Shown: one piece after another, positions 1 to 64,000 of the stretch | Layout of the letters: every line of letters starts with the position of its first letter | How positions within the stretch are numbered: the stretch's first letter is position 1 | DNA from: a virus | Taxonomy: Duplodnaviria; Caudoviricetes | Strand: one strand, 5' to 3' | DNA length: 64,000 nt | IMG/VR virus record: IMGVR_UViG_3300032314_000513 | Coordinates: 20,380-84,379 of that record | The notes under the pieces: model-generated | Told to the model about the DNA's origin: nothing | The model's input: only the letters and a program-made list of their open reading frames with translations | Databases searched by the model: none | Made by a program: the position numbers and the translations under genes

Positions 1-2
1 AA

Positions 3-215
3 AGCAATGCTGAAATGGTTTTAAGTCAAATTAAGGCAGTAAAACATCATGCTATGGAATTATCTAATGTTGTATCTAAAAATAGTGATATTGAAGCATG
101 GGTAGTAGCTAAAATAGAAAGAGCTAGTACAGACCTAAGCGATATTACTCATTATTTAGAATATCAAACTAAGAAAATGGCTATGGGCGGAGAAATTCAC
201 AGAACACAAGAATAA
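3..215 (+). CDS. 3' part of a phage protein running in from the left edge, ending in MAMGG
   Basis: Frame is open from position 3 (SNAEMVL...); EAWVVAKIERASTDLSDITHYL helix. Confidence 0.75.
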   Translation, partial: SNAEMVLSQIKAVKHHAMELSNVVSKNSDIEAWVVAKIERASTDLSDITHYLEYQTKKMAMGGEIHRTQE

Positions 216-224
216 AATAAAATT

Positions 225-1670
225 ATGAAGCTATTCACTAAAGAAGTAGATAAGCAATTATTTGCACAATATCCAAAAGGAAGCGACCTAGATAATCAAA
301 TGGTTGTAGCCAAAATCTTTAACCCCTATGGAAAAGGAGTATACTACCTATTGAACTCAGACCCTGAAGACCCTGATTATATTTGGGCCATAGTAGACTT
401 ATTTGAAGTTGAAATGGGTAGTGTAAGTCGTTCTGAGCTTCAAACAGTAAAATTGCCGCCATTTGGCTTAGGATTTGAAAGAGACATATATTTTACACCT
501 AAACCTGCAAAAGAAGTATGGGAAGGTGTAATTAGAGGCGAAAGATTTGCTCATGGTGGAATGACTGCAGGTCGTTATTATAAAGATAATAGTGGGAATG
601 AGTTTAGATTTATTGGAGAAAGCGAAGGGAAACTACTATTTAAAGATGGAGAAAAGATAATTACGAAATCTCATGAAGATTTTGAGGATGCACCAAAAGA
701 GAAAAAGCTATTTGGCATTTTTGATGATGGTGGCGAAACTGCTGCTGCAGAGCATAACATCAAACAGGCTAAATATGGTGCTAAGTTAGTAGGGAAACAA
801 AAGAACTTAGATGTCAATAAAAATGGCAAATTAGATGCTGAAGACTTTAAGATGTTAAGAGGGGAAAAAATGGGTATGGGTGGAAAAGTTAAAAAAGACT
901 TTAGAGTTGGAGATGAAGTAATTTATGCTCCTAATGGTAAATGGTTTGTACGAAATAATCCAAATTTTAAAAATGGAGTTATTACAAACAAAGAAATAAT
1001 TGGGGATTTAAAAATTATTAACTACACAATAAAAATAAACAATGGTAGTGAAATAATGACTTCTAACACAAAAGAAATAGAACTAAATCCTGATTCAATG
1101 GCTATGGGTGGAAAGGTTAAATTCGAGGACAAGGTAAAAGCTGTTAAAGAAAGCCTTTTAAAGCGTAAAAAGGTTTCTCCTAAAGTTCAAAAGGACTATG
1201 GGAAGACTTATAGCCCAAAAGAAGCTGAAGAATCAGCAAAAAGGATAATAGGAGCTCAAACTGCAAAGTATGAGTTAAAAAAAAAATTCAAAGAAGGCGG
1301 TAAAACAATAGCACAAACCCCTGCACCAAAAAAAGATAGAGTATTTGGCTCTTCTAAAAATAAAGCAGGAAGTGCTAGTTCAAAAAAAACTGCCTCAAAC
1401 ATTGAATTAAATAAAAGTATTGTAAAAACATTAGGAGAAAAAGCAAAAAAATATAACGAAAACCACTCAAGCAAAGTAAGTACAAGTACATTAAAAGCAG
1501 TAATGCGTAGAGGTATGGGTGCTTATTCTACATCTCATAGGCCCACTATAACAGGTGGAGCACCTAACTCAAGACAAGCTTGGGGATTTGCAAGAGTTAA
1601 TAAATTTTTGTTAAAAAAAGGAGGAACAAAAGTAAAAGCCGCTTATGTTCAAGATGATGACCTACTATAA
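225..1670 (+). CDS. Modular polyprotein: DUF2958-like N-domain, EF-hand-like loop, SH3/KOW-like module, basic modules, DUF5824-like C-domain
   Basis: KIFNPYGKGVYY...EMGSVSRSEL...FERD; LDVNKNGKLDAEDF; STLKAVMRRGMGAY...HRP...QAWGFARVNKF; modules separated by xxxGG. Confidence 0.7.
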   Translation: MKLFTKEVDKQLFAQYPKGSDLDNQMVVAKIFNPYGKGVYYLLNSDPEDPDYIWAIVDLFEVEMGSVSRSELQTVKLPPFGLGFERDIYFTPKPAKEVWEGVIRGERFAHGGMTAGRYYKDNSGNEFRFIGESEGKLLFKDGEKIITKSHEDFEDAPKEKKLFGIFDDGGETAAAEHNIKQAKYGAKLVGKQKNLDVNKNGKLDAEDFKMLRGEKMGMGGKVKKDFRVGDEVIYAPNGKWFVRNNPNFKNGVITNKEIIGDLKIINYTIKINNGSEIMTSNTKEIELNPDSMAMGGKVKFEDKVKAVKESLLKRKKVSPKVQKDYGKTYSPKEAEESAKRIIGAQTAKYELKKKFKEGGKTIAQTPAPKKDRVFGSSKNKAGSASSKKTASNIELNKSIVKTLGEKAKKYNENHSSKVSTSTLKAVMRRGMGAYSTSHRPTITGGAPNSRQAWGFARVNKFLLKKGGTKVKAAYVQDDDLL

Positions 1671-1680
1671 AAGAATATAA

Positions 1681-2220
1681 ATGAATATAGACCAACAAAT
1701 ATATAATACAGCCATTCAGCAAGGATTTAATCCTGTTGCTGCTAAATTGATAGCAGCTCAGGCTAGATTTGAAAGTGCTGACTATAATTCTAATGTTTTT
1801 AAAAATAATAATAATACTAGTGGCATAAAATTTGTAGGGCAACCTAATGCAGTTCAAGGAACACTTTCTCCTGAAGGAAATTACTATGCTAAATTCAATA
1901 CAATTCAAGATTCAATCAATGATAAAATAGTTAGGATTTATAATATCACAATGGGTGGTATATCTCCTGACCAATTGAAAAGCTCAAATAGTGCAGATGA
2001 TTTTGCAACTAAACTAAAGAAAAGAAATTATTTTGGTAATTATAGCTATGCTACTCCACAAGGTCAAAAAGAAGCATCAGCTTACGCTTCAGGTTTAAAG
2101 TCTAAATTGTTGAAAATCAATGTAATAGAATTTATACAAAGAAACAAAGTAGCTTTAGGTTTAGGCTTATTATTGTTAGGTGGTGGTTTATGGTACTATT
2201 TAAAAATTAAAAAGAAATAA
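1681..2220 (+). CDS. GH73-like peptidoglycan hydrolase with C-terminal membrane anchor
   Basis: AQARFES...NNNTSGIKF; ends LGLGLLLLGGGLWYYLKIKKK. Confidence 0.75.
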   Translation: MNIDQQIYNTAIQQGFNPVAAKLIAAQARFESADYNSNVFKNNNNTSGIKFVGQPNAVQGTLSPEGNYYAKFNTIQDSINDKIVRIYNITMGGISPDQLKSSNSADDFATKLKKRNYFGNYSYATPQGQKEASAYASGLKSKLLKINVIEFIQRNKVALGLGLLLLGGGLWYYLKIKKK

Positions 2221-2222
2221 CT

Positions 2223-2708
2223 ATGTACGGAATTGCTACATACAACGCAACAAAACAATTTATCAAAGAGTATGGTGTTGGAATTGCCAATGCTATTAAA
2301 GGTACAGGTATATTCTTTCCTGTTGCTATTGGCCAAAAAGCTTTTGAAAGTGGTTATGGTAAAAGAATACCTGCAGGTTCAAATAACTTTGGAGGTATAA
2401 AGTATAATCCTAATTTAACAGGTGTTGTTGGATATGTTTTAGCAGATACAACAGAAGTTGTAAAAGGTAAAAAAGTTAATATTAAACAAAAGTTTTCAAA
2501 ATTCAAAGATGTTGAATCAGGAATCAAAGGTTATGTAGAGGTTTTAAAAAACCCTTTATATGCTAAAGCGTTACAAGCTAAAACTCCTGAAGAGCAAATT
2601 AAGTTAATTGGTAAAGCAGGTTATAGTACAGCTCCAACCTATTCTACAATGTTAATGCCTCTTATTGAAGCAGCAAGAGATATTTCTAAATTAGGTAAAA
2701 TTGTTTAA
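2223..2708 (+). CDS. GH73/FlgJ-like glucosaminidase or muramidase
   Basis: GQKAFESGYG...NNFGGIK...AGYSTAPTY. Confidence 0.8.
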   Translation: MYGIATYNATKQFIKEYGVGIANAIKGTGIFFPVAIGQKAFESGYGKRIPAGSNNFGGIKYNPNLTGVVGYVLADTTEVVKGKKVNIKQKFSKFKDVESGIKGYVEVLKNPLYAKALQAKTPEEQIKLIGKAGYSTAPTYSTMLMPLIEAARDISKLGKIV

Positions 2709-2717
2709 ATTTACATT

Positions 2718-2864
2718 ATGAATAAAAAGACTTTAATTTATTTAGGTGTAGGGGTAATTTTAGCTTGGGGCGGTTGGCTTATTTATAGAAACAACCGAAA
2801 TACAAAAATTGATGCTACTCCTGTACCACTTGACGAAGCTATTAAAAAGATAGAAGAATTATAA
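2718..2864 (+). CDS. 48-aa single-pass membrane protein (not in ORF track)
   Basis: Hand-translated MNKKTLIYLGVGVILAWGGWLIYRNN...; fills the gap after TAAATTTACA. Confidence 0.75.
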   Translation: MNKKTLIYLGVGVILAWGGWLIYRNNRNTKIDATPVPLDEAIKKIEEL

Positions 2865-2887
2865 AATCACAATAAAACCATAAACAA

Positions 2888-3427
2888 ATGAGAAAATTTG
2901 AAAAAAAAATCAATGAGTTGAACCTTGTAAAGGGAAAACTGTCAAAAGCACTTAATTCAAATATTAAGGACTTTGAAATGCTTGAACAATCTTTAGTTGG
3001 CTTACATGCTGAATTAAGAGAAGCCGAGGCTAAAGAAAACAATGAAGATGAAGTTGAAAAACTTACACAGGAGTCAGAAGAACTAGAAGAGCAATTAGAG
3101 AACTTTGATGGTATTTTAACTGAAAAAGTTCAAGTATATGCTGACAACTATGACTCTTATCAAGAAAGAATTAGAAAAATGGATGAAGGAAGAAAGGCTA
3201 AAGCTGCAGCTAAATCACAACAAACTGCTCCTGTAGAACCTGCTCCTGCTCCACAAGTTGAACCAATTGTAGAACCTGCTCAACAACAAGCTGCACCCCC
3301 ACCTCCGCCTCCACCTGCTCCAAAAGAAGAAGAGAAAGAGAAAAAAGGAACTAATTGGCTTTTATGGGGTGTTTTAGGTGTTGCAGGTATATTCGTAGGA
3401 ATAAACTTGTTTAAAAATAAAAGATAA
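2888..3427 (+). CDS. Acidic coiled-coil, Pro-rich linker, C-terminal membrane anchor
   Basis: Glu-rich helix, APPPPPPPAP, WLLWGVLGVAGIFVGINLFKNKR. Confidence 0.8.
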   Translation: MRKFEKKINELNLVKGKLSKALNSNIKDFEMLEQSLVGLHAELREAEAKENNEDEVEKLTQESEELEEQLENFDGILTEKVQVYADNYDSYQERIRKMDEGRKAKAAAKSQQTAPVEPAPAPQVEPIVEPAQQQAAPPPPPPPAPKEEEKEKKGTNWLLWGVLGVAGIFVGINLFKNKR

Positions 3428-3708
3428 TGGCATATCGTATTTTGAACTATACTTTGGAACAAGCTTCTAAGCTTGGGGTTACAGTAAAACCATCCTCTGT
3501 AAAGGGAAAAAAGATTGATGTGTTTAATAAAAAAGGCGAGAAGTTGGCTAGTGTCGGTGCAATAGGGTATGGGGACTATCCAACTTTTAAAGCTTTATAT
3601 GGCAAAGAATATGCTGATAAAAGGCGTAAACTTTACAAAATGAGGCATGAATCTGACAGACATGAAAGAGGGACTGCAGGTTTCTATGCTGATAAATTAC
3701 TTTGGTAA
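3427..3708 (+). CDS. DUF5754-like small basic viral protein
   Basis: GAIGYGDY...DKRRKLYKMRH...AGFYADKLLW pattern, recalled rather than searched. Confidence 0.6.
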   Translation: MAYRILNYTLEQASKLGVTVKPSSVKGKKIDVFNKKGEKLASVGAIGYGDYPTFKALYGKEYADKRRKLYKMRHESDRHERGTAGFYADKLLW

Positions 3709-3715
3709 AAAAATC

Positions 3716-3889
3716 ATGATAAAGCCTAAAATAAGAATATTGTACTTTATTGTATATTTTGCAATTATTTGGGTAATAAGTGCTTTAAGTTTTCAAAGTT
3801 ATATGCTTTATTTATATTTTTCAGACCAAAATCAAAAAATAAAATTCATTATAAATAAGATAGAAAGTGTAATTGATAAAATAAGATAA
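3716..3889 (+). CDS. Small membrane protein (start moved to Met24 of the tracked ORF)
   Basis: One hydrophobic segment; ATG 3716 follows the stop at 3708. Confidence 0.6.
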   Translation: MIKPKIRILYFIVYFAIIWVISALSFQSYMLYLYFSDQNQKIKFIINKIESVIDKIR

Positions 3890-3890
3890 T

Positions 3891-4199
3891 ATGTTTAGTT
3901 ATCCTAATTTATGGGTTATGATTACAGGTATTTTGTTGGGATTAACCATCATTATATCTTCTGTGTTCTTTGTAAATAAAATGTTTGTAAACGATACAAA
4001 AGATGTACTTGTAAGGTTTATTATACTTGTATTTACAGCTTTAGTAGCTCTCTTTATAGTAGATAAGGTAATTGCTTTTAGAATTAAGTTATTGGATGAT
4101 TCTGCAAGTAAAGAGCTCTTTGACCTTATAAAAACGCTGATATTGATGATTTTCAGCTATTATTTCGGTACAAAGAACAATTCAAAAGAAAACCATTAA
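3891..4199 (+). CDS. Three-TM membrane protein, lysis-associated candidate
   Basis: Three hydrophobic segments upstream of the endolysin. Confidence 0.6.
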   Translation: MFSYPNLWVMITGILLGLTIIISSVFFVNKMFVNDTKDVLVRFIILVFTALVALFIVDKVIAFRIKLLDDSASKELFDLIKTLILMIFSYYFGTKNNSKENH

Positions 4200-4244
4200 A
4201 TATTAAATAGTATTACTTAATTTTAATTAATAAATAAATAGTAT

Positions 4245-4505
4245 ATGAAACAATTTTTAATGAGAATGTTCTCTGACAAAAGCGATGTTAACTCAAAAGC
4301 TGTAGTAGGATTTATGTCCTTTATATCTATGTTAATTTATGGAATGACAGATGTGGTTACAGGAGCAATTGGAAAAGAGTTTTTAGTCGAACCAATAGTA
4401 TTTAATGGTCTTATGTACACTACATTTGGATGTTTAGGTATTGCAGGAGCTGAAGCAATATTTGGTAATAAGAATCTTGCAAAAGATGAACCAAAGTCTG
4501 AATAA
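4245..4505 (+). CDS. Holin-like two-TM protein
   Basis: Two TM segments, directly upstream of the GH19 gene. Confidence 0.55.
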   Translation: MKQFLMRMFSDKSDVNSKAVVGFMSFISMLIYGMTDVVTGAIGKEFLVEPIVFNGLMYTTFGCLGIAGAEAIFGNKNLAKDEPKSE

Positions 4506-4510
4506 ATTTT

Positions 4511-5107
4511 ATGATAGAAAAATTAAATGGTAAGTTACCACAGGCTGTTTTAAACGAGCTTCCATTAGTAATGGAAAAGTTTGGTATTAGCAATTCTAAT
4601 AGATTAGCTCACTTTTTGTCTCAAGTAGCTCATGAAAGTGGCAATTTCAAATTAGTTAACGAAAACTTAAACTATAGTTCTAAAGGTTTAATGTCTATAT
4701 TTAAGAAATATTTCCCAACTGAAGCTTTAGCTACAGCTTTTGAAAGAAAGCCTGAAAAAATAGCCAATAAAGTCTACGCAAGTCGTATGGGTAATGGCGA
4801 TGAGGCTTCAGGAGAAGGTTATAAATTCAGGGGGCGTGGTTATATCCAATTGACAGGTAAAGACAATTATAAAGCCTTTTCTGATTTTATTGGGGAAGAT
4901 TGTGTGGCAAACCCTGATTTGGTAGCTACAAAATATCCTTTAACTTCCGCAGCTTTTTTTTTCCATAAGAATAAATTATGGGATATTTGCGATAAGGGAC
5001 ATTCTCATGAAATAGTTACTGCGGTAACAAAGCGTGTAAATGGTGGGATTATAGGATTGGATGATAGAATTAAACATTTTGATGAATATAATAACTTATT
5101 AGCATAA
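4511..5107 (+). CDS. GH19 endolysin
   Basis: AHFLSQVAHESG, FRGRGYIQLTGKDNY, VTKRVNGG. Confidence 0.92.
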   Translation: MIEKLNGKLPQAVLNELPLVMEKFGISNSNRLAHFLSQVAHESGNFKLVNENLNYSSKGLMSIFKKYFPTEALATAFERKPEKIANKVYASRMGNGDEASGEGYKFRGRGYIQLTGKDNYKAFSDFIGEDCVANPDLVATKYPLTSAAFFFHKNKLWDICDKGHSHEIVTAVTKRVNGGIIGLDDRIKHFDEYNNLLA

Positions 5108-5108
5108 T

Positions 5109-5561
5109 ATGGAAATGACACCAATAAAATCGACATTTAGCAAAACTAGTGCTGTATTTTTAAAAATAGCAGCAATATCAACGGCAACTCTTGCTTTTGT
5201 TGGTTTATATACTTTTTATAGAAATAATTTGTGGCATCCAAAAGTGATAATTAATAGCATTGATTATGTAAATGGTGTTGCAAACCTTACAATTAATGGT
5301 AAAGAGGTTATTTTGAGAGGAGATTCCACATTTTTAATAGATTATGATTGGGGTATTAAATTTGGATATACTTATCTACCTGATGGTAAAAGAGTTTATG
5401 ATAGAATTGAAGTAACTAAAAGAGGAATGGTTCATGAGGTAGTTAAACAAGCAGATAGTCCATCCACATTAGCTTTTACAGGTTTTAGTGAAGAAAACTA
5501 TTGGAATGATGCTTTTAACCAATTTCCTTCTTATACTCCCACAGATAGCGTAAAAAGATAG
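5109..5561 (+). CDS. N-anchored membrane protein with beta-rich domain
   Basis: TM at about residues 14-35; AFTG near C-terminus. Confidence 0.7.
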   Translation: MEMTPIKSTFSKTSAVFLKIAAISTATLAFVGLYTFYRNNLWHPKVIINSIDYVNGVANLTINGKEVILRGDSTFLIDYDWGIKFGYTYLPDGKRVYDRIEVTKRGMVHEVVKQADSPSTLAFTGFSEENYWNDAFNQFPSYTPTDSVKR

Positions 5562-5598
5562 TATATAAATTAGTAATTTGATAATAATAAAATAATAT

Positions 5599-5608
5599 TA
5601 TATTTACA
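5599..5608 (+). promoter_or_regulatory. Putative -7 promoter box TATATTTACA
   Basis: Intergenic; identical copies at 11043, 35248 and 45938. Confidence 0.6.
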
Positions 5609-5706
5609 TAAATAATAAAAATTTAATATTATTTTTATAATGTGTATTAAGATGGTGATTAAGCAAGTGTAGATTTTTTTAAAAAAAAACCAAAAAAATA
5701 CAATAA

Positions 5707-6714
5707 ATGCCACCAATTAGTCTCAGAAGCAAATTAGCTAGAGAATATCGTACTAAACATCCTGATTATCCTACTAAAAAATTAGCTAGGATAATGTATT
5801 CAGAAAACAATCTTACTTTTCTTAATGAAGAAGCTGCAAGGTCTACATTAAGATACATTGAAGGTAAAAATGGTAATTACCTAAGGACAAGAAAAATAGT
5901 ACAAAATGGCGAGTTTTTAAAAGAAGAACCTAGGCCATACAATCCATATAATCTTCCAAAATCAGATGAAACCGCTTTTGAACCTTTTGTTTTTAAAGGG
6001 CATAAAAGAATTTTGATACTTTCTGATATTCATGTACCATACCACAGCATAGATGCGGTAACTGCAGCTATACAATATGCTAAGAAATCAAAACCTGATG
6101 CGTTACTTTTAAATGGAGATACTATTGATTGTCATAGACTTAGTAGATTTGTAAAAGACCCAAAAAAAAGAAATTTTAAGTTAGAACTAGATACATTTAA
6201 AGCATTATTTGAAATATTTGAAAAAGAATTAAACTGCAAAATATATTTCAAAATTGGGAATCATGAAGAAAGATATGAGCATTTCCTATACGAAAAAGCA
6301 GGTGAATTAGTAGGCGTAGAAGAATTTGAGTTTGAAAATATTATCAAAGCAAGAGCTAAGGGTATTGAAATTATAGGAGATAAAAGGCCCATGAGATTAA
6401 ATAATCTTTGGGGAATACATGGCCATGAGTATATAGGAGGTATTTCTGCACCTGTAAATCCTGCTAGAGGATTATTTCTTAAAGCAAAAGTTAGTACATT
6501 CCAAGGTCATAACCATCAGACTTCAGAACATACTGAACCAACACTTACAGGTAAAATGGTAACTACTTGGTCTTTAGGATGTTTAAGCGAATTACATCCT
6601 GCATATATGCCATTAAATAAGTGGAATCATGGCTTTGCCGAGATTGACTTAGATTCTAATGGAGAAGATTTTGAATTTAGAAATAAAAGAATATATAAAG
6701 GAAAAATAGTATAA
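5707..6714 (+). CDS. Calcineurin-like metallophosphoesterase with N-terminal helical extension
   Basis: SDIH, GDTID, GNHE, HGH, GHNH motifs. Confidence 0.9.
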   Translation: MPPISLRSKLAREYRTKHPDYPTKKLARIMYSENNLTFLNEEAARSTLRYIEGKNGNYLRTRKIVQNGEFLKEEPRPYNPYNLPKSDETAFEPFVFKGHKRILILSDIHVPYHSIDAVTAAIQYAKKSKPDALLLNGDTIDCHRLSRFVKDPKKRNFKLELDTFKALFEIFEKELNCKIYFKIGNHEERYEHFLYEKAGELVGVEEFEFENIIKARAKGIEIIGDKRPMRLNNLWGIHGHEYIGGISAPVNPARGLFLKAKVSTFQGHNHQTSEHTEPTLTGKMVTTWSLGCLSELHPAYMPLNKWNHGFAEIDLDSNGEDFEFRNKRIYKGKIV

Positions 6715-6715
6715 T

Positions 6716-7141
6716 ATGAAAACTTTAAAGGTATTTAATAGGGGTAAAATCCTAAATCCTAGTTTTTATATAGAATTGAAAGAATTAGACTATAGAATTT
6801 TCAAAGATTGTGGAGATGAATTTCAAAAAAATAGAGATTGGTGGGTTATTACTTCAGGAAATAAGATAATAGCTTATTGTGGCTGTTTATTTACTGAAAA
6901 TATATGTATATTTGTAAGAGCTTGGGTACAAAAAGAGTATCGTGGACAGGGATTGCAGAAAAAAATGATAAAATTAAGGCTAAAATCAGCTTTTGATTGT
7001 AGAATAGCGATAACTTACACTACTGTTGATAATTACCCAAGTGCTAATAGTTTAATATCTCAAGGATTTAAACTTTTTTCTCCTGAATATGCTTATGCAG
7101 GGAGACAAATGCTTTATTTTCAAAAAGAATTAAAAAATTAA
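6716..7141 (+). CDS. GNAT acetyltransferase
   Basis: VQKEYRGQGLQKKM acetyl-CoA motif A; NYPSANSLISQGF. Confidence 0.85.
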   Translation: MKTLKVFNRGKILNPSFYIELKELDYRIFKDCGDEFQKNRDWWVITSGNKIIAYCGCLFTENICIFVRAWVQKEYRGQGLQKKMIKLRLKSAFDCRIAITYTTVDNYPSANSLISQGFKLFSPEYAYAGRQMLYFQKELKN

Positions 7142-7197
7142 TCAAAAAGTATTAATTTTAAATAATTATTTATAATTTTAAACTAAAATTCAAATTT

Positions 7198-7308
7198 ATG
7201 AACAGTAAAGATTTAGTACCTGCTTTAGTAGGTTTTGGAATTAGCTTAGTTGGTGTTTACATCATCGTAAGAGTTGCTTCAGGAGCTTGGGCTTCAGGAC
7301 AAAAATAA
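7198..7308 (+). CDS. 36-aa hydrophobic protein (not in ORF track)
   Basis: MNSKDLVPALVGFGISLVGVYIIVRVASGAWASGQK. Confidence 0.65.
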   Translation: MNSKDLVPALVGFGISLVGVYIIVRVASGAWASGQK

Positions 7309-7318
7309 AAATAAAATA

Positions 7319-7438
7319 ATGGCGAAAGCAACAAAAAAAGTAGGCGTAGCAGATATTGCTAAACTTGCAAAGAAAATTAGGAAACCTAATGAAAAGTGGA
7401 CTGATGCAATAAAAAGAGCAGCGGCCCAATTAAAGTAA
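7319..7438 (+). CDS. 39-aa basic, possibly DNA-binding core protein (not in ORF track)
   Basis: MAKATKKVGVADIAKLAKKIRKPNEKWTDAIKRAAAQLK. Confidence 0.65.
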   Translation: MAKATKKVGVADIAKLAKKIRKPNEKWTDAIKRAAAQLK

Positions 7439-7444
7439 TTTAAC

Positions 7445-9052
7445 ATGGCAAAGAAGAATGTAGTCATCTTTGATGGGGAAGATAAATTTATCAACCCCAA
7501 AAAAGCCGTTTATAGCAAGTCAAAAGGACAATCAAAAAAAGCAGAGTCTTTTAAATCTGCTGTATCTGATGAAGATAGAAAAGGTCTTGTTGATGGAGGA
7601 GGTTCAGCAACTCAAGAGGCTGTTAGTGAAAACTTAACCGAACCGTCTGCTAATGATTCTCGTGTAGAAAGAACTGCAGTAAACAATATTCCTAGTATTA
7701 CGGCACCTCCTATTGACATTCCTTCTCCTAGTACAATTGCTGCAGATATAAGGGCAACTGTGTTACCTAATATACAAACTAGTACTGTTACAAAAGAAAC
7801 AGTAATGGCTCCTACTCCTCCATTACCTTCATACGCTGCATCTTCTCCTGTTTCAGGTTTAGGTTTAAGTTTTGGTCAAAATGCCACAGCTAAAAGTTGT
7901 CCTGCAGGTTTTAGAGATTATTTCGGTACATGTGTTCCTATAACAAACACTCAAGGTGCTTGTCAACAAGGTTACATGAAAGAGTACGAAGGTGGTCCTT
8001 GCGTTCCAATTCCTGCTTCTACTTCAATTGGTGGATGTGCTGCAGGTTATGAATATAAAATGGGTATGAGGTCAGGTAGTTTAACTCCTGAAATGGGTTG
8101 TTATCCTATTGGTTCTACTCAAGATATTAATACAGGAAGTAGCACAGGTGCAATTTTAGGTGGTGGTGCAGGAACAAATATTGGTGGTGGTGGAACGGTT
8201 CAAGGCGGTGGTGGTTCTTATGCTGATACTAGCGTTACTCAAGCAGCACAACCAAGTGCAGGTCTTACTTGTAATGATAATCAAATATTCGACCCTAAGA
8301 CAGGAAGCTGTATACCAAAATATACAACTGCTCCTGTACCATGTCCTGCAGGTTTTACTTTAAATAAAGCTACAGGTACTTGTATAGAAAGTCTTAATCC
8401 TCAAGATTACAAATGCCCTCCTGTTGATTTACCAACTCCTCCTAAATGTAAAAAATATGCAGTAGTTGGAAAAGATACATTTGGATGCGATAGATTTGAG
8501 TTAGTAGACGATGCAGCTAATTGTCCTGATGTAATTCAAGAGAAACCTATTGAATGTAAAGATGGTTTAATATATAGTGAAGCATTAAAAAAATGCGTAA
8601 ATCCAATTGATGAGACTAAGAGACCTCCATTGACAACTCCTGAAGGAACTTGTCCTGTTGGTTATGATTGGAGTGTTGCTGAACAAAAATGTATTGCAAA
8701 ATGTGAGGCAGGTAAAACTTATGACCCTGTCAACATGATGTGTGTAGACACAACACCTAGCACTCCAAAAACTCCTTATTGCTCTGCAAATCAAGTTTGG
8801 GATGAAAAACTACAAAAATGTGTATTCTCAGGAACAATTACTAAACCTCCTGTTACTGCAAAACCTATTGATACTCTTGGTATTTTACCTATTGCACCTA
8901 TTGATGGTGGTGGTTCTACAGGTGGAGGTGGAGGTGGTGGTGGAGAAGAATCCGTTGCAGCCGCTGTAGCTAAAAAGAACTATTTTTGGTGGTATGTAGG
9001 TGGTGCCGTATTAACATACTATTTATATAAAAAATATTACAAGAAAAAATAA
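7445..9052 (+). CDS. Cys-rich repeat protein with C-terminal membrane anchor
   Basis: Nine two-Cys modules such as CPAGFTLNKATGTC; ends FWWYVGGAVLTYYLYKKYYKKK. Confidence 0.85.
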   Translation: MAKKNVVIFDGEDKFINPKKAVYSKSKGQSKKAESFKSAVSDEDRKGLVDGGGSATQEAVSENLTEPSANDSRVERTAVNNIPSITAPPIDIPSPSTIAADIRATVLPNIQTSTVTKETVMAPTPPLPSYAASSPVSGLGLSFGQNATAKSCPAGFRDYFGTCVPITNTQGACQQGYMKEYEGGPCVPIPASTSIGGCAAGYEYKMGMRSGSLTPEMGCYPIGSTQDINTGSSTGAILGGGAGTNIGGGGTVQGGGGSYADTSVTQAAQPSAGLTCNDNQIFDPKTGSCIPKYTTAPVPCPAGFTLNKATGTCIESLNPQDYKCPPVDLPTPPKCKKYAVVGKDTFGCDRFELVDDAANCPDVIQEKPIECKDGLIYSEALKKCVNPIDETKRPPLTTPEGTCPVGYDWSVAEQKCIAKCEAGKTYDPVNMMCVDTTPSTPKTPYCSANQVWDEKLQKCVFSGTITKPPVTAKPIDTLGILPIAPIDGGGSTGGGGGGGGEESVAAAVAKKNYFWWYVGGAVLTYYLYKKYYKKK

Positions 9053-9059
9053 TTAAATA

Positions 9060-9455
9060 ATGGAAGCAAATGTAACTCCCCAAACAGCTCCTGCACCAAT
9101 GGTTCCGCCTCCTGCCGCAGCTCCTGCTGCAGCTCCTATGGCTGCTCCTCCGATGGCTCCTCCACCTTATGAAGATGGTGGTGCTATTGTTAAAAAAGGT
9201 GGCGGAATAAAAGAATGGTTTAGCGATATTAATATTGTTGATGTGGCTGTAAGTGCTGTTATTGTCGGTGCTGTATTATATACTGTTCATTATTATAAAT
9301 TTATGATGATGTTAGAAAAATCAGGTTACGCTGATTTGAATACTAAAGTAGCTAAATTACAAAGTGCCGTAGATGCTCAAAAAGCTGAAATGAACGCTGC
9401 AGGTAATGGTAAGCTAGATAGACAACGCAGAAAACCTGTAATGAGATTAGCATAA
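9060..9455 (+). CDS. Pro/Ala-rich membrane protein
   Basis: PPPAAAP N-terminus, YEDGG, central TM, coiled coil. Confidence 0.75.
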   Translation: MEANVTPQTAPAPMVPPPAAAPAAAPMAAPPMAPPPYEDGGAIVKKGGGIKEWFSDINIVDVAVSAVIVGAVLYTVHYYKFMMMLEKSGYADLNTKVAKLQSAVDAQKAEMNAAGNGKLDRQRRKPVMRLA

Positions 9456-9467
9456 AATATATCCTTT

Positions 9468-9953
9468 ATGAAACAAAATAATAAATATATAATTCTAGGT
9501 ATTTTAGCAATTGGTGGCTATTTATTGTATAGAAAATATATGAAAAATAGTTCAACACAACCTGATTCTAATGTAAATTTTTTGGGTTTAAATATCCCTC
9601 CCATTCTAAATGATTGGAAAGATAATTTTGATAATAAAAGATTAGATGAAATAACCAATAATTACGCACCTGACGGTATTTTAGTATCTACTTTTGGAGA
9701 TATTTTAAAGGGTAGAAAGAAGATTAAAGACTATTTCAAAGGTTTATTTGAAAAAGATAATTTAAGTGTTGATTATTTAGGCACTCCTGATGTGAAAGAC
9801 TTGAAAGATGTTAAAGTATATACAGGTTTATATCAATTTAATTATTTAGAAAATGGTAAAATGAATCATGTTAAATCAAGATATTCATTCATTTCTAAAG
9901 AGATTGATGGTAAAACTTATATATTGAAACAACATTCTAGTGTTGCTAATTAA
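9468..9953 (+). CDS. Membrane-anchored NTF2/SnoaL-like protein
   Basis: N-terminal TM; WKDNF...YAPDGILV...LKGRKKIKDYF...QHSS. Confidence 0.7.
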   Translation: MKQNNKYIILGILAIGGYLLYRKYMKNSSTQPDSNVNFLGLNIPPILNDWKDNFDNKRLDEITNNYAPDGILVSTFGDILKGRKKIKDYFKGLFEKDNLSVDYLGTPDVKDLKDVKVYTGLYQFNYLENGKMNHVKSRYSFISKEIDGKTYILKQHSSVAN

Positions 9954-9975
9954 AAGTTAAAAAAAACCATAAAAT

Positions 9976-10623
9976 ATGTTAGATTCAATATCTTGGGGAA
10001 ATCCTCTCCAAAAGCATCTGCCGTACATTGAAAAAGACAACTTGACTTTTCTTGAGAAGTATTATCCTCAACTAATCAAGTATAGTTTCCCAAAAAACAC
10101 TTCAAAAGCTACAAGAGAAGAATTAAATCAGCTTGTAGATAATATTGAAGTTGCTAAATCAAACCCTGAGCATCTTAAAAGATATAAAGCTTATGATAAT
10201 TCCCTTGTTAAAATATTTGGAGATGTAATTATTGAAAATAATTTAGGCGAAAAAGGAGCTGATTTGGTTGATAAGCTATTTGATGATACAGTTCCTTTAA
10301 TCCTCAAGCTTAAATTCTTTTTTCAAAGACCTAGGCCTTATCAATTGGCTTACGCTTATAAATTAAAACTTTTCCCATTTTCATCTCCATCTTCAGATTC
10401 CCCTTCTTATCCTGCAGGACATACTTTGCAGTCAGCTTTGATTTGCTATGTGTTGGGTAACCATTTCCCTGAAAAATTTGATTATTTTCAAAATCTAGCT
10501 AAAGACATAGAATACAGTAGATTGTTCTTAGGTTTACATTACCAATCAGATAATGATTTTTCTTTATATATGTATGACTTAATTATCAGAGATAAGGAGT
10601 TTAAGGCGAAATATGCTTTATAA
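9976..10623 (+). CDS. PAP2/haloperoxidase-family phosphatase
   Basis: KFFFQRPRP, SPSYPAGH, SRLFLGLHYQSD. Confidence 0.85.
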   Translation: MLDSISWGNPLQKHLPYIEKDNLTFLEKYYPQLIKYSFPKNTSKATREELNQLVDNIEVAKSNPEHLKRYKAYDNSLVKIFGDVIIENNLGEKGADLVDKLFDDTVPLILKLKFFFQRPRPYQLAYAYKLKLFPFSSPSSDSPSYPAGHTLQSALICYVLGNHFPEKFDYFQNLAKDIEYSRLFLGLHYQSDNDFSLYMYDLIIRDKEFKAKYAL

Positions 10624-11024
10624 TGCAATTACAACTAAAAGAAGGGAGAGTTACTTGGAAACAAGGGTGGGCTGAAATATCCGATAAAAGGTGCTACTTC
10701 AGAAGCCGTTGGGAATATAGGTATGCCCTTTATTTGGATTTAATGAAAAGACATAATCATATTATTGATTGGTTTTATGAACCGCAAACTTTTTATTTTG
10801 AAGGTATCAAAAGGGGTACAACAAATTATAAACCTGATTTCAAAGTAGTATTTCCAAGTGGTAACGAAGAATGGATTGAAGTTAAAGGATACATGGATGC
10901 TAAATCAGCAACCAAAATAAAAAGAATGGCTAAATACTTCCCTGAATTAAAATTAAGAGTAGTGGATGGTGATTGGTTCAAAGTTAATGCCTTAATGCTA
11001 AAAAAAGTTCTAAAAAATTGGTAA
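10623..11024 (+). CDS. PD-(D/E)XK endonuclease
   Basis: FRSRWE, YEP, YKPDF, IEVKG. Confidence 0.85.
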   Translation: MQLQLKEGRVTWKQGWAEISDKRCYFRSRWEYRYALYLDLMKRHNHIIDWFYEPQTFYFEGIKRGTTNYKPDFKVVFPSGNEEWIEVKGYMDAKSATKIKRMAKYFPELKLRVVDGDWFKVNALMLKKVLKNW

Positions 11025-11042
11025 AAAAAGCATAATTATACA

Positions 11043-11052
11043 TATATTTACA
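11043..11052 (+). promoter_or_regulatory. Putative -7 promoter box TATATTTACA
   Basis: Intergenic, upstream of the 11070 ATG. Confidence 0.6.
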
Positions 11053-11069
11053 ATGTGTAAAATTATACA

Positions 11070-11501
11070 ATGAACCAACAGAATGAAATTATATTACTTG
11101 AAGAGTTAATTTCTATAGTCAAAAACAAAGGCTATACCAAAACTTTAAATATTCTTAAAAAGAATAATACATCTTTTTTTGAGATAGATAATTCCTACGA
11201 TAAATTTGTCGTAAACCTAATTGCTAATACTTTTGAAATAGATTCAAATGACTTATTACAAAGTAGATATAGTAGAGGTAATATGAAATACGCTATTGGA
11301 TTTTGCGTTTATTATTTGTATCAAGAAAGAACACTTGGCTACATAGGTAAAAATATATTCAAGGATAAGAATTTAACTTTGCTATCAAGATATAGACAAA
11401 TGATATTCGAATTAACTAAAAAGGATTTACCTTATTACGAAATAAAAGAAGATTTAGATAAAAAAATAGAAAATTTTAAACTTAAAAATAAAGTTAAATG
11501 A
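11070..11501 (+). CDS. Helical protein, possibly DnaA-C-like HTH
   Basis: IANTFEIDSNDLL.SR...YAIGFCVYYL pattern; weak. Confidence 0.4.
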   Translation: MNQQNEIILLEELISIVKNKGYTKTLNILKKNNTSFFEIDNSYDKFVVNLIANTFEIDSNDLLQSRYSRGNMKYAIGFCVYYLYQERTLGYIGKNIFKDKNLTLLSRYRQMIFELTKKDLPYYEIKEDLDKKIENFKLKNKVK

Positions 11502-12649
11502 GTACTGAACAAAACATACCCACCGAAGAAGTAAAACCAAAACAATCTCCTTCTAATTATAATCCATTTTTGGAGCAAGTTAGTGAAAAGCCATATTCAA
11601 CTGTGAATGTTGGAGTTACCCAAGAACAATTAAAATCCTCTATTCCTGAGCCTGTTTATTCTCCTTTTTCAGTAGATTCAAACGAGAACCCATATAATAT
11701 GTTAGGCGGAGACGGACAGCCTAGTGGAGGAGGACAAAAAAGGGAATCAGCACCTTTTAATCCTATGATGAATGATGTTTCTGATGGAGATAAAAAAATG
11801 GGTGCACAGCACATGGCTAAATTATTAGTTGAAGGCTATGAGCAATTACATGTTTTTGGTAATAAAGCTTTGCAGGTACCTGAGAAAAAGATTAGGAAAA
11901 TGGAAAAGGAAGGACTTATAGATTTATCTATTCCGATTCCTTATGAATATGGTAAGACTATTACTGCAGGAGAATTTTTACAAGATTTCAATGAACAAAA
12001 TAAAGATGCTTTAACAGTATCAAGAGAATTTAAAAAAGAAGTTACTCCTGTATTAACTAGAGTTTTAGAAAAAAGAGGTGCAGGATTAACTGATGAGCAA
12101 TATTTAGGTTTTTTAGTTGGTAAAGATTTAGTGGTAAAATTAGTTATTGTAGCACAATTGCGTTCTACTATGAATGACATGATTAATGTAATTAAAGATT
12201 ATACAGAAGCTACAAGAGCAGGTGGTGGTGTACCTCCGCAGCCTCAAGCTCCTACTCCTCAAGCTCCTACTCCTCAACCATCAGCTCCACAGCCACAATA
12301 TCAAGAGCCTTCTCATTCAGCACCTGATTTTAACTTTCAAGATAATGAAGTGGTAATGAATAGTACAGTACAACAAATGCAAGTTCCTAGCACAGGTAAA
12401 GCAAGAGTTATTGCACAAATTCAAAAAGAAAAGAAATGGAAAAATGATGCGGATAAAGCAGGTGGGGGGTCATCTTACGAACAAGCTATGAAAGAAAGAA
12501 AAAATAGTGGCAAAAGAGGAAGAAAAAAAGCAAAAGATTATGTTGATGAAGTAAAAATGGATGAAGACCAAATTGCTGAAGCTATAATTTTGAATGAGAC
12601 TATTAATCAACCTAAAAAGGTTAAGGACCCTTACGCAGATTTAGATTAA
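11498..12649 (+). CDS. 383-aa protein upstream of the packaging ATPase
   Basis: Long ORF with QAPTP repeats; no recognised domain. Confidence 0.7.
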   Translation: MSTEQNIPTEEVKPKQSPSNYNPFLEQVSEKPYSTVNVGVTQEQLKSSIPEPVYSPFSVDSNENPYNMLGGDGQPSGGGQKRESAPFNPMMNDVSDGDKKMGAQHMAKLLVEGYEQLHVFGNKALQVPEKKIRKMEKEGLIDLSIPIPYEYGKTITAGEFLQDFNEQNKDALTVSREFKKEVTPVLTRVLEKRGAGLTDEQYLGFLVGKDLVVKLVIVAQLRSTMNDMINVIKDYTEATRAGGGVPPQPQAPTPQAPTPQPSAPQPQYQEPSHSAPDFNFQDNEVVMNSTVQQMQVPSTGKARVIAQIQKEKKWKNDADKAGGGSSYEQAMKERKNSGKRGRKKAKDYVDEVKMDEDQIAEAIILNETINQPKKVKDPYADLD

Positions 12650-12650
12650 T

Positions 12651-12938
12651 ATGAAAGTAAAAAATCAAGATTGGATTGAATTTAAAAAAACAATCATCTC
12701 TTTCATAAGGGTTTTTGAAAACGAATCTACAAAATTTGAATACCCAATTTGTCAAGATGAAGATTTTACCATTCTTGTTGAAGAGTGTGAAGTATTTCCT
12801 GTATTTACTAAAAAAGAAGATTTTTTAAAAATAGAATATGATTTTACACTATGTCAAACTAGTATTAGAACTTTAAGCTTTTCAAAATACAAAGATGCTG
12901 CAAGAATAGAAATTACTTTAAAAGATAAAAGTATTTAA
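12651..12938 (+). CDS. Hypothetical protein
   Basis: In-operon ORF. Confidence 0.6.
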   Translation: MKVKNQDWIEFKKTIISFIRVFENESTKFEYPICQDEDFTILVEECEVFPVFTKKEDFLKIEYDFTLCQTSIRTLSFSKYKDAARIEITLKDKSI

Positions 12939-12939
12939 T

Positions 12940-13761
12940 ATGGCAAGAGAACCTATGCTAATGGCTGCCTGTGGAAAGAAAGGGGTGGGTAAAAGTTATC
13001 AGCACATGATTCTCATGAACCAATATGTTCAAGGAGATTATTATAATGGTGTAAGAGGTAGAAAATGTTTGATAATGGATGTTAATGATGAATATGGTCA
13101 TGGTACTTATTATGTACAAGCTTTATCATTAAAAGATGTTTCATTATTTTCTGTACATCCTAATGTTGAAATTAGAAGAATTAGGCCGTTTCATCCAAAT
13201 GGAACTAGAATGACTTTAGATGAATGGGCTCAAGCTTTATTCTATGTTTTAAATAGATTCAGAAATGGTTTATTATTAATTGAGGATGTAAATAAATTTA
13301 TTGGAGACCATTTACCAAATGATTTAGTGGGTTCTATTGCAACTAATCGACATGTTGGTTTAGATATAATTCTTTCTTATCAGTCTTTAGGTAGAATTAA
13401 TACTAAGATTTGGGGTAATTTAAACCAATTAAGATTCCATAAAAACAATGAGAGTGTTGAAAGACATGCTTTAAAATTCCCTGATAAAGCCGAGTTTATG
13501 CGTATTGCAGAGATTATGGTTAATAATGAATATGCAAGAGGCAATAATAGATTTTTTTTATATGTAGATATGGATGAATCTAAAATTAGAGGTAATATTA
13601 ATGATGAATTAAGAGAAGAGGCTCTAAATCAATATATTAACGAAAACTACAATATTCTTTTAAAGCCATTTTTGGTACAAAGAGATGGCAACAAGAAAAA
13701 ACATACTACAGAAACTGCTATAAAAGAGATAAAACAGAGACTTACTTCAGCCTATTTTTAG
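12940..13761 (+). CDS. FtsK/HerA-superfamily genome packaging ATPase (P9/A32-like)
   Basis: N-terminal Walker A GKKGVGKS, IMDVNDEY, Walker B LLLIED, NRHVGLDIILSYQ (Arg finger and Gln). Confidence 0.88.
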   Translation: MAREPMLMAACGKKGVGKSYQHMILMNQYVQGDYYNGVRGRKCLIMDVNDEYGHGTYYVQALSLKDVSLFSVHPNVEIRRIRPFHPNGTRMTLDEWAQALFYVLNRFRNGLLLIEDVNKFIGDHLPNDLVGSIATNRHVGLDIILSYQSLGRINTKIWGNLNQLRFHKNNESVERHALKFPDKAEFMRIAEIMVNNEYARGNNRFFLYVDMDESKIRGNINDELREEALNQYINENYNILLKPFLVQRDGNKKKHTTETAIKEIKQRLTSAYF

Positions 13762-13802
13762 GCTTTTTGCTTGATTTTCAGGCTTATATACCCATCTAAT
13801 AC

Positions 13803-13836
13803 ACCCTTTCCTATTTATTCAGGAAGGGGTTTTTTT
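13803..13836 (+). terminator. Intrinsic terminator
   Basis: ACCCTTTCCT/AGGAAGGGGT stem, 8-nt loop, T run. Confidence 0.75.
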
Positions 13837-13928
13837 ATTTTCAACTAATTATATACATATAAAAGTAGCTATATAAAAAAGTTACAAAAAACTGATTAAT
13901 TTATTTCTATTAATGCCTAGTAATTACC

Positions 13929-13936
13929 TAAATTTG
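13929..13936 (+). promoter_or_regulatory. Bacteroidota-type -7 box TAAATTTG of the capsid operon
   Basis: Exact TAnnTTTG between the terminator and ATG 14002; another copy at 14947-14954. Confidence 0.6.
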
Positions 13937-14001
13937 ATATGTCAATGCTGAATCTGTATTCACAATGACACTTATTCATAAAACAATTAAATAGTATTAA
14001 G

Positions 14002-14109
14002 ATGAATTTCAAAGCAATCGCAGGACAATTACTAATCGTTGCAGGTGGTGTTGCTCTATACATGTTGGCTATAAAGCCTATGTTAGACAAAGCTAATGTA
14101 TCTAAGTAA
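14002..14109 (+). CDS. 35-aa membrane protein preceding the capsid gene (not in ORF track)
   Basis: MNFKAIAGQLLIVAGGVALYMLAIKPMLDKANVSK. Confidence 0.7.
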   Translation: MNFKAIAGQLLIVAGGVALYMLAIKPMLDKANVSK

Positions 14110-14165
14110 TCATAGAAGTAAACGAATTTAAAATCAAATTAATTCAAAATTAAAATTCATTAAAA

Positions 14166-14864
14166 ATGAGTAGTATTCAACGCTATTTACAAATGGCAAA
14201 CCGTCAAGTAAACGAATCGTTTATTGGCGTAGATGGTTTTGTAGACGATGACATGTATTTTGCAGCAGGAGATAATTTCTTCGGTGCAGACGGTACAGAA
14301 GCAGCTCCTGCTGCAGCACCTGCAGTTATGCGTTCTCAACCTTACATCTTAACAGTATCTAACGCTTCTAACGCAGCAGTTACTATTGATGTATTCGGAG
14401 CTTATATCTATTTGAACAACGCAGGTTTTTCAGGTGGAAGCTTAACAGTAAGCAATGTTACAATCACTTCAGGATTGTCAAATGTTACTTACTATAACTT
14501 ATTGAACCAATCATCTGTATCTCCTTTCACAATTGGAAGTACTTTGATTTCTTCAGTAAATGGTACAACTAGCCAAGTGTTACAACCTTTAACACTTAGC
14601 ACTTTAGATGCAAACGGTAACCAAGCAACTAAAATCTTAACTCCTGTTATTGACCCGTATCAACAACAAAGTGGTGTTATTGAATTGAAACAACCATTCA
14701 GAATTGATGGTTTCACTAAGTTAACTTTCAGCATTTATGCTTCAAGTTCTGTTCAATTCCAATTCTACCCTTCTGATACAATCAACATCGCAAGAGGTTT
14801 AGGTGGTAACGCTGTATCTAAGCAATATGGTAGTCCAAAAATTATCAGACCGGCTTCTCGTTAA
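14166..14864 (+). CDS. Probable major capsid protein, single-jelly-roll size
   Basis: Beta-strand-rich 232 aa, own terminator, TTC/AAC/ATC-rich codons, follows the ATPase; DANGN...IDPYQ. Confidence 0.7.
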   Translation: MSSIQRYLQMANRQVNESFIGVDGFVDDDMYFAAGDNFFGADGTEAAPAAAPAVMRSQPYILTVSNASNAAVTIDVFGAYIYLNNAGFSGGSLTVSNVTITSGLSNVTYYNLLNQSSVSPFTIGSTLISSVNGTTSQVLQPLTLSTLDANGNQATKILTPVIDPYQQQSGVIELKQPFRIDGFTKLTFSIYASSSVQFQFYPSDTINIARGLGGNAVSKQYGSPKIIRPASR

Positions 14865-14890
14865 TCCGAGTAGATTAGGAAAAATATAAG

Positions 14891-14933
14891 AAAGGGGCGA
14901 GAGTGTGATTTTATCTTACTCCGCCCTTTTTTT
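14891..14933 (+). terminator. Intrinsic terminator after the capsid gene
   Basis: GGGCG(A)GAGT...ACTCCGCCC stem followed by T7. Confidence 0.8.
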
Positions 14934-14958
14934 AATTAAAATTTAGTAAATTTGTGTT

Positions 14959-15378
14959 ATGTCATTACCTAGAGTAAATATATTCAACTATACCGCTGCA
15001 GCTAACCCTTATTTCGTTAAGAGTTTAGCCCATAAGTATGGTTATGAATTTGATAAGGACCAAAAATTAGATACTGTTTTACAACAACTAGTAACTTACG
15101 AAGGTGAACCTGTCATGATGGAAATAATTGAGAACAGTCCTGATAAGGATTTATTCATGGATTATTTTGAAAAGAAGTATGGCAAAAAAGAAGAAAAGAA
15201 TAATTCAAATGAATTAGGTGGTGCAAGACTACTTGATACTTATATGAATTTCACAGGACAACTACAAGCTGCACAACAAACTGCTGAAAATAAAATGTTG
15301 ACAAAAGAAACAAGTGTTATGGTTTTACTTGGTGCAGTTCTTATTTCATTCGCAATAATGTTTAAAAACAACAAATAA
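14959..15378 (+). CDS. Virion membrane protein, C-anchored, with NFTG
   Basis: C-terminal TM; YMNFTG. Confidence 0.75.
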   Translation: MSLPRVNIFNYTAAANPYFVKSLAHKYGYEFDKDQKLDTVLQQLVTYEGEPVMMEIIENSPDKDLFMDYFEKKYGKKEEKNNSNELGGARLLDTYMNFTGQLQAAQQTAENKMLTKETSVMVLLGAVLISFAIMFKNNK

Positions 15379-15379
15379 T

Positions 15380-16048
15380 ATGGCACTTTCAGCAATAGAA
15401 ACTGCAAAAGAATTAATTTCATACGCAGTCGTAACAGATAAGAATGGTTTAGTTAAGTTATTACAAAGAAATGGTATTGAGTTACCAAATAATCCTTCTG
15501 ACAACGAAGTAACAGTTGCTGTCTTGATGGCAAATAATAAAAGTGGTGTTTTCAGAAATGAATTAAAAAAATATTTAGGTGGGTTAGTTCCTGAAATATC
15601 TAATTATACAACAGAATTAGGTGGTGGAATGAACTTCACAGGTACAGATGATTTTTCTTTTACTGCAGGAGATGATAATTTTTATAATGCAACCGCTGCT
15701 GAGGCAAAAGCCTTAAGGGTATCAGCTACAAATCCTACAGGCAAAACTAAAGTAGGTTTAGCATTAGCAAGTATTGGAACTTTCTTTAAAGATAGTGTAC
15801 TTACAAAAGATAATATCAACGCAGGTATTAATATTGGTTTAACTAGTTTAGCTAATAAGACTCAAGCACAGCAAAATGCTGTTACTGCTCAGTCTTTACA
15901 ATTACAAAATTATCAAGATACTTTAAGACAACAATTACCTAATGCAGATAAGAAATCTAACACTATGTTATATGTATGGATTAGTGTTGGTGTGTTAGCT
16001 GTTGGTGTTTTAGGATTTGTTTTATACAAATCATATAAGAAGAAATAA
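15380..16048 (+). CDS. Virion membrane protein, C-anchored, with NFTG
   Basis: MNFTGTDDFSFTAGDDNFYNA; C-terminal TM then KSYKKK. Confidence 0.75.
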   Translation: MALSAIETAKELISYAVVTDKNGLVKLLQRNGIELPNNPSDNEVTVAVLMANNKSGVFRNELKKYLGGLVPEISNYTTELGGGMNFTGTDDFSFTAGDDNFYNATAAEAKALRVSATNPTGKTKVGLALASIGTFFKDSVLTKDNINAGINIGLTSLANKTQAQQNAVTAQSLQLQNYQDTLRQQLPNADKKSNTMLYVWISVGVLAVGVLGFVLYKSYKKK

Positions 16049-16239
16049 TGTCCAATAATAAAAAAATATTATTAATTGGAGGTGCTTTGGTAATAGCATA
16101 TCTTTTATTAAAAAAGAAAAAAAATACTTTGGTTAGTGAAAATGGAAAAGAAAAGATAGTGCAGTTTGACCCTATAAATGTTAAACCAATGCCATGGATA
16201 GGTGTTCCAAATTCACTTCCTGAAATTAAAATAAATTAA
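16048..16239 (+). CDS. N-anchored small membrane protein
   Basis: ILLIGGALVIAYLLLKKKK. Confidence 0.75.
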   Translation: MSNNKKILLIGGALVIAYLLLKKKKNTLVSENGKEKIVQFDPINVKPMPWIGVPNSLPEIKIN

Positions 16240-16240
16240 A

Positions 16241-16375
16241 ATGACTAAAGAGAATAAAGAATTATTATGGATAAGTGGATTTGTATTTGTTTTATATACA
16301 CTTTATAAGATATATGAAAAGAAATATCAATCAGTTCCTGATTCAGTAGTAATTCCAACAGAGTTCGAAAATTAA
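16241..16375 (+). CDS. 44-aa membrane protein (not in ORF track)
   Basis: MTKENKELLWISGFVFVLYTLYKIYEKK... Confidence 0.7.
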   Translation: MTKENKELLWISGFVFVLYTLYKIYEKKYQSVPDSVVIPTEFEN

Positions 16376-16402
16376 ATTAAATAACAAACAAAAACAAAAA
16401 TT

Positions 16403-16546
16403 ATGTTAAAAGGTAAAAATTTATGGATTTTATTAGGTGTAGGTGCTGTAGCATACTACTATTTTATGATGAAGAAGAAAAAAGATGCTGCTGCTTCTGC
16501 TCCTGCAACTGCTGCAACTAACTTCACAGGAACTATGGGATATTAA
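16403..16546 (+). CDS. 47-aa membrane protein, paralogue of the next gene (not in ORF track)
   Basis: MLKGKNLWILLGVGAVAYYYFMMKKKK...APATAATNFTG. Confidence 0.8.
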   Translation: MLKGKNLWILLGVGAVAYYYFMMKKKKDAAASAPATAATNFTGTMGY

Positions 16547-16570
16547 TTTTAAATTTTAAAAAATTAAAAA

Positions 16571-16843
16571 ATGTTAAAAGGTAAAAATTTATTGATTATT
16601 GCAGGTGTTGCTGCTGTAGGTTATTATTTATATAAGAAAAATCAAGATGCTAAAGTAATTGCTCCTGCAACTGCTGCAAAGAACTTCACAGGAGACTTAG
16701 ATGTTTTAGCAAATCAAAACTTTACAGGAGATTTAGGTGTTCTTAACGCAAGTGGTCCTAGCGATAGACAATTAAATAGATTAGAAAAAGTTATGACTAG
16801 AAATCCACAAAGAGCTCAAAGAATGATTAAAAGAATGTTCTAA
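16571..16843 (+). CDS. N-anchored membrane protein with two NFTGDL repeats
   Basis: MLKGKNLLII...; NFTGDL twice, then NASG. Confidence 0.8.
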   Translation: MLKGKNLLIIAGVAAVGYYLYKKNQDAKVIAPATAAKNFTGDLDVLANQNFTGDLGVLNASGPSDRQLNRLEKVMTRNPQRAQRMIKRMF

Positions 16844-16861
16844 TCAGATAATTTAAAAATT

Positions 16862-17254
16862 ATGACAAATACAAAAAAAGTATTGTTATACGCAGGTGCT
16901 GTTATAGTAGGTTACCATTTATGGAAATACTACAGTAAGCCTAAAAGCGTATTATTAAAAGGTTCTGATGCTGACACACCTGAAAAGGTAGAATATAGCA
17001 CAGGAAAAGAAGGTATGTTAGGTTCTGATGGTTCTTTAGATACAATGATTAATTTAAAGAAACCCATCTATATTAGACCTCAAAATTCTATTCCTAATGT
17101 TTATGATAGAGGTATTGGACAATTTATTAATGGTAGCGGTGGTTACATGAACGCAACAGGTTTTCATGAGAACTTAGCTACAGCTTGTAACGCTAAAACA
17201 GTTAAAAATTTAGGTGCTACAAAAATTGATATACCTATAATACCTCAAAACTAG
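16862..17254 (+). CDS. N-anchored membrane protein
   Basis: N-terminal TM; NGSG and NATG. Confidence 0.75.
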   Translation: MTNTKKVLLYAGAVIVGYHLWKYYSKPKSVLLKGSDADTPEKVEYSTGKEGMLGSDGSLDTMINLKKPIYIRPQNSIPNVYDRGIGQFINGSGGYMNATGFHENLATACNAKTVKNLGATKIDIPIIPQN

Positions 17255-17257
17255 AAA

Positions 17258-17398
17258 ATGAATAAAACAACAAAATACATTTTAATTTATGCTGCAGTAG
17301 CAGGTGGAGTTTATTTACTTTATAAACAATATCAAGTTATGCAAAATAAATTAGATGGAGATTCCGCTTTAAAAAAGTGGAACGCACAACACAATTAA
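17258..17398 (+). CDS. 46-aa membrane protein (not in ORF track)
   Basis: MNKTTKYILIYAAVAGGVYLLYKQY... Confidence 0.7.
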   Translation: MNKTTKYILIYAAVAGGVYLLYKQYQVMQNKLDGDSALKKWNAQHN

Positions 17399-17408
17399 AA
17401 TAAAAACA

Positions 17409-17645
17409 ATGGCAGAGGCAAAAGATATATTAGATAAAGTAAAACAATTAAAATCTAATTCTGAAAGCATGGCCTTAAAGAAAATGAAAGGAACTGTTTC
17501 AGGAGCATTGATTGGCATGGGTGGAGGCTTACTAATAGGATTTACAAGAGGCTATAGTTTAGTCTCTTCTGCGTTTGTAGGAGCTTTACTTGGTGGTGTT
17601 ATATCTCAAGTTTTATTACCTAAATTAGATGATAATAATGAATAA
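17409..17645 (+). CDS. Gly-zipper two-TM membrane protein
   Basis: GALIGMGGGLLIG and GALLGG. Confidence 0.7.
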   Translation: MAEAKDILDKVKQLKSNSESMALKKMKGTVSGALIGMGGGLLIGFTRGYSLVSSAFVGALLGGVISQVLLPKLDDNNE

Positions 17646-18324
17646 TAAGTACATCAAAATGGCAGCTTTGGCTGCTATCGCAATAGGTGGTTATTTAGTG
17701 ATTAAAAATTTACTAGGTAAATCTGTTGGTACGCCTAAGCAAGTGGGTGATTCCGAAGCAGGAACAAGTAATGGTAAGGCTACAGTTTCTAATTATTTCC
17801 CTTTGGCTAAAGGTAGTAAAGGAGAAAAGGTTCGAGAACTACAGACTATTTTAGTAGGTATTGATGCAAACGCATTACCTAAATACGGTATTGATGGAGA
17901 CTTTGGAAGTGAAACAGAAGCTGCTTTATTTAAGTATTTGAATAAGAAAAGTGTTGATAATCAAGAAGATATAGCTACTTTAAATTCTTTAAAGACTACC
18001 GCACAATCTAAAGCTTTAGCATCTTCAATAAACGCTAATAGAAGTATAACTGCGAATGAAATTATCAATAATTGGAAGTTAAACAATACTAAAAGTGTTT
18101 ATGCAGCGAACGACTTAGGATATGTTATAGGAGATTTATCAGCATCAGGCTTAGAATTAAACGCTGTAAACAAATACGCCAAGAAAGGTGATGTTATTGT
18201 TAATGGATTTGAAATTAAAGATATGAAAGTACTACCTAGTGGATACATTATGGCTTCAATAGGTGTACTTGGCCTTGGGGGTAAATTTGCTAAATTTAGT
18301 CCTTTCGGTGTGATGATAAATTAG
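17638..18324 (+). CDS. Membrane-anchored peptidoglycan-binding-domain protein
   Basis: N-terminal TM; LAKGSKGEKVRELQ...IDGDFGSETEAAL (PG_binding_1); start moved to Met4. Confidence 0.8.
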   Translation: MNNKYIKMAALAAIAIGGYLVIKNLLGKSVGTPKQVGDSEAGTSNGKATVSNYFPLAKGSKGEKVRELQTILVGIDANALPKYGIDGDFGSETEAALFKYLNKKSVDNQEDIATLNSLKTTAQSKALASSINANRSITANEIINNWKLNNTKSVYAANDLGYVIGDLSASGLELNAVNKYAKKGDVIVNGFEIKDMKVLPSGYIMASIGVLGLGGKFAKFSPFGVMIN

Positions 18325-18352
18325 TAATTTTAAAGCAAAAAATAACCATAAA

Positions 18353-18643
18353 ATGGAAGAAGTGAATTTAGATAAAAAGCTTACTGCTAACCAACTTTTT
18401 AAAGAATATAAAGACGAGGGTGGCACATTGAATTTTTCAGATTGGTTGACTAGAGAAAAGACAAAAGGTATTTTCCCTATAAATTCTAATCTAAATCAAG
18501 AAGTAGGTAAAAAATTAACTGATTTAAAACAAGAAGAAATGAATAAAACAGTTTTAGGTTTCCCTGTAAGCACCTTATTAATAGCAGGTGGAGTAATCAT
18601 AGTAGCAATAGTTGCTGTTAATGTATTAAAAAAGAAAGCATAA
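18353..18643 (+). CDS. C-anchored membrane protein
   Basis: ANQLFKEY...FSDWL; C-terminal TM then KKKA. Confidence 0.75.
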   Translation: MEEVNLDKKLTANQLFKEYKDEGGTLNFSDWLTREKTKGIFPINSNLNQEVGKKLTDLKQEEMNKTVLGFPVSTLLIAGGVIIVAIVAVNVLKKKA

Positions 18644-18924
18644 TGAAAAAAGATAATTTTATTTGGTGGGTATTAGGTGGCGTTGGAGCTGTTGCTCTTT
18701 GGTATTATTATCAGAATAATAAAAAGAAAGTAACAACACAAGACTTAATAGTTGATGTTCTTAAAGAAGAGCAAGATAAGTATAGTACTCCTTTTAAGGC
18801 TGAGTACAATATAGTCATGCCTTCTGATTTAGTGTCAAAGAGAGTAAGAGAAAAAGGAGAACAATTAAGAGCAGGTAGATTTGAAATCCAACCTGATAAA
18901 GTACAAGCACCTTTATTTATATAA
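18643..18924 (+). CDS. N-anchored membrane protein
   Basis: FIWWVLGGVGAVALWYYY. Confidence 0.75.
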   Translation: MKKDNFIWWVLGGVGAVALWYYYQNNKKKVTTQDLIVDVLKEEQDKYSTPFKAEYNIVMPSDLVSKRVREKGEQLRAGRFEIQPDKVQAPLFI

Positions 18925-18925
18925 G

Positions 18926-19732
18926 ATGCAGTACAAATTGTGGACAAGATATGAACCTGTAATGGTTAAAGTTGTGGTAAAAACAAATTCACCTCAACTT
19001 ATTGTGTTAAAGGCATTTGACCCAACACAAGCCAATACAGTTTTTATGGAAAGGGAAAAAACCATTGAAGGAGTACAAGAGTTGTATGTAAGGATGCCAT
19101 TATCCCCTAGTTCAACTGCTCTATCAATTTATAATAAAAAAAATGGCAACTTACCAAAAGGTAAGGATAGTTCTTTTGAAGTAGTGGAAATTAAAAAAGA
19201 AGATTTGGACATTACCTTGGGTCAAACCAAAATGGACAATTCTTTAGTTAGGAATTTTGTTGCTTTTGCTCAGAAGTTTGCATTTAACGCAGGTTGGATA
19301 CAAGCTCCAAAAGATTATATAAGTACAGTAGGTGCTTTTAAAATTGAATACTTACCTTATATAACAAACAACAAAACAAATGCAAAGATGGCTACACCTG
19401 CTCGTATAAGTACCAAGAATGGTCGTATACAAGTGTCTCAGGAAGCTTTCTTACCATTTACTATTCCTATGAGAATGGCAATATTATTACATGAGTTTAG
19501 CCATTTTTATTTGAATAGCGATATTTCTAATGAGACTGAAGCGGATTTGAACGGACTTACAATTTATTTAGGATTGGGCTACCCTATCAAAGAGGCCTAT
19601 TCTGCTTTTATAGATACCTTTATTGGTTATCCTACAGAACAGAACAAAAGAAGATATGATATAATCAATAGGTTCATAAAGGACTATATTGAAGAATATA
19701 AAATAAAAGATGTCTACGCTGTAGGCGAATAA
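18926..19732 (+). CDS. Zincin metallopeptidase
   Basis: ILLHEFSHFY and NETEAD; start moved to ATG 18926 (MQYKLW). Confidence 0.75.
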   Translation: MQYKLWTRYEPVMVKVVVKTNSPQLIVLKAFDPTQANTVFMEREKTIEGVQELYVRMPLSPSSTALSIYNKKNGNLPKGKDSSFEVVEIKKEDLDITLGQTKMDNSLVRNFVAFAQKFAFNAGWIQAPKDYISTVGAFKIEYLPYITNNKTNAKMATPARISTKNGRIQVSQEAFLPFTIPMRMAILLHEFSHFYLNSDISNETEADLNGLTIYLGLGYPIKEAYSAFIDTFIGYPTEQNKRRYDIINRFIKDYIEEYKIKDVYAVGE

Positions 19733-19742
19733 AATTAAAGTT

Positions 19743-20270
19743 ATGGCAGATAAAGGTGCTTTACGAGTTTATACAGAATTACCACAATGGGCTAAAGGTG
19801 TTGTAGTCGTGGGTGGACTTGTTGTAGGTTACATAGCTGTTACTGCTATTTTAAGAAAGATAAAAGAAGCTAAAACTAAAGCAGAATCTTTAACAGAAGT
19901 TAACGATGCTACTAATGAATTACAAACTGAAGTAAAAAATGGTAAAAGACCAACAATAGCTAAAACAACTGTTGAAGCAATGGCTAATGCAATTGTAGCA
20001 GCTTCAAATGATTGTGGAACAGATGAAGAAAAAATTTATTCTCAATTTGATAAAGTAAGTAATCAAGCAGATGTTTTATTATTGGTTCAAGTATTTGGTT
20101 TAAGACAAAAAGTAAGATGTCCTTTCTCAGATGACCCTAGAGAGTCTTTCTTCTCAGCAAATACACCTCCAATGTCATTATCAGCTATGTTAAATTCAGA
20201 ATTGGATACAACACAGATGCAGACTTTGAACAATAAATTAGCAACAAAAGGAATTAAATATAAATTTTAA
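19743..20270 (+). CDS. N-anchored membrane protein with helical domain
   Basis: TM GVVVVGGLVVGYIAV; GTDEEKIY. Confidence 0.75.
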   Translation: MADKGALRVYTELPQWAKGVVVVGGLVVGYIAVTAILRKIKEAKTKAESLTEVNDATNELQTEVKNGKRPTIAKTTVEAMANAIVAASNDCGTDEEKIYSQFDKVSNQADVLLLVQVFGLRQKVRCPFSDDPRESFFSANTPPMSLSAMLNSELDTTQMQTLNNKLATKGIKYKF

Positions 20271-20273
20271 TAT

Positions 20274-20888
20274 ATGGCACTTTTTGAATCAGAAAAAAAG
20301 AGAGTAACAGAAGCAAGTAATAGCTATGCACAGAAATATCCTTTAAGTGATAACATATCTAACTTACAAGCTAGTGTTAATGCGGCTAATGTAGATTTAG
20401 TTGGTTTAAGAAATGAACAACCTGAAACTGCAGGAGGTAAGCGTGTAAGACAAAGAAACATTACTGCTTTATCTAATAGAATTATGCAGCTTCAAAATAA
20501 AATTAAAGATTTACAAAGCGGTATGAGTGGTAGTGATATTATTAAAATTGCTTATCCTTCTTTTGCTACTCTTCCAAAAGTTACTTCTCAAACTATTTTA
20601 GGAAGTACACCATATAGCTTTCAGATACCAATGTTGAATATGCCAAATAGCGTTAAAAATATAGCAAAATCAAAACCTGCATCAACTACAACTGATGCAA
20701 CTGATTTAGCTGATAGTATTGCAAATAACGATGGTGTGCCTGTAGGTGGAGAAGCAAATGGTGCTAAAGGTGATTATCCACCTCCTTATGGAGTTCAAAA
20801 TTCAGGAAGTAAATCAATATTATTGTACGGTGGATTAGCAGTAATATTAGGTTTTACAGCTTATTATATGTTTATAAAGAAAAAATAA
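20274..20888 (+). CDS. C-anchored membrane protein, paralogue of the next gene
   Basis: KYP...KRVRQRNITAL; C-terminal TM. Confidence 0.75.
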   Translation: MALFESEKKRVTEASNSYAQKYPLSDNISNLQASVNAANVDLVGLRNEQPETAGGKRVRQRNITALSNRIMQLQNKIKDLQSGMSGSDIIKIAYPSFATLPKVTSQTILGSTPYSFQIPMLNMPNSVKNIAKSKPASTTTDATDLADSIANNDGVPVGGEANGAKGDYPPPYGVQNSGSKSILLYGGLAVILGFTAYYMFIKKK

Positions 20889-20892
20889 TTAT

Positions 20893-21357
20893 ATGGCAAT
20901 ATTAGGACCAACAGGTAAAAAAATAGCAATAGGGGCAGCAGTAGCAGGTGGTTTAACACTTGCAGGAATAGGTATTGCTAAAAACGCAGAGCAAAAAAGA
21001 GTTTTAGCGGCTGAAGATGAAATGAAAAAGAAATATCCTTTCTCAGAAGATTGTCTTCAAATGCAACATATATATAAAACAGCAAAACTTACTTTGGCTC
21101 AATTAGAAGCTGAATCAGGTGGAGATGCAGGTGCTAAAAGAGTAAGAGCAAGAAATGCAGCAGCTTTAAAGAAAAGAATTTTAGAGCTTGAAAATTATAT
21201 ACCAAATTTAGATTGCTCAAAGGCGGTTTTAGCTCCTGATGGGTTACCACAAGCTTCACCTGCTCCTGCATCTAATATTACTAAATATTTGTTATATGGT
21301 GTTGCAGGTTTAATTTTATTGGTGGTATTTTCTAACTTAATGAAGAAAAAAGACTAG
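20893..21357 (+). CDS. Membrane protein hydrophobic at both ends
   Basis: KYP...KRVRARNAAAL; TM-like N- and C-termini. Confidence 0.75.
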   Translation: MAILGPTGKKIAIGAAVAGGLTLAGIGIAKNAEQKRVLAAEDEMKKKYPFSEDCLQMQHIYKTAKLTLAQLEAESGGDAGAKRVRARNAAALKKRILELENYIPNLDCSKAVLAPDGLPQASPAPASNITKYLLYGVAGLILLVVFSNLMKKKD

Positions 21358-21359
21358 TT

Positions 21360-22034
21360 ATGGCAATAGACATGATTGAAAATAATGAACTTGGTGCCCT
21401 TGCAAAAAGCAGATTAGGGGATACTAAGCAGTTTACTGATGAAAACCAAAAGTTTAAAAACTTCTCAGGTAATGAGGAGGTTTTTCAAAGAGTAGACATA
21501 AATGAAGAGTTTGAAAACCTTTTTGGAAGTAAAACATTCAAAGACAATAAAGCAAAAGCTACTAAAGAAGCTGAAGATTTTGTCGCAGCTTTACCAAAAG
21601 GTAATTGTGATGATATTGAAAAAAGTTTAGAAAGACTTGCTTTATACATTGAAGCTCAAACTAAAGAATTGGGATTAGCTAAAGGTCATGTTACTGAATA
21701 TCCTAAAAACAGATTAATAGTAGCTAGAAAAGCAGAAGCGAATTTAAAAATGGCACAATCTAATGCTGATTGTTTAAATATACAAGCTAAAGCACAATCT
21801 GAAGCTAAAAAAGCTGATTTGATAAAGACTTTAACTAATGTTTCAGAAGCTAGTGTTCAACAAGCAAAAACAGACCTTTTTGGCACTCCTGTAGGCCAAC
21901 CTTTGTACGCACCTGCTACAAGTGGTGAAGGGGCATTAAGTTCTGTGCAAAATGCACTTGGTTCTAATAAAAATTTATTAATTTACGGTGGAATTGGAGT
22001 AATTGCTCTAATTCTCTTATTAAGAAGAGACTAA
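21360..22034 (+). CDS. C-anchored helical membrane protein
   Basis: FKNFSG; C-terminal TM. Confidence 0.75.
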   Translation: MAIDMIENNELGALAKSRLGDTKQFTDENQKFKNFSGNEEVFQRVDINEEFENLFGSKTFKDNKAKATKEAEDFVAALPKGNCDDIEKSLERLALYIEAQTKELGLAKGHVTEYPKNRLIVARKAEANLKMAQSNADCLNIQAKAQSEAKKADLIKTLTNVSEASVQQAKTDLFGTPVGQPLYAPATSGEGALSSVQNALGSNKNLLIYGGIGVIALILLLRRD

Positions 22035-22036
22035 GA

Positions 22037-22528
22037 ATGAAATATTTAAAACCTGCATTGATAATTAGTGGATTAGGCGTAATTGGTTACGCCCTTTTCC
22101 GTTATTATAAGAAGCAAATAGATTTTGTAAAAGATATTCAATACACCATTTCAGGGTTAAAAATTGTTAATATCGCTAAAGAAGATGTTACACTTGAAAT
22201 ATTTTTAAAAGTCTATAACGCATCTAATGTCGAAGCTAAGGTTACTGAGATTTTTCTTGATGTAATTATGAATGGTACGAAAGTAGGTTCAATTAATGAA
22301 TCAACTGAATTTACTATTAAGCCAACACAAACAACTGAGGTAAGCTATAAATTTAGCTTTAACCCTAGCTTGGTTATTAAAAATATTGTTAATATATTGA
22401 CTTTGACTGTAGCATTGAAAGATGTTGTAATAGTAGCAGATGGATATATGAAAGTAAAGAGTGGTTTTTTATCAACAACAATACCATTCACATATCAAAA
22501 CACATTGAAAAATCTTTTAAAAAAATAA
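22037..22528 (+). CDS. Membrane-anchored LEA_2/WHy-like beta protein
   Basis: N-terminal TM; LKVYNASNVEAKV...VGSI strand pattern. Confidence 0.6.
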   Translation: MKYLKPALIISGLGVIGYALFRYYKKQIDFVKDIQYTISGLKIVNIAKEDVTLEIFLKVYNASNVEAKVTEIFLDVIMNGTKVGSINESTEFTIKPTQTTEVSYKFSFNPSLVIKNIVNILTLTVALKDVVIVADGYMKVKSGFLSTTIPFTYQNTLKNLLKK

Positions 22529-22531
22529 GAA

Positions 22532-22807
22532 ATGGGAGCAACTAATATTTGGTCTAAAACAATTACTAATGATTCATTAACTGTATCAGCTAGTCAAAAT
22601 GTAGTTAGAATATCAATTTTAGCTAGACAAGGACCTGTAACTCTTTTAGGTACAGCAACCTTTAATGGTGCTGCATCAGATTTAGTTACTTTTGCTACGG
22701 GCCAAGGTGTAACACTAACTGCAGCATCAACACAAAATCCAATTGATGGAGTATCTATAAATGTTGCAGGTGGTGGAATAGCAGATGTAGTATTATCTTA
22801 TCAATAA
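22532..22807 (+). CDS. Small all-beta protein, vertex or fibre-base candidate
   Basis: 91 aa of alternating strands just before the fibre genes. Confidence 0.5.
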   Translation: MGATNIWSKTITNDSLTVSASQNVVRISILARQGPVTLLGTATFNGAASDLVTFATGQGVTLTAASTQNPIDGVSINVAGGGIADVVLSYQ

Positions 22808-22836
22808 AAATATTAAAACAAAAAAAAATCATAAAA

Positions 22837-23235
22837 ATGGAAGAATTTATCCTATCGGAAACAAGAACAATTTTTAACAAAGCCATAAAAAGATTTGCAA
22901 AAGATAATAAGAAAGACCAATTAGATGTGTCTTTCCTTTTGCGTTTGACTCCTGAACGAGAAGTTGGTTATATGTATTGTCAAGACCATGCTCCATTCAG
23001 GGAAACTAGTATTAAAGAGATACTAAATGTTAGAGCTTTTGATATGAAGGGATATACTGTTTTAGTTCCCCCTCAAATCAAAAAAATAATAGAGAATTTA
23101 GAATCTCAATTAAGCTCTACAAATGTTGAAGTTTGTGTATATCTTGATAGAGAAGATGAAGAAGAAATTCGTTATTTTGTATATCAAGATGGTAAATATA
23201 TAAAGGAAGTTAATTTACTTGAATTGATTAAATAA
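22837..23235 (+). CDS. Hypothetical acidic protein
   Basis: In-operon ORF. Confidence 0.65.
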   Translation: MEEFILSETRTIFNKAIKRFAKDNKKDQLDVSFLLRLTPEREVGYMYCQDHAPFRETSIKEILNVRAFDMKGYTVLVPPQIKKIIENLESQLSSTNVEVCVYLDREDEEEIRYFVYQDGKYIKEVNLLELIK

Positions 23236-23241
23236 TTTGTA

Positions 23242-26200
23242 ATGAGTAGTACATTTTTAGGAGGAGATACTTTTAGTTTTATTAGTGGCGGTGCCGGTGG
23301 TGGCGGTGGAACTGATGGTTCTGCAGGTACATCAGGCGTATCAGGAACTTCAGGTACATCAGGTACTCTAGGTACTAGTGGTATAAGCTATGGCTCTAGT
23401 GGTACTAGTGGAACTAGTGCTTCTTCAGGTACTTCAGGCTCAACAGGTTTAACAGGTTCAAGCGGTACTTCAGGTGCAGGTGGTTCTAGTGGTACTTCAG
23501 GAAATTCAACTGCAGGTACTTCAGGTACAACAGGTTCAAGCGGTTCAAGTGGTTCAAGTGGTGTGAGTGGAACAAATGGTACAGCAGGTTCAAATGGTAC
23601 ATCAGGCTCTAGTGGAAATAATGGCTCTAGTGGTACTTCAGGTGCTGCAGGGTCAAGCGGTAATAGTGGTACTAGTGGTGTCAATGGTACTAGTGGAACA
23701 TCAGGTTCTACAGGTACATCAGGTTCTTCTGCCTCTTCAGGAACTTCAGGTTCTAGTGGTAGTGCAGGTACAACAGGTACGGATGGTAGTAATGGTACTT
23801 CAGGTTCAGCAGGTACTTCAGGTCGTGATGCAACTGCAGGAACAAGTGGTCGTGATGCGACTGCAGGAACAAGTGGTCGTGATGCGACTTCAGGTTTAGA
23901 TGGTTCTTCAGGTACTTCAGGAATAGATGGTACAAATGGTTCTTCAGGTACTTCTGCATCAAGTGGAACTTCTGCAACTAGTGGAGCAAATGGTACTTCA
24001 GGTACAGATGGTACAAGTGGTACTTCAGGTCGTGATGCAACTGCAGGTACTTCAGGACAAGATGCAACAGCAGGTACCTCAGGTTCTTCTGCAACAGCAG
24101 GAACTTCAGGTTCTTCTGCTTCTTCAGGTTCAAGTGGAACTAATGGTTCAAGCGGTACTTCAGGTACAACAGGCTCTTCAGGAACAGCAGGTTTATCAGG
24201 AGATAGATATAGAACGACCTCAAGTACTGAATTTACTTTATCAGGTTCAGGACAAATTACAATTACAATTGGTTTAGGCCTTTCTTACACAATAGGACAA
24301 GCTGTAACCATTGCTTACGATATTAACGACATTCAATTTGGTGATGTTGTATCTTATAATTCAAATAATGGAACTTTAGTATTTAATGCAACAACATTTA
24401 CAGGTTCAGGAACATACAACTTTTGGACTGTAAACTTATCAGGTGCTGCAGGAGGAGATGGTTCTTCAGGTACTTCAGGTTCTTCAGGAACAAATGGTAC
24501 TTCAGGTTCTTCAGGCACTAGTGGTACAAGTGCAAGTTCAGGTTCTAGCGGAACTACAGGAACAGATGGTTCTAGTGGTACAAGTGGAGTAGATGGTACT
24601 TCAGGTACTGATGGCTCTAGCGGTACTTCAGGCATTGATGGTACTTCAGGAACAGATGGTTCTAGTGGAACAGATGGTAGCTCAGGAACTTCAGGTTCTA
24701 GCGGAACTACAGGTACAGATGGTAGCTCAGGAACTTCAGGAACAGATGGTTCTAGTGGTACTTCAGGTACAGACGGAAGCTCAGGAACTGATGGTTCTTC
24801 AGGTACAACAGGTACAGATGGTTCAAGCGGAACAGATGGTAGCTCAGGTACAGATGGTAGCTCAGGAACTTCAGGAACTACAGGTACTACAGGTACTTCA
24901 GGTTCTTCAGGAACTAGTGGAACTTCTGCAACTTCAGGTTCAAGTGGAACTTCAGGTACAGATGGTAGCTCAGGAACTTCAGGCTCATCAGGAACTACAG
25001 GTACCTCAGGAACTTCAGGTTCTTCAGGAACAGATGGTTCTAGTGGTACTTCAGGCTCTAGTGGAACAACAGGTACTTCAGGTACTTCTGCAACAGCAGG
25101 TTTATCAGGAGATAGATATAGAACAGCCTCTACAACTTCTGCAACTTTAGGAGTTAGTGGTACTATAACAATCGGTTTATCTTTAGCATACACCTCTGCT
25201 CAAACATTTATAATGACTTATGATAGTTCAAACTATCAAATTTGTCAAGTAGTTACATATAATCCTTCAAATGGATTATTAACATATTCAGCACCTGTTA
25301 CAGTTGTAGGTTCAGGTACTTATGATGTATGGGTTGTTAACTTAGCAGGAGCTTCAGGAACTTCAGGTTCTTCAGGTACTTCTGCATCAAGTGGAACTTC
25401 AGGTACAACAGGTACTTCAGGTACGGATGGTAGTTCAGGAACTTCAGGTTCTTCAGGTACTTCAGGTTCAAGTGGAACTTCAGGTTCTTCAGCTACTTCA
25501 GGAACTTCTGCCTCTGCAGGAACTAGTGGTAGTTCAGGAGCAGCAGGAGATAGATATGCTACTACTTCAGTAGAAACATTTACATTAGGAAATAGTGGTT
25601 CATTAACCGTATCTCCTAATTTATCATATACTGTAGGTCAATCAATTATTATAGCTTATGATATTAATAATTACCAAGAGTGTAATGTAGTATCTTATAC
25701 AGCTGTTCCGGGTATATTATATTTTGATGCTCCTACAATAACAGTAGGTAGTGGAGAATATAGCTCATGGGAAATTAACTTAAATGGTGCTACAGGTGGT
25801 GCAGGTTCAAGTGGAACTTCAGGTTCTGCAGGAACTTCAGGAACTACAGGAACAGATGGTTCATCAGGAACAAGTGGTACAAGTGGTACAGACGGAAGCT
25901 CAGGTACAACAGGTACTGATGGTTCTAGCGGTTCTTCAGGTACTTCAGGTGAATCAGGTTCTTCAGGAACGAGTGGTAGCACAGGAACTTCAGGAAGCTC
26001 AGGAACAAGTGGTTCTTCAGGTACTTCAGGAGTAAGTGGTGCTAGTGGAACTTCAGGTTCTTCAGGTACAGATGGTAGCAATGGCACAAGTGGTAGCTCA
26101 GGTTCAAGTGGTACTGATGGTAGTAATGGAACTAGTGGTACAACAGGTACTAGTGGAACAGATGGTTCTAGTGGTACTTCTGCTGCTGATGGAACAAGCG

Positions 26201-26415
26201 GTACTTCAGGAGAAAATGGTACTTCAGGAACTACAGGAACAGATGGTTCAAGTGGTACTGATGGAAGTAGTGGAACTTCAGGCACAGCAGCAACAGCAGG
26301 TACAGCAGCAACTTCAGGATTATCTACTTTAATGGCAGGAACAAGTGGAAGTACAATTACTATTCCACCTGCAGAAGCAACTACTAGTACAACAACAACT
26401 ACTACAACAGTCTAA
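23242..26415 (+). CDS. Gly-Thr/Ser-triplet fibre protein with three internal beta-domains
   Basis: GTS/GSS/GTD triplets; three GDRY...SY...W.VNL.GA domains. Confidence 0.85.
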   Translation: MSSTFLGGDTFSFISGGAGGGGGTDGSAGTSGVSGTSGTSGTLGTSGISYGSSGTSGTSASSGTSGSTGLTGSSGTSGAGGSSGTSGNSTAGTSGTTGSSGSSGSSGVSGTNGTAGSNGTSGSSGNNGSSGTSGAAGSSGNSGTSGVNGTSGTSGSTGTSGSSASSGTSGSSGSAGTTGTDGSNGTSGSAGTSGRDATAGTSGRDATAGTSGRDATSGLDGSSGTSGIDGTNGSSGTSASSGTSATSGANGTSGTDGTSGTSGRDATAGTSGQDATAGTSGSSATAGTSGSSASSGSSGTNGSSGTSGTTGSSGTAGLSGDRYRTTSSTEFTLSGSGQITITIGLGLSYTIGQAVTIAYDINDIQFGDVVSYNSNNGTLVFNATTFTGSGTYNFWTVNLSGAAGGDGSSGTSGSSGTNGTSGSSGTSGTSASSGSSGTTGTDGSSGTSGVDGTSGTDGSSGTSGIDGTSGTDGSSGTDGSSGTSGSSGTTGTDGSSGTSGTDGSSGTSGTDGSSGTDGSSGTTGTDGSSGTDGSSGTDGSSGTSGTTGTTGTSGSSGTSGTSATSGSSGTSGTDGSSGTSGSSGTTGTSGTSGSSGTDGSSGTSGSSGTTGTSGTSATAGLSGDRYRTASTTSATLGVSGTITIGLSLAYTSAQTFIMTYDSSNYQICQVVTYNPSNGLLTYSAPVTVVGSGTYDVWVVNLAGASGTSGSSGTSASSGTSGTTGTSGTDGSSGTSGSSGTSGSSGTSGSSATSGTSASAGTSGSSGAAGDRYATTSVETFTLGNSGSLTVSPNLSYTVGQSIIIAYDINNYQECNVVSYTAVPGILYFDAPTITVGSGEYSSWEINLNGATGGAGSSGTSGSAGTSGTTGTDGSSGTSGTSGTDGSSGTTGTDGSSGSSGTSGESGSSGTSGSTGTSGSSGTSGSSGTSGVSGASGTSGSSGTDGSNGTSGSSGSSGTDGSNGTSGTTGTSGTDGSSGTSAADGTSGTSGENGTSGTTGTDGSSGTDGSSGTSGTAATAGTAATSGLSTLMAGTSGSTITIPPAEATTSTTTTTTTV

Positions 26416-26436
26416 TAAAATATAAAATAAATATAA

Positions 26437-28320
26437 ATGTCTTATTCTAATATTACCATAACCACTAACACAGGTTTATCATTTTATCCCGGCCAATATG
26501 TTCAGGTGATACATGATGAGAATAACTATATTTTTGGTCAAGTAGTAAGCTATGACCCTAATACAGGAATTTTTACTTTTTTACCTACAAATTTTTTAGG
26601 AGCAGGAACTTTTAATACATGGACTGTGGTGGCATCTGCTGTTTCAGGTTCAAGTGGTACTTCAGGTTCAAGTGGAACTTCAGGCTCTTCAGGTACAGAC
26701 GGAAGCTCAGGTACAGACGGAAGCTCAGGTTCAAGTGCAAGTTCAGGAGAAAGTGGAACTTCAGGTACATCAGGAGTAAGTGGTGCTAGTGGAACTTCAG
26801 GCTCTTCAGGAACTGATGGCTCAAGTGGTACTTCTGCATTAGATGGAACTAGTGGAACGACAGGAACTTCAGGAACTACAGGAACTAGCGGAACAGATGG
26901 TAGTTCAGGTTCAAGCGGTACATCAGGTTATGATGGAACAGCAGGAACTTCAGGCACTAATGGAACTGCAGGTACTTCAGGAGAAAATGGAACAAGCGGA
27001 ACAGATGGAAGCTCAGGTACAGATGGAAGCTCAGGAACATCAGGCACTAACGGAACAGCAGGAACAAGTGGAAGCTCAGGAACAGCAGCTACATCAGGTT
27101 TAAGTGGTGATTTATATAAAACAACAACAACTGATTCAATTGATTTAGGAACATTAGCTCCGGGTGATGGTATAAATATTACTGTAGCAACAGGATTAGC
27201 ATACACAATAGGTCAAACTGTAGTAGTATCTAATAGTATAACTGATTATTTAGAAGGAAATGTTAGTTCATACACATCTATTGATGGTGCAATGGAAATA
27301 TTAATAGTTACTATAGTTGGTACAGGTATATTTACTTCTTGGGAAGTTAACTTAGCAGGAGCAGCAGGAGGAGATGGTACAGCAGGTACTTCAGGCTCTG
27401 CAGGAACAAGCGGAACTAATGGAACTGATGGTTCTTCAGGTTCTAGTGGTACAAGTGGAGAAAATGGAACAAGCGGTACTTCAGGTTCTAGTGGTACTAA
27501 TGGAAGCTCAGGAGAAACAGGTACTTCAGGTACAACAGGAACATCAGGTTCTAGCGGTACTAGTGGAAATGAAGGTGCTGATGGTAATTTAGCAGAATGG
27601 TTATATAACCCAAGCCCTGATACTACAACAAATCCCGGAAGTACAAAATTTACATTAGACATTAACTCATGGGGAGAAACTGTAACTAGCATTGCGATTA
27701 GTGATAACGCATATAATCCTGCAGTAAATTTTTCTACATACTTAAATTTCATTGGAGCAAATACTGTTATTAGATTAACAAGTTTAATAGATAAATCTAC
27801 TTTTAAGTTTTTAAAAGTAATTACAAATACTCCTCTTACAGCAGGTTTTGAAAACTATGATGTAACACAAATTGGTAGTGGTGGTACTGACCCTGCTCCA
27901 AATGCTGTATTCTATTTTAATATTATTGGTGTAAGTGGTACTTCAGGAACAAGTGGAACTAGTGGAAGCTCAGGTACTTCTGCTTCTGCAGGAACAAGTG
28001 GAAGCTCAGGTACAAATGGTACAGCAGGTACTTCAGCATCTTCAGGTAGTAGCGGTTCTTCAGGAACTAGTGGTACAAATGGTACAGCAGGTACTTCTGC
28101 TTCATCAGGAACTAGTGGTTCATCAGGAACAAGTGGTAGCTCAGGTACTTCAGCTTCTAGCGGTACTTCAGGAACAGATGGAAGCTCAGGTACAGCGGCT
28201 TCTTCAGGTTCTAGTGGAACAGCAGGTACTTCAGCATCTTCAGGAACTGCAGCAACCTCAGGTAATTCATCAACATATAATGGTACTTCAGGAACAACAC
28301 AAACATTACCTTTGACTTAG
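26437..28320 (+). CDS. Second Gly-Thr/Ser fibre protein
   Basis: Same triplets; N-truncated and internal copies of the beta-domain. Confidence 0.85.
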   Translation: MSYSNITITTNTGLSFYPGQYVQVIHDENNYIFGQVVSYDPNTGIFTFLPTNFLGAGTFNTWTVVASAVSGSSGTSGSSGTSGSSGTDGSSGTDGSSGSSASSGESGTSGTSGVSGASGTSGSSGTDGSSGTSALDGTSGTTGTSGTTGTSGTDGSSGSSGTSGYDGTAGTSGTNGTAGTSGENGTSGTDGSSGTDGSSGTSGTNGTAGTSGSSGTAATSGLSGDLYKTTTTDSIDLGTLAPGDGINITVATGLAYTIGQTVVVSNSITDYLEGNVSSYTSIDGAMEILIVTIVGTGIFTSWEVNLAGAAGGDGTAGTSGSAGTSGTNGTDGSSGSSGTSGENGTSGTSGSSGTNGSSGETGTSGTTGTSGSSGTSGNEGADGNLAEWLYNPSPDTTTNPGSTKFTLDINSWGETVTSIAISDNAYNPAVNFSTYLNFIGANTVIRLTSLIDKSTFKFLKVITNTPLTAGFENYDVTQIGSGGTDPAPNAVFYFNIIGVSGTSGTSGTSGSSGTSASAGTSGSSGTNGTAGTSASSGSSGSSGTSGTNGTAGTSASSGTSGSSGTSGSSGTSASSGTSGTDGSSGTAASSGSSGTAGTSASSGTAATSGNSSTYNGTSGTTQTLPLT

Positions 28321-28330
28321 AAAATATAAA

Positions 28331-30652
28331 ATGAATAATATAAATCCAAATACCTTATTAGCTGCTAGTGGAAATAATAACCCTACTAATAATAATATTC
28401 GTACTCTAATTCAATTTTTATGGCAAGTACAAGGAGCAACTTCATATTATCCAACACCTATTGGTATAAATGATATAGGATATGGAGCAAGTGATGAAAC
28501 ATTCTTTTTTAATGGAGTAGATTCAGATTTATTAAGTTCTAATTATCAAGAAGATATATTCATAGTAGTAAGGAATTTGACAAGTATAGCTCCTTATGAC
28601 CAAACTTATGATATAAGATACGCTAATAATGCAAATGAATTAATTCAAATTGCAAATTCATATTTATTCGAAGGTCAATCAGCTTATACAAATACAAGTA
28701 CAGCAATTAATGGGATGTTAAATAGTAACATTCTAATTATGCCATATAATTTACCAAATTTTTCAACTAATTTACAAGTTGTTCCTACAGATGGAGATGC
28801 AGGAAATTTAGGTATCGTATGCGGTTTTATTTCAGGATTTACCTCTTGTATATCAAAATATCTTACAACACCTGCATTAGTTAGATGTTTTACATCAGGA
28901 TACACACAAGGTGATAATGTTGGAACTTATATGTCTAACAACACAAACCCAATTGTTTTAAGTTATGCAAATAATTATGCAATTCAAATGGTTGAGGGGG
29001 AAAATTTAGAATTAAATAATACAGGTGATATTCCTAATGGTTCAGAATCTTTTTCTTTTAGTTGTTGGTTTAAAGCAGATAATACATCTACTACACAAGT
29101 TTTGGCATCATGGGGATATATTCAAGTACAAATAACAAACAACAATGTTCAAATACTTGTTAATGGAACTTATCAAGATTTAGGTGGAAGTGTTTTATCT
29201 GCAGATACTTGGTACAATGTATTTTTTACATACGATACAACAAGTTCCTTATTAAGTTATGAGCTATTTAATTTTAGTGGCTCTATTGATTCAGGTAATA
29301 CAACTGTTGCTATAAATAACCCAACTCAAAACTTTTATTTAAGTGATTCTACAAATGTTGACAGTTTTGTAGGTTACATTAAATCTTGCATGTTGTATTC
29401 ATTTACATTATCTCAGAATCAAATAGATAGTGATTATGCTAATATGGTGGCTTTAGTTAATGCTACACCATCAGCTCCAACAACAACTACAACTAGTACT
29501 ACTACAACAACAACTACAATTTGTGCACCATATATTAATAATATTATTATTTCTAATGGTTCTTATACTGCTGCCAATGGAACTTATACAAGAGCTAATC
29601 CTTCAGAAGCTTTTGCTCTAACAGGTGGAGGTGGTTCTATATTCTTTGGTGGTGATGCTTGGTATATTTTTAATACTGCAGTTGGTAATGTTGCAAGAAA
29701 TACCTCTCAGCTAGGTACAGGAACTTGGGAACCTTGGGCTCCGGGAAATTCAACAGGAATTACTGCAGAGTATTCTAGTTATGTTTGTCCAACAACGACA
29801 ACTACGACAACTAGCACCACAACTACTTCTACAACGGAAGTTCCTACAACTACAACTAGCACCACAACTACTTCTACAACGGTAGCTCCTACTACTAGTA
29901 CGACTACGACAACTAGTACAGCATCAGGAGGTCTCGTTACAGATGGATTAATAGTTAATTTAGATGCAAGTAATCCTTCTTCTTATTCAGGCTCAGGTAA
30001 TACATGGACTGACTTAACAGGTAATGGATATAATGCAACAAGACAAGGTTCTGTACCATTTACTTCAGCAGGTCAACAATCTTATTTTGGTTTTAGTGGC
30101 TCAAGTTCTAATTACTTCTTAGGTAATAGTAATTTATATGGATTTAACTCTAATCAAATTAGTGGAACTGTTGGTATAACTGTTTCAATGATATTTAGAC
30201 CATCAAATACTAGTACTAGAAGCACTTTATGGTCAACTTACGCAAGTGATAAAGGAAGTGTTTTTGAAATTGGAACATTAGGTGGATTATGGACAAATAC
30301 ATTAAGACAGTATTTAAGTGATAATGGTCCTATTCGTAGCTCTGATAATAGAGGTGGTGCAAATACAATATCAAATGGAACAACTTACTTAATGACAGTT
30401 ACTTGGAATCAATCAACTTTTACAAGTACTATGTATGTAAATGGTAGTGCAATTGCACAAAGTAATGTTGGTTTTAATAAAAATAATATAACTTCAGCTT
30501 GGGCTAACTCAGCTAACTATAATTTAGGAGGAGACCCAACTCAAACAGGTACTTATGGAAATTTATATACTGCTTATGTATACAATAGACCATTGACAGC
30601 AGGAGAAGTGTTACAAAACTATAACGCATTACAATCAAGATTTGGATTATAA
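28331..30652 (+). CDS. Two-LamG/ConA lectin-like protein with Thr linkers
   Basis: FSFSCWF...WYNVFFTY; LDASNPSSYSGSGNTWTDLTGNG; VLQNYNA. Confidence 0.8.
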   Translation: MNNINPNTLLAASGNNNPTNNNIRTLIQFLWQVQGATSYYPTPIGINDIGYGASDETFFFNGVDSDLLSSNYQEDIFIVVRNLTSIAPYDQTYDIRYANNANELIQIANSYLFEGQSAYTNTSTAINGMLNSNILIMPYNLPNFSTNLQVVPTDGDAGNLGIVCGFISGFTSCISKYLTTPALVRCFTSGYTQGDNVGTYMSNNTNPIVLSYANNYAIQMVEGENLELNNTGDIPNGSESFSFSCWFKADNTSTTQVLASWGYIQVQITNNNVQILVNGTYQDLGGSVLSADTWYNVFFTYDTTSSLLSYELFNFSGSIDSGNTTVAINNPTQNFYLSDSTNVDSFVGYIKSCMLYSFTLSQNQIDSDYANMVALVNATPSAPTTTTTSTTTTTTTICAPYINNIIISNGSYTAANGTYTRANPSEAFALTGGGGSIFFGGDAWYIFNTAVGNVARNTSQLGTGTWEPWAPGNSTGITAEYSSYVCPTTTTTTTSTTTTSTTEVPTTTTSTTTTSTTVAPTTSTTTTTSTASGGLVTDGLIVNLDASNPSSYSGSGNTWTDLTGNGYNATRQGSVPFTSAGQQSYFGFSGSSSNYFLGNSNLYGFNSNQISGTVGITVSMIFRPSNTSTRSTLWSTYASDKGSVFEIGTLGGLWTNTLRQYLSDNGPIRSSDNRGGANTISNGTTYLMTVTWNQSTFTSTMYVNGSAIAQSNVGFNKNNITSAWANSANYNLGGDPTQTGTYGNLYTAYVYNRPLTAGEVLQNYNALQSRFGL

Positions 30653-30678
30653 AAAAAACCATAAAAAACTAAAAAACT

Positions 30679-31476
30679 ATGCCATACGCAGATTTAACAT
30701 TTCAACTTCAGCCTAATCTGAGATTTGTTGCAAATGATTTTGTAACACTAACAGGTGTTAACTATACTACTACAACTAGTACTACAACTACTACAACTAC
30801 ATTGAATGTAATAAGTAGTGGATTGCAATTATATGTTGATGCTAGTAATCCTGCTTCATATTCAGGAACAGGAAGTACATGGTATGATTTAAGTGGAAAT
30901 GGTTATAATGGTACATTAAGTGGTAGTACAGCTTATAATTCTGCAAACGGTGGTTATATTTCCACACAATCTAATACAGGATATATAGATTTTGGTCTTT
31001 CTTCTCAAGGAAGTAGTACTAGTGCTTTTACTTGGGGTGGTTGGTTTAATGTTCCAAGTTTTACAAATATCCCTATGGCAAGAGGCAATGATATGACAGG
31101 AGGTTATCCCAATGGATGGAATCTTGCTACTGTATTCTTGTCAAACGCATTTAATGCTTCAATAATCACTTCTGTACCCGGTATAACTCAAACAAATAGT
31201 TCATACTCTTCAAGTCCAAGTAGTAATACTTGGTATAATCATATATCAGTATGGAATCCGGGAGTAAGTTTAAAAGTATATATAAATGGTGTTTTAAGAG
31301 CTACTGTAAATACTTCAAATACAGTTTTAAGAAATTCAGGTACAGGTTGGAATAGTTCAAATGATGCTACAAAGTATAACGCTAGTTATGGTTCAATGAT
31401 TGTTTATAATATAGCATTGAGTGATGCACAAGTTCTTCAAAACTTTAATTCAACTAAAACAAGATTTGGATATTAA
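30679..31476 (+). CDS. LamG/ConA lectin-like protein with a partial fibre domain at the N-terminus
   Basis: MPYADLTFQLQPNLRFVANDFV, Thr run, VDASNPASYSG... Confidence 0.8.
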   Translation: MPYADLTFQLQPNLRFVANDFVTLTGVNYTTTTSTTTTTTTLNVISSGLQLYVDASNPASYSGTGSTWYDLSGNGYNGTLSGSTAYNSANGGYISTQSNTGYIDFGLSSQGSSTSAFTWGGWFNVPSFTNIPMARGNDMTGGYPNGWNLATVFLSNAFNASIITSVPGITQTNSSYSSSPSSNTWYNHISVWNPGVSLKVYINGVLRATVNTSNTVLRNSGTGWNSSNDATKYNASYGSMIVYNIALSDAQVLQNFNSTKTRFGY

Positions 31477-31488
31477 AAATTAAAAATT

Positions 31489-31725
31489 ATGAAAAAATAT
31501 TTAATATTATTTTTATTATTATTTAGCATTAATTCTTATTCTCAAGTAGATAGCACTAAAAGAGCAGCAGCTAGACAAGAATGGTTATCTAATAAAGATA
31601 ATTGGAGTAATGGTCAATCGATGCCTAATTGGGATTTGGATGGTAATATTATACCAATAGTGGGTATTTTATTAATATCATCCATATTTTTAAAAAGAAA
31701 GAATAAATTAAGGTTTGGACTATAA
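31489..31725 (+). CDS. Small signal-peptide and TM protein
   Basis: MKKYLILFLLLFSINSYSQ signal; C-terminal TM. Confidence 0.65.
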   Translation: MKKYLILFLLLFSINSYSQVDSTKRAAARQEWLSNKDNWSNGQSMPNWDLDGNIIPIVGILLISSIFLKRKNKLRFGL

Positions 31726-31736
31726 AATAATTAACA

Positions 31737-32738
31737 ATGGCTAACGCATCAATATATGGAAGAGTAGTAAGTTATAATACCGTAACAGGCGTTATGGTGG
31801 TAACACCGCTTTCTTATTCAGGAGATGCAGGTTCTTATAGTACTTGGACTGTCTCATTAGATGGTCAAAATGGTACTTCAGGAACTTCAGTTATTTCAGG
31901 AACAAGTGGAACAAATGGAAGTTCAGGTACTTCAGGCACTAGTGGTACATCAGCTTCTTCAGGTTCTTCAGGAACAAGTGGAAGTGCAGGTACTTCAGCT
32001 TTATCTAATTCATCAGGTACATCAGGTACAAGTGGTTCTGCAGGTACAAGTGCTGTACAAGGCGGTCAAGGTCCTACAGGTGCAACAGGTCCTCAAGGCC
32101 CTCAAGGATTAGGTGGTTCTTCAGGAACTTCAGGCTCTTCAGGTGCTACAGGTCCTCAAGGACCAATAGGAGCTCAAGGTCCTCAAGGATTTACAGGTAA
32201 TCCGGGTCCGACAGGTCCTACAGGTGCAACAGGACCACAAGGCCCAACAGGTACTTCTGCAAGTTATAATCAAGATAATAATGCAGGAGCATCAGTTACA
32301 TTTACTTATCCTACTACTACAGGTACTTTTTATGCAGGAAGTAGATTTTATATGCCCGGTGACGCTTATTTAGGAATAGCAGGAAGTTATGGTCCTGTTT
32401 GGTTTGGATTTAACTTTGGTTGGGCTAGTAATGCAGGATTAGGAGGGGCATACTTTTTTAACTCATCTTCAAGAGAATCTAAAAAAGAAATTAAGCCATA
32501 TACTGATTCTGCAACTGAAATAATTAATAGCACAGAAATAGTTACTTTTGATATGGAAAGTGGAGAACATACTCATATAGAACATATTGGTTTTATTGCA
32601 GAAGATACTCCGCAAGAATTATCAACTCCTGACCATAATGTAATGGATATTACAAACACAGTTGGAGTTGTTTTAAAAGCAATTCAAGAAATTGATGATA
32701 GAATAACAGCATTACAAAATAAAAATAACAATGGCTAA
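31737..32738 (+). CDS. Collagen-like fibre tip with peptidase S74 chaperone
   Basis: GPT/GPQ; [21 protein letters not shown]. Confidence 0.85.
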
Positions 32739-33795
32739 CGCAACTTTTAATTGCTCACCTAATTTAAGCTATGTAGCAGGAGATTTCGTACAGCTAAGTT
32801 ACGATGCGAATAACTATGTTATTGGTACGGTAGTGTCATATAATGATATAACAGGTGTTATGGTAATTACTCCTGTACAATCTATTGGAAGTGGAACTTA
32901 TTCTATATGGAATGTTGCTTTGACAGGTAATGCAGGTACAGCAGGAACTAATGGTACAGCAGGAACAGCAGGTTCAAGTGGAACTTCAGCTTCATCAGGT
33001 ACTGCAGGTACTGCAGGTAGTTCAGGTACAAGTGGTTCGGCAGGTACAAGTGCATTTTCAGGTACAAGTGGTACATCAGGTACTAGTGGTTCGGCAGGAA
33101 CGAGTGCATCCTCAGGAACTTCAGGAGCTATTGGACCAACAGGTGCTCAAGGTCCTCAAGGACCAATAGGTGCAACAGGAACTTCAGGTTCATCAGGAGT
33201 TTCAGGAGTTAATGGTCCAACAGGACTAACAGGTGCAACAGGTCCTACAGGTGCAACAGGTCCGCAAGGTCCTGCTACTCCCGGTCCAACAGGACCAACA
33301 GGTTCTCCCGGAGGTCAAGGTCCACAAACAGTTTATAATCAAGCATTAACAACTAGTTCAAATGTTACTTATGGTGATATGGCTAGTAATAGCCCATTAG
33401 CAGGTGGTAACTTTTTAGTACCTAATGGAGGTAAAGTTTCTAATAGTGCTAATCAAGGTGTAAGTTGGTATGGTAATAGTGGTACTTGGTTTTCTTATGG
33501 CTCTATAGGTTCTGCATATTTCTTTGGAACTTCTACAAGAGAAGTAAAAAAGAATATTCAACCTTTTACTAAATCAGGTATAGACCTTATCAAACAAACA
33601 GAAATTGTATCTTATAAGTACGAAAATGAAACAGTTTATACTGATTTAACAAAAATAGGATTCATTGCAGAAGAAACACCTGAAGAAATGTCTTCAAAAG
33701 ACCACGACCAAATGGTAATAAATTCTACAATATGTGTAGCTATGAAAGCAATTCAAGAGTTAGATGAAAAAATTAAAAACTTACAAAATAAATAG
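32731..33795 (+). CDS. Collagen-like fibre tip with S74 chaperone
   Basis: [21 protein letters not shown]. Confidence 0.85.
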
Positions 33796-33797
33796 AT

Positions 33798-34160
33798 ATG
33801 ACAATTAATGATATTAAATATACATGGGAAATAACTCATTTACATGTAGCACCATCAAAAAACAATCAAAATAATGTAGTTACAAAAATTGCCTTTACTT
33901 TACATGGTGAATATACCAATGAAGTAGGTCAATTTTTTAGTGAATTTTGGACAGGAGCAACATTAATAGAATTTGATGAAAATTCTTCATTTACAAATGT
34001 TGACCAAATAACTCATGAAATGGCTGTAAAATGGGTAGAAGATTCTGAAAACAAAAAACAAAGAAATGTAAATTGGATTAAAAATAAAGTATTAACAAGA
34101 CTTCAAGAAAAAATTAATCCAAGTGTAGTAGTAATTACTCCTCCTTTTGCACAAAAATAA
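33798..34160 (+). CDS. Fibre-associated protein
   Basis: YTWEI...NNVV pattern, seen in genes next to phage fibres; family recalled. Confidence 0.55.
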   Translation: MTINDIKYTWEITHLHVAPSKNNQNNVVTKIAFTLHGEYTNEVGQFFSEFWTGATLIEFDENSSFTNVDQITHEMAVKWVEDSENKKQRNVNWIKNKVLTRLQEKINPSVVVITPPFAQK

Positions 34161-34170
34161 TTAAGAAACA

Positions 34171-35244
34171 ATGCCTTATTCTAATTTGACATTTACTGTA
34201 AATACAAATCTTTCATTTGTAGCAAATGATTTTGTACAGCTTAGTGCAAATTCTACCAATTATATTATTGGAAGAGTAGTGTCATATAATCCTAGCACAG
34301 GTGCATTAATTATAACTCCTTTAGAATCAGTTGGTTCAGGCTCTTATAGTTCATGGACTGTTGCATTAACAGGATTTTATGGAACTTCAGGAACATCAGG
34401 TACGGCAGGTACTATGGGCTCTTCTGCTACAAGTGGATTATCAAGTTCATCAACTGCTGCAGGTTCTTCAGGTACATCTGCATCAAGTGGTAGTTCAGGC
34501 ATTGCAGGTTCAAATGGTACATCAGGTGCATCTGCTTCTTCAGGTTCTTCAGGTTTAGCAGGAGCTAATGGTGCAACAGGACCACAAGGTCCAATAGGCC
34601 CAACAGGTGCTCAAGGACCTCAAGGAGCTAGAGGTACATCAGGTTCTAGTGGTGTTAATGGAGGAACAGGTCCGCAAGGTCCTCAAGGAGCTAGAGGTCC
34701 GCAAGGCCCAACAGGAGCTAGTCCACAAGGTCCAACAGGTCCAACAGGTCCGCAAGGTCCTTCAAATACAAATGGTCAATCATTAAACTATGGTGATTCT
34801 CCAACATTTGCTAGTATAACTGCAAATGGACAAGTTTATTCTGCATCAAATATTAGAAATAATGGTGGTGTAAGAGGTATGTATGTAAATGGATATGGCA
34901 TATATTTTTACAATAATACTTCAAGTCAATGGTATAGTAATGGTGGAATTGGTGCAGGTGGTGGTAATTTTTTCCCTGCATCTACTAGAGAAGTTAAAAA
35001 GAATATTGAGCCTTTTACTAAATCAGGTTTAGATATAATAAACAGTACAGATATTGTTTCTTTTGAGTTTGAGATTACAGGACTTGAAGGACAAACACAC
35101 ATAGGATTTATTGCAGAAGATACCCCTGAAGAATTAGCTACTAGTACTCATGACCAAATGGTTGTACCTTCTAATTTAGGTGTTGTTATGAAAGCTTTAC
35201 AAGAATTAGATGAAAAATTAAAAATATTAGAGAATAATACTTAA
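34171..35244 (+). CDS. Collagen-like fibre tip with S74 chaperone
   Basis: [21 protein letters not shown]. Confidence 0.85.
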
Positions 35245-35247
35245 ATT

Positions 35248-35257
35248 TATATTTACA
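35248..35257 (+). promoter_or_regulatory. Putative -7 promoter box TATATTTACA
   Basis: Intergenic, upstream of ATG 35274. Confidence 0.6.
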
Positions 35258-35273
35258 AAAAATAACCACAAAA

Positions 35274-35885
35274 ATGAACACATCAAAATTAAATACATCT
35301 ATAGTTTTCCCTAAGGAAACAGTTGATTCTCAAAATTATTATTTTTTTAACCCCGGTTTTTCATCAGAAGAATTAGATATAATTTATAAAGGGGTATCTT
35401 TACTTCCATTCAAACCTGCAATTATTGGCAATTATGAAGAAAATCCTGAAATTAGGACTTCTTCTATAAAGTGGGTTCCACCAACAGATGAGTGGAGATG
35501 GCTTTATGAGAAAATGATGCACCAAATAGTTGAAGCAAATAATGCTATTTGGCATTTTGATTTAGATTATTTAATAGACAATATACAATACACAGAATAT
35601 TATGCAGAAAATGGCGGTCATTATACTTGGCATCAAGATGTTGGTCCGGGTGAAATGTCCAAAAGAAAAGTTAGTATAACTGTACAATTATCAGACCCTA
35701 GTGAATATGAGGGAGGTGATTTAGAATATTTTCAAGGCGGAAACCCTGATGAAGCTGTAAAAGCACCAAAAGGCAAAGGGGTTGTATTTATATTCCCTTC
35801 TTACATGATGCACAGAGTTACAAAAGTAACTAAAGGAGTTAGGCGTTCTTTTGTATTATGGGTAGGTGGTGAGCATTATAAATAA
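35274..35885 (+). CDS. Prolyl-4-hydroxylase/PKHD-like 2OG-Fe(II) oxygenase
   Basis: YTWHQD, RKVS, YEGGDL, FPSYMMHRVT, R.S.V.W. Confidence 0.88.
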   Translation: MNTSKLNTSIVFPKETVDSQNYYFFNPGFSSEELDIIYKGVSLLPFKPAIIGNYEENPEIRTSSIKWVPPTDEWRWLYEKMMHQIVEANNAIWHFDLDYLIDNIQYTEYYAENGGHYTWHQDVGPGEMSKRKVSITVQLSDPSEYEGGDLEYFQGGNPDEAVKAPKGKGVVFIFPSYMMHRVTKVTKGVRRSFVLWVGGEHYK

Positions 35886-35890
35886 TTTAT

Positions 35891-36376
35891 ATGCAATCTA
35901 TTATATTTAAGGCTAATATAGATAGACCTTTTACAAAAGACGAAAGGCAAAGTTTTGTTAAATATTTAAGAAATGTAGCTAATATTGAAGCTCATGTCAA
36001 AAATGCAAAAACAAAAAATATGTCTGTTTTATCAGAACCTGATTTAATAGATATAAAAGCATTTTGTTTAAATTCAATATATAAATACAGCAATAATACT
36101 GATATTTCTATTACAGAATCATGGTTGAATTTTTCTATGCCCGGTGAGTCTCTTCATTCTATTAATTATCCAAATAGTTTTATTAGTGGTATATTCTATG
36201 TAAATGCTCGTATATCATTGCATAATATTATATTTTCAGAAATTGGAGAAACAATTAGTGCAGGTAGAGGTGATTTATTACTATTTCCATCAAATTTATT
36301 ACATCATGAGCCTAAAAATACAGGTAATGATTTAAAGATAAGTCTAGCTTTCAATACAACAAAACCAATAAAATGA
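35891..36376 (+). CDS. 2OG-Fe(II) oxygenase-like protein with degenerate metal site
   Basis: GESLHSINYPNSFISG lacks the HxH of its paralogues; LLFPSNLLH. Confidence 0.7.
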   Translation: MQSIIFKANIDRPFTKDERQSFVKYLRNVANIEAHVKNAKTKNMSVLSEPDLIDIKAFCLNSIYKYSNNTDISITESWLNFSMPGESLHSINYPNSFISGIFYVNARISLHNIIFSEIGETISAGRGDLLLFPSNLLHHEPKNTGNDLKISLAFNTTKPIK

Positions 36377-37188
36377 TTCAGCAAATATTCTATAATAGCA
36401 GTTTACCTAGGTCAGGAAGCACATTATTACAAAATGTATTTAATCAAAACCCTGATATGTATGCTACACCAACAAGTGGAGTTATAGAGTTTTTAGAAGC
36501 TGCAAGAGTTATTTATGTACAAGCTGAATTTAAAGCTCAAGAGGTAAATACAATGGAAAAGGCTGTATTATCATTTTGTAGAGAAGGAATGAAAGGTTAT
36601 GCTAATTCTATAACTAATAAACCATATTTTATAGATAAAAGTTTTTATTGGGGTATGAATTATGATTATTTAAAATCAATTTTTGGATATGAACCTAAGA
36701 TAATCATTATGATAAGAGATGTTAGAGACATATTTGCATCATTTGAATCTAATTTTAGAAAGAACCCATTAGTAATTAATCCTTTAGTAAGTTGGCCTGA
36801 TTTGAAGAATACAACTATGGAAAAAAGAATAATTGATTGGACAAAAACTAAACCACTTGGTGTTGTATTTGATGGCTTAAAAGACATAATTAACTACAGA
36901 AATAGCTCTAAAATATTATTCATTAAATATGAAGATTTTTGCCAAAACCCTAAAGAAGAAATGGCTAAAGTTTATAACTATTTAGAATTGCCATATTTTA
37001 ATCATAATTTTAATAATGTAGAACAAACTACTAAAGAGAATGATGTATTCTATTTTGCAAGTCATGATATTAGAAATATAGTAGAGAAGAAAGAATCAAA
37101 AGCAGAACAAATTATAGGTAAACCTGCATGTAATTGGTTATATAAAAACTATGATTGGTTCTTCCAATACTTTAAATATGATAAATAA
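36373..37188 (+). CDS. PAPS-dependent sulfotransferase
   Basis: LPRSGSTLL (5'-PSB), IRDVRDIFAS (3'-PB). Confidence 0.88.
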   Translation: MIQQIFYNSSLPRSGSTLLQNVFNQNPDMYATPTSGVIEFLEAARVIYVQAEFKAQEVNTMEKAVLSFCREGMKGYANSITNKPYFIDKSFYWGMNYDYLKSIFGYEPKIIIMIRDVRDIFASFESNFRKNPLVINPLVSWPDLKNTTMEKRIIDWTKTKPLGVVFDGLKDIINYRNSSKILFIKYEDFCQNPKEEMAKVYNYLELPYFNHNFNNVEQTTKENDVFYFASHDIRNIVEKKESKAEQIIGKPACNWLYKNYDWFFQYFKYDK

Positions 37189-37818
37189 TTATACAATATT
37201 ATTTATTTCTAAGTAATTAACTCCGTCATTTTCCATTCCAATTTTACCTTCATAAAAAGAATTAAAAGCTAAACTTATTCTAGTTTGTGTACTAGTAGTT
37301 TCAGGAACGCCATGAAAAACATGAGAAGGGAATAATACCATAGCTCCTGTTCTTATTGGTAAATGATATAAATGTGAATTATAACCATTATGATTTTGAA
37401 CATCAAATTGCCAATGTGATATCTCTTTTGTATTAGTAAATACTATTTCATCATTATTAATATCTGCTTGTATGTATATAACACCACTAACAATACTATT
37501 AGGATGAAAGTGTTGGTGATGGTTTTCACCCGGTTCTGTAATATTTGTCCATGATTGAGTTAACTTTAATCTAACTTCATTTGGTCTTGCAGGGGAATTA
37601 ATTTCCATAAACCATTGGTCTAAACCTTCTTGTGCAAACTTTTTAAGATTTGCCATAGCAGGGTCTTCTAAAACTCTATGATTATATGAACCTTCGTTTC
37701 CTACGCTGAATCCTAATTCTTGTCCTTTAATACAATCTATCTCTTCTTTTGTAAACTCTCTACCAATATCAAATGTCATTAATGGAGTAGCAAATATTCT
37801 TAGTGTGTCTAATTTCAT
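37189..37818 (-). CDS. 2OG-Fe(II) oxygenase (TIGR02466-like)
   Basis: HHQHFHPNSIVSGV, LFPSHVFHGV, RISLAFN. Confidence 0.85.
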   Translation of the reverse strand: MKLDTLRIFATPLMTFDIGREFTKEEIDCIKGQELGFSVGNEGSYNHRVLEDPAMANLKKFAQEGLDQWFMEINSPARPNEVRLKLTQSWTNITEPGENHHQHFHPNSIVSGVIYIQADINNDEIVFTNTKEISHWQFDVQNHNGYNSHLYHLPIRTGAMVLFPSHVFHGVPETTSTQTRISLAFNSFYEGKIGMENDGVNYLEINNIV

Positions 37819-38459
37819 TATTTTATATTTAATTGATTAATTCCTTTTAATGGTCCGTCAATATATCCTACAGTTCCTGTTATGAAAGAGCTAAAAGCTA
37901 AACTAATTCTAACATAATTATAATTATTTACAGGTGTGCTATGGTATAAATTAGCAGGGAATATTATTATATCTCCTGTATTAACGCTATTATGAAAATG
38001 ACTAGCATTAAACGCAGTTGATTCTTTTGATTGTATCTGCCAATTAAATTCTGTTTCAGTTTTAGTAAAAATAATACTATCCTTATCTCTATAAGCATTA
38101 ATGTAAAGTACACCACTTAAAAATGAATTATAGTGTTTATGCTTTTCGTGAAATTTTCCCTGAGTTGTAAAATTTAACCAAGATTGTGTAATTCTTAATT
38201 TTACATCATTCGGGTTTATAGGGTCATATATTTTATAAAAGTATTGATTTAATGCTTCTTCACAAAAATATTTTATATCAGACAACCTTTCATCATCAAA
38301 AACATTATTATCATTTGAAACTATAGATTCTGTTTTTGTATTTAATTTATCATAATGTTCCAATACGCAAGTCATCTCATCTTTTGTAAAATCTCTGTTT
38401 ATTTTATTACTCATTATTACAGTTGGAAATAATGGTGTAATCTTACCTTCTTCTATCAT
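37818..38459 (-). CDS. 2OG-Fe(II) oxygenase (TIGR02466-like)
   Basis: HEKHKHYNSFLSGV, IFPANLYH, RISLAF. Confidence 0.85.
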   Translation of the reverse strand: MIEEGKITPLFPTVIMSNKINRDFTKDEMTCVLEHYDKLNTKTESIVSNDNNVFDDERLSDIKYFCEEALNQYFYKIYDPINPNDVKLRITQSWLNFTTQGKFHEKHKHYNSFLSGVLYINAYRDKDSIIFTKTETEFNWQIQSKESTAFNASHFHNSVNTGDIIIFPANLYHSTPVNNYNYVRISLAFSSFITGTVGYIDGPLKGINQLNIK

Positions 38460-39523
38460 AAATTTTGTTTTATTTCATTTAATACAGTTTGCATACTAAT
38501 TGATTTATGACATTCAAAATGTCTAGGCGTACCTTCATGCTCAGGACACCAAGTCCAATCTCCTTTATTAAACTTAAATACAGGATTATTCCAACAACTA
38601 TTGCAAACTTTATCATTAGTTATACGAATACAATTAGATTGAAATTCATGCTCTGAGTTAGTAAAGTTACTAATCATAACTGTCTTTTTTTGAATACCCC
38701 AATTTAACCAACTAATACCACTAGAAAGTCCTATAAACAAATCAGCATGATGTAAGTAATTCATAGCAACATCTAAAGATGTATCTTCTAGTTTTTCAGC
38801 CCCCACATCATCAGCTTCTTTTGATAGTTCAATTACTCTATAACCCATATTTTTCAATTCCTGTATTAATTCAGGCCAATAGTACCAATGTTTACATTGA
38901 GCAGTAGAACGAGTAGATATACATATATATTTATCTATTGGCTTTTCGGATGGCGTAAAAGCTATTCTAGGTTGTATTTCTTTATAATCTAATGCTAATA
39001 TATTACTAGCAGATTGTTGTAAAGGAACTGTTGCAGGATGAAAAGGTTCTTTATCTTTATCCCAAAACCAACCAAGTTCTACTTGAGCAACTATATTATT
39101 AACCACAACTCCTCTTCCAACAAACTCAAGTTCAGGGTAAACTGATTGAAATAGCTCATTTCTAAAAGAAGATACTATTACATGGCATTTGTATTTTTCT
39201 TGAAAATCTAAGCAATATGGAATCCACGCAATACTATCACCTAAACTTTTAGACTCAAATACAATAAATACTCTTTTGCCTACTATCTCATCTAGTAGGT
39301 TAATTTGTTTTACTACACGACCTTGATAAGTCAATATAATAGATAAATCAGATAGATATTTTCTATTAAGTTTAATCCAAGATTGTGGCTTTATTTTTGT
39401 TTCATAAATGCCTACATTAAATCTTTTGTCTATGACAGTAACATCATATTCTCTATTTTTACCTTCATCATTTAAAAGCTCAAAATGTAAACCATTTACA
39501 TGAGATATTTTGTATTGTATCAT
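38456..39523 (-). CDS. TibC/Aah-like protein O-glycosyl(heptosyl)transferase
   Basis: FESKSLGDSIAW, FIGLSSGISW, CNSCWN...CPEH...EC. Confidence 0.75.
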   Translation of the reverse strand: MIQYKISHVNGLHFELLNDEGKNREYDVTVIDKRFNVGIYETKIKPQSWIKLNRKYLSDLSIILTYQGRVVKQINLLDEIVGKRVFIVFESKSLGDSIAWIPYCLDFQEKYKCHVIVSSFRNELFQSVYPELEFVGRGVVVNNIVAQVELGWFWDKDKEPFHPATVPLQQSASNILALDYKEIQPRIAFTPSEKPIDKYICISTRSTAQCKHWYYWPELIQELKNMGYRVIELSKEADDVGAEKLEDTSLDVAMNYLHHADLFIGLSSGISWLNWGIQKKTVMISNFTNSEHEFQSNCIRITNDKVCNSCWNNPVFKFNKGDWTWCPEHEGTPRHFECHKSISMQTVLNEIKQNL

Positions 39524-40104
39524 CTTTCAGTATTTAAAAAAAATGTTTGAAATAATCTTCCATCGGAAATATTTCTTCCAAAATAGTCTAATGAGACATG
39601 GAATAAATCACCCCTATATAATATAAGCCTATTGTAAATATTACCTATTCTATCTACCATTTCCCATTTAGTATAATCAACTTGGTCTCTTGTATGTGGT
39701 CCACCTGTTAAATTTTCTTCTTCGCTATATTCTGAATGAATCCAACCTCTTAGTCCTGTTTTTTTGTGTCTATAAATACCTGTTCCTGCAGAAAGTGGTG
39801 CATCAGGAGTTAAATAAATAACACCTGCCCATGAAGTAGTTCCATCAGTATGAATCCATGACCTATCGGCTGATGTTGTGTATTGAAAACATCCTGAATC
39901 TTTACCTCCCCACCAAGTTACTTCTCCGCAAAGTGGTCTAATTATATCTTGTATTAAATCTTTAACTCCATCGTTTAGAAAAGGTTTAGTTCTTCTACCG
40001 GGAAAATGTCCTGCATCTTCATAATATTCTTGTTCCATAGCAAACTTTCTTACTTCATCTACATTACTATAAAAATCAGCTATTGATATTACTTCTAGTC
40101 TCAT
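39520..40104 (-). CDS. DUF6445-like 2OG-Fe(II) oxygenase
   Basis: ADFYSN, WIHTD, NRLILYRGDLFH. Confidence 0.75.
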   Translation of the reverse strand: MRLEVISIADFYSNVDEVRKFAMEQEYYEDAGHFPGRRTKPFLNDGVKDLIQDIIRPLCGEVTWWGGKDSGCFQYTTSADRSWIHTDGTTSWAGVIYLTPDAPLSAGTGIYRHKKTGLRGWIHSEYSEEENLTGGPHTRDQVDYTKWEMVDRIGNIYNRLILYRGDLFHVSLDYFGRNISDGRLFQTFFLNTER

Positions 40105-40107
40105 ATT

Positions 40108-41127
40108 TTAAATATTTTGATATAAATTAATGTATTTGTTTCTTATTGTATTTGAATCAAAGTTTTGGAATTGTTTTACAGCGTTATATTTCTTTTCTAA
40201 ATTTTTACATACATTTAACCAATCGTAAGATTCTCTTTTTATTGACATTTCTACAACTAAAATATCATATCTGCTAGATACAAAATTTATACCTTTAATA
40301 ACTTCTTCAGTATTTAATTCATTCATAACATACATTCCCTCAATTTTATTAGTTCCTTTATATGTACCAACAATTGGAAGGCAGCAACTTGCAGCTTCTA
40401 ATAATGTTAAATTAGGATGTCCAAACTCTAAATTAGAAGGATGTAAGAATATTGTATGGTCTTGAAATATCTTTAACTTTTCTGCTTCAGTTGGGTTTGA
40501 GTCTATAATAGTCAATTTATCATAATCTAATAAGTCTTTATGAATCTCAAAAAACTTAGTATTTGCATCTGCTCCAACAATAGTTATAGGTAAATTTAAT
40601 GATTTTGCAGCCTCAATACCATATCTAAAACCTTTCCTATCTGCACCATAATCACCTGCAACTCCATTATTAGCACACATAAGTAGCTTATGGTTACTAT
40701 AATCAAAATTAGGTGTATAGTAGCTAGTATCTACTCCATGAGATAGATAAAATAACTTATCTGTATCATCAAAATAATCCACAACATATTCTGCAGGAGC
40801 TAAAGAGAATATAGATTTCTTCATTGCTTCTAATTGTTCTCTATAATTACTACTATTTTTACCATAATGATAGCTATGGTGGTCATGAGTTGAATAAACA
40901 TACTCAATACCTCTTTTATGAGCTTCAATACAAAGGTTTGCTACATGAATATGAACTATATCATATATTTTAGGGTCTACATTGTTTAAATATAATAAGT
41001 CTAATTCATGTCCTAGTTTTTTAAGGTTTTTAGTATACTCATCCATGATTAATTCAGTTGCTCCCCATCCCCTTTGTCCTGTTGGTAAAATAGGTAAATT
41101 ACTACTTATAACTTGTGCTATTCTCAT
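40108..41127 (-). CDS. GT4-like glycosyltransferase
   Basis: WGATE, LSHGVDT, FLHPSNLEFGHPNLTLLEAAS. Confidence 0.85.
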   Translation of the reverse strand: MRIAQVISSNLPILPTGQRGWGATELIMDEYTKNLKKLGHELDLLYLNNVDPKIYDIVHIHVANLCIEAHKRGIEYVYSTHDHHSYHYGKNSSNYREQLEAMKKSIFSLAPAEYVVDYFDDTDKLFYLSHGVDTSYYTPNFDYSNHKLLMCANNGVAGDYGADRKGFRYGIEAAKSLNLPITIVGADANTKFFEIHKDLLDYDKLTIIDSNPTEAEKLKIFQDHTIFLHPSNLEFGHPNLTLLEAASCCLPIVGTYKGTNKIEGMYVMNELNTEEVIKGINFVSSRYDILVVEMSIKRESYDWLNVCKNLEKKYNAVKQFQNFDSNTIRNKYINLYQNI

Positions 41128-43829
41128 ATAAATTTCTTTTCTTGTTTGTCAATTAATGAAAATCCTTCAGCTTGAGTCGTTAATCTATTGTGAACTATTC
41201 CAAATTTGTATGGACTACCATAGAAAACATGATTAAAGTACATATCTGCGGCATCCCACTTCTCTGTTCTTAGTCTTTCAAATAACCATTTTTTAACACT
41301 TTTAGGAAACCCAATACATTGAAGTCCAATTATATGGTCTGTAACAAATAATAAATCTTGGTCAGGTATTACCTGCTTTACAGGTGATTGTAACCATCCA
41401 TGCTCTAATGTTTTTACATCTCCAAAAGACATATAACCAATTTTATTGTCTTCTATAATTTGATAAGACCTTTCGACCTTATTTACAAATTCATGTATAG
41501 GCACTTCTATTATGCAATCCCCTTCACATACTATTAAAAAGTCAATATTATCATCAAACTCACTCATTATCCCATTTTTGAAGGATTCAAAACATCCATA
41601 ATGTGATGGGGTGAGGGCTGTTCCCAATTCTTTAACTTGCTGCTCATTGAAGAGTTCCATTGATACACAATTGGGTCTTTGACAATTGTACTTAGGTGGC
41701 AAATCTGCATAAGGGGTATTGGTGTGTATGATATATTCCCACCCATAGTTGGCCACATGCTTGAGTGATTCTCTACTTTTTTGTTCTCTTTCATCATTTC
41801 TAGTTGTTTGTAAGTGTACTAATCTAATTTTAGGTTTTCTGTTTTTAATCTTATAATGACCTGTATTTTGATATTTATGAAGAGTTTTATCATTTAAAAT
41901 ATACTTTTCATTTTTATATATTCTATCTCCATCATAAAAGTCAAGCTCTATTTCAATTTCACGATTTTTGTATTCAAATTCTTTTTTAAATTCTTTTGTT
42001 TTATCAATTTGCCATCTAAATATGAAAAAATCTTGTCCTCCTTCACGCATAGTAATATTTATCTTTCTATCATCTACATTATAGGTATAGAAATAAAACA
42101 TATAAGTATTAGGCTTATTTACTACAGGTATTATTGAATAATATTCAGAATTAGATGCCACACCTAGGCCGCTATGCTTTAATAGAGTTTCTTCTTGATT
42201 ATGTTCAATAATATAATCGTTTTCTAAACCCTTCAGTTTTTTAACTAAATAATCTTCAAGAAAGTTTTGAGCACCAATATTTTGACAAATATTATTATAT
42301 TCCTCTGCAATTCTTACATCATCAAAAGTATTTAAAAAGAAGTCTACTTCAAAAGCCATACCATTTGTCTGTATACCTTTACCAAAAGGGGTATTTAAAC
42401 TTGCTAAATAGGCTTTTGGAAGATATGGATTTGTTTTGTCTCCAATATCAAATGCCTTTTCAACTTGTGGTATATCTCTAGGGTCCAATACTACATCATA
42501 AGTAGTATAAAAGAAAGCTTCATATCCTAATGATTTTGCGGCCTTAGCACCATTAAATAAATTAGTAAGTACAGTCAATGATTGGTTGCTATTTTTTAAA
42601 CCATTAATATTAATTTCAGCATGGTAATCATCTGTATATCTATAAAACCTAGTATAATATGAATGATGTGTCAATGGGTTATGCTCATCATAAATATAAT
42701 AATCTACCATTTTTTGAATATCATCATCAACAGGATAATGAGACAAAAGCATAATTTTTCTACCCAATGGCTTTAAGCTATTGATAGTATCTTTTGTTAA
42801 TTGTTTTCTACTTTCTAAATTAGGCCAAGTACCTACAATTATTAATTCTCTTTTATTGTTAGTTGGTTTTGCTTGTGTCAATTGTAATACTTTTTCAGCA
42901 TCCTCAGTAAGATTGCCTGTTAAATAATGAAAGTCTTCGTACCCATTCCACCTATTCAAATAAACATCTAGGTTATATATTAGCTTGGGTATTTGCTTAT
43001 ATTCTGCAGCCTCTTTAATTACAATAGGGTTTAATTCCTTATTGCCTCTATCTCCTTTAGATGGGAAGAAGAAAAGGTCAGCAGCTTTGATAAAGTCTTC
43101 TGTATCGCCTCTTTCACCCCAAATAATGCAATTTTCAGGCTTATTGTCCATCAATGGTTTCCAATAGCTTTCAAAATTACCTGCTTGATTGCCTAAGAAG
43201 TGGAATTTAATTTTATAATCTTTAAGCTTTTCTCCCATCTCAAATCCATATTTCTGATTCTTTCTAGGAGTAAATAAACCAATAATTACTGCATGTTTAT
43301 AATCATGCTCAAGTCCTAATTTATCTCTTGCTATTCTTTTATCTGAAGTTTTGGCATCTATTGGGTATTCAATAATCTCTTGATGTACATTTAAGTGGTC
43401 GTATTTCATCATATTATATGGACTAACAAATACAAACTTATCAGGCATCCATTTTTTGTTTCTTGGATTAAAGCTGCTATCATGTGTTGTTTCTACTATT
43501 TTCCAAGTTTTTGATTCAGAATATAAAAAACTTGACATTTTATCATCCATAAACATCTCAGGGAACTCTTCCATAGATACCACATCAGGATTGAACTGTT
43601 GCATTATTTCTACAAGTTCATTATATTTATCTTCTCCTAAAGAATGAAAGTTTTGTTCTCCTACTAAATTAATAATTCTATTCCTTTGAACAACAAAAGC
43701 CCAAGCTAAAAAAGCATGTTCAATGACTTTAATTTCAAAATCATTTTTTATTAATTCAATTTTGTTAACAGTTACCTGTGGAGCACCTCCTGTGGATAAA
43801 TGTGGGGTGATAATTAGTAATTTCTTCAT
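41124..43829 (-). CDS. Multidomain glycosyltransferase (GT-B, GT-A-like, GT25-like)
   Basis: LSTGGAPQ...ELNPIVIKEA; SHYP...YDVV; HYGCFES...EGDC. Confidence 0.75.
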   Translation of the reverse strand: MKKLLIITPHLSTGGAPQVTVNKIELIKNDFEIKVIEHAFLAWAFVVQRNRIINLVGEQNFHSLGEDKYNELVEIMQQFNPDVVSMEEFPEMFMDDKMSSFLYSESKTWKIVETTHDSSFNPRNKKWMPDKFVFVSPYNMMKYDHLNVHQEIIEYPIDAKTSDKRIARDKLGLEHDYKHAVIIGLFTPRKNQKYGFEMGEKLKDYKIKFHFLGNQAGNFESYWKPLMDNKPENCIIWGERGDTEDFIKAADLFFFPSKGDRGNKELNPIVIKEAAEYKQIPKLIYNLDVYLNRWNGYEDFHYLTGNLTEDAEKVLQLTQAKPTNNKRELIIVGTWPNLESRKQLTKDTINSLKPLGRKIMLLSHYPVDDDIQKMVDYYIYDEHNPLTHHSYYTRFYRYTDDYHAEININGLKNSNQSLTVLTNLFNGAKAAKSLGYEAFFYTTYDVVLDPRDIPQVEKAFDIGDKTNPYLPKAYLASLNTPFGKGIQTNGMAFEVDFFLNTFDDVRIAEEYNNICQNIGAQNFLEDYLVKKLKGLENDYIIEHNQEETLLKHSGLGVASNSEYYSIIPVVNKPNTYMFYFYTYNVDDRKINITMREGGQDFFIFRWQIDKTKEFKKEFEYKNREIEIELDFYDGDRIYKNEKYILNDKTLHKYQNTGHYKIKNRKPKIRLVHLQTTRNDEREQKSRESLKHVANYGWEYIIHTNTPYADLPPKYNCQRPNCVSMELFNEQQVKELGTALTPSHYGCFESFKNGIMSEFDDNIDFLIVCEGDCIIEVPIHEFVNKVERSYQIIEDNKIGYMSFGDVKTLEHGWLQSPVKQVIPDQDLLFVTDHIIGLQCIGFPKSVKKWLFERLRTEKWDAADMYFNHVFYGSPYKFGIVHNRLTTQAEGFSLIDKQEKKFI

Positions 43830-44788
43830 AGTTCATTTTTAATTGCAGTAATAACTTGTTCTATAGATGGATGACATTCGTAGGTTTCTTTCTTCTCTAA
43901 ACAACCTATTAAAGGTTGTACATAATCGATTGTAGGCCAATATTCAAGAGCATATTTCATATTAGATGAACAATGTAAACCACATCCGCCTTTAATATAT
44001 GTATGATTAAATCCTTGTTTTCCTTCTCGATAAGGTGTTCTAAATTCAGGATTGATTGCCGAACCAAGCTCAAATATATGTGTCTTAGTTGTACCTGCTA
44101 AATGTAGAATACCACTATCCATTGTGATAACAGCTTTGGCATTGTTTATTATATACCAAGTTTGTGATATAGAAGTTTGATTCATTAAATTAATAATATT
44201 ATCATTCATTTTATGTACAGGTTTTTGTACATTAAAGAATCCTGTTTCAGAACTATCTTTACCTACTGCTACAACCATATAACCCATTGATATTAAATGT
44301 TCAGATAATTTTATCCAATTTTCTTCTGACCAAGTTCTATTAGGCCAACTGTTAACAGGGTGTATAACAACATATCTTTTATTACCTGATGTACTTTTGT
44401 CACTAAGTCCAAGTTTACAATCATCTTCTTCTGTTGGTTTATAAAAGCACTCCATTTCATCTTGTTTAAGCATAAATCCTAAATGAATAGCATGAAATTG
44501 TCTAATATCCATCATATTATGCTTCATCTCTACACCTCTTTCATCTTTTTTTCCAACTAGATAAAACGAGTTGTGCATTATATAATTTTTGTTAAAATAT
44601 TCTTTATCTATAGATGAAGCTTTATAGCTTTTTTCTACATAAGGATTCATTTTAAATATCTCAGGCATATTTGAGATAACAATTATTTTTCTTTGATATG
44701 CTTCATAAAGCTTTTTGATAGTAGGAGTAGCACATATCAAATCTCCCATACCATTACACTCTTCTAAGTTTAAACAAACTGTTTTCAT
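43826..44788 (-). CDS. GT9-like glycosyltransferase
   Basis: GMGDLICATP, NRTW, MDSGILHLAG, Cys-rich tail. Confidence 0.85.
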   Translation of the reverse strand: MKTVCLNLEECNGMGDLICATPTIKKLYEAYQRKIIVISNMPEIFKMNPYVEKSYKASSIDKEYFNKNYIMHNSFYLVGKKDERGVEMKHNMMDIRQFHAIHLGFMLKQDEMECFYKPTEEDDCKLGLSDKSTSGNKRYVVIHPVNSWPNRTWSEENWIKLSEHLISMGYMVVAVGKDSSETGFFNVQKPVHKMNDNIINLMNQTSISQTWYIINNAKAVITMDSGILHLAGTTKTHIFELGSAINPEFRTPYREGKQGFNHTYIKGGCGLHCSSNMKYALEYWPTIDYVQPLIGCLEKKETYECHPSIEQVITAIKNEL

Positions 44789-45273
44789 TAATTTTTATCT
44801 TTTAAAATTAAATTTGTAGTAATTACCCACCTATCTTCTGTTGAATTATTCACTTGTGTTTTATGTTGAAGTCCACCGGGAAAAATTATTACATCACCAT
44901 TTATAGTAGGTAATGGTTTCCAATTTGAATTTTCTTTATATTCAAAGTACCCACTATTGTCAGGAATCCTTAAATAAGCTGCTGCTACCATATCTACATT
45001 AGGATGATTATGCTCTATAGTATACCCACCTTTGTTTTGTACATTAATCCAACTATTACCAATAAAAAATCTATCACCAATTTTTTTACTTAACCAAGTA
45101 TAAAATGGCTTAAACTCTTCCATGTTATGAGGAGAAAGTTCGTTTAAATAAGATGTTTTACCATTTCTAACTAAGTTCATTTCTGCTTTTTCTATATTAA
45201 TTAATTCATCACATATTGGATTTAATTTCGCCCAATCAAATTCAAAATGTAATTTATAAATTCTTGTTATCAT
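44788..45273 (-). CDS. 2OG-Fe(II) oxygenase
   Basis: EHNHPN, IFPGGLQH. Confidence 0.8.
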   Translation of the reverse strand: MITRIYKLHFEFDWAKLNPICDELINIEKAEMNLVRNGKTSYLNELSPHNMEEFKPFYTWLSKKIGDRFFIGNSWINVQNKGGYTIEHNHPNVDMVAAAYLRIPDNSGYFEYKENSNWKPLPTINGDVIIFPGGLQHKTQVNNSTEDRWVITTNLILKDKN

Positions 45274-45892
45274 TTTTTTCAGGAATTAAAAAATATTCAT
45301 TGTTAAATATTTGGTCATAAGAACTTGTTATAACCCATCGTTCTTGTCCTGATTTATTTTGTTGTGTCCTGTGTTTAAGCCAACCGGGAAAGATTAAAAC
45401 ATCTCCACTTATTGTTGGTATTTCTTTCCAAGCCCAACTTGGGTCGTTACGATAGTAAAATGATTTTAAATCTTCTAAAGGGTCTTTAGCTTCAAAATAA
45501 CCACTGTTTTCAGGTATGTTTAGATAAGTAGAAGCTACTAAAAAAGTATTTGGATGCTTATGGCCAAGAGTTTGACCTTCATCGTAAGTAACATTCATCC
45601 AACTATTAGTTAAAACATAATCATGGAAATCACTAAAATAACCCATTCCTTTGGTAGCTACTTCATTAATCATCATTTGTAGCCATTCATAAAAATCTTT
45701 AAATTCATCAAGCATGTGTGGTTGCATAGCGTTTTGATGAGAAGAACCACCTTTAGTTACCAAAGCAAAATCTGAAGGAGCAGAATGTAGTAATTCTTGA
45801 CATTTTGGCTTAATCTTTTCCCAATCAAAATTGTAATGAGCTTTAAATATATAAGAACTGTAAGGATTAATTATATCAATTCTATTTTCCAT
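45254..45892 (-). CDS. 2OG-Fe(II) oxygenase
   Basis: GHKHPN, IFPGWLKH. Confidence 0.8.
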   Translation of the reverse strand: MENRIDIINPYSSYIFKAHYNFDWEKIKPKCQELLHSAPSDFALVTKGGSSHQNAMQPHMLDEFKDFYEWLQMMINEVATKGMGYFSDFHDYVLTNSWMNVTYDEGQTLGHKHPNTFLVASTYLNIPENSGYFEAKDPLEDLKSFYYRNDPSWAWKEIPTISGDVLIFPGWLKHRTQQNKSGQERWVITSSYDQIFNNEYFLIPEKNDNKNL

Positions 45893-45937
45893 GGTTATTT
45901 TTATTTTATAAAATTAATGTATTTTCTACATATTTTG

Positions 45938-45947
45938 TATATTTACA
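45938..45947 (+). promoter_or_regulatory. Putative -7 box TATATTTACA in the divergent intergenic region
   Basis: Between 45892 (minus) and 45963 (plus). Confidence 0.6.
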
Positions 45948-45962
45948 ATCTAAAATATTTTT

Positions 45963-46340
45963 ATGATAATTGAAATTAGCATCGGAGAAGCATTTGACAG
46001 ACTTACTATCCTCAAAATTAAATCAGAAAAGATTAAAGATGAGGCCAAATTGACGAATGTCATGAAGGAGTACTTCTATTTACAAAACCTTTTAAATGAA
46101 GAATTGGAGGTAGATGAGGATAATGAAGATTTCAAAAGACTATTAGAAATCAATGAGACTTTGTGGAATGTTGAAGATTTGTTAAGAGAATATGAAGCCA
46201 AAAAAGATTTTGGGTCTAATTTTGTTCAATTGGCTAGGTCTGTGTATGTATTGAACGATGATAGAGCAAGAGTTAAAAAAGAGATAAATTTAGCCTATGG
46301 TAGTCAATTTGTCGAGGAAAAATCTTATAACCAATTATAA
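45963..46340 (+). CDS. DUF6165-like protein
   Basis: ISIGEAFDRLTILKIK...LWNVED...ARSVY..ND.R..VK..IN...EEKSY. Confidence 0.75.
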   Translation: MIIEISIGEAFDRLTILKIKSEKIKDEAKLTNVMKEYFYLQNLLNEELEVDEDNEDFKRLLEINETLWNVEDLLREYEAKKDFGSNFVQLARSVYVLNDDRARVKKEINLAYGSQFVEEKSYNQL

Positions 46341-46346
46341 ATCAAT

Positions 46347-46802
46347 ATGATAGTAGTTTTTTATGGCCAACCTAGTTCAGGAAAGACTACTTTGGCTAAA
46401 TTGCTTCAAAAAACATTTTTCTTAAAGAATCTACCAACCCCTGTTATTATAGATGGGGATGAAATTCGTGATATTTTTAGATGTAAAGACTTTTCAAAAG
46501 AAGGAAGATTAAATAACCTTAGAAGGATTAGCGATATAGCTACTTTTTTAGAAAGTAAGTATAACTTAGTGATAATCAGTGCTGTATATCCTTATCAGGA
46601 AGCAAGATTCTATTTAGATAGCATGTGTAAAAATGCACTTTGGGTTTATTTATATTATGATGGACTTAGAGAAAGACAAGATTTTCATGTTAAAGATTTT
46701 GACCTTCCTTATCTTGAAGGGAAAAACAATTGTTCTATAAACACTTCTGATATTACACCTGAATTATGTATTGATAAAATACTAGATTATATGTCTTTAT
46801 AA
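46347..46802 (+). CDS. cysC: Short adenylyl-sulfate (APS) kinase-like protein
   Basis: GQPSSGKTT, DGDEIR, FSKEGRLNNLRRI. Confidence 0.75.
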   Translation: MIVVFYGQPSSGKTTLAKLLQKTFFLKNLPTPVIIDGDEIRDIFRCKDFSKEGRLNNLRRISDIATFLESKYNLVIISAVYPYQEARFYLDSMCKNALWVYLYYDGLRERQDFHVKDFDLPYLEGKNNCSINTSDITPELCIDKILDYMSL

Positions 46803-46880
46803 GTAATCATTAAATATTACTTAATTTTTAGTATATAAATGTAAAATTGTACTATTTTTATACTAAATTTTAATGGTTAT

Positions 46881-47177
46881 ATGGCAACAGCAAAAACTAC
46901 AGCAAAAAAAATTGATACACATGATGAATTATCATCAAGAGTAAATCACATAGAGAGGACAATTTTAAAAATTAGTCCTCAAATTGATGAAATTTATAAA
47001 GTAATAGTTGGTAATGAAGCTTTTCAACAAGAAGGCCTTATTTCAAGAGTTAAAAAATTAGAAGACCAAAACGAAAAGACTAATGCTTTAAGAAATAAAT
47101 TAATGGGAGCATTTGTGGTAGGTGGTGCAGTTTGGACAATTTTATGGGAAGTAATAAAAAATAGCTTTTTTAAATGA
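46881..47177 (+). CDS. Coiled-coil protein with C-terminal TM
   Basis: EGLISRVKKLE; GAFVVGGAVWTILW. Confidence 0.7.
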   Translation: MATAKTTAKKIDTHDELSSRVNHIERTILKISPQIDEIYKVIVGNEAFQQEGLISRVKKLEDQNEKTNALRNKLMGAFVVGGAVWTILWEVIKNSFFK

Positions 47178-47605
47178 TACCAAAAGGAGACCCTACAGCT
47201 ATAAATCCTATTCAAAAAATGTTCTCTAAGGGGGACTTAAAAAAAATAGGTACTGCAGATGCAATAGGACAGATTGTTGAATTAGCCTCTTCTGTAGCAG
47301 GTGGTGTAGCAGCTATAAATGATGCTAAAAAAGCTCAACAGTTTCAAAACTATTTGTCTAATCTTAGCGATGACCAACAACAAGCTTTGATTAATTCAAT
47401 AGATAAGGCTAAAACAGAGGAAGAGACATATAGAATTATTGCTGCTGTTATACAAAATGCTCAAGCAAAAAGGGTTGAAAATCTTGCAGGTGTATTAGTA
47501 CAACAAGAGCAGATAAATAGGAAAATTAGAATAGAAAAGATAGTTATTATGTCTTTATTAGGTGTATTAGCTATTGCTTTAATCTATTCAAGAAAAAAAG
47601 ATTAA
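47174..47605 (+). CDS. C-anchored helical membrane protein
   Basis: Paralogue of 48108; C-terminal TM. Confidence 0.7.
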   Translation: MIPKGDPTAINPIQKMFSKGDLKKIGTADAIGQIVELASSVAGGVAAINDAKKAQQFQNYLSNLSDDQQQALINSIDKAKTEEETYRIIAAVIQNAQAKRVENLAGVLVQQEQINRKIRIEKIVIMSLLGVLAIALIYSRKKD

Positions 47606-48105
47606 TGCAAAACGAAACCATAAAAAGAGAAAACGATAAAAGGATTGATGAGTTGGAGGCTGCTATAGTTGATAATTTAGAATTGGTTGAATGTCCTGTT
47701 GTGCACAGATTCACAGATGGATTGTACATTAGGGAAATATTCATGCCAAAAGATTCATTATTAACTAGTAAGATTCATAATACTAATCATCCATATACTA
47801 TCTCAAAAGGGATAGCGATGGTACAAATTGATGCAGGAGAATGGATTGAGTTGGCTGCTCCTTATACAGGTATAACTGTAGCAGGAACAAGAAGGGTTTT
47901 ATATATTGTTGAAGATTGTATTTGGACAACATATCATCCATTAGGAGATATGAAATTGTCTTATAATGATTTAACTGAAGAGGAAAAACAAAATATAGTA
48001 GATGAAATTGAAAATGAAATAATAGAACCGCATCAAAATTATATTACAGGAACTAATATTCATTTAGATTATAAACAAAAGATTGATAAAAATAAAATTG
48101 ATTAA
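47605..48105 (+). CDS. Cupin-fold phage protein
   Basis: HRFTDGLYIREIFMP, SKIH, GTRR, WTTYH. Confidence 0.7.
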   Translation: MQNETIKRENDKRIDELEAAIVDNLELVECPVVHRFTDGLYIREIFMPKDSLLTSKIHNTNHPYTISKGIAMVQIDAGEWIELAAPYTGITVAGTRRVLYIVEDCIWTTYHPLGDMKLSYNDLTEEEKQNIVDEIENEIIEPHQNYITGTNIHLDYKQKIDKNKID

Positions 48106-48107
48106 TT

Positions 48108-48458
48108 ATGGCATGGTTAATGACAGGAGCATCAGTTGTTCAAGCAGGTACCGCAGTAGCGAGTACAATTGCAAGTACAAGAGATAATAGATTAAGAACA
48201 CAATATGAACAACAGTTAGGTTTATTAGACTTTGACCAAAAAAAGCAATTAAATGATGCTTTGATTAAAGCCCAAGATGAAACATCTAGGCAGCAAATAT
48301 TAGCAAATGCTTTAGGAGGTGTTAGTCAAGCTAGAGTACAAACTTTTGGAAATATTGCTTTAGAAAGAGAAAAAACTAATCAAGTTGTAACTATTCTAGG
48401 AGTTGTTGCAGGTATTGGTCTTTTAGGTTTCTTATTATACACAACTAAAAAATCATAA
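48108..48458 (+). CDS. C-anchored membrane protein, ejection-protein-like N-terminus
   Basis: MAWLMTGASVVQAG; C-terminal TM. Confidence 0.65.
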   Translation: MAWLMTGASVVQAGTAVASTIASTRDNRLRTQYEQQLGLLDFDQKKQLNDALIKAQDETSRQQILANALGGVSQARVQTFGNIALEREKTNQVVTILGVVAGIGLLGFLLYTTKKS

Positions 48459-48459
48459 A

Positions 48460-48822
48460 ATGGCAATTTTAGAAGGACAAATATTAACGCCAAATAAAAA
48501 GTCTATTTTGGCAGATGAGCTTAAACTTGAGTTAGATAACTTAAATAAAGCCATAGCTTTAGGCGGTATTGATGCAGGTCAAAAACAAGCAATAGATGCT
48601 AGTAAAGTGGCTATTCAAAAAGTTTTAAATAGTATATTAAGCAAAAGAGGGGTTGTTACTCCTGATGAAACGGATAACGCTTTAAAGAAAATTGATGAAG
48701 CTAAAAGAGCAAGACTTCAAAATGATTTTTATGGAAGTATCAAAAAATATGGAATTTATATAGCTATAGCTATTGTTGCAGGAGCAGGATTATATTATTA
48801 TACAAAAAATAGTGCAAAATGA
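48460..48822 (+). CDS. C-anchored membrane protein
   Basis: YIAIAIVAGAGLYYY. Confidence 0.7.
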   Translation: MAILEGQILTPNKKSILADELKLELDNLNKAIALGGIDAGQKQAIDASKVAIQKVLNSILSKRGVVTPDETDNALKKIDEAKRARLQNDFYGSIKKYGIYIAIAIVAGAGLYYYTKNSAK

Positions 48823-49151
48823 ATACGAATGTAAAAAAACTTTTATTAATTTTTGGAGGTGGATTTTTGCTTTTTTGGGCTTTTAAAAAAATAAAGCCTA
48901 TTGATGTTAAAAAGAAAAGTACATCTAAATCAGATTCAAATGCTTCTGCTGATGGAAATTCTGAAGAAAAAATTAAAAATGCTAAAATATGCTTAAAAGC
49001 ATTTATGGAAGCAAAAAAAGCAGGTGAATCAAAAGAATTTTTAGCTGATATGAATAGAGAGTTTTCTAAAGAGTATGGCTTAAAAGTAATGCCTAATAAA
49101 AGTAACGGTAAATTATTTATAGCTGATTTAGAAGGTAATAAAGTTATATAA
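48819..49151 (+). CDS. N-anchored membrane protein
   Basis: LLLIFGGGFLLFWAFKK. Confidence 0.7.
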   Translation: MNTNVKKLLLIFGGGFLLFWAFKKIKPIDVKKKSTSKSDSNASADGNSEEKIKNAKICLKAFMEAKKAGESKEFLADMNREFSKEYGLKVMPNKSNGKLFIADLEGNKVI

Positions 49152-49162
49152 CTTAATTAACA

Positions 49163-49834
49163 ATGGCAGAAGTACAGGCTTTAGCATTAACGCAGGAACA
49201 ATTACTGCAATTTCAGATAGTAAATAATACAAATTTTCCTATCCCTAACATTCCGTTTTTAACACAGAATGATAGTTTTAATGCTACAACTCAATATCAA
49301 TATACACTTCCACCAAATCTTAATATACCAACTGTAATAACGCCTGTTGTTACTATTTTAAATACACCTGCATTACAAACAATAATTCCTATTGATGTTA
49401 CTACAGGAACTCAACTTACTTATGAGCAAATAACTACATCTATTAGTACTAATAATTATAGTACTAATTTCTTTTATGCTCAATCTGTAAGTTGTAATCA
49501 AGTAGGTCAGGTATTTACATATAATGATACTGATATAGCAGGTAATGGAACTGTAAATGCACTTCCATTTACTATTGACCCTTATCAAAAACAATGTGCT
49601 GTTTATTATTATCCTCCTGAAAATCTTGTAACTTTTAATGGTACTAGTTCATTAAACTTTACTATGTTAGCTGATACTACATTAAATTTAAAAGTATTTT
49701 CTAGTAGTACTTCTCCTTCTCAAATATTAGATGAAATATCAGGATACAAAGACAATGCTTTTACAGAAATAGAAGCGGCTATGGGTTCTGATGTATTTAC
49801 TGATTATTGTAACTATTTAATTGATAACGAATAA
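49163..49834 (+). CDS. Paralogue of the putative major capsid protein
   Basis: DIAGN...IDPYQKQ aligns with DANGN...IDPYQQQ. Confidence 0.7.
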   Translation: MAEVQALALTQEQLLQFQIVNNTNFPIPNIPFLTQNDSFNATTQYQYTLPPNLNIPTVITPVVTILNTPALQTIIPIDVTTGTQLTYEQITTSISTNNYSTNFFYAQSVSCNQVGQVFTYNDTDIAGNGTVNALPFTIDPYQKQCAVYYYPPENLVTFNGTSSLNFTMLADTTLNLKVFSSSTSPSQILDEISGYKDNAFTEIEAAMGSDVFTDYCNYLIDNE

Positions 49835-52545
49835 TGCCAAGTTTTACAATAAATATTAATGGAGATAACTATACAGTAGGCTATGATGGAACATTTAATA
49901 GTCCACAAGGCTTACTTCCTGCATTAAATAATTTAGGATTTGGTACATTTTGGATAGAACAAGTTAGTGGAAATAATGTATTAACTACAACAGACAATGT
50001 TAATGTATATTCAACTGCTGAGACTAATTCTGACCCAACTACGACTACTACAACAAGTACGACTACAACAAGTACTACTATAGCTCCTATTCCAACAAGT
50101 ACGACCACTAGTACAAGTACTACAACGACTACAGAAACTTCTACAAGTACAACTACAACGAGTACAACACTTGCTCCGACAACGAGTACGACCACAACTA
50201 CAACTACTCCTGCAGGACCAACAACAACGAGTACGACAACAACTACTACAACATTATTTGCTCAAACAGTAAGATATGCAAGTAATCAAACAGATGCTTG
50301 TTTAAATCCAACAGGTACTCAGAATGTAACAGGTAACGCTACATCTTTTTGTGGTTGTACGATATTTAATTCAGCAGGTTTTGTAACGCTTCCTAATGGA
50401 AACTATGTTTTAGCTTATAGCGGTAGCACTTTAAATATTAATATTTCAGGATTCCCAACTACAACTGCAACTGTTTATGGTGGTGGATGCGGAACTTGTC
50501 CTTTAAGTACTTCAACTACCACTACAAGTACTACCCTACAACAAGTTTGGTATCAATTAACAAATTGTAATGGAGGCGGTACTGTTTATACAACAAATTA
50601 TGATATTGGCTATGCAATAGTAGGTGATAGAGTATTTGGAACTGTTTTAGGTGTTCCTTCAACTTTAGTAGTGGCAAGTGTATTATTTAGCAACCCCGGT
50701 GGAACTCAAATAGGGATTGTTAATTCAGGGTTAACAGGCTGTCCTGCTTCTACTACAACTACTACAACTACTACAACATTACCTCCTGTAACTTTAGATT
50801 TAACTGCTAATTGTACAGGAGTTACGCAAACAATAACGATAGATAATTTCGCAGGTGGTGATGGTGTAACTTATTATGCAAATGACACTACTTATGATAA
50901 TCCTTCTTCTGCATCAGGTGGAGCTACAAGCATTATCGTAGGTGGAACTAGAACTTATAATAATCAACCAAACGGAACTAGATATATATATGTTTTTAGT
51001 GCAAGTAGAAATACTGTTAAACAAGGTGGTCAAACTGATTGTGTAACTACAACAAGTACAACTACAACTACTACAACTATACAACAAGTATGGTATGCAA
51101 TGGATATTTGTGATGTAGGTGGAACAGCTAATTCGACAAATTATGATATTGGCTATGCTGCAGTAACAGACAGGGTGTTTGGGACAGTTTCAGGCACTCC
51201 AAGAACATTAGTAGTTACTTCAGTATTAACTTCAGACCCCGGTGGAACACAAATAGGGATTACTAATTCAGGTTTAACAGGTTGTCCTACCACTACAAGT
51301 ACTACGACTACTACTACTACCCAAGCACCTGTCAATGCAAGTGTTAACTCGGTATGTACAGGAATTACGCAAACAATAACTGTAAATAACTTTACAGGTG
51401 GAGATGGAGCAACATATTATGCTAATACAACTACTTATGCAGACCCTGTAAGTGCTGCTGCAGGTCCTGTTACTTTAGTAATTGGTGGAACAAGAGATTA
51501 TCTAAATCAAACAAATGGTACTAGATATATTTATATAACATCTACAATCAGAACAAATGTTGTATCAGGTGGTCAAGTTTGTACAACAACAACAACTACT
51601 ACTTCTACTTCAACAAGTACAACAAGCACAACTTTTACAACTAGCAGTACAACAACTACGACTACTCTTCCTCCAATTAATGTTACTATAAGCTCGGTGT
51701 GTACAGGAGTTACTCAAACAATAAGTTTAAATTCATTCAGCGGTGGAGATGAAACTACTTATTTTGCAAGTGACACAACTTATTCTAGTCCTGCCTTAGC
51801 AGTTGCAGGTCCAACAAGTATAATTGTAGGAGGAACAAGAAGTTATACAAATCAGCCAAATGGAACAAGATATGTATATGTAACATCAGGAAATGTTAAT
51901 GTTATTAAGCAAGATGGTCAAACTTGTACTACGACAACTTCTACTACAACAAGTACAACTACTTTACCAATAACTAGTACTACAACTACGACTACAACTT
52001 TGCCAATAACTAGTACAACTACGACTACAACAACTTTACCTCCTGTAACTGCTAATATTAGCTCAGTTTGTACAGGAATTACCCAAACAATAACAGTTGA
52101 TACATTTGGCGGTGGAAGTGGAACTTATTTTGCAAGTACGACAACTTATGGAGACCCTGCAAGTGCAGCATCAGGTCCTGTAACTTCAGTTTCAGGCTCA
52201 AGAGATTATACAAATCAGCCAAATGGTACACGATATGTATATGTAACTTCAACAGGTGGTGCTCCTGTAGTGAAGCAAGGCGGACAAACTTGTACTACGA
52301 CAACTTCTACTACAACAAGTACAACTACTACTGCTCCAACTTGTACATCTTGGAATGTAGCTAATTTTAATGGATTTGGATTAACTGATACTGTTTTCTA
52401 TGTAGATTGTGCAGGTACTTCTACATCTCAAATTGTAAATGACGGCAATCAATTTGATATTTGTGTATTAGATTCAGGAATACCTACTCCTTATATGGAA
52501 TTTGGATATGGTTCAGTTAATACTAATTCAACCCCTTGCACTTAA
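49834..52545 (+). CDS. Thr-rich mucin-like surface protein with Cys-bounded repeat domains
   Basis: Poly-Thr linkers; two QVWY domains and four CTG[VI]TQT domains. Confidence 0.85.
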   Translation: MPSFTININGDNYTVGYDGTFNSPQGLLPALNNLGFGTFWIEQVSGNNVLTTTDNVNVYSTAETNSDPTTTTTTSTTTTSTTIAPIPTSTTTSTSTTTTTETSTSTTTTSTTLAPTTSTTTTTTTPAGPTTTSTTTTTTTLFAQTVRYASNQTDACLNPTGTQNVTGNATSFCGCTIFNSAGFVTLPNGNYVLAYSGSTLNINISGFPTTTATVYGGGCGTCPLSTSTTTTSTTLQQVWYQLTNCNGGGTVYTTNYDIGYAIVGDRVFGTVLGVPSTLVVASVLFSNPGGTQIGIVNSGLTGCPASTTTTTTTTTLPPVTLDLTANCTGVTQTITIDNFAGGDGVTYYANDTTYDNPSSASGGATSIIVGGTRTYNNQPNGTRYIYVFSASRNTVKQGGQTDCVTTTSTTTTTTTIQQVWYAMDICDVGGTANSTNYDIGYAAVTDRVFGTVSGTPRTLVVTSVLTSDPGGTQIGITNSGLTGCPTTTSTTTTTTTQAPVNASVNSVCTGITQTITVNNFTGGDGATYYANTTTYADPVSAAAGPVTLVIGGTRDYLNQTNGTRYIYITSTIRTNVVSGGQVCTTTTTTTSTSTSTTSTTFTTSSTTTTTTLPPINVTISSVCTGVTQTISLNSFSGGDETTYFASDTTYSSPALAVAGPTSIIVGGTRSYTNQPNGTRYVYVTSGNVNVIKQDGQTCTTTTSTTTSTTTLPITSTTTTTTTLPITSTTTTTTTLPPVTANISSVCTGITQTITVDTFGGGSGTYFASTTTYGDPASAASGPVTSVSGSRDYTNQPNGTRYVYVTSTGGAPVVKQGGQTCTTTTSTTTSTTTTAPTCTSWNVANFNGFGLTDTVFYVDCAGTSTSQIVNDGNQFDICVLDSGIPTPYMEFGYGSVNTNSTPCT

Positions 52546-52612
52546 AATTTTAATAAAATATTGATTATTTTAGATAAATGCCTTAATTTTATAACTTAAA
52601 AAAAACCATAAA

Positions 52613-53602
52613 ATGTACAAACATAAGACCCTAACACTAATGTGTGTTCAGCCTTGCATACAATACTATGCTTGGCAAGTGGAAGTGATGTTAACCAATT
52701 TCAAAAATCTTAGAATCCACGAAGAATTTAATGTTCATACCCTTTGGGCGTTTAATAAGAACGAATCCGATTGGGAAGCAAAAAGAGCCATTATCAAGAA
52801 AGTAGAAGATGCTTACTCTGATGTGGCTGAATTTCATTATTACGAAGACACAAGAGAATATCCAATAAGTTACATAAGCTCAATTAGACCTAATGTACTT
52901 AAACAGCATTTTCAAGCATTTCCTGAATTAAGTGATGAAACTATATTTTACCACGACTGTGATGTAGTTTTTACTCGTTTCCCTCTATTTTTACATAATT
53001 ACCAACAAAAAGATAATAATTGGTATGTATCTGATACTATTTCTTATATAGGGCATAATTACATACAATCTAAAGGGGATGATGTATTGAAAAAAATGTG
53101 TGATATAGTAGGTATTTATAAAGATGAAGTTAGACTTAGAGAAGGACAATCAGGTGGTGCTCAATACATTATGAAAAATGTAGATTTTGCTTTTTTCCAT
53201 AAAGTAGAAAAAGATTCAGAAAAACTTTTTAAAGAAATAACTGAGCTTAACAATAAAAAGAAACAAGCTGACCCAACCCATCATGAATTACAAATATGGT
53301 GTGCTGATATGTGGGCTGTTTTATGGAACGCTTGGATGAGAGGTTATAATACTAATGTAATTAAAGAAATGGACTTTTGTTGGGCTACTGATTCAGCTAA
53401 AACATGGGAGGAAAAGATATTATTCCATAATGCAGGTGTAACAGGAAGTCCTAATGAAAAACTTTTTTATAAAGGTAAATATATAGCACAATTGCCTTAC
53501 GAAGATGAAGGATTAGATTATGATGTTGAAAAGGCTTCATATAAGTATTTTGAAATTATTAAATCAATCGGTAAAAATTCATGTTTATATGGGACTATTT
53601 AA
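52613..53602 (+). CDS. GT95/GT96-like protein O-glycosyltransferase
   Basis: YYAWQ, SIRP, HDCD, GGAQY, WCADMWA. Confidence 0.65.
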   Translation: MYKHKTLTLMCVQPCIQYYAWQVEVMLTNFKNLRIHEEFNVHTLWAFNKNESDWEAKRAIIKKVEDAYSDVAEFHYYEDTREYPISYISSIRPNVLKQHFQAFPELSDETIFYHDCDVVFTRFPLFLHNYQQKDNNWYVSDTISYIGHNYIQSKGDDVLKKMCDIVGIYKDEVRLREGQSGGAQYIMKNVDFAFFHKVEKDSEKLFKEITELNNKKKQADPTHHELQIWCADMWAVLWNAWMRGYNTNVIKEMDFCWATDSAKTWEEKILFHNAGVTGSPNEKLFYKGKYIAQLPYEDEGLDYDVEKASYKYFEIIKSIGKNSCLYGTI

Positions 53603-53819
53603 TAAAATACAAGAAATTGTAACAGCATATTCAACAATGATGAATCCTACTGAAGAACAGAAGCAAGTTGCAGGAAGAAGATTACAAGTTTGTATGACTT
53701 GCGAGGCTTGGAGAAATGTTCCTGTAGACCATTGCTCAAAATGTGGATGTGCTACTAAAGCAAAAGTATTTACACCAAAAGGACAAGAAGCATGTCCTAT
53801 GGGTAAATGGACAATTTAA
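53589..53819 (+). CDS. Small Cys-rich metal-binding protein (DUF6171-like)
   Basis: RRLQVCMTC...CSKCGC...CPMGKW; start moved to MGLFNK. Confidence 0.7.
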   Translation: MGLFNKIQEIVTAYSTMMNPTEEQKQVAGRRLQVCMTCEAWRNVPVDHCSKCGCATKAKVFTPKGQEACPMGKWTI

Positions 53820-53828
53820 AATTAATTT

Positions 53829-54329
53829 ATGCCCTATTCGTATAACCTCTTTAAAGATGAAGTAAAGAAAAATATTGTAAATACATTTGAAAGAGATATA
53901 CAAATTTTAGATGTTGGTGCAGGTTGTGGTACCTATTCTAATTTGCTTAAAGCCAATTTCCCTAATATGGATGGGATTGAGATTTTTGAGCAATATGTTA
54001 ATGATTTCGATTTGCGTTCAAAGTACAATAAATTATATATATCTAATATATTAGATTTTGACATCAAGCCTTATGATTTATTTATAATGGGAGACATCAT
54101 TGAGCACTTAACATTTTATGAAGCTAAAAATTTGATTGATAAAATACATAGAGCAGATAAGTTTATGATGATTGCTGTACCTTATAATTACGAGCAAGGT
54201 GCTGAATTTGGTAATGTACATGAAATACATAAACAACCTGATTTGACTAAAGAGCTTTTTTTAGAAAGATATCCTTGTATGAAATATTTAATTGGAGATG
54301 ACCATTATGGTTATTTTACAAACTATTAA
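53829..54329 (+). CDS. Class I SAM methyltransferase
   Basis: ILDVGAGCG, GDIIEHL. Confidence 0.85.
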   Translation: MPYSYNLFKDEVKKNIVNTFERDIQILDVGAGCGTYSNLLKANFPNMDGIEIFEQYVNDFDLRSKYNKLYISNILDFDIKPYDLFIMGDIIEHLTFYEAKNLIDKIHRADKFMMIAVPYNYEQGAEFGNVHEIHKQPDLTKELFLERYPCMKYLIGDDHYGYFTNY

Positions 54330-54331
54330 TT

Positions 54332-55039
54332 ATGAGACTACCTACTGAATATGTAGAAACAAGAAAAAAGTACATTCTTTTTAAAAATGATTGTGGTGTT
54401 ACAGATATGACACGAAGGGGAGGTATTTATGAACATTATATATTTGATTACATAAAAGAAAAATTAAATGTACAAGGCACTACAATTATTGATGTAGGTG
54501 CTAATTTTGGTTTCCATACTTTAGAGTTTGCTGATTTGGTGGGTGATGAAGGGAAAGTATATTCTTTTGAGCCACAAAGATTGGTTTATTATCAATTATG
54601 TGGTAATGTTATTTTAAATGGAAGGGGTAATATATATCCCAATAATGTTGCCTTAAGTGATGAGAAAACCATTTTAAAAATGGAAAACTTACAATATTAT
54701 TCAGAGGAGGCAATAAACATAGGTAATGCACATTTAGATGCTTGTACTCACTTAGCTTATAATATGGTTGATGTTAATACTTTAGATTCATTTGAATTTG
54801 ATAATGTAAGTGTTTTAAAGATTGATGTACAAGGATATGAGCCAAAAGTTTTAGATGGAGCAAAAGAAACAATTTTAAAAAATAAACCTGTAATATTTAT
54901 TGAAGTGGAATCACCTCAATTAAGCATTTATGGATGGAACGAAAATGATATTTTTAGCCGTTTAGAAGCATTAGGATATACTTATACTAAAGTTATTGAT
55001 GCTGAACATTTGGTTGATTATGTTGCAATACCAAAATAA
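54332..55039 (+). CDS. FkbM-family methyltransferase
   Basis: DVGANFG, SFEP, KIDVQGYE. Confidence 0.9.
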   Translation: MRLPTEYVETRKKYILFKNDCGVTDMTRRGGIYEHYIFDYIKEKLNVQGTTIIDVGANFGFHTLEFADLVGDEGKVYSFEPQRLVYYQLCGNVILNGRGNIYPNNVALSDEKTILKMENLQYYSEEAINIGNAHLDACTHLAYNMVDVNTLDSFEFDNVSVLKIDVQGYEPKVLDGAKETILKNKPVIFIEVESPQLSIYGWNENDIFSRLEALGYTYTKVIDAEHLVDYVAIPK

Positions 55040-55041
55040 CC

Positions 55042-55692
55042 ATGATATTAGATTACTTTGAAGGAGCTTTCTACTTGAATTTAGATAAGCGTACAGAAAG
55101 AAAAGAAGCTTTTGAGAAAAGAAGCTCAGAAATTGGAATACAAGCCGAAAGGTTTTCCGCTACTCAATTAGGTGAAGGTGATGTACCAAACCCATTGAGA
55201 AATAAAGATTGGCATATAAAAATATCATGCACTTATTCTCATTTTGAAATGATTAAAGAAGCTAAAAGAAGAGGATGGAAGAATTGTTTAATATTTGAAG
55301 ATGATTGCATATTTGAACCAAATTTTATTGAAAAAATGAAAGAATGTGTACAAGAATTAAAACAAATAGAATGGGATATGTTTTATATGGGTGGTGAGCC
55401 TAATGCTGAATGTTATTCTATTTCTGATAATCTTGCTAAATGTACTACAGGACTTTATGGTACACATGCTTATGCAATAAATGAATGTTTTTATGATAAA
55501 ATTTTAAGCATACCATATACTTCAGGTGTTATTGACACATTATATTTATTTTATGATAGGAATAATAAGAACTATCTAATGTCAAAAGACCTATTAGTAA
55601 TACAAGATGAAGAATTTGTAAGTGATTTATGGAATGGAAAAATAAAAAGAACAGAACAATATCAAGAAGCCTATAAAAAATGGATAAAATGA
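55042..55692 (+). CDS. GT25 glycosyltransferase
   Basis: LNLDKRTER, CTYSH, IFEDD. Confidence 0.88.
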   Translation: MILDYFEGAFYLNLDKRTERKEAFEKRSSEIGIQAERFSATQLGEGDVPNPLRNKDWHIKISCTYSHFEMIKEAKRRGWKNCLIFEDDCIFEPNFIEKMKECVQELKQIEWDMFYMGGEPNAECYSISDNLAKCTTGLYGTHAYAINECFYDKILSIPYTSGVIDTLYLFYDRNNKNYLMSKDLLVIQDEEFVSDLWNGKIKRTEQYQEAYKKWIK

Positions 55693-56510
55693 AAAAATTA
55701 AGCTTTGTATGTACATCATACCGCAGATTTACATGTGTAGAAAGAATTGTTGCTCAATTTCATGCACAAACATACCCAAACAAGGAATTAATCATTTTTA
55801 ATACAGATGAGGAGTACCCTTATAGTTTGGGATTTGAGGATAGCTCTATAATAATTGTAAATAATGGAATAAACTACCAAACAGGAACTCCTTATGAAAA
55901 TAGAGGACAGATATGTAGAGATGCTGTAACACATGCTACAGGAGATTATTTCATGTTGGCAGATGATGATGACATTTATTTGCCTTGGCACATGCAACAA
56001 GCTGTAGATGGTATTGAGGCTAATCGAAAAGATGCTTGGAAACCTGAGCAAAGCTTTTTTGCTACACCCAATAAAGTACAAATGGTAATGAATACACTTG
56101 AGGCATCAGTTATTGTAAAAATGGAAAGGATAAGAGAAATTGGATTTAGAAGCGATATTACAGGATATGAAGGCCTAAGTTGGTACACTCAATTAAGAGA
56201 TGAAAAGCACTTAGATGAGCATAACAAGTATTATGTTCCTTCTTATTGTTTTAATTGGTCTGACCCTCATGAGATAGCAGGTCATAAGCAAAGTGGTGCT
56301 ATCGGTAGTCCCAATAATTTTGAAAATCATAAAGAAGCATCAAAAGATTATGCTAAACGACCTTTAGAGAAAATTTCTGAAGAAAAATTAAGGGAAACCT
56401 ACAAACCATATTATCATTATTTAAGAAAACATGTTGAAGATTTCCCCTTGGAGTTAATAAGTAAGTATATCCCTACTCAGGTATTTCAGGTAGAGAATTT
56501 ATTGTATTAA
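55689..56510 (+). CDS. GT2-like glycosyltransferase
   Basis: QTYPNKELII, ADDDDIY; start moved to the ATGA overlap. Confidence 0.85.
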   Translation: MKKLSFVCTSYRRFTCVERIVAQFHAQTYPNKELIIFNTDEEYPYSLGFEDSSIIIVNNGINYQTGTPYENRGQICRDAVTHATGDYFMLADDDDIYLPWHMQQAVDGIEANRKDAWKPEQSFFATPNKVQMVMNTLEASVIVKMERIREIGFRSDITGYEGLSWYTQLRDEKHLDEHNKYYVPSYCFNWSDPHEIAGHKQSGAIGSPNNFENHKEASKDYAKRPLEKISEEKLRETYKPYYHYLRKHVEDFPLELISKYIPTQVFQVENLLY

Positions 56511-57507
56511 TTACAGAAGCTTGTTTTAATGAAGTAACTTTCTTTCCATCAATAATTTTAATGTTATTGTCCTCATCTAAGCTTAAAATAGCACCACCCT
56601 CAAGTTGGCCATCCATTTCTACTGCTTTTTTGCCATAGAAATCTTTTGGTAACATTTTAGATAACTGAATTAAAGCAGTCTTTCTGACCATCCACATTTG
56701 TGGGTCTTTTTTGTCATTAAAATATAAATCATTGTCATAACGAGAAAGGGCCTTAATCTTTAAAATTTCCCCTTTTGACAATACTTGGAACTGATAATCA
56801 CCATTCTTTAGTTTTGCCACCGCATAAACGAATTTAAGCGTATTAGCAGACCTTTCTGTATCAAAGTTAGGTTTATGTATAATATTCTGCTCAAGGCCGT
56901 AAATCGCCTCAAAATGGTCTCCTTCGTATACACATTCAGTATGTATCTTGGTTATCTCTCCTGACCTTAAAAGGATGCTTACAAGTCCTTTATAGCCAAT
57001 TAATGGTGTAACTGTCTGTTTGCCATCAATTCTTCGTGGAATTAGGTAAAACTCACCTAGCATATCACTAGGGATTAAGCCAATTTCTGCTCCTGCTAAT
57101 ATAGAGGCAAATAAGGAACTAGGATTCTCTTTGAACGCATCTATTAGCTTTGGGTTCTTTTTGAGCTCAGAAACGACTATTTGAACAAATTGAGCAGGTT
57201 CTATGTTATGCTTTGATAACAAGTTTGGTAATACCTGCTTTTTATAAGCTTCAAGACTATTATTAAATAGTTGAATAGCTGTTAAAGGTTTTGCAGGGGG
57301 TGGAGGGGGTGCTATCTCTTTCTTTTCTTCAGGCTCAATTACTTCAGGCACCTCATCTTTTTTTGCCCTATTTCTGTTTCTTTGGTCCATTTCTTCTTTG
57401 GATGCAGTTGTGTTTAAAGATACAGGGCTTGTCGATGGTTCTTTTGAAGCAACATCTTCTTTGTTGTCAATTGAGAAAATGTCAGTTTGTTGTAATTTTT
57501 CTTTCAT
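56473..57507 (-). CDS. recT: RecT single-strand annealing protein with disordered N-extension
   Basis: AEIGL...YLIP...IGYKGL, YAVAKL, MVRKTA..QL.K.LP. Confidence 0.88.
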   Translation of the reverse strand: MKEKLQQTDIFSIDNKEDVASKEPSTSPVSLNTTASKEEMDQRNRNRAKKDEVPEVIEPEEKKEIAPPPPPAKPLTAIQLFNNSLEAYKKQVLPNLLSKHNIEPAQFVQIVVSELKKNPKLIDAFKENPSSLFASILAGAEIGLIPSDMLGEFYLIPRRIDGKQTVTPLIGYKGLVSILLRSGEITKIHTECVYEGDHFEAIYGLEQNIIHKPNFDTERSANTLKFVYAVAKLKNGDYQFQVLSKGEILKIKALSRYDNDLYFNDKKDPQMWMVRKTALIQLSKMLPKDFYGKKAVEMDGQLEGGAILSLDEDNNIKIIDGKKVTSLKQASVINTINSLPEIPE

Positions 57508-57530
57508 TTTATGGTTTTTTGTTGAATAAT

Positions 57531-57797
57531 TTATTTTTTCTTGGGTCCAAAATGATTTTTTAAACCTTTTATAAATTGTTTATTAGTGGGAATTAAAGGT
57601 TCTCCTGTAGTGGGATTTCCATATATCTTAACATCGTTTTGGTCTACGGTTCTAATATCTCCTGTATCATATAATCTAATTATGAATTGAGGATTAGAGT
57701 GAATCGAGCCACCAATCATAAAAATTGCTACTCCATATCCTAGTGGAGTTTCTACATCAAAAGGGTTTAATATTTCGTGGATTGTTTGTACTATCAT
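57531..57797 (-). CDS. Hypothetical phage protein
   Basis: VETPLGYG; AACCATAAAATG start context. Confidence 0.7.
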   Translation of the reverse strand: MIVQTIHEILNPFDVETPLGYGVAIFMIGGSIHSNPQFIIRLYDTGDIRTVDQNDVKIYGNPTTGEPLIPTNKQFIKGLKNHFGPKKK

Positions 57798-57916
57798 TTT
57801 ATGGTTATTTTGTTCTATAAATTTTTGTGTATCTCTGTTTTAATTCGCACCAATATCTTATAAAAGATTTATTATATGGTAGATATATTATTTGGTTGCA
57901 TAAATAACATCTGTAT

Positions 57917-58156
57917 TTAAACATAAGAATCTGCAATAAGTTTTAATTCTTTTTTATTTAGCTTATGAGTTATATCTATTTTTTCTCCATTATCTAAAAA
58001 AATAACTACACTTGTAACTACTCTTTTTATTTCTTCAGCATCGTAAAAAGTATGTATTCCATGACCTTCTTCGTAGTTATTTTCTTCTTCGTAAGTTACA
58101 TTAAACTCAATACAAAGTTCTCCGTACTGTGTTTCATTTTTATTAATCCTTTTCAT
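57917..58156 (-). CDS. Hypothetical acidic protein
   Basis: In-operon ORF. Confidence 0.6.
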   Translation of the reverse strand: MKRINKNETQYGELCIEFNVTYEEENNYEEGHGIHTFYDAEEIKRVVTSVVIFLDNGEKIDITHKLNKKELKLIADSYV

Positions 58157-58247
58157 TTTTTTCTTCTGATTTAACTAAAGTTAATATAATAAGAAAAGCC
58201 AAAAAAAAGCAAAATAAAGCTCCCATAGTTTCAATTAAATTATACAT
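58143..58247 (-). CDS. 34-aa membrane peptide (not in ORF track)
   Basis: MYNLIETMGALFCFFLAFLIILTLVK...; fills the gap. Confidence 0.5.
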   Translation of the reverse strand: MYNLIETMGALFCFFLAFLIILTLVKSEEKNEKD

Positions 58248-58248
58248 T

Positions 58249-59049
58249 TTAATAATGGATTTCTTCTATCAAAGGTACATCAGTTTTTTTATTACAGTTA
58301 TCAAAAAATGGACATTCTAAGCACCTTATATAATTAGGTCTAGCCTCAAGCTTTTCAGGATTGTTATAGTGAAAATCTATATAATTTTTCATTTTAGGAA
58401 CAAAAATGTCCTCATGTAATTGTAAATGCTCAGGCTGAATATTAGTTTTAATAATTTTTGCTTTTTTAGGGTCTTTTGAAGAAAAAATAAAATAATAAAA
58501 AGGTATATCTTCAATTCCTAATGTTTTGCTAATCAAGTATTTATAATGTATAGGCTGTAATAACTGCTTTGATTTATAAATTAAACTTTCTGTATGCCAT
58601 CCATATTCATTCCATTTATCGTCTATTAATGCACTATACTTCAAATCAATGATACATTCTTCTCCTTTCCATTTTGCTCTAATATCAGATATGCCACTAC
58701 TTCCTTCAAAAGACATATACTCACCAATCTTTAAAATCTCAATATCGTGTTTTTTGACTATTTCTTTAAATAAATCTGCTGACTCTGCCGCCCTCTCGTA
58801 ATCTACAGCATACTTCTCTTTTGATGTACCTGCATATACCATTTTAGGCTGAGGTATTGGGTCACCCTCTCTAACATAGTCAGTAGCTTTATACTCAAAA
58901 TAAATTCCGAGTTTAGCAGCTTCACTAGAAGGAGTAGGTAGTTTTTCAAAGTACTGCTTACGGATTTTTAATCCACAGCCTCTTACATTTTCATCGTAGT
59001 AATCCACATAAGCTTTTAATAAGCTTTGGGAAAGATTTGGTTTTTGCAT
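58249..59049 (-). CDS. PD-(D/E)XK exonuclease (RecE/Cas4-like), probable RecT partner
   Basis: LSQS, GISD, IDLK, Q..HY, CLECPF. Confidence 0.8.
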   Translation of the reverse strand: MQKPNLSQSLLKAYVDYYDENVRGCGLKIRKQYFEKLPTPSSEAAKLGIYFEYKATDYVREGDPIPQPKMVYAGTSKEKYAVDYERAAESADLFKEIVKKHDIEILKIGEYMSFEGSSGISDIRAKWKGEECIIDLKYSALIDDKWNEYGWHTESLIYKSKQLLQPIHYKYLISKTLGIEDIPFYYFIFSSKDPKKAKIIKTNIQPEHLQLHEDIFVPKMKNYIDFHYNNPEKLEARPNYIRCLECPFFDNCNKKTDVPLIEEIHY

Positions 59050-59192
59050 TTTTTTATGGTTTTTTTGATTGTTCTAATAATACTAAAGTATATAACACAT
59101 ATACCTCCCATTAAGTATACTGATATTACTAATAGAGGTATAATTACTAATGATAAAACAAATATTAATGTTGCAATAATTGGGTTAGCCAT
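59016..59192 (-). CDS. 58-aa membrane protein (not in ORF track)
   Basis: MANPIIATLIFVLSLVII... Confidence 0.5.
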   Translation of the reverse strand: MANPIIATLIFVLSLVIIPLLVISVYLMGGICVIYFSIIRTIKKTIKKCKNQIFPKAY

Positions 59193-59193
59193 A

Positions 59194-59499
59194 TTAATCG
59201 TTTATAAAATAATCTCTTTTATGTTCTTTTAAATTTTTTGCTTGGTCAATTACTCTCATAGCATCTTCAATCGTTTCATATTCTACTACTATAGCTTCAT
59301 CTTTTAATATCTCTTCATTTTTGAATTTATGCCTATCGCAGTATAAATTATCCCCTGTAGTTAAGTAAATATTTTTTTTATAATCAAAAGCGTTGGTCAC
59401 CCTCATTAATGAACAGCTTTTAAATTCTGTATGATAAAACCTACAGCTAGAACACTTTCTTATCATTGGTAGGCTTTTTTGGTTTAAATAAAATTCCAT
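59194..59499 (-). CDS. Small Cys-containing protein
   Basis: CSSC...C...C; real start may be Met12. Confidence 0.6.
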   Translation of the reverse strand: MEFYLNQKSLPMIRKCSSCRFYHTEFKSCSLMRVTNAFDYKKNIYLTTGDNLYCDRHKFKNEEILKDEAIVVEYETIEDAMRVIDQAKNLKEHKRDYFIND

Positions 59500-59508
59500 G
59501 TTTTTGTT

Positions 59509-59961
59509 TTAAAATAAGGTTATTTGTTGATTTTCAACTGAAGTTTCTTCTATTTTATAAACTTCTTTATAGAATGAAATTACGGAATCATTTACAATAT
59601 TCAAAAATTCAACCATGTCATCAACCATGGTCGTTTTACCTTTAAGAACAGTCATTTTTCTATATTCATCGTATTTTTTAGTTACAAAGCCATTTCCTTT
59701 AAAATTAGTTAATACTCTGTTAGTTTCCTTCTGTAACATATCTATATGCTTCTTAAACTGCCCTCTGTGAGATTCGTGGGCTTTAATCATATCTGTAAGC
59801 TGCCCTGAAAGGCCTTTTGAGTTTTCAGTATAAATGATATATGCCTTATCCCCTAGTTTTTCAGCTAATCTTCTCCTTTGAGCCTCAGTCAGCTCAGGAA
59901 AATCTTTCTCAAATACCTCTAAAAAAGATTGGAAAATATTGTCTTTTAAATGATTTTTCAT
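59509..59961 (-). CDS. Hypothetical helical protein
   Basis: In-operon ORF. Confidence 0.65.
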   Translation of the reverse strand: MKNHLKDNIFQSFLEVFEKDFPELTEAQRRRLAEKLGDKAYIIYTENSKGLSGQLTDMIKAHESHRGQFKKHIDMLQKETNRVLTNFKGNGFVTKKYDEYRKMTVLKGKTTMVDDMVEFLNIVNDSVISFYKEVYKIEETSVENQQITLF

Positions 59962-60019
59962 ATTATCTTTGTTTTACGATTCACTTACTTCTAGTCCAAA
60001 TTCGTGAAACTTCGTTACT

Positions 60020-60056
60020 AAGAGCAGTCTAGGTTTGAGCCATTCTGCTCTTTTTT
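60020..60056. terminator. Hairpin between early genes
   Basis: AAGAGCAG/CTGCTCTT stem with 17-nt loop; the T run is on the plus strand, opposite to local gene direction. Confidence 0.35.
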
Positions 60057-60798
60057 AGTTTATTTCCTTCTCCTCTTCGTTTAAAATTGGTTTCTCAGGT
60101 TCTATAAGTTGTTTCCATTCTAAGCTCACACTATCTAAATAAGTCTGTATCATATCTCTATTTGCAGGGGTATCTCGATAATAGATGCAATCGGTTTTGT
60201 AACAAATGAAATCCTCACCAAGCATTTTAGCCATTATCATCATGTGCTCATAACAGATATAACGAATGTTATTGTAAACTTTTTGCAGAATAGGGTCAAA
60301 TTTGAGCTCAATTGTTTTATTGGTCATTTCCCCATCCTTTATGATAATATACTCTTTATGGGATGCTAAATTGGCAAGAGAGGCCAATCTGAGAGCTTTA
60401 TCCTTTAGCAAAAGTCCTTTTTGATATGTTTTAGGCTTTATAATTTCCTCTAAGTAGGCAATACGCCAATAAGCATGGTCTACATCAGTAGCCGTTATTT
60501 TGCCTCTAAAACTACGGTTTTTGGCGTTCCAATAATTTACAGGTAGTTTTTCCTTTTCTCTGATTCTACGATTTTCTAAATAGTCCTTTACATCGTTTTG
60601 GACACTCCTAAATATCCAAACACCTGTTGTAACCTTCTTTTTTGGGGAAGGGAACAGAAATTTTCTATTTTGCCAAATTAATTCATCGGAGAATGACCCT
60701 TTTCGATAATAAGCTATTCCTTTCTTACCTTTTAACTTATCTAGTATAATCTTTTGTTGGTCGTGTCTCAGGATGGTAAATCCATTTTGTAAAGACAT
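60055..60798 (-). CDS. Minimal family-B DNA polymerase-like palm protein
   Basis: Motif A TDVDHAYW and motif C YKTDCIY; no exonuclease domain. Confidence 0.65.
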   Translation of the reverse strand: MSLQNGFTILRHDQQKIILDKLKGKKGIAYYRKGSFSDELIWQNRKFLFPSPKKKVTTGVWIFRSVQNDVKDYLENRRIREKEKLPVNYWNAKNRSFRGKITATDVDHAYWRIAYLEEIIKPKTYQKGLLLKDKALRLASLANLASHKEYIIIKDGEMTNKTIELKFDPILQKVYNNIRYICYEHMMIMAKMLGEDFICYKTDCIYYRDTPANRDMIQTYLDSVSLEWKQLIEPEKPILNEEEKEIN

Positions 60799-60816
60799 TT
60801 TATGGTTTTTTTATGG

Positions 60817-61695
60817 TTATTTTTTATTCTTAAATGCTAAAATACTCTTTTTTTGTTTTTCAAACTGAGCTTTTGTTATTACTTTTTTCTTAACTAATTG
60901 CTGTAGAGATTTTAGTGCATTTCTCACAGCCGCATTAAGTTCTTTCTTTTCCTCTGCAGGTTTTTTAGGTGCAGTTTTTTTCGCTATTCTCTTTCTCTTT
61001 CTTTTCTCTTTCTGTAACTCTTTAAACTTACCTGCTAAATAGTCATTAATTTGGTCAACCTTCTTTTGTTCTGTTGCAGGTAAATCAAAGCTAACAGACT
61101 CATCATTAGCTTCAGGTTTATCATTAATATAAAGAATATATTCAACAAAATAATTGTCAGGATTACCATTATTCTTTTTGCCATACTTCAATTTCACAAC
61201 ACCACTAAAATAAGCCATTCCTGATTGGTTTTTAGCCAAGTCTTCTCTAATGTTCTCAGTTATCTTTCTTACTCCATCTCCGTAGTAGCTATAGTTTCTA
61301 GTATTAAATACTCTTGTCTTACCTAAACTTCCTGCATTTACTCTTACATCTAGGCAGTCAGGTAATACAGTTCTGATGTGATTATCTATCTCGTAATATT
61401 CGACAAAAGCTAAATAAGCTTCAGAAAGATATAAAGGATTACAAATCTCTTTAGGCGGAAGTGTTTTGACTACTCTTCTGATGTCGGTCCTTATCTCTCT
61501 TAATGATAGCTTTTCTTTTGCTTTAAACTTTGGATATATTAAATCACTTACAATTTTTCTTCTTTTGGTAGCACCTATTTTCTGCTGATTAGGTAACTTA
61601 TTGTTTGCCTCACCTAACTCTTTTACGAGAAAATTATATAACTTAATACCCTTTAATTGAGATACATTAACTATCTTTTTTTTGTTAGAGGCCAT
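60817..61695 (-). CDS. Lys-rich 292-aa protein
   Basis: Basic termini, aromatic core. Confidence 0.7.
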   Translation of the reverse strand: MASNKKKIVNVSQLKGIKLYNFLVKELGEANNKLPNQQKIGATKRRKIVSDLIYPKFKAKEKLSLREIRTDIRRVVKTLPPKEICNPLYLSEAYLAFVEYYEIDNHIRTVLPDCLDVRVNAGSLGKTRVFNTRNYSYYGDGVRKITENIREDLAKNQSGMAYFSGVVKLKYGKKNNGNPDNYFVEYILYINDKPEANDESVSFDLPATEQKKVDQINDYLAGKFKELQKEKRKRKRIAKKTAPKKPAEEKKELNAAVRNALKSLQQLVKKKVITKAQFEKQKKSILAFKNKK

Positions 61696-61731
61696 GATTC
61701 TTTAAAATTTAGAGACAGGAGAACGAAAATA

Positions 61732-62061
61732 CTAAATAAATTTATAATAGTCTCTAACAATTTCATTAAGCCTAACTCCTAACAATAATTCCCTACTTGT
61801 TACAGTTAAATGGAACTCAGTTCTTAAAAATTTATCTATCAAAATGCTTGATACACAGAGTAATGTGTATTTTTCAATACTTCTATGTGTAGCTAAGTAT
61901 ATATCTTTCCATTTTAAATTATTTTCATCAGCAATAGTTTTAAATACTTTCTCAAATATTTCATATTGATATTTACATTTATCTATGTTCAAACTATATA
62001 TAAATTCATTTTCTAGGTATTTATGCTTTCGTAACTTCAGCATAACGGAACTTGGTATCAT
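61732..62061 (-). CDS. Hypothetical protein
   Basis: In-operon ORF. Confidence 0.6.
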   Translation of the reverse strand: MIPSSVMLKLRKHKYLENEFIYSLNIDKCKYQYEIFEKVFKTIADENNLKWKDIYLATHRSIEKYTLLCVSSILIDKFLRTEFHLTVTSRELLLGVRLNEIVRDYYKFI

Positions 62062-62491
62062 TTTCTTTTAAAGGTTTTTCGTATGGTCTAATAAGATTAA
62101 AGTCTAAAAACTTCTGTAGTTCAAATCCCTGTTGCTTAAAGTTCAAAAAAATTCCCCTTTCTTCAATAAGCTTCTTTGGGAACACATAAAGCTTGTCATC
62201 ATCTACTCTGAGAGCTATGGTTTTAATATGGATTAGGTTACTGCTCAGGATTTCCCAATTAAATCCAAATCCTCCTGCTTTTCTATGGTAATGTTTAGCA
62301 CAATCTCTAACGCAGTTAAATGTGGCTGTTTGCACATCTACATAACCTAATAAACGAGGCTTATTAAGGTTAGCTAGTTTAAGATGGATGGTAGCCCAAG
62401 TCCAATCTTTGTTTTCATCGTAGAATCCTCTAACGATTAGTGCATTACCTTGTTTGTCTTCTTTCCCAAATACTTTACTTCCAATGTCCAT
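62021..62491 (-). CDS. Hypothetical phage protein
   Basis: In-operon ORF. Confidence 0.65.
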   Translation of the reverse strand: MDIGSKVFGKEDKQGNALIVRGFYDENKDWTWATIHLKLANLNKPRLLGYVDVQTATFNCVRDCAKHYHRKAGGFGFNWEILSSNLIHIKTIALRVDDDKLYVFPKKLIEERGIFLNFKQQGFELQKFLDFNLIRPYEKPLKENDTKFRYAEVTKA

Positions 62492-62618
62492 GGTTTAAGT
62501 TTTTTATGGTTTTATAAATTGAAACTAAGCCCTGCATAGTGATAGCAAAAACATAAACTAAAATTCCTAATGGAAGTGAAAACAATATGAATTTTAATAT
62601 CTCTAAAATTGGCTTCAT
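62475..62618 (-). CDS. 47-aa membrane protein (not in ORF track)
   Basis: MKPILEILKFILFSLPLGILVYVF... Confidence 0.5.
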   Translation of the reverse strand: MKPILEILKFILFSLPLGILVYVFAITMQGLVSIYKTIKNLNHGHWK

Positions 62619-62626
62619 ACCTAAAG

Positions 62627-62827
62627 TTAATTTGTAAATCTATAATGTGAACTTGGTTTTCGGTAATGTTTATAACTTCTTAAATTTTGTGAATATCGTG
62701 GAGGGGAGTAAAATACAGGTCTGTAATATGGTCTGTTGTATATAGCATTGTAAGTTAACAACTCATTAACAACACCACAACTTGATAGTGTTAAAATTAC
62801 TATTAGAGATAAAATAATTTTTTTCAT
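62627..62827 (-). CDS. Small lipoprotein
   Basis: MKKIILSLIVILTLSSC lipobox. Confidence 0.7.
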   Translation of the reverse strand: MKKIILSLIVILTLSSCGVVNELLTYNAIYNRPYYRPVFYSPPRYSQNLRSYKHYRKPSSHYRFTN

Positions 62828-62831
62828 AAAT

Positions 62832-63101
62832 TTAATTTACATGGTTATAAATACCTGCATTTCCTTCTTCAAGTATTTGTGGGTCTTGTTGATTAATATA
62901 CATAACCCATCCTTTAAACTTGCTTCTCATTAAAGTTCTATAACTAGCTTGGTCCTCTCTAGCAGCTTGTTCCATAAAAGCCTTTTCAAGCTCTTCTATT
63001 TCATGAGCTAACTTCAATCTAGCTATGATTATGTTATCTGCTGAGACAACGAAGAAATCTTGTGATACATAAGCTGTGTCAGCCCAAATGTATGTTTTCA
63101 T
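62832..63101 (-). CDS. Hypothetical protein
   Basis: In-operon ORF. Confidence 0.6.
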   Translation of the reverse strand: MKTYIWADTAYVSQDFFVVSADNIIIARLKLAHEIEELEKAFMEQAAREDQASYRTLMRSKFKGWVMYINQQDPQILEEGNAGIYNHVN

Positions 63102-63104
63102 AGG

Positions 63105-63332
63105 TTATTTGTTTTGGTTATAGGTTTGGTTATAGTATTGTGTCCAATGTCCACCACCTAACATTGATGATGTGCTACCATTTCTAAAGGCATCTGCTAT
63201 CTGCTCTTTTTCTTTTTCAAGGTATAAATTATCTATATAGTTAAGTATTCTATTACAAGAATTTTCAGTAATAAAACCAAGGTTTTTTTCAATTATAATA
63301 TCATTCTTCAATAAATGTATTGCTGTTTTCAT
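63105..63332 (-). CDS. Hypothetical phage protein
   Basis: LEKEKEQIADAF...YYNQTY pattern. Confidence 0.65.
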   Translation of the reverse strand: MKTAIHLLKNDIIIEKNLGFITENSCNRILNYIDNLYLEKEKEQIADAFRNGSTSSMLGGGHWTQYYNQTYNQNK

Positions 63333-63336
63333 AGGT

Positions 63337-63702
63337 TTATTTATCTTTTAAAATATTAGGTTCATTAGTGGTGTCAATTATATCTATTAAAGCCTTTTGT
63401 CTAGGATGTTCATAAATTGTGAATTGGTCAAACTCCCCTTCTTCATAAGAATATTTGAAATCAATACAATACAAAGTATCCTTATACTGATTAATGATAA
63501 TTGATATAGCTTTATCTAGTTCTCTTATTCCTTTAAATCCATAAAACTCATCAAAATCATATTTACCCTCTTCATAGGTAGTATATATCATTAATTCGTA
63601 TGTAGGGAAGTATTCATCATCATCCCATGCTTTCTGTTTAGGTAACCCCTTAATTATGGATTTAACCTGTTGCTTTAAATCATCCGTCATGTAATTACTC
63701 AT
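63337..63702 (-). CDS. Hypothetical acidic protein
   Basis: In-operon ORF. Confidence 0.6.
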   Translation of the reverse strand: MSNYMTDDLKQQVKSIIKGLPKQKAWDDDEYFPTYELMIYTTYEEGKYDFDEFYGFKGIRELDKAISIIINQYKDTLYCIDFKYSYEEGEFDQFTIYEHPRQKALIDIIDTTNEPNILKDK

Positions 63703-63904
63703 TTGAATTATTTTTTAAAAATTTATAAATAGTTGTTAGGATTGCTCCACCCATAAACCCATTACCTAAAGATGTATTAATAGGATATAATAAATAAACG
63801 CTAATTAAAGTACAAATTATTATAAATAATAGAGCAGAAGCCCACTTATTATTAAAAATAAAGTCTAATATATCATAAACGAAATCCTTTATTTTCTGTT
63901 TCAT
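63695..63904 (-). CDS. Two-TM small membrane protein
   Basis: Two hydrophobic segments. Confidence 0.6.
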   Translation of the reverse strand: MKQKIKDFVYDILDFIFNNKWASALLFIIICTLISVYLLYPINTSLGNGFMGGAILTTIYKFLKNNSNE

Positions 63905-64000
63905 AGTTAAGCTAATTGTTTTTGTGGAGCTAATTTAAGATACTTGTTGAATAATGCTCTAGCATGTTTCCAATCTTTAGGGGTAATGTTAAGAACCCAA

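Follow-up and report, generated by a model that had tools for sequence, protein, structure and literature searches.

Large bacterial dsDNA viruses are generally assumed to be tailed. Does the locus described here, in which the gene for a stand-alone ATPase is followed by a short operon for a β-rich protein, belong to such a virus or to a different kind of virion? The window, that is, the whole 64,000-nucleotide stretch that was analysed, covers positions 20380–84379 of a linear IMG/VR record of 84,379 bp (GC 32%; completeness ~75%, CheckV). We consider it likely that the region encodes the morphogenesis core of a dsDNA virus of Bacteroidota that is tailless and has an internal membrane. The lineage, an undescribed group, falls under a known virion type and stands out by its genome size and by its build on one capsid gene; no description of it was found in the literature searched, most subscription papers lying outside that scope. 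Gene content was compared across eight genomes, large and proviral (six of them large), and five genes were common to all eight: the ATPase gene, the capsid gene and those for a 383-aa protein, a HExxH protein and a LEA_2 protein.

Packaging ATPase

The gene at 12940–13761 (+ strand) encodes a 273-aa genome-packaging ATPase of the FtsK/HerA superfamily, P9/A32/B204 type, and both the ORF and the motifs given in the preliminary description were confirmed, namely an N-terminal Walker A (GKKGVGKS, residues 12–19) and an RH...Q motif (RH at 137–138, Q148). Walker B reads hhhhED rather than hhhhDE, with the acidic residues swapped in all aligned members. In structure comparison, the nearest protein was the STIV2 packaging NTPase, followed by HerA, VirB4 and TrwB; the P23-77 ATPase could also be aligned to it (E 1.5e-4). 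The lineage forms one side of a branch in the ATPase tree, where the reference branches are too long for placement. A weak terminase PHROG match (E 2e-4) spans the P-loop region only, with no room for a nuclease domain, and because it is a P-loop match, a terminase identity was rejected. A terminator-like hairpin lies 3′ of the gene (13803–13830, + strand).

Capsid operon

The capsid operon has a Bacteroidota-type promoter −7 element, TAnnTTTG (13929–13936, + strand), an established promoter consensus in Bacteroidota. Among 61 relatives, 53 have the element 182–270 nt 5′ of the capsid gene, whereas an equal intragenic stretch contains it in 20; no −33 TTTG element was seen with it, and genome-wide the motif is in weak excess before genes (9/122 versus ~6 expected). 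Shine–Dalgarno motifs precede none of the 122 genes, an absence that, together with the conserved −7 element, fits Bacteroidota. The element is followed by the gene for a 35-aa single-pass membrane peptide (14002–14109, + strand), which by gene order is the positional analogue of PM2 P7, PRD1 P20 and SH1 VP12; in 59 of 68 matches, the capsid gene has a small hydrophobic ORF immediately 5′ of it. A strong intrinsic terminator (14887–14934, + strand; −25 kcal/mol, z −6.6; 0 of 200 shuffles as strong) ends the operon, and 55 of 56 relatives have a terminator-like hairpin 3′ of the capsid gene. The promoter, transmembrane gene and terminator first noted from the sequence are thereby borne out.

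Between peptide and terminator lies the gene for the putative major capsid protein of 232 aa (14166–14864, + strand). Its structure model agrees with the β-rich jelly roll initially proposed, predicting an N-terminal helix (residues 3–17), a flexible linker, one jelly-roll-type β-sandwich of ~150 residues (~55–206) with an insertion at 78–120, and a C-terminal arm. PBCV-1 and faustovirus structures match it over one barrel only, BFVD matches are weak, generic jelly rolls, and ESM Atlas features and structure returned weak unnamed matches only; sequence searches of Pfam, PHROGs and the PDB gave nothing. The fold was thus supported. In these searches the model was not close to the capsid proteins first proposed for comparison, those of sphaerolipoviruses, portoglobovirus (SPV1) and phiCjT23, which are absent among the 50 structural matches listed. 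Proviruses hold one detectable copy of the capsid gene. In a 102-kb relative (L014), capsid-domain copies occur outside the capsid operon, one single (L014:7247-7711, 154 aa) and one tandem (L014:9824-11017, 397 aa), the latter a fused double jelly roll; second copies likewise occur in L046, L056 and L060.

Fibre genes and a second jelly roll, probably split

The genes at 23242–35244 (+ strand) encode fibre and lectin-like proteins with Gly/Thr/Ser repeats; four of these have PHROG fibre matches, and the proteins are mutually paralogous; the long repeat proteins match ‘tail fiber’ PHROGs (scan of 23242–32738) and are candidate spikes or receptor-binding fibres. Further downstream, ~35 kb from the capsid gene and beside a spike gene, lies a second jelly-roll paralogue (49163–49834, + strand; 27% to the capsid protein), which is present in all six large genomes and is not codon-biased. 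Its family matches the capsid profile with a probability of 99% over capsid residues 96–205. In five of the six, the paralogue lacks the first two jelly-roll strands, and the protein encoded downstream of it (124–1241 aa) starts with a segment that aligns to the missing strands, scoring 22 (E 0.007) against capsid residues 55–80 where the best of 30 column shuffles reached 16. In this genome, by contrast, the 49163 protein itself begins with the strand segment (E 0.002), and the 903-aa spike-like partner (49834–52545, + strand) opens with the rest of the conserved module, its N-terminus matching the one found at the start of the relatives’ downstream proteins (probability 82%, E 1e-5). The gene boundary in the split jelly roll (49163–52545; G006, G017, G020, G021, G005:C9) is shifted in this genome’s clade. 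The paralogue is a candidate vertex (penton-base) protein and, with moderate confidence from these alignments, may be completed by strands from the spike.

The virus might still be tailless with the 232-aa protein as a penton or minor component, or with a non-icosahedral particle (tubular or pleomorphic enveloped), and with another protein or the membrane forming the main shell. We regard this as unlikely because none of the large genomes has a gene more codon-biased than the capsid gene, which is also served by a promoter and a terminator of its own, because the vertex role suits the separate paralogue linked to the spike, and because no other core protein is plausible as a shell protein.

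Proviruses, host and genome ends

The capsid and ATPase genes were also found integrated, in chromosomes or in long contigs, in Fluviicola chungangensis MAH-3, in one MAG each of Crocinitomicaceae and Parvicellaceae (two copies in the latter) and in CP034120 (G002; L114). The last, labelled Glaciecola amylolytica THG-3.7, looks mislabelled because its 16S region (L176) is 97.3% identical to that of Fluviicola chungangensis. A Bacteroidota host, as originally suggested, holds for the integrated relatives, and for this genome we infer it; related contigs also turn up in MAGs from other phyla, probably through misbinning. On the Fluviicola element (~22–24 kb) are genes for a serine integrase, a patatin and two lysins, together with the syntenic small-membrane-gene block. 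Ten of its large proteins were scanned and gave no head–tail match, and the element makes the reading testable in a cultured strain. Convincing att repeats were not found at the provirus ends. Integrated copies contain 17–29 kb of cargo between the ATPase and capsid blocks (G003:C12:256000-273000; G004:C2:357000-386000), including host-like genes, RiPP-like clusters and proteins >2000 aa.

Long host-like insertions, and HerA, VirB4 and TrwB as the ATPase’s next structural neighbours, would suit a linear plasmid or an integrative element in which the ATPase works with the membrane proteins and wall hydrolases as a machine for secretion, conjugation or the packaging of vesicles, and no virion is made. 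We judge this very unlikely, since the ATPase is stand-alone, at 273 aa, and closest to a viral packaging motor, no relaxase was found among the proviral proteins scanned, and the free forms, catalogued as viral contigs, encode several endolysins as well as fibre proteins.

Three relatives (72.5, 68.8 and 67.8 kb) have inverted terminal repeats (ITRs) of 123–133 bp, and a 132,486-bp contig in a Sediminibacterium MAG has inverted tandem repeats at its ends. The short repeats may be stubs of longer, collapsed ITRs, so that the unique regions of these relatives are probably complete, though their ends are unseen. G/T-rich, telomere-like short tandem repeats occur at genome ends (G005:C9 (L135, L141), the G006 3′ end and G000:C1:1-60), with a unit of 11 bp, inverted at both ends, in the 132-kb contig (G005:C9); the G021 ITR starts with a tRNA-like sequence. 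Runs containing the stretch are chiefly lake and freshwater metagenomes, and the lineage is common, with 563 capsid clusters and many lake metagenomes. Common as it is, it is invisible to Pfam, PHROGs and INPHARED; neither the ATPase nor the 232-aa protein matched in an INPHARED tblastn search.

Head–tail module searches

The preset test concerned terminase, portal and HK97 genes, which had been reported missing, and none of these Caudoviricetes hallmarks (terminase large subunit, portal, HK97-fold capsid) gave a profile match across the whole 84,379-bp record or in relatives. PF03237, PF17289 and PF04466 (terminase), PF04860 (portal) and PF05065 (HK97 capsid) had no match in 25 viral records, a fourth terminase model, PF03354, had none in 16, and TerL, portal and HK97 had none in the ITR-bounded relatives or the proviral proteins scanned; the controls worked, and a tailed prophage on another G005 contig was detected. 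Because the record is linear and ~75% complete, absence in the record alone is little proof, and the relatives carry the argument. In PHROG and Pfam scans, the large proteins of this genome matched families for recombination, MoxR-type ATPases, glycosyltransferases, polyvalent proteins, endolysins and fibres. The further claim that tail genes are lacking held in part: no tube, sheath or baseplate genes were recognised in the window, but the fibre proteins match ‘tail fiber’ families. These fibres, the missing quarter of the contig and the weak terminase match of the ATPase could be accommodated by an ordinary tailed phage with a terminase, portal and HK97 capsid that are too divergent or lie in that quarter, a reading that is scarcely credible because the terminase match is confined to the P-loop, ITR-bounded relatives and proviruses have no head–tail match either, and the shared core offers no candidate for any of the three.

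Comparison with known viruses

The predicted jelly-roll fold, the lack of head–tail matches and relatives of 68–132 kb support the preliminary description’s proposal of a larger (>64 kb) single-jelly-roll-type lineage, although its ceiling of 10–20 kb for bacterial members is contradicted by SSIP-1, at 44 kb and T=49 (PMC6260650). SSIP-1 is the nearest cultured analogue, a tailless virus with an internal membrane, a 100-nm T=49 capsid (‘single jelly roll?’), a circular 44-kb genome, two capsid protein types and capsid-sized proteins of ~210 aa, similar to the 232-aa protein here (PMC6260650, PMC6356626). Homology was not detectable: SSIP-1 gp44–gp47 and its ATPase matched neither profile from this lineage (HMM, hhalign, single sequences), and the gp40 P-loop protein did not match the ATPase profile. 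At 68–132 kb, the lineage reaches up to three times the size of SSIP-1, the largest tailless bacterial case found in the literature searched, and its large genomes are apparently built on one small jelly-roll capsid protein.

Halopanivirales (Singelaviria; P23-77, IN93, SH1, HCIV-1, SNJ1) likewise have single jelly-roll capsid proteins, an FtsK/HerA packaging ATPase and, next to the capsid genes, a gene for a membrane protein; linear genomes with ITRs are known from the SH1 type (PMC12643093). However, their capsid paralogues are two and adjacent and their genomes measure 16–31 kb, whereas here there is one capsid gene and up to 132 kb; the Singelaviria hallmark of an FtsK/HerA-family packaging ATPase is present, that of paired single jelly-roll capsid genes (PMC8812541, PMC12451622) is replaced by one capsid gene in the operon, and no sequence similarity of the capsid protein to VP16/VP17 was found. 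For their icosahedral virion with internal lipid membrane and vertical barrels, the only counterpart seen here is an indirect one, the excess of transmembrane proteins near the capsid gene. STIV/STIV2 (Turriviridae), PM2 (Corticoviridae) and PRD1 (Tectiviridae) share the B204/P9-type ATPase and a gene order in which the ATPase gene precedes a small membrane gene and then the capsid gene, but their capsid proteins (269–395 aa) are double jelly rolls, in contrast to the one here, and prokaryotic double jelly-roll viruses, these included, have genomes <20 kb (PMC8812541). Judged by the hallmarks of Varidnaviria, the P9/A32-type packaging ATPase is present and the capsid model has one predicted β-sandwich instead of two. 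SPV1 (Portogloboviridae) infects archaea and has a genome of ~20 kb. It resembles the lineage in having one single jelly-roll major capsid protein, an internal membrane and a separate jelly-roll vertex protein, but is without a packaging ATPase (PMC8812541), here a core gene.

The virus would work like PRD1, PM2, STIV and Halopanivirales, by ATP-driven packaging into a membrane-lined jelly-roll shell. Membrane proteins would pattern a patch of host membrane, which the 232-aa protein would coat as one-jelly-roll capsomers, probably hexamers in a high-T icosahedral lattice, anchored by the N-terminal helix. The second jelly roll would form the vertices, in most relatives with the spike N-terminus donating two completing strands; a hexameric ATPase would pump the linear ITR genome (68–132 kb) into the empty procapsid, and endolysins would free the progeny. 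Smaller temperate relatives (~22–50 kb), which sit in Flavobacteriales chromosomes, have this core and an integrase as well.

The pairing of one jelly-roll capsid gene with an FtsK-type motor is directly relevant to the proposal that Singelaviria arose from a portoglobovirus-like ancestor. An independent origin of a tailless dsDNA virion, or a living one-capsid-gene-plus-ATPase stage of the kind implied for helvetiavirus ancestry, is possible rather than probable. Were the origin independent, an FtsK-type motor would have been paired with a single jelly-roll capsid protein that shares no ancestry with the Singelaviria and Varidnaviria ones, and this large, abundant lineage of 22–132 kb would deserve a taxon of its own at the level of realm or phylum.

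Other core, replication and accessory genes

The 383-aa core protein encoded 5′ of the ATPase (11498–12649, + strand; 8/8 genomes) gave no match in family searches and is a candidate packaging-vertex or membrane partner. The genes at 14959–22034 (+ strand) form a run for small membrane proteins, each with a single transmembrane pass and a basic tail, which are candidate internal-membrane proteins. Of the 40 ORFs that lie no more than 10 kb from the capsid gene, 19 have a transmembrane segment, versus 21 of 93 elsewhere, an excess repeated in all relatives. Within this run lies the core HExxH protein (18926–19732, + strand; 8/8 genomes), its motif invariant in the alignment, a candidate maturation metalloprotease, and just beyond it the membrane-anchored LEA_2-domain core protein (22037–22528, + strand; PF03168, E 8e-9; 8/8 genomes).

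By its motifs, the 247-aa protein at 60055–60798 (− strand) is a minimal family-B DNA polymerase-like palm protein with no exonuclease domain. DxxHAYW, KxxRLA and KTDCIYY are found in all six large genomes (233–251 aa), the gene adjoins RecT-like and exonuclease genes, and the nearest named Atlas clusters (PF03175/PF00136 at 0.86–0.88) serve as a lead only. Atlas clusters of this polymerase are labelled Uroviricota, which points indirectly to the misannotation as tailed phages that had been suspected.

A cluster at 35274–45892 comprises 2OG-Fe(II) oxygenase-like paralogues with sulfotransferase-like and glycosyltransferase-like genes, assigned by paralogy and sequence appearance, and probably modifies fibres or DNA. 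Polyvalent proteins (ART-PolyVal, LPD29, DUF2958) and a MoxR-type ATPase pair (G000:C1:11768-20594 and window 225–1670) are kept in large relatives and likely have injected or anti-defence functions.

Follow-up and report, generated by a model that had tools for sequence, protein, structure and literature searches.

Joints that are completed in trans are already known in principle. In chaperone-usher pili, which use donor-strand complementation, and in the type V pili of Bacteroidota, which use strand exchange, incomplete subunits are chained by a strand of the neighbour; the pilins are Ig-like, lack their C-terminal strand, carry an N-terminal donor extension and depend for assembly on a chaperone and usher or on a protease. 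In a siphophage baseplate, joints of the Tuc2009 BppU-BppA type are made by a C-terminal extension that completes the beta-sheet of the incomplete domain of the next protein, so that the composite, an Ig/titin-like sandwich solved by crystallography, looks like a whole domain, and the attached protein bears a carbohydrate-binding module. In the Pseudomonas podophage A1002 the nozzle is split into gp39 and gp42, and fibre dimers are docked by beta-sheet augmentation (PMC13730344).

The window analysed here is a stretch of 64,000 nt (positions 20,380-84,379 of the IMG/VR virus record IMGVR_UViG_3300032314_000513; Duplodnaviria; Caudoviricetes). Its fibre gene cluster (Table 1) is read, with a probability of about 55%, as coding for a virion fibre made in segments, which a barrel domain shared out between genes would join together; this would be a new form of the trans-completed joint. 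The proposed joints resemble chaperone-usher pili in linking subunits of incomplete fold by a donated strand and differ in that the domain is modelled as a small barrel with the missing strand at its N-terminus and the donor at the C-terminus; a virion fibre is also not expected to use a periplasmic chaperone and usher. The likeness to the Tuc2009 type extends to the LamG-like cargo of the window as a counterpart of the carbohydrate-binding module. In contrast to that type, the window joints, whose binding is predicted, would be formed by a small barrel between collagen helices, lack the N-terminal part of the domain and recur along the fibre, and no sequence relationship between the two was found. 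A1002 has a canonical domain split over two genes and rebuilt by strands in trans, as is proposed for the window, as well as fibre units docking via an augmented beta-sheet, whereas its fold is a beta-propeller/platform in another part of the particle, with neither collagen-like helices nor cargo cassettes nor repeated joints (PMC13730344).

Table 1. Features of the fibre gene cluster; positions refer to the window.
Feature	Position	Strand	Remarks
Stalk fibre A (1057 aa)	23242..26415	+	Pfam Collagen 2.2e-83; collagen-like Gly-X-Y stretches
Three complete internal barrel domains, stalk fibre A	24190-24444, 25099-25350, 25537-25788	+	Profile positions 1-84
Donor peptide type 1 (..LMAGTSGSTITIPPAEA), then poly-Thr linker remnant, then stop	26317..26412	+	Strand-1 matrix score 1.7
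N-terminal acceptor domain of stalk fibre B (barrel lacking strand 1)	26437..26646	+	Residues 1-67 match profile positions 17-83
Stalk fibre B (627 aa)	26437..28320	+	Pfam Collagen 2.3e-40
Complete internal domain, stalk fibre B	27097-27360	+	Profile positions 1-84
112-aa unknown domain, stalk fibre B	27592-27927	+	
Donor peptide type 2 (TAATSG..YNGTSGTTQTLPLT)	28246..28317	+	Core Y..TLP at 28276-28311; matrix score 5.4
773-aa protein: Laminin_G_3 domain, poly-Thr linkers, second LamG-like C-terminal domain	28331..30652	+	PF13385
Acceptor-domain half 1 (two strands)	30679..30750	+	Profile ~17-45; N-terminus of 265-aa LamG-like cargo protein, 30679-31476
Poly-Thr linker of the 30679 cargo protein	about 30766-30801	+	
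78-aa ORF	31489..31725	+	Signal-peptide-like N-terminus and second hydrophobic stretch; between the two half-domain genes
Acceptor-domain half 2	31737..31868	+	Profile 44/45-84; N-terminus of S74 tip fibre 1 (31737-32738)
S74 tip fibre 2 with intact acceptor domain (32731-32928)	32731..33795	+	Profile 15-84; PF13884 31.6 bits
DUF7936 protein	33798..34160	+	PF25590 45.2 bits
S74 tip fibre 3 with intact acceptor domain (34171-34374)	34171..35244	+	Profile 16-84; PF13884 31.6 bits

Stalk fibre B is ordered as acceptor domain, collagen, internal domain, the 112-aa domain, collagen and donor peptide. Collagen (PF01391) is matched at 274 bits in stalk fibre A, 137 bits in stalk fibre B and 49-54 bits in the three tips, which all end in Peptidase_S74 (PF13884), the intramolecular chaperone of endosialidase-type fibres, above the gathering score of 22 bits (tip 1, 29.8 bits). 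The match in the 28331 protein to Laminin_G_3, a concanavalin-like lectin family, (residues 228-365) reaches 33.4 bits at a cut-off of 27.6. The cargo of the 30679 protein is 57% identical over 46 aa to the C-terminal domain of the 28331 protein and matches phrog_24074 at 8e-19, while a Pfam search gave no match.

A profile of 84 positions (A1), made from seven copies of the domain and searched against the whole 84-kb record, finds eight copies of the ~84-residue beta-barrel domain (E 8.5e-39 to 3.1e-9), all inside the fibre cluster. Four copies are complete and internal, three in stalk fibre A and one in stalk fibre B; the N-terminal copies of stalk fibre B and of tips 2 and 3 begin at profile position 14-17 and lack the first strand; and the last is divided between the 30679 protein and tip 1. 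The initial annotation had described one domain split repeatedly across gene boundaries, and the profile search bears this out, including the starts past strand 1. The usual place of the domain is between collagen-like stretches of a single chain. At E<=1e-3 the profile matches 4829 representative proteins, and strand 1 belongs to the domain, since 363 of 389 internal copies start at profile position <=11. The unbroken copies in single-chain collagen-like phage fibres are of the same family as the four internal copies of the window and are covalently continuous, unlike its divided joints.

An AF2 model of an internal copy (pLDDT 79.6) is an all-beta small barrel, and both cuts fall in its predicted loops, one after the strand at residues 21-23 and the other in the turn at residues 49-52. 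Structurally, the model comes closest to a JBD30 baseplate protein (Z 8.4) and to ATPase/helicase barrels, and the ESM Atlas neighbours of the unbroken copies are viral collagen-repeat proteins. A Pfam search of the barrel gave nothing above noise (LSM/Tudor/SH3-like, E 0.02-0.09), and the barrel has no PHROG family, PDB sequence match or Foldseek match at E<=1e-3. In the search for cultured relatives, a phage collection returned only a 36% match in an uncultured 735-kb phage, and a scan of prokaryote genomes found none.

A conserved peptide, [Y/M]xGTSGxxxT[I/L]P, forms the end of each stalk protein and looks like the missing strand, and both C-terminal tails align with strand 1 in a single register (Y7, T10, S11, T16 and I/L17). 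When scored with a strand-1 matrix made from 191 internal copies, with 1179 collagen-region windows as controls (maximum 1.9), the resemblance is real for the tail of stalk fibre B (5.4) and marginal for that of stalk fibre A (1.7), so that the claim that the stalk proteins end with the first strand stands for the former and only marginally for the latter, in which a 15-residue poly-Thr remnant follows the peptide. Ranking the C-termini of 53 window ORFs by the matrix places the two donors on top, the next best scoring -4.2, and donor types 2 and 3 score above all control windows in the strand-1 register. A profile-profile comparison of the donors (A4) with the domain (A2) gave no alignment, the donor profile being too short and too shallow. 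Among related lineages (numbered L), donor type 1 is kept in L053, L051, L057 and L028 and is followed there by poly-Thr and, in many cases, by a Cys-rich cargo domain, and Y.GTSG..TLP is invariant in donor type 2 of six lineages (alignment A4). The donor peptide is under strong purifying selection: pN/pS against L053 is 0.05 for type 1 and 0.08 for type 2, compared with 0.28-0.30 for the half-domains (0.28 for half 1 of the 30679 protein) and 0.14-0.44 for intact acceptors.

The same layout occurs in this virus and in at least 14 related lineages. In 15 of 15 evaluable lineages the first strand-less gene is immediately preceded by a gene that carries the donor motif after its last collagen stretch, and among them ~200-aa non-fibre proteins serve as motif carriers in L061-L063, L070 and L079. 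For more distant donors (L070, L065), no virion type could be assigned from the genomic context. Peptide and strand-less domain are absent as a pair from natural fusions: in L010, stalk fibres A and B form one chain with neither type-1 donor nor acceptor, and in L028, stalk fibre B is joined to an S74 tip with neither type-2 donor nor separate tips. A search of the relatives for an intact domain in place of donor and acceptor at the orthologous position found none, the L010 fusion being domain-less there. Since 33 of 34 N-terminal copies form one clade (support 0.999), inside which only one internal copy (in P0031) falls, the boundary between strands 1 and 2 is a single old monophyletic module class and not the product of recurrent fission.

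The second cut has another history. Residues 1-25 of the 30679 protein and of tip 3 are identical at 16 of 25 positions (E 2e-9), and since this match stops where tip 1 starts, the halves in the 30679 protein and tip 1 tile the domain without gap or overlap, as had been noticed initially. Comparison of the split points in homologues places this cut at the same turn in three separate paralogue/lineage cases: the 31737-type tip (intact in the L064 orthologue, 76% alignment from its residue 30), the 34171-type tip of L009, a close orthologue of tip 3 of the window, and tip 3 of L010, whose L057 counterpart is intact (64% identity). A gene carrying half 1 and cargo lies immediately upstream of the cut tip in all four lineages in which this place is visible; in L009 a LamG gene occupies it, with its N-terminus off the contig. 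Half 1 is found with other cargo in the same arrangement in L053, L051 and L010, and a poly-Thr linker and a differing cargo domain come after each mid-domain cut. The cargo cassettes move, as the same Cys-rich cargo follows the type-1 donor in L057 and half 1 in L053 and L051; stalk fibre A of the window has lost its cargo and kept the linker. The initial annotation had offered recurrent gene fission by insertion as the alternative to chaining by domain completion, and both are partly true, fission applying to the mid-domain cut with its three cases of poly-Thr linker and cargo and not to the monophyletic strand 1/strand 2 boundary.

Chaining by trans-completion agrees best with the comparative evidence, namely the adjacency in 15 of 15 lineages, the purifying selection and the paired absence in fusions. 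Separately made fibre proteins would probably plug into each other, and modelling hints weakly at binding. A complex model of the tip 3 acceptor with the donor of stalk fibre B is a weak pass (ipSAE 0.34 against 0.01 for the best control; runs share at least 97% of contacts, partner pLDDT at least 57). In calibration, 58 of the 80 solved complexes and 2 of the 110 mismatched pairs attained the passing mark; only 7 of the solved complexes and both passing mismatches lay at ipSAE <=0.60, and by this measure a pass so weak, unless backed by a good prior, is wrong more often than it is right. For the other joint, an AF2 prediction on donor 1, poly-Thr, the spacer (TAA as Q) and the acceptor of stalk fibre B, made with an alignment too shallow and a linker too long to be informative, left the donor at pLDDT <50 and without docking. 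Chaining as first proposed is partly supported.

We infer the following binding and geometry. Within one chain, the ~84-residue barrel links two collagen-like triple helices. At a joint, the last collagen stretch of the proximal protein is followed by a terminal donor peptide of ~20 residues, which corresponds to strand 1; the next protein starts with the rest of the barrel (MPYSN..), and insertion of the donor strand into the incomplete barrel would mimic the internal domain non-covalently, first between stalk fibres A and B and then between stalk fibre B and whichever S74 tip or tips occupy it. At the other cut, in the turn that follows strand 3, the half-domain (residues 1-24 of the 30679 protein) would present cargo on a poly-Thr linker, LamG-like in the window and Cys-rich in relatives, and probably completes the truncated barrel of tip 1, setting the cargo at the joint. 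If the joints work in this way, they would explain how very long collagen-like virion fibres are built from exchangeable, separately encoded segments and how a fibre can be fitted with accessory binding domains without recourse to invertases or diversity-generating elements, and donor peptide and acceptor would form a compact natural plug-and-socket pair. As a predictor of which protein comes next, the pair could help to annotate the order of fibre genes in uncultured viruses, and could, once binding is shown, serve as a protein-assembly tag.

A rather improbable competitor to trans-completion takes donors and strand-less domains as independent end-modules whose likeness to one domain is a fossil of old gene fission, the peptide serving as cap or register of the collagen helix, as modification site or as docking site for something else, and the N-terminal domain as an anchor, sufficient in itself, to the capsid vertex or to some other protein. 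It draws on the marginal strand-1 match of the type-1 donor, the weak complex-model support, the excess of acceptors over donors (one type-2 donor for three tips) and the acceptor itself, which may not need the donor, since alone it is modelled as a folded domain (pLDDT 70-80). However, independent modules would hardly be expected to stay strictly adjacent in all 15 lineages, including those with unrelated ~200-aa donor proteins, or to go missing together in fusions, and the register match sits on the most conserved strand-1 positions. It is considerably less probable that recombination of poly-Thr-linked cargo cassettes into fibre genes left the cuts behind as neutral scars, the leftover donor peptides and half 1 having no function. 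Such traffic would account for the poly-Thr DNA that recurs at several genome places, the Cys-rich cargo shared by type-1 donor and half 1, and the linker kept in stalk fibre A, but the leftover pieces are under purifying selection at least equal to that on intact domains, are conserved in relatives down to ~40% identity, and the cut recurs at one turn only.

Very improbable, finally, is an artefact of mis-assembly, sequencing frameshift or programmed read-through in which the pieces are really one protein. Stalk fibres A and B do share a frame, as do the pairs in L010 and L028, but each in-frame spacer holds two to four TAA stops (four in the 21-nt spacer between the stalk fibre A donor and stalk fibre B), and spacer length (2 to 52 nt) and frame vary between lineages, which led to the rejection of read-through or recoding. 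Independent contigs, obtained from different metagenomes, show the same boundaries and so exclude the assembly error against which the initial annotation had cautioned.

The annotation had further proposed one stalk accepting alternative tips, which is not supported. The LamG protein 28331 has no acceptor domain by profile search, and the LamG of the 30679 protein sits on a half-domain more likely completing tip 1. The "alternative tips" idea is also doubtful because collagen length is equal among the three tips of each lineage (131/133/130 in the window, 209/212/209 in L057, 185/187/184 in L064) and differs between lineages; this suggests that the tips co-assemble or are held to equal length, rather than being free alternatives. 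The three S74 tips might instead combine as the chains of a single heterotrimeric tip, in the manner of C1q, a tentative reading that competes only with combinatorial tips and fits with strand completion: each of three differing acceptors would receive one of the three donor strands that a stalk trimer offers, and the split chain would add a single cargo per joint. It would settle the stoichiometry at three donors to three acceptors and agrees with the exactly three tip genes of seven lineages and with collagen spans that stay near equal although the paralogues are divergent in sequence; yet equal length could instead mean a need for equal reach, and characterised S74-chaperoned fibres are, to our knowledge, homotrimers. 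The equal-length rule raises the idea of heterotrimeric viral collagen fibres. More speculative still is a three-piece barrel acting as a programmable branch point, composed of the stalk donor strand, the 24-residue cargo half-domain with swappable cargo on its poly-Thr tether, and the truncated tip N-terminus, with heterotrimeric tip paralogues and one cargo per joint. Were this so, long collagen fibres would be made of separately encoded, exchangeable segments through natural fragment complementation, as a general rule across many uncultured phages.

Two small genes accompany the tips. The 78-aa ORF at 31489 has no family match and is absent from relatives. The C-terminus of the DUF7936 protein was considered as a second donor and rejected at strand-1 matrix scores of -12 to -21; homologues of this protein occur in L053, L010, L057, L051, L060 and L064, and, in the seven lineages having three tip genes, its gene immediately precedes the third of them.

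Once Gly-X-Y runs were masked, the non-collagen islands of the fibre proteins (named here by gene start) aligned as one domain of about 84 residues, of which the whole record holds eight copies, all inside the fibre cluster (profile from seven copies). The four internal copies span the full profile (positions 1-84), the N-terminal copies of 26437 (stalk B) and of the tips 32731 and 34171 begin at positions 14-17, directly past the first strand, and the 31737 tip starts at position 44/45. Residues 1-25 of 30679 align with the beginning of the 34171 domain (16/25 identical, E 2e-9), and this alignment stops at the point where 31737 begins. The initial annotation had proposed one domain divided at gene boundaries, which the profile coverage of the eight copies and the 30679/31737 halves bear out. 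An exhaustive profile search (E<=1e-3) gave a family of 4829 representative proteins, and since 363 of the 389 internal copies among the best 150 proteins start at profile position 11 or earlier, strand 1 belongs to the domain; a separate set of N-terminal copies opens with M-[PSA]-Y-.. at position 17. Sequence searches matched the domain to nothing in Pfam, PHROG or PDB, and in the ESM Atlas its neighbours are collagen-repeat proteins of viruses. An internal copy is modelled by AF2 as a small all-beta barrel (pLDDT 79.6, core >90) in which both cuts map to loops, the first following the second short strand (model 21-23) and the other in the turn at model 49-52. Its best structural match is a domain of the JBD30 baseplate protein (Z 8.4, rmsd 4.7 over 89 residues), with barrels of F1/V1 ATPases, HerA and Upf1-type helicases as the other best matches; this is a common fold and does not imply function.

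Three viral contig scans and one look-up yielded about 15 distinct lineages (L numbers). When a tree was built from profile columns 21-84, 33 of the 34 N-terminal copies grouped in a single clade (support 0.999), which argues that the strand 1/strand 2 boundary marks an old module class and not repeated fission. Recurrent fission, the alternative first raised for these boundaries, does describe the mid-domain cut, which is seen in three cases: the 31737-type tip of the window, L053 and L051, with an intact L064 orthologue (76% identity across the half-domain); the 34171-type tip of the close relative L009, the window copy being intact; and the third tip of L010, with an intact L057 orthologue (64% identity). 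In all fully readable cases (window, L053, L051, L010) a gene made of half 1 (the start of the barrel lacking strand 1), a poly-Thr linker and a cargo domain lies immediately upstream of the cut tip; in L009 a LamG gene, of which only the LamG end is on the contig, holds that place. The cargo after half 1 is LamG-like or either of two Cys-rich kinds. These cargo cassettes are mobile: one Cys-rich domain of ~75 aa is found at the end of stalk A (the 23242-type protein, at its type 1 donor) in L057 and behind half 1 in L053 and L051. Both half 1 and half 2, the remainder on 31737, are constrained like intact domains (pN/pS 0.28-0.30).

Past their last collagen stretch, both stalk proteins carry a [Y/M]xGTSGxxxT[I/L]P peptide, the candidate donor (type 1 on 23242, type 2 on 26437) for acceptors, that is, N-terminal barrels without strand 1. 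Against a strand-1 matrix built from 191 internal copies, with a background taken from the composition of the fibre proteins themselves, the scores are 5.4 for the tail of 26437 and 1.7 for that of 23242, compared with a control maximum of 1.9 (1179 collagen-region windows), 11-13 for tails of more distant relatives and a mean of 22.9 for true strand 1. The two tails rank highest among the C-termini of 53 plus-strand ORFs of the window (the third scores -4.2), and the match covers the most conserved strand-1 positions (Y7, T10, S11, T16, I/L17). Since their GTSG core is at the same time the most frequent pair of collagen triplets here, these scores suggest a moderate resemblance for type 2 and a marginal one for type 1. 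In a comparison of the window with L053, the donors have many synonymous changes but hardly any replacements (pN/pS 0.05 and 0.08 vs 0.14-0.44 for acceptor domains).

In every evaluable lineage the first acceptor gene is immediately preceded by a gene that carries the donor motif past its last collagen stretch; the bearer of the motif is a long stalk in some lineages and an unrelated protein of ~200 aa with only a short collagen stretch in L061, L062, L063, L070 and L079. The donor is not C-terminal in L053, L051, L057, L060 and L069, where a small Cys-rich cargo domain comes next, joined by a poly-Thr linker in all but L069; 23242 of the window has retained this linker and lost the cargo. In L010 (4912-8688) stalks A and B form a single chain of 1258 aa from which the type 1 donor and type 1 acceptor are both absent, and in L028 (10001-12835) stalk B is fused directly to an S74 tip, with no type 2 donor and no separate acceptor-bearing tips. 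Donor and acceptor are therefore present or absent as a pair, and fusion and separation of fibre segments have evidently recurred in this group of viruses.

The most economical reading, to which we give a little better than even odds (about 0.55), is that the internal barrel would be reproduced non-covalently at each joint, the proximal protein supplying the strand that completes the barrel of the distal one, so that the triple helix would continue from 23242 to 26437 and then to the S74 tips; half 1 would complete the truncated 31737 barrel, probably hanging its cargo at the joint. On the main rival reading, peptide and domain are independent end-modules that resemble each other as a relic of an ancient fission; it is made less probable by the adjacency of donor and acceptor genes, by the joint absence of the two elements in the fusions, and by the selection on the pieces. 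Complex modelling of the 34171 acceptor with the 26437 donor, from a small alignment for each partner, gave a weak pass (ipSAE 0.34 vs 0.01 for the best control). In the calibration, 58 of 80 solved complexes passed the mark, as did 2 of 110 mismatches; a score of at most 0.60 was found for only 7 of the 80 solved complexes and for both passing mismatches. Contact agreement across runs was at least 97% and partner pLDDT at least 57, and the score speaks to pairing, not to placement of the donor at the strand-1 edge. A tethered AF2 model, in which the 23242-26437 junction was read in frame, showed no docking.

Donor-strand complementation in pili is the textbook analogue, but the joints of the window do not share its defining features. 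Solved structures exist for the Tuc2009 baseplate, where a trans-completed domain attaches an accessory carbohydrate-binding protein (PMC4742702), and for phage A1002, where a domain is split between two genes, as in the window fibre cluster, and the fibre docks by sheet augmentation (PMC13730344). The principle of trans-completed joints is already known, and the barrel joints would be a variant of it in which binding is predicted; a limited literature search turned up no account of either this barrel or split joints in collagen-like fibres of viruses.

The idea that one stalk accepts alternative tips sits less easily with the data, since the 28331 LamG protein lacks an acceptor domain and the tip collagen spans are near-equal. 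Exactly three tip genes occur in seven lineages (the window, L053, L051, L057, L010, L060 and L064), with spans of 131/133/130 in the window, 209/212/209 in L057 and 185/187/184 in L064, nearly equal inside each lineage and different across lineages, while the paralogue sequences are divergent. These lengths would suit a single heterotrimeric tip that takes the three donors of a stalk, or at any rate a rule of equal length, better than freely exchangeable tips. Together with the 24 residues of half 1, 31737 amounts to 357 aa, the length of 34171, which hints in the same direction.

The parent IMG/VR virus record has 84,379 bases (estimated completeness 75%), and the nine genes of the cluster lie on the plus strand from 23242 to 35244.

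Genes and linker regions of the fibre cluster and its relatives
Feature	Position	Strand	Description
Stalk A	from 23242	+	long collagen-like protein, 1057 aa
Stalk B	from 26437	+	long collagen-like protein, 627 aa
28331 protein	from 28331	+	773 aa, Laminin_G_3 domain
30679 protein	from 30679	+	265 aa, LamG-like
31489 ORF	31489-31725	+	78 aa; signal-peptide-like start and second hydrophobic stretch; between the two half-domain genes
31737, 32731, 34171 proteins	within 31737-35244	+	collagen-like; C-terminal Peptidase_S74 chaperone domain
33798 protein	33798-34160	+	DUF7936
Poly-Thr linkers with small cargo domains	window 26380-26412, 29500-30000, 30766-30801
Poly-Thr linkers with cargo in relatives	L053 9650-9974, 11606-11998; L057 5340-5650

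The 31489 ORF is probably a recent insertion, since no such ORF stands at the corresponding place in L053, L051 or L009. The DUF7936 gene immediately precedes the third tip gene in all seven three-tip lineages, and its product may act in assembly; as a donor strand, the C-terminus of this product was rejected for lack of resemblance to strand 1. Stalk B also contains a 112-aa non-collagen domain (27592-27927) that matches no family and is kept in L010, L028, L053 and L051. The stalk proteins have two unrelated N-terminal types, presumably two modes of particle anchoring: the MSSTFLGGDTFSFISGG type in the window (23242-23300), L060 and L064, and a Cys-containing domain of ~50 aa (MNVTCSA..CPVILDSTCVFYEGP) in L053 (8187-8340), L010, L028, L057 and L069. 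Long ORFs in other frames or on the minus strand overlie collagen-coding DNA at 23388-26285 and 26928-27752 (e.g., 24354-25193, minus strand) and were dismissed as genes, being by-products of repetitive GGN/ACN/AGY codons. The poly-Thr DNA also matches within a 903-aa ORF at 49834-52545 of the window.

Follow-up and report, generated by a model that had tools for sequence, protein, structure and literature searches.

A diverged paralogue of a putative capsid protein as candidate base for a Thr/Ser-rich spike in a virus from IMG/VR

Introduction

What is the role of a protein that resembles the probable shell protein of its virus when its gene lies far from the shell gene and directly before a long Thr/Ser-rich gene? 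The question arises from a stretch of viral DNA of 64,000 nucleotides (hereafter the window), comprising bases 20380-84379 of an 84,379-base IMG/VR virus record. A preliminary description of the window had pointed to a capsid-protein paralogue (here gene A) 35 kb from its counterpart (here gene B) and coupled to a Thr-rich spike gene. Two roles were offered for its product, namely a minor capsomer or penton mounting the spike, or a second major capsid protein (MCP). No member of the virus group has been cultured or described in the collections searched, and its virion parts can be assigned only by arguments of this kind.

A penton-type spike base related to a shell protein is in itself a known kind of part. 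New here are the A family, its clear sequence-level paralogy with a probable shell protein, and a set of forms in which one and the same junction is separate, fused, anchored or split. Among characterized viruses, the pentons of HCIV-1 and HHIV-2 are single beta-barrels that touch the membrane and hold their spikes by added beta-strands; the penton protein, VP9, reaches the membrane with a terminal extension and serves a variety of spikes as adaptor (PMC6414509). The penton base is part of the spike protein in PM2 and phiCjT23 and separate in FLiP (PMC9719478).

Gene A and its conserved neighbourhood

Gene A was found as described, as a plus-strand open reading frame of 223 aa whose TAA stop overlaps the ATG of the following 903-aa gene. 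The features of this module are as follows.

46881..49151, plus strand: six small co-oriented genes 5' of A (ORFs), their order conserved with A and the spike gene
49163..49834, plus strand: gene A, ORF of 223 aa, diverged paralogue of the putative capsid protein and proposed spike base
49190..49309, plus strand: N-terminal arm of A (residues 10-49), first segment of the spike adaptor domain, moved onto A in the window's clade
49334..49732, plus strand: core domain of A (residues 58-190), a predicted beta-sandwich common to the ~155-aa family and B
49784..49825, plus strand: conserved C-terminal tail of A (G.D.F.DYCNYLID), with invariant columns in 23 homologues
49832..49836, plus strand: TAATG stop/start overlap of A and the spike gene, read as gaaTAATGcca
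49834..52545, plus strand: spike gene, Thr/Ser-rich ORF of 903 aa

Close homologues of A numbered 41 (45-100% identity), none of them named. Residues 12-17 are almost invariant in the family, and across 23 homologues the columns of the C-terminal tail are more conserved than those of the core. A related motif, F-F-x-D/N-Y, ends the stand-alone ~155-aa relatives and stands before the linker in relatives that are anchored or fused. The head-to-tail junction of A and spike recurs in 10 related loci, and the order of small genes, A and spike is kept in 15. Most of the six small upstream proteins have a hydrophobic end, as judged by eye on the translations and unscored.

Two genes before the A module, positions 47605-48105 (plus strand) encode a 166-aa protein that is 90-96% conserved in close relatives and has matches to PHROG 12032 'short tail fiber protein' (E 5e-28) and PHROG 24280 'tail fiber adhesin' (E 7e-17). 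Scans of eight virion-region proteins gave zero matches to tailed-phage structural families.

A peptidoglycan hydrolase is encoded immediately 5' of the A-type gene in distant relatives, of GH108 type in L005 (9363-10001) and of glucosaminidase type in L031 (2885-3418) and L032 (6875-7408); the corresponding slot in the window holds a 110-aa protein with an N-terminal hydrophobic segment. A hydrolase beside an A-type gene suggests a vertex or entry module.

Gene B and the packaging ATPase

The probable shell protein is encoded 34,997 bases upstream of A, just after a putative packaging gene.

12940..13761, plus strand: putative genome-packaging ATPase, 273 aa, with a Walker A motif in the translation, just upstream of B
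14166..14864, plus strand: gene B, putative major capsid protein of 232 aa, with the A-homologous region at residues 106-213 (nucleotides 14481-14804)

The ATPase gave weak PHROG matches to terminase and Zot-type ATPases and no match to PDB sequences. Homologues of B are abundant (n = 351), with identities of at least 80% among the 120 matches listed. B is read as the probable shell protein from its gene position, conservation, size and abundance of homologues. In all five relatives compared it is more conserved than the ATPase (78-99.6% against 69-94.5%).

Homologues of B with 54-97% identity also occur on three short contigs (L028, L029 and L030) of a prokaryote genome collection, whose MAG labels fall in three phyla (Gammaproteobacteria, Bacteroidetes and Chlamydiae). 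Wrong binning of viral contigs is the most likely explanation, and the labels therefore give no host assignment.

A and B are related by sequence

Direct comparison by BLASTP aligned A and B over 93 residues at 26% identity (E 3e-5), in agreement with the earlier proposal of a capsid-protein paralogue at this distance. Profile-profile comparison with hhalign was significant for 23 close homologues of A against 19 of B (92.6% probability, E 4.6e-7), and stronger for a diverse 81-sequence A profile against the B family (98.1%, E 1.1e-13, 105 columns). The homologous portion of A is its C-terminal two thirds. Against the 433 six-frame ORFs of the window, the A profile recovered A itself (2e-46) and B (1.7e-17), the next ORF following at 0.86; the B profile in turn recovered A at 7e-6, and the matches between the two are both reciprocal and unique. 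Two bridging B-like proteins align to both, P0234 with E 4e-23 to B and 3e-14 to A, and P0307 with E 4e-24 to B and 5e-9 to A. In five related records (53-84 kb) the A-family profile matched exactly two places each, A at ~1e-45 and B at ~1e-18, with the two orthologues 25-33 kb apart.

The two genes are almost certainly paralogues. It could be argued that their similarity is due to chance or composition and that adjacency to the spike is functionally meaningless, given a pairwise identity of only 26% and the Asn-, Thr- and Ser-rich composition of both proteins. However, the profile matches are composition-corrected as well as reciprocal and unique, bridging sequences align to both proteins, the same pair is present in five other genomes, and the fusions and split domain described below tie A to the spike. 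The profile-profile match, the recurrence of the pair in five records and the reciprocal window matches refute this explanation, which we regard as extremely improbable.

Three aligned blocks had been put forward in the preliminary description. The first two (D.AGN...IDPYQ.Q and F.G...L.F...) lie within the single BLASTP alignment. The third, YILTVSN with LQFQIVN, does not hold, the N-termini of A and B giving a probability of 0.07% (E 0.67) in hhalign; this portion of A shows homology to the spike N-terminus of relatives (E 2e-8). The first adaptor hairpin might conceivably correspond to the N-terminal hairpin of B, a weaker proposal that reached no more than 10% probability (E 0.003, 17 columns).

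A small beta-rich ORF of 91 aa at 22532-22807 (plus strand), lacking a hydrophobic segment and situated just before collagen-like fibre genes, would fit a small vertex or cement protein in size; profile searches of the window ORFs detected no similarity between it and A or B.

An unnamed family with a jelly-roll-like core

A search of 1.8 billion cluster representatives (E <= 0.001) with the profile of close A homologues (A1) retrieved 298 clusters, mostly proteins of ~150-160 aa aligning to A residues ~60-220. Two long repeat proteins among the hits (P0268 and P0301), in which only a 30-residue motif was matched many times over, were discarded as non-relatives. Judged by these alignments, A belongs to a large unnamed family of ~155-aa proteins. 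Pfam and PHROG scans returned no family for A, B, the spike or the adaptor of the adaptor-bearing relatives, and 81 A-family members searched against PHROG gave scattered single matches only (E >= 4.6e-4). PDB sequence searches with the A and B profiles yielded nothing usable (best profile match E 0.097), tblastn of A, B and two distant relatives against 50,697 GenBank phage records found no match, and look-ups in the ESM Atlas gave no usable match.

Structure prediction depended on alignment depth. With close homologues only, AlphaFold2 reached a mean pLDDT of 54, too poor for use, and Foldseek matches were weak; with the 81-sequence alignment the mean rose to 74.7, and ten-residue-block means were 93-97 over residues 101-180 and 80-88 over residues 71-100. 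The model places a helix at residues 87-96, followed by strands at 98-108, 117-123, 129-135, 146-149, 162-165 and 174-183. Jelly rolls usually have a helix between strands C and D, and we read the predicted order as strands D to I after such a helix; the confident model does not resolve strands 1 and 2 of the putative barrel.

The size of the confident beta-rich core fits the single eight-stranded jelly-roll core of ~100-150 residues that marks vertex base proteins of membrane-containing tailless viruses (VP9, P31 and the PM2 P1 N-domain). Its best structural neighbour was a nucleoplasmin-type pentameric jelly roll (Z 5.0-5.4, rmsd 3.3-3.9 A over 81-86 residues), a resemblance of structure alone, with no sequence or functional link between A and the nucleoplasmin/nucleophosmin core. 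Capsid proteins scored lower, phiCjT23 at Z 4.5, PRD1 P3 at Z 4.1 and the satellite tobacco mosaic virus coat at Z ~4; C2 domains and carbohydrate-binding modules scored level with them, so that the capsid jelly rolls (Z 4.0-4.5) did no better than unrelated sandwiches. All these values are below 8 and within the noise range stated for the tool. Foldseek with the better model found nothing at E <= 0.001 in the PDB or BFVD. The predicted fold of A can be called jelly-roll-like only tentatively.

A spike adaptor that is separate from A or fused to it

The gene after A encodes a long Thr/Ser-rich protein, and its orthologues span at least 598 to 1364 aa (several end at a contig edge) with 30-36% Ser+Thr. 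In the 15 related viral loci a Thr/Ser-rich gene always follows A head-to-tail behind the same run of small genes, and the distant loci L005, L022 and L033 have the same pair of an A gene and an adaptor-starting gene. A gene that begins with adaptor sequence thus stands directly after A in every context read (the 15 viral loci together with L005, L022 and L033). The window's own spike contributes one element:

49840..50055, plus strand: N-terminal domain of the spike (residues 3-74), second segment of the adaptor

The adaptor, a domain of ~120 residues, was found via longer members of the A family. Its consensus reads F-x-I-x-N-N-T ... T-x-Y-x-W-D-I ... A-L-N-x-L-G-x-G-x-F ... Y-G-x-L-T. A complete copy begins the downstream gene in L005, L017-L021, L022 and L033; in L022 the match (E 2e-29) is followed by a Thr run.

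Among 149 cluster representatives of the A family, the commonest architecture is the stand-alone soluble form of ~155 aa (79/149). Fusion of the A core to a following adaptor, with or without spike modules, occurs in nine, and the adaptor precedes the core in three others. At L031 and L032 a fused gene occupies the same syntenic slot directly after the peptidoglycan hydrolase gene, and these loci carry no separate A. At least 37 of the representatives, about a quarter, end in a hydrophobic anchor after a linker, a count based on our own simple hydropathy rule, and one anchored A-type protein sits in the same syntenic slot.

Beyond the adaptor, the fused relatives P0214, P0262 and P0207 vary in content, with PKD and leucine-rich repeats (LRR), Thr-rich linkers and unknown domains. 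Such variation would be expected if these are receptor-binding ends that can be swapped.

Gene fusions are standard evidence that separately encoded proteins interact. The coupling of A to a Thr-rich spike, proposed earlier, is borne out by the conserved gene pair, the fusions and a domain common to both proteins. On such genomic grounds (the invariant pair, the fusions and the split shared domain) A very probably partners with the spike, and the two would associate physically.

The adaptor is split between A and the spike in the window's clade

Comparison with relatives whose spike carries the whole adaptor indicated that the domain is divided in the window. The first segment matches A: residues 10-51 align with spike residues 3-45 of the nearest sister locus, L033 (42% identity, E 2e-8), and residues 11-49 with spike residues 4-42 in L017, L019 and L020 (43% identity, E 2-4e-7), while a profile of the A N-terminus was placed on the adaptor alignment in the same register by hhalign (65% probability, E 6e-5). 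The second segment is retained by the spike, whose residues 3-33 match residues 52-79 of the L033 spike (E 8e-4) and whose N-terminus shows 46-47% identity to residues 53-120 of unsplit spikes (E 1e-10 to 8e-9). The HMM of the adaptor of fused relatives matched spike residues 11-76 at E 2.5e-5 among the 433 ORFs.

Sensitivity was lower for the first segment in HMM searches. An HMM from 11 distant fused adaptors matched the A N-terminus only at E 0.12-0.2, and with an HMM of the adaptor's first half A was absent among the top matches listed for the window ORFs, probably owing to Asn/Thr-rich composition. Support for this half of the split accordingly comes from the pairwise and profile-profile comparisons with closer relatives.

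The distribution of the two segments is strictly complementary between A and spike. All 10 loci with an A of 223-224 aa have a spike that starts at the second adaptor segment; in all five viral loci with an A of 165 aa, as well as in L005, L022 and L033, the spike contains the adaptor in full. Where the spike adaptor is complete, the arm-less A is 157-227 aa long. In a tree of 183 core domains, rooted on B-like proteins and built after exclusion of fragments, two repeat-protein false positives and domains of < 100 residues, all 37 A proteins that carry the arm fall into a single clade (support 0.996), which lies within forms of 148-175 aa. The split therefore arose once, as a derived state.

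The general jelly-roll fold places the first strand beside the last, which would explain how an adaptor, or a piece of one, can be attached at either end of the core.

A diverges with the spike

Identity to the window was compared in five relatives (Table 1). B is the most conserved of the proteins compared, and the pattern over the five relatives indicates that the divergence of A tracks that of the spike rather than that of the shell protein.

Table 1. Amino acid identity to the window's proteins in five relatives
G001: B 99.6%; ATPase 91%; A 91%; spike N-terminus 88%
G004: B 97%; ATPase 94.5%; A 80%; spike N-terminus 79%
G005: B 98%; ATPase 94%; A 66%; spike N-terminus 57%
G003: B 82%; ATPase 70%; A 37%; spike N-terminus 47%
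G002: B 78%; ATPase 69%; A 38%; spike N-terminus 46%

These rates bear on the choice between the two roles first suggested. As a second MCP, A would form pseudo-hexameric capsomers with B as in the Halopanivirales, and a spike or fibril would stand on many or all capsomers. Exactly two paralogues are present per genome in 6/6 records; B, with only ~108 of 232 residues aligning to the single A core, is below the size needed for a double jelly roll; and known vertical single-barrel viruses use two lattice proteins (PMC6414509). Should the lattice require two single-barrel proteins, as in the Halopanivirales, A would be one of the pair. The large glycosyltransferase gene set would also suit a virion covered in glycosylated fibrils. 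Against this, A has a rate of divergence four to ten times that of B and in step with the spike, the genes lie 35 kb apart whereas those of the Halopanivirales are consecutive, and homologues in the same database number 351 for B and 41 for A. Relatives also fuse A to variable receptor-type modules (PKD, LRR) or to an anchor, which would be unusual for a lattice subunit. A second-MCP role thus seems unlikely. Of the original pair of suggestions, the better fit is a minor capsomer or penton carrying the spike, and a second MCP fits less well: A diverges with the spike N-terminus while B is nearly invariant, A lies away from B and the ATPase, and relatives carry fusions or anchors.

A candidate vertex or spike-base protein

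The reading that we favour builds on the observed paralogy, gene pairing, fusions, split and evolutionary rates. Gene A would be a diverged duplicate of the gene for the probable shell protein B, retaining a beta-sandwich core of jelly-roll appearance. Its product would have left the general lattice to serve, close to the capsid or membrane, as the base that carries the Thr-rich spike, and would most likely be the protein of the five-fold vertex (penton-type). The spike would dock via the ~120-residue adaptor, which most relatives have in one piece, either at the start of the spike or joined to the A core. In the window's clade the first beta-hairpin of this domain (~40 residues) has moved to the N-terminus of A. 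With the hairpin on A, the adaptor could fold only when A and spike come together, and such fragment complementation would lock the two proteins to each other. The rates, anchors and fusions of the A family agree with the properties known for vertex proteins, which favours a vertex or spike-base role; taken as a full chain, we consider this account somewhat more likely than not.

An alternative retains the spike-holding function and places it outside the shell. A would then be a spike foot in the membrane or atop B capsomers, at positions other than or besides the five-folds, with the capsid fold reused for anchoring. The C-terminal membrane anchor in at least 37/149 representatives speaks for such an arrangement, as do the position of the module among small membrane proteins (in relatives directly after a peptidoglycan hydrolase) and the equal match of non-capsid beta-sandwiches to the fold. 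However, A keeps core sequence motifs of B, beyond mere fold, and the stand-alone soluble form of 155 aa is the commonest (79/149). In known membrane-containing icosahedral viruses, moreover, the single-barrel protein that holds the spike is the penton (PMC6414509). We give placement outside the shell a rather low probability.

Relation to known vertex and capsid systems

A close parallel to the proposed vertex role is VP9 of HCIV-1 and HHIV-2 (Sphaerolipoviridae, Halopanivirales). Like VP9, A is a small protein, predicted to form a single beta-barrel, from a tailless virus with membrane proteins; the A family has membrane-anchored variants, and A would share strands with the spike. Unlike VP9, to which A has no detectable sequence similarity, A has a barrel known from prediction, is recognizably paralogous to a putative shell protein, and is encoded with its spike 35 kb from the capsid and ATPase genes. 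The window's virus also has a genome about three times larger than those of sphaerolipoviruses, which are roughly 30 kb (PMC12643093).

Both known arrangements of base and spike recur within the A family. Nine representatives, together with L031 and L032, join A and spike modules in one polypeptide, as in the fused penton bases PM2 P1 and phiCjT23 P13; most other members keep base and spike as separate genes, as in FLiP and in PRD1 (P31/P5). Unlike any of these four viruses, the A family has a third state, in which the connecting domain is split between two polypeptides. A further difference is the single-barrel size of shell protein B, as opposed to a double jelly roll; among proteins of the latter kind the smallest known has 239 residues with a 183-residue core (PMC9719478).

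The two-MCP pairs of the Halopanivirales include VP16/VP17 as well as VP4/VP7. The window's virus resembles the VP4/VP7 system in its pair of proteins with single-barrel size, alongside a packaging ATPase and numerous membrane proteins. It differs in gene arrangement, B following the ATPase and A lying 34,997 bases downstream, whereas the two MCP genes of HCIV-1 are consecutive (PMC6414509). The rates of A and B are also very unequal, and A is tied to a spike. No third, penton-like paralogue was detectable among the 433 window ORFs with the A and B profiles.

More tentatively, the entire lattice may be built from B alone, as a single vertical single-barrel protein, with A as a penton derived by duplication of B; we give this arrangement a rather low probability. 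An architecture of one barrel plus its own paralogous penton has been proposed as a forerunner of two-MCP and double-jelly-roll capsids. If B were the sole lattice protein, the case would bear on how single-barrel capsids relate to two-protein and double-barrel designs, and a B lattice with A pentons would be a simple architecture, here in a group of bacterial viruses that is abundant and has genomes of at least 84 kb.

A likely spike base descended from a shell protein would give this virus group a concrete vertex module, composed of A, the adaptor domain and the spike. The A family would offer a natural series on how tailless viruses swap host-recognition spikes while the shell stays constant. 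Should the favoured reading be correct, living relatives of A record the passage from capsid protein to spike base, in separate, fused, membrane-anchored and split-domain-locked forms. The split adaptor lends itself to direct testing as an example in which complementation of one small domain would join two virion proteins.

The part of the genome 5' of the window (L003, genome bases 1-20000) encodes two N6/N4 DNA methylases, a MoxR-type AAA ATPase and a glycosyltransferase, together with the polyvalent-protein domains ART-PolyVal, LPD29 and DUF5661.

Follow-up and report, generated by a model that had tools for sequence, protein, structure and literature searches.

The gene at positions 52613-53602 on the plus strand of the analyzed DNA (the window, 64 kb of an 84-kb IMG/VR virus record) is predicted to encode a soluble, metal-dependent GT-A glycosyltransferase, referred to here as the GT. 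We put at roughly two in three the probability that this enzyme is the initiating O-glycosyltransferase for the adjacent 903-aa poly-Thr protein, with the products of downstream genes extending and methylating the glycan. As proposed from gene sequences and structural models, the GT would take the first sugar from a nucleotide sugar and attach it to the hydroxyl groups of Thr (and Ser) within the 903-aa protein's poly-Thr runs, and would probably also act on the other poly-Thr fiber proteins of this virus, before particle assembly. A zinc-ribbon-like protein would serve as a partner domain of the GT; the GT25 and GT2 enzymes would extend the glycan, and the two methyltransferases of the same block would methylate it; host enzymes could contribute as well. 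From the evidence set out below we infer which protein is the acceptor, that the GT initiates, that its chemistry is retaining and in what order the later steps follow.

Organization of the gene block

The features of the window to which the text refers are as follows.

23242-26415 and 30679-31476, plus strand: further large fiber-region proteins, with one poly-Thr run each
28331-30652, plus strand: 773-aa fiber-like protein, possible further acceptor, with four poly-Thr runs
49834-52545, plus strand: 903-aa mucin-like protein, predicted acceptor, with 15 Thr/Ser runs between Cys-bounded modules
52613-53602, plus strand: predicted soluble GT-A glycosyltransferase, phrog_4417; DxD = D115/D117; H272, K287 and loop G181-G182-A-Q184-Y185 conserved
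53589-53819, plus strand: six-Cys zinc-ribbon-like mini-protein, phrog_13558; weak DUF6171
53829-54329, plus strand: class I SAM-dependent methyltransferase, candidate glycan-capping enzyme; weak Pfam match (Methyltransf_23, E 1.7e-4)
54332-55039, plus strand: FkbM-family methyltransferase (PF05050, E 1.9e-16; TIGR01444, E 4.7e-27; phrog_8156)
55042-55692, plus strand: GT25-family glycosyltransferase, candidate extender (PF01755, E 2.8e-11)
55680-56510, plus strand: GT2-family glycosyltransferase, candidate extender, last gene of the plus-strand block (PF00535, E 2.5e-6)

The GT ORF starts with ATG and encodes 329 amino acids in a region of ~29-37% G+C. M10, used by many relatives and by the Atlas copy, is a possible true start instead of M1; strand 1 of the predicted fold begins at residue 7. 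As the sequence-only reading had it, the gene directly follows a Thr-rich gene, which encodes the 903-aa protein and ends 67 nt upstream. This protein matched nothing in Pfam or PHROG. It is 28% Thr, and its 15 Thr/Ser runs, of 9-17 residues each, account for 171 residues in total; their use as internal, repeated linkers is particular to this window. Poly-Thr runs also occur in three further fiber-region proteins, so the GT may have several substrates in this virus.

The six-Cys ORF overlaps the GT stop codon (53600-53602) by 14 nt, and it aligns to the C-terminal 60 residues of GT relatives of ~390 amino acids (A6), in which C348, C351, C364, C367, C369 and C383 are invariant. It is a separate gene here and in relatives at 95% identity, and is fused in-frame to the GT in many of the ~390-aa relatives (55-65% identity); in P0121, DUF6171 is fused to the GT. 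Homologues of the six-Cys ORF lie 0-3 kb downstream of the GT in 19 of 80 related loci. Because the GT and the six-Cys ORF form such a fusion/fission pair, the two proteins probably work together. When a fused GT and zinc-ribbon relative was modeled, the GT domain was confident, and the C-terminal domain had pLDDT values of 49-76 with unreliable placement. The overlap between the two genes contains the run GTAAAAAT.

The 903-aa gene, the GT, the six-Cys ORF, both methyltransferase genes, GT25 and GT2 form a compact run on a single strand. At its 3' end, GT2 shares 38 nt (56473-56510) with the 3' end of a convergent 344-aa minus-strand gene, and this overlap marks the end of the plus-strand late block. 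A promoter/terminator scan returned 56 sites against 64 expected.

Conserved motifs and predicted fold

The ORF and five motifs, which had been picked out by eye, were confirmed, and the motifs occur in the order given: YYAWQ (residues 18-22), SIRP..LKQH (90-99), HDCD (114-117), GGAQY (181-185) and WCADMWA (229-235). In alignment A1, which holds 43 sequences (the GT query and 42 relatives at 33-78% identity), W21, Q22, D115, D117, G181, G182, Q184, Y185, W229, M233 and W234 are invariant or at least 90% conserved. The five motifs therefore fall in conserved columns and form a family signature rather than chance strings. Conserved to the same level outside that list are Y77, D79, Y87, H272, G275 and K287.

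AlphaFold2 modeling on A1 gave a pLDDT of 95.7 and a pTM of 0.93, and the model has a Rossmann-like alpha/beta/alpha GT-A fold. A Foldseek search against the PDB returned 181 chains at E <= 1e-3, and all among the matches listed were glycosyltransferases. The best of those listed were UGGT (GT24), WbbM, LgtC and glycogenin (GT8), followed by GT6, with E values from 6e-8 to 1e-4. Structure matches from Foldseek and VIA together fall in GT8, GT24 and GT6, the closest solved folds being GT8/GT24 catalytic domains, with a Z of 15.5 for GT8, and in BFVD the nearest viral models after two family members are GT8-annotated giant-virus proteins. The confident model, the DxD motif and the fold matches uphold the earlier assignment of the product as a glycosyltransferase.

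The DxD motif (H114-D-C-D117) comes after the strand formed by residues 110-113, and H272 closes the strand at 270-272. By inspection of the model, D115/D117, H272 and the invariant K287 resemble the metal and diphosphate ligands of GT8 enzymes. No hydrophobic or membrane segment was found in the GT protein (maximum Kyte-Doolittle 19-residue mean, 0.85). The model thus supports a DxD GT-A glycosyltransferase that is predicted to be metal-dependent, soluble and cytoplasmic; the chemistry is probably retaining, judging from fold neighbors at 7-13% identity.

An unnamed family, phrog_4417

The GT protein matches phrog_4417, a PHROGs family of unknown function (E 4.9e-64, 217 bits), over its full length, with residues 9-319 aligned to profile positions 3-291 of 293. 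Neither Pfam nor NCBIfam gave a significant match to it. No Pfam domain is on record for the 240 relatives listed, among them the 120 matches listed for a profile search seeded with Firmicutes relatives; the public names of relatives are "hypothetical protein" or "prophage pi2 protein 34." The family is unnamed: neither Pfam nor NCBIfam has a name for it, and its PHROG entry gives no function. When PDB chains were searched by sequence and by profile, the only matches were to a sterol carrier, by chance, and to TALE repeats.

This family is large: 4,129 clusters were counted at 90% identity (E <= 0.001), and at 50% identity the number of representatives was 795. Among sequenced phages, tblastn found 77 records, from Lactobacillus, Enterococcus, Staphylococcus, Lactococcus and Clostridium phages and one Chryseobacterium phage. 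When the 1,966 ORFs of all fetched loci were searched with an HMM, no divergent paralogues came to light. Lactobacillus phage LP65 orf49 (L008:4067-5092) is a very divergent member that hhalign aligned to A1 with 99.3% probability at ~22% identity, and it has only four close relatives in a collection of 5.8 billion proteins. Its divergence indicates that the family reaches beyond BLAST detection.

Poly-Thr proteins beside the gene in related viral loci

For the surrounding genes, 80 IMG/VR loci encoding relatives at 45% identity or more were fetched, of which 56 were non-redundant after removal of near-duplicates. The immediately upstream ORF, on the same strand, carried a poly-Thr tract in 38 of the 56, compared with 31 of the 905 other ORFs lying within 10 kb and none of 54 immediately downstream ORFs; the upstream ORF was without a tract in the remaining 18 loci. 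The Fisher p value for this enrichment is 2e-35, and it overstates independence, the loci being the best tblastn matches to the query and mutually related. Masking the Thr runs separated the upstream proteins into at least 17 clusters that are unrelated in sequence. On gene order and sequence, the GT family appears strongly tied to adjacent poly-Thr virion proteins. Of the earlier proposal that the GT O-glycosylates its Thr-rich neighbor, the protein target is favored by this association and by the unrelated upstream groups; the Ser-Hyp4 type of acceptor that GT95/GT96 enzymes use was not supported.

Downstream genes vary. The first two downstream ORFs at 54 non-redundant loci included 12 GT2, 7 GT32 (Gly_transf_sug) and 3 GT6 proteins, ~9 methyltransferases and 4 radical SAM/SPASM proteins, and at 18 of the 80 loci a homologue of the window's GT2 follows the GT at a distance of 0-2.3 kb. 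The downstream glycosyltransferases thus vary by locus, which leaves the GT as the constant element beside the tagged protein. Relatives of the GT are also often fusions in which the GT domain is N-terminal to a GT6, GT7C, GT2, GT32-type, GT25 or GT29 domain. The suggestion that GT25, GT2 and two methyltransferases downstream in the window act as extending and capping enzymes is in keeping with their Pfam and TIGR matches and with the variable glycosyltransferase and methyltransferase genes at other loci. The first two ORFs downstream of the GT at loci L009-L088 (A5) also include one 2OG-Fe(II) oxygenase and homing-endonuclease domains (NUMOD4, HNH_3 and SegE GIY-YIG).

Distant relatives in phages and prophages

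Relatives at ~30-37% identity were found in cultured phages and prophages, and poly-Thr tails recur beside them. In Enterococcus phage phiFL1A, the GT gene follows that of a major tail protein ending ...TTTTTSTTTTTTSSTTTTTTTQASSK, and in Clostridium phage phiCTP1 it follows a gene at the major-tail-protein position whose 200-aa product ends ...TTTTTNAPITTTTTTV. Lactobacillus phage iLp84 has the gene after those of a capsid protein (...TTTTTTTSK) and a small protein with 40% Ser+Thr. Capsid-protease and tail proteins of Lactococcus phage 1706 both end ...TTTTTTTTT(T)HHD, a tail protein of Staphylococcus phage SA2 ends ...TTTTTTTTP, and the upstream 429-aa protein of Chryseobacterium phage MA9V-3 has an internal Thr/Ser run of 22 residues. 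In all six phages, the GT gene comes after one for a major tail protein, a capsid protein or another putative virion protein with such a tail or internal tract. In bIL285, the poly-Thr tail is found on a tail protein encoded 1.3 kb downstream and not on the product of the adjacent capsid gene. The upstream gene product carried a poly-Thr tail in 10 of 11 Bacillota prophage loci, where the same tag is often present on two or three head or tail proteins. Enzyme and poly-Thr tails are both present in phiFL1A and iLp84. For phiFL3A and phiFL4A, which share the host of phiFL1A, the whole genomes contained no enzyme, and their structural and lysis halves were free of tracts.

Within one phage, the residues that follow the Thr run are alike (QA, GA, SK, HHD or GGG) on capsid, decoration and tail-tube proteins (L095-L105, and L092 for Lactococcus phage 1706). 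These residues may contribute to the signal that is recognized, or they may just be inherited together. In some phages, a short overlapping ORF in another frame, made up mostly of poly-Thr blocks (e.g. PKPTTTTTTSSTTTTTTTTRPTTTTTTTEP...), follows the major tail or capsid gene, as at L093:2117-2930 (Staphylococcus phage SA2), L007:2469-3207 (PT1-4) and L003:3550-4886 (Enterococcus phage nattely). Such an ORF may give rise to a long-tagged isoform of the structural protein by frameshifting.

Siphophages carry the GT gene inside the head or tail module. In the Herelleviridae phages Lpa804, SAC12B and LP65, it is located near recombination and sigma-factor genes, and the upstream ORF there encodes poly-Thr or Thr-rich (TTVKP/TTVAP) repeats.

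Alternative assignments and roles

The sequence-only reading had classed the enzyme with plant and algal GT95 (HPAT) and GT96 (SGT1) and had seen in it the start of a eukaryote-like pathway. Taken as a rival explanation, this would make the GT a divergent member of either family that acts on Ser/Hyp after prolyl hydroxylation, and we consider it unlikely. The PF23452 (HPAT) model, at 307 positions about the size of the GT domain and with a cut-off of 23.9 bits, gave no match to the query at E <= 1 and none to 148 relatives (sets of 43, 97, 7 and 1, at E limits from 0.01 to 10). Searches with it were also negative for 401 Bacillota genomes, and for 5 Bacillota genomes and 11 virus records that carry the family, the virus's own genome among the latter; both of these are weak negatives, positive controls never having matched for this model. 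The 240 relatives listed without a Pfam entry point the same way, and no GT95 or GT96 entry was among the PDB matches listed. The plant enzymes are type-II membrane proteins of the Golgi or ER (PMC8012813), and the N-terminal anchor that goes with this topology is absent from the GT (maximum hydropathy mean 0.85, as above). The adjoining candidate acceptors have pure Thr runs, not Ser-Pro4 or Ser-Hyp4. What speaks for the assignment is a language-model search of the Atlas, in which 22 of the 30 nearest named clusters were phage clusters with PF23452 in 10-40% of their members (scores of 0.96) and 6 of the 30 carried DUF7164, together with the published descriptions of GT95 as GT8-related (PMC4908140) and as related to GT96 (PMC8012813), which agree with the GT8-like fold found here. 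A best match to GT8 had been named beforehand as counting against GT95/GT96; the closest solved folds are indeed GT8/GT24, and since GT95 is itself GT8-related, such a fold neither supports nor refutes the idea. Pfam Glyco_transf_8 (PF01501) did not match the query, and when hhalign compared A1 with an alignment of four GT8 proteins of Bacillota origin, which is small and makes the test weak, the probability was 4.6% over 60 columns, confined to the DxD region. Membership in GT95/GT96 was thus not borne out, given the unmatched model, the missing anchor and the poly-Thr acceptor; a distant tie is left open by the GT8 relationship of GT95. The eukaryote-like pathway fared no better, as the family is phage-wide, with its 795 clusters at 50% identity.

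It is improbable, in our judgment, that the GT is an extender and that the first sugar is added by GT25, GT2 or a host transferase. Two more glycosyltransferases are encoded in the window, and the closest solved folds include the extenders LgtC, WbbM, GlyE, LARGE1 and XXYLT1; against this, the GT is constant beside the poly-Thr gene while the other glycosyltransferases vary by locus. Moreover, a search whose controls matched in 14 of 14 genomes found no GT2 or GT1/4 family member in five complete genomes of Firmicutes phages that encode both the enzyme and poly-Thr tails, and a Pfam scan of 45 proteins of two such phages showed no glycosyltransferase among the 25 of 45 families listed. The GT is then the only recognizable glycosyltransferase of five small Firmicutes phages, in keeping with an initiating role; provided that these phages glycosylate their tails unaided, the first sugar must be added by this enzyme. 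The earlier claim of an initiating role is in part sustained by these phages, and it is for the window, with its three glycosyltransferases, that the claim depends on other phages. A non-protein target is highly improbable, be it bases of phage DNA or glycans of the host envelope (LPS or teichoic acid), whose modification would serve seroconversion or exclusion. Relatives in GT8, GT25 and GT2 commonly build LPS, but the GT protein has no membrane segment, and a soluble enzyme encoded inside head or tail modules makes a host-envelope target unlikely. Phages do glycosylate DNA with GT-A enzymes, and these are marked by the motif set R...DDD...EDY/F and by neighboring 5mYOX or ThyS genes (bioRxiv 10.1101/2023.12.21.572611), neither of which is seen here; DNA glycosylation was set aside on these differences in motifs and gene context. 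The position near recombination and sigma-factor genes in Lpa804, SAC12B and LP65 could also point away from a virion protein, but those Herelleviridae have the poly-Thr or Thr-rich upstream ORF as well, and in siphophages the gene sits in the head or tail module.

Comparison with known systems

Beyond this virus, we tentatively suggest, as a possibility that we would not yet favor, that one GT family and poly-Thr tags make up a general tag-and-enzyme system that builds mucin-like sugar coats on the particles of many phage lineages, and that the family is a prokaryotic-virus sister of GT95/GT96. The lineages would include Firmicutes siphophages and myophages, Bacteroidota phages, giant phages and the virus of this window. 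If this is true, sugar-coated virions would be common in Bacillota and Bacteroidota phages, including therapy-relevant Enterococcus and Staphylococcus phages and dairy phages, and glycosylated proteins would be predictable from sequence alone. A portable pair of tag and enzyme might then also serve for cytoplasmic protein O-glycosylation in bacteria. The family, with more than 4,000 clusters at 90% identity, can be tested directly in cultured phages.

Virion glycosylation by phage-encoded enzymes is a known analogue; to our knowledge, it has been shown only in mycobacteriophages, and a literature search aimed at phage and virion glycosylation found no paper on the phrog_4417 family itself. In the mycobacteriophage system, glycosyltransferases encoded by the phage modify its own capsid and tail-tube proteins; the counterparts here would be the GT and the Thr-rich tags on virion proteins. 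The modified sites reportedly lie in C-terminal tails of the virion proteins, a placement shared with the tags of the Firmicutes relatives of the GT. The mycobacteriophage system differs in that its hosts belong to another phylum, and the tag here is a pure poly-Thr run, placed in internal linkers of the 903-aa protein. Glycosylation of mycobacteriophage virions by phage-encoded enzymes changes how antibodies recognize them (Freeman et al. 2023, as cited in PMC10877033).

The plant and algal enzymes HPAT (GT95, PF23452) and SGT1 (GT96) resemble the GT in being initiating O-glycosyltransferases for repetitive structural proteins rich in hydroxy amino acids. Their motif order is similar to that of the GT protein; GT95 transfers Araf to Hyp and GT96 transfers Gal to Ser, in Ser-Hyp4 motifs. 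The domain size is similar, the plant family is GT8-related (PMC4908140), and the Atlas places the GT near phage clusters that carry PF23452. In contrast, HPAT and SGT1 from plants are type-II proteins of Golgi or ER membranes with Hyp or Ser as their acceptors, whereas the GT is predicted to be soluble, is encoded beside poly-Thr and has no HMM match to them.

With the retaining GT-A enzymes of GT8 and GT24 (glycogenin, 1zcu/3u2t; LgtC, 1g9r; UGGT, 5mu1; GlyE, 5gvv), the GT shares the DxD motif and the C-terminal His and Lys, and three of them, glycogenin, UGGT and GlyE, act on proteins or protein-linked glycans. The differences are the identity of 7-13%, the lack of a Glyco_transf_8 match and the low hhalign probability (4.6%) against the four-sequence GT8 alignment. 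The chlorovirus PBCV-1 capsid glycosyltransferase A064R (2p6w), a member of another family, matches less well than GT8; it comes from a eukaryotic virus, in which it makes N-linked glycans of an atypical kind. The animal mucin-type polypeptide GalNAc-transferases of GT27 are retaining GT-A enzymes that start O-glycans on dense Thr/Ser repeats, which is the working mode proposed for the GT. They differ from it in that no homology was detected between the two and in that the GT has no lectin domain and is predicted to be cytoplasmic rather than Golgi-located.
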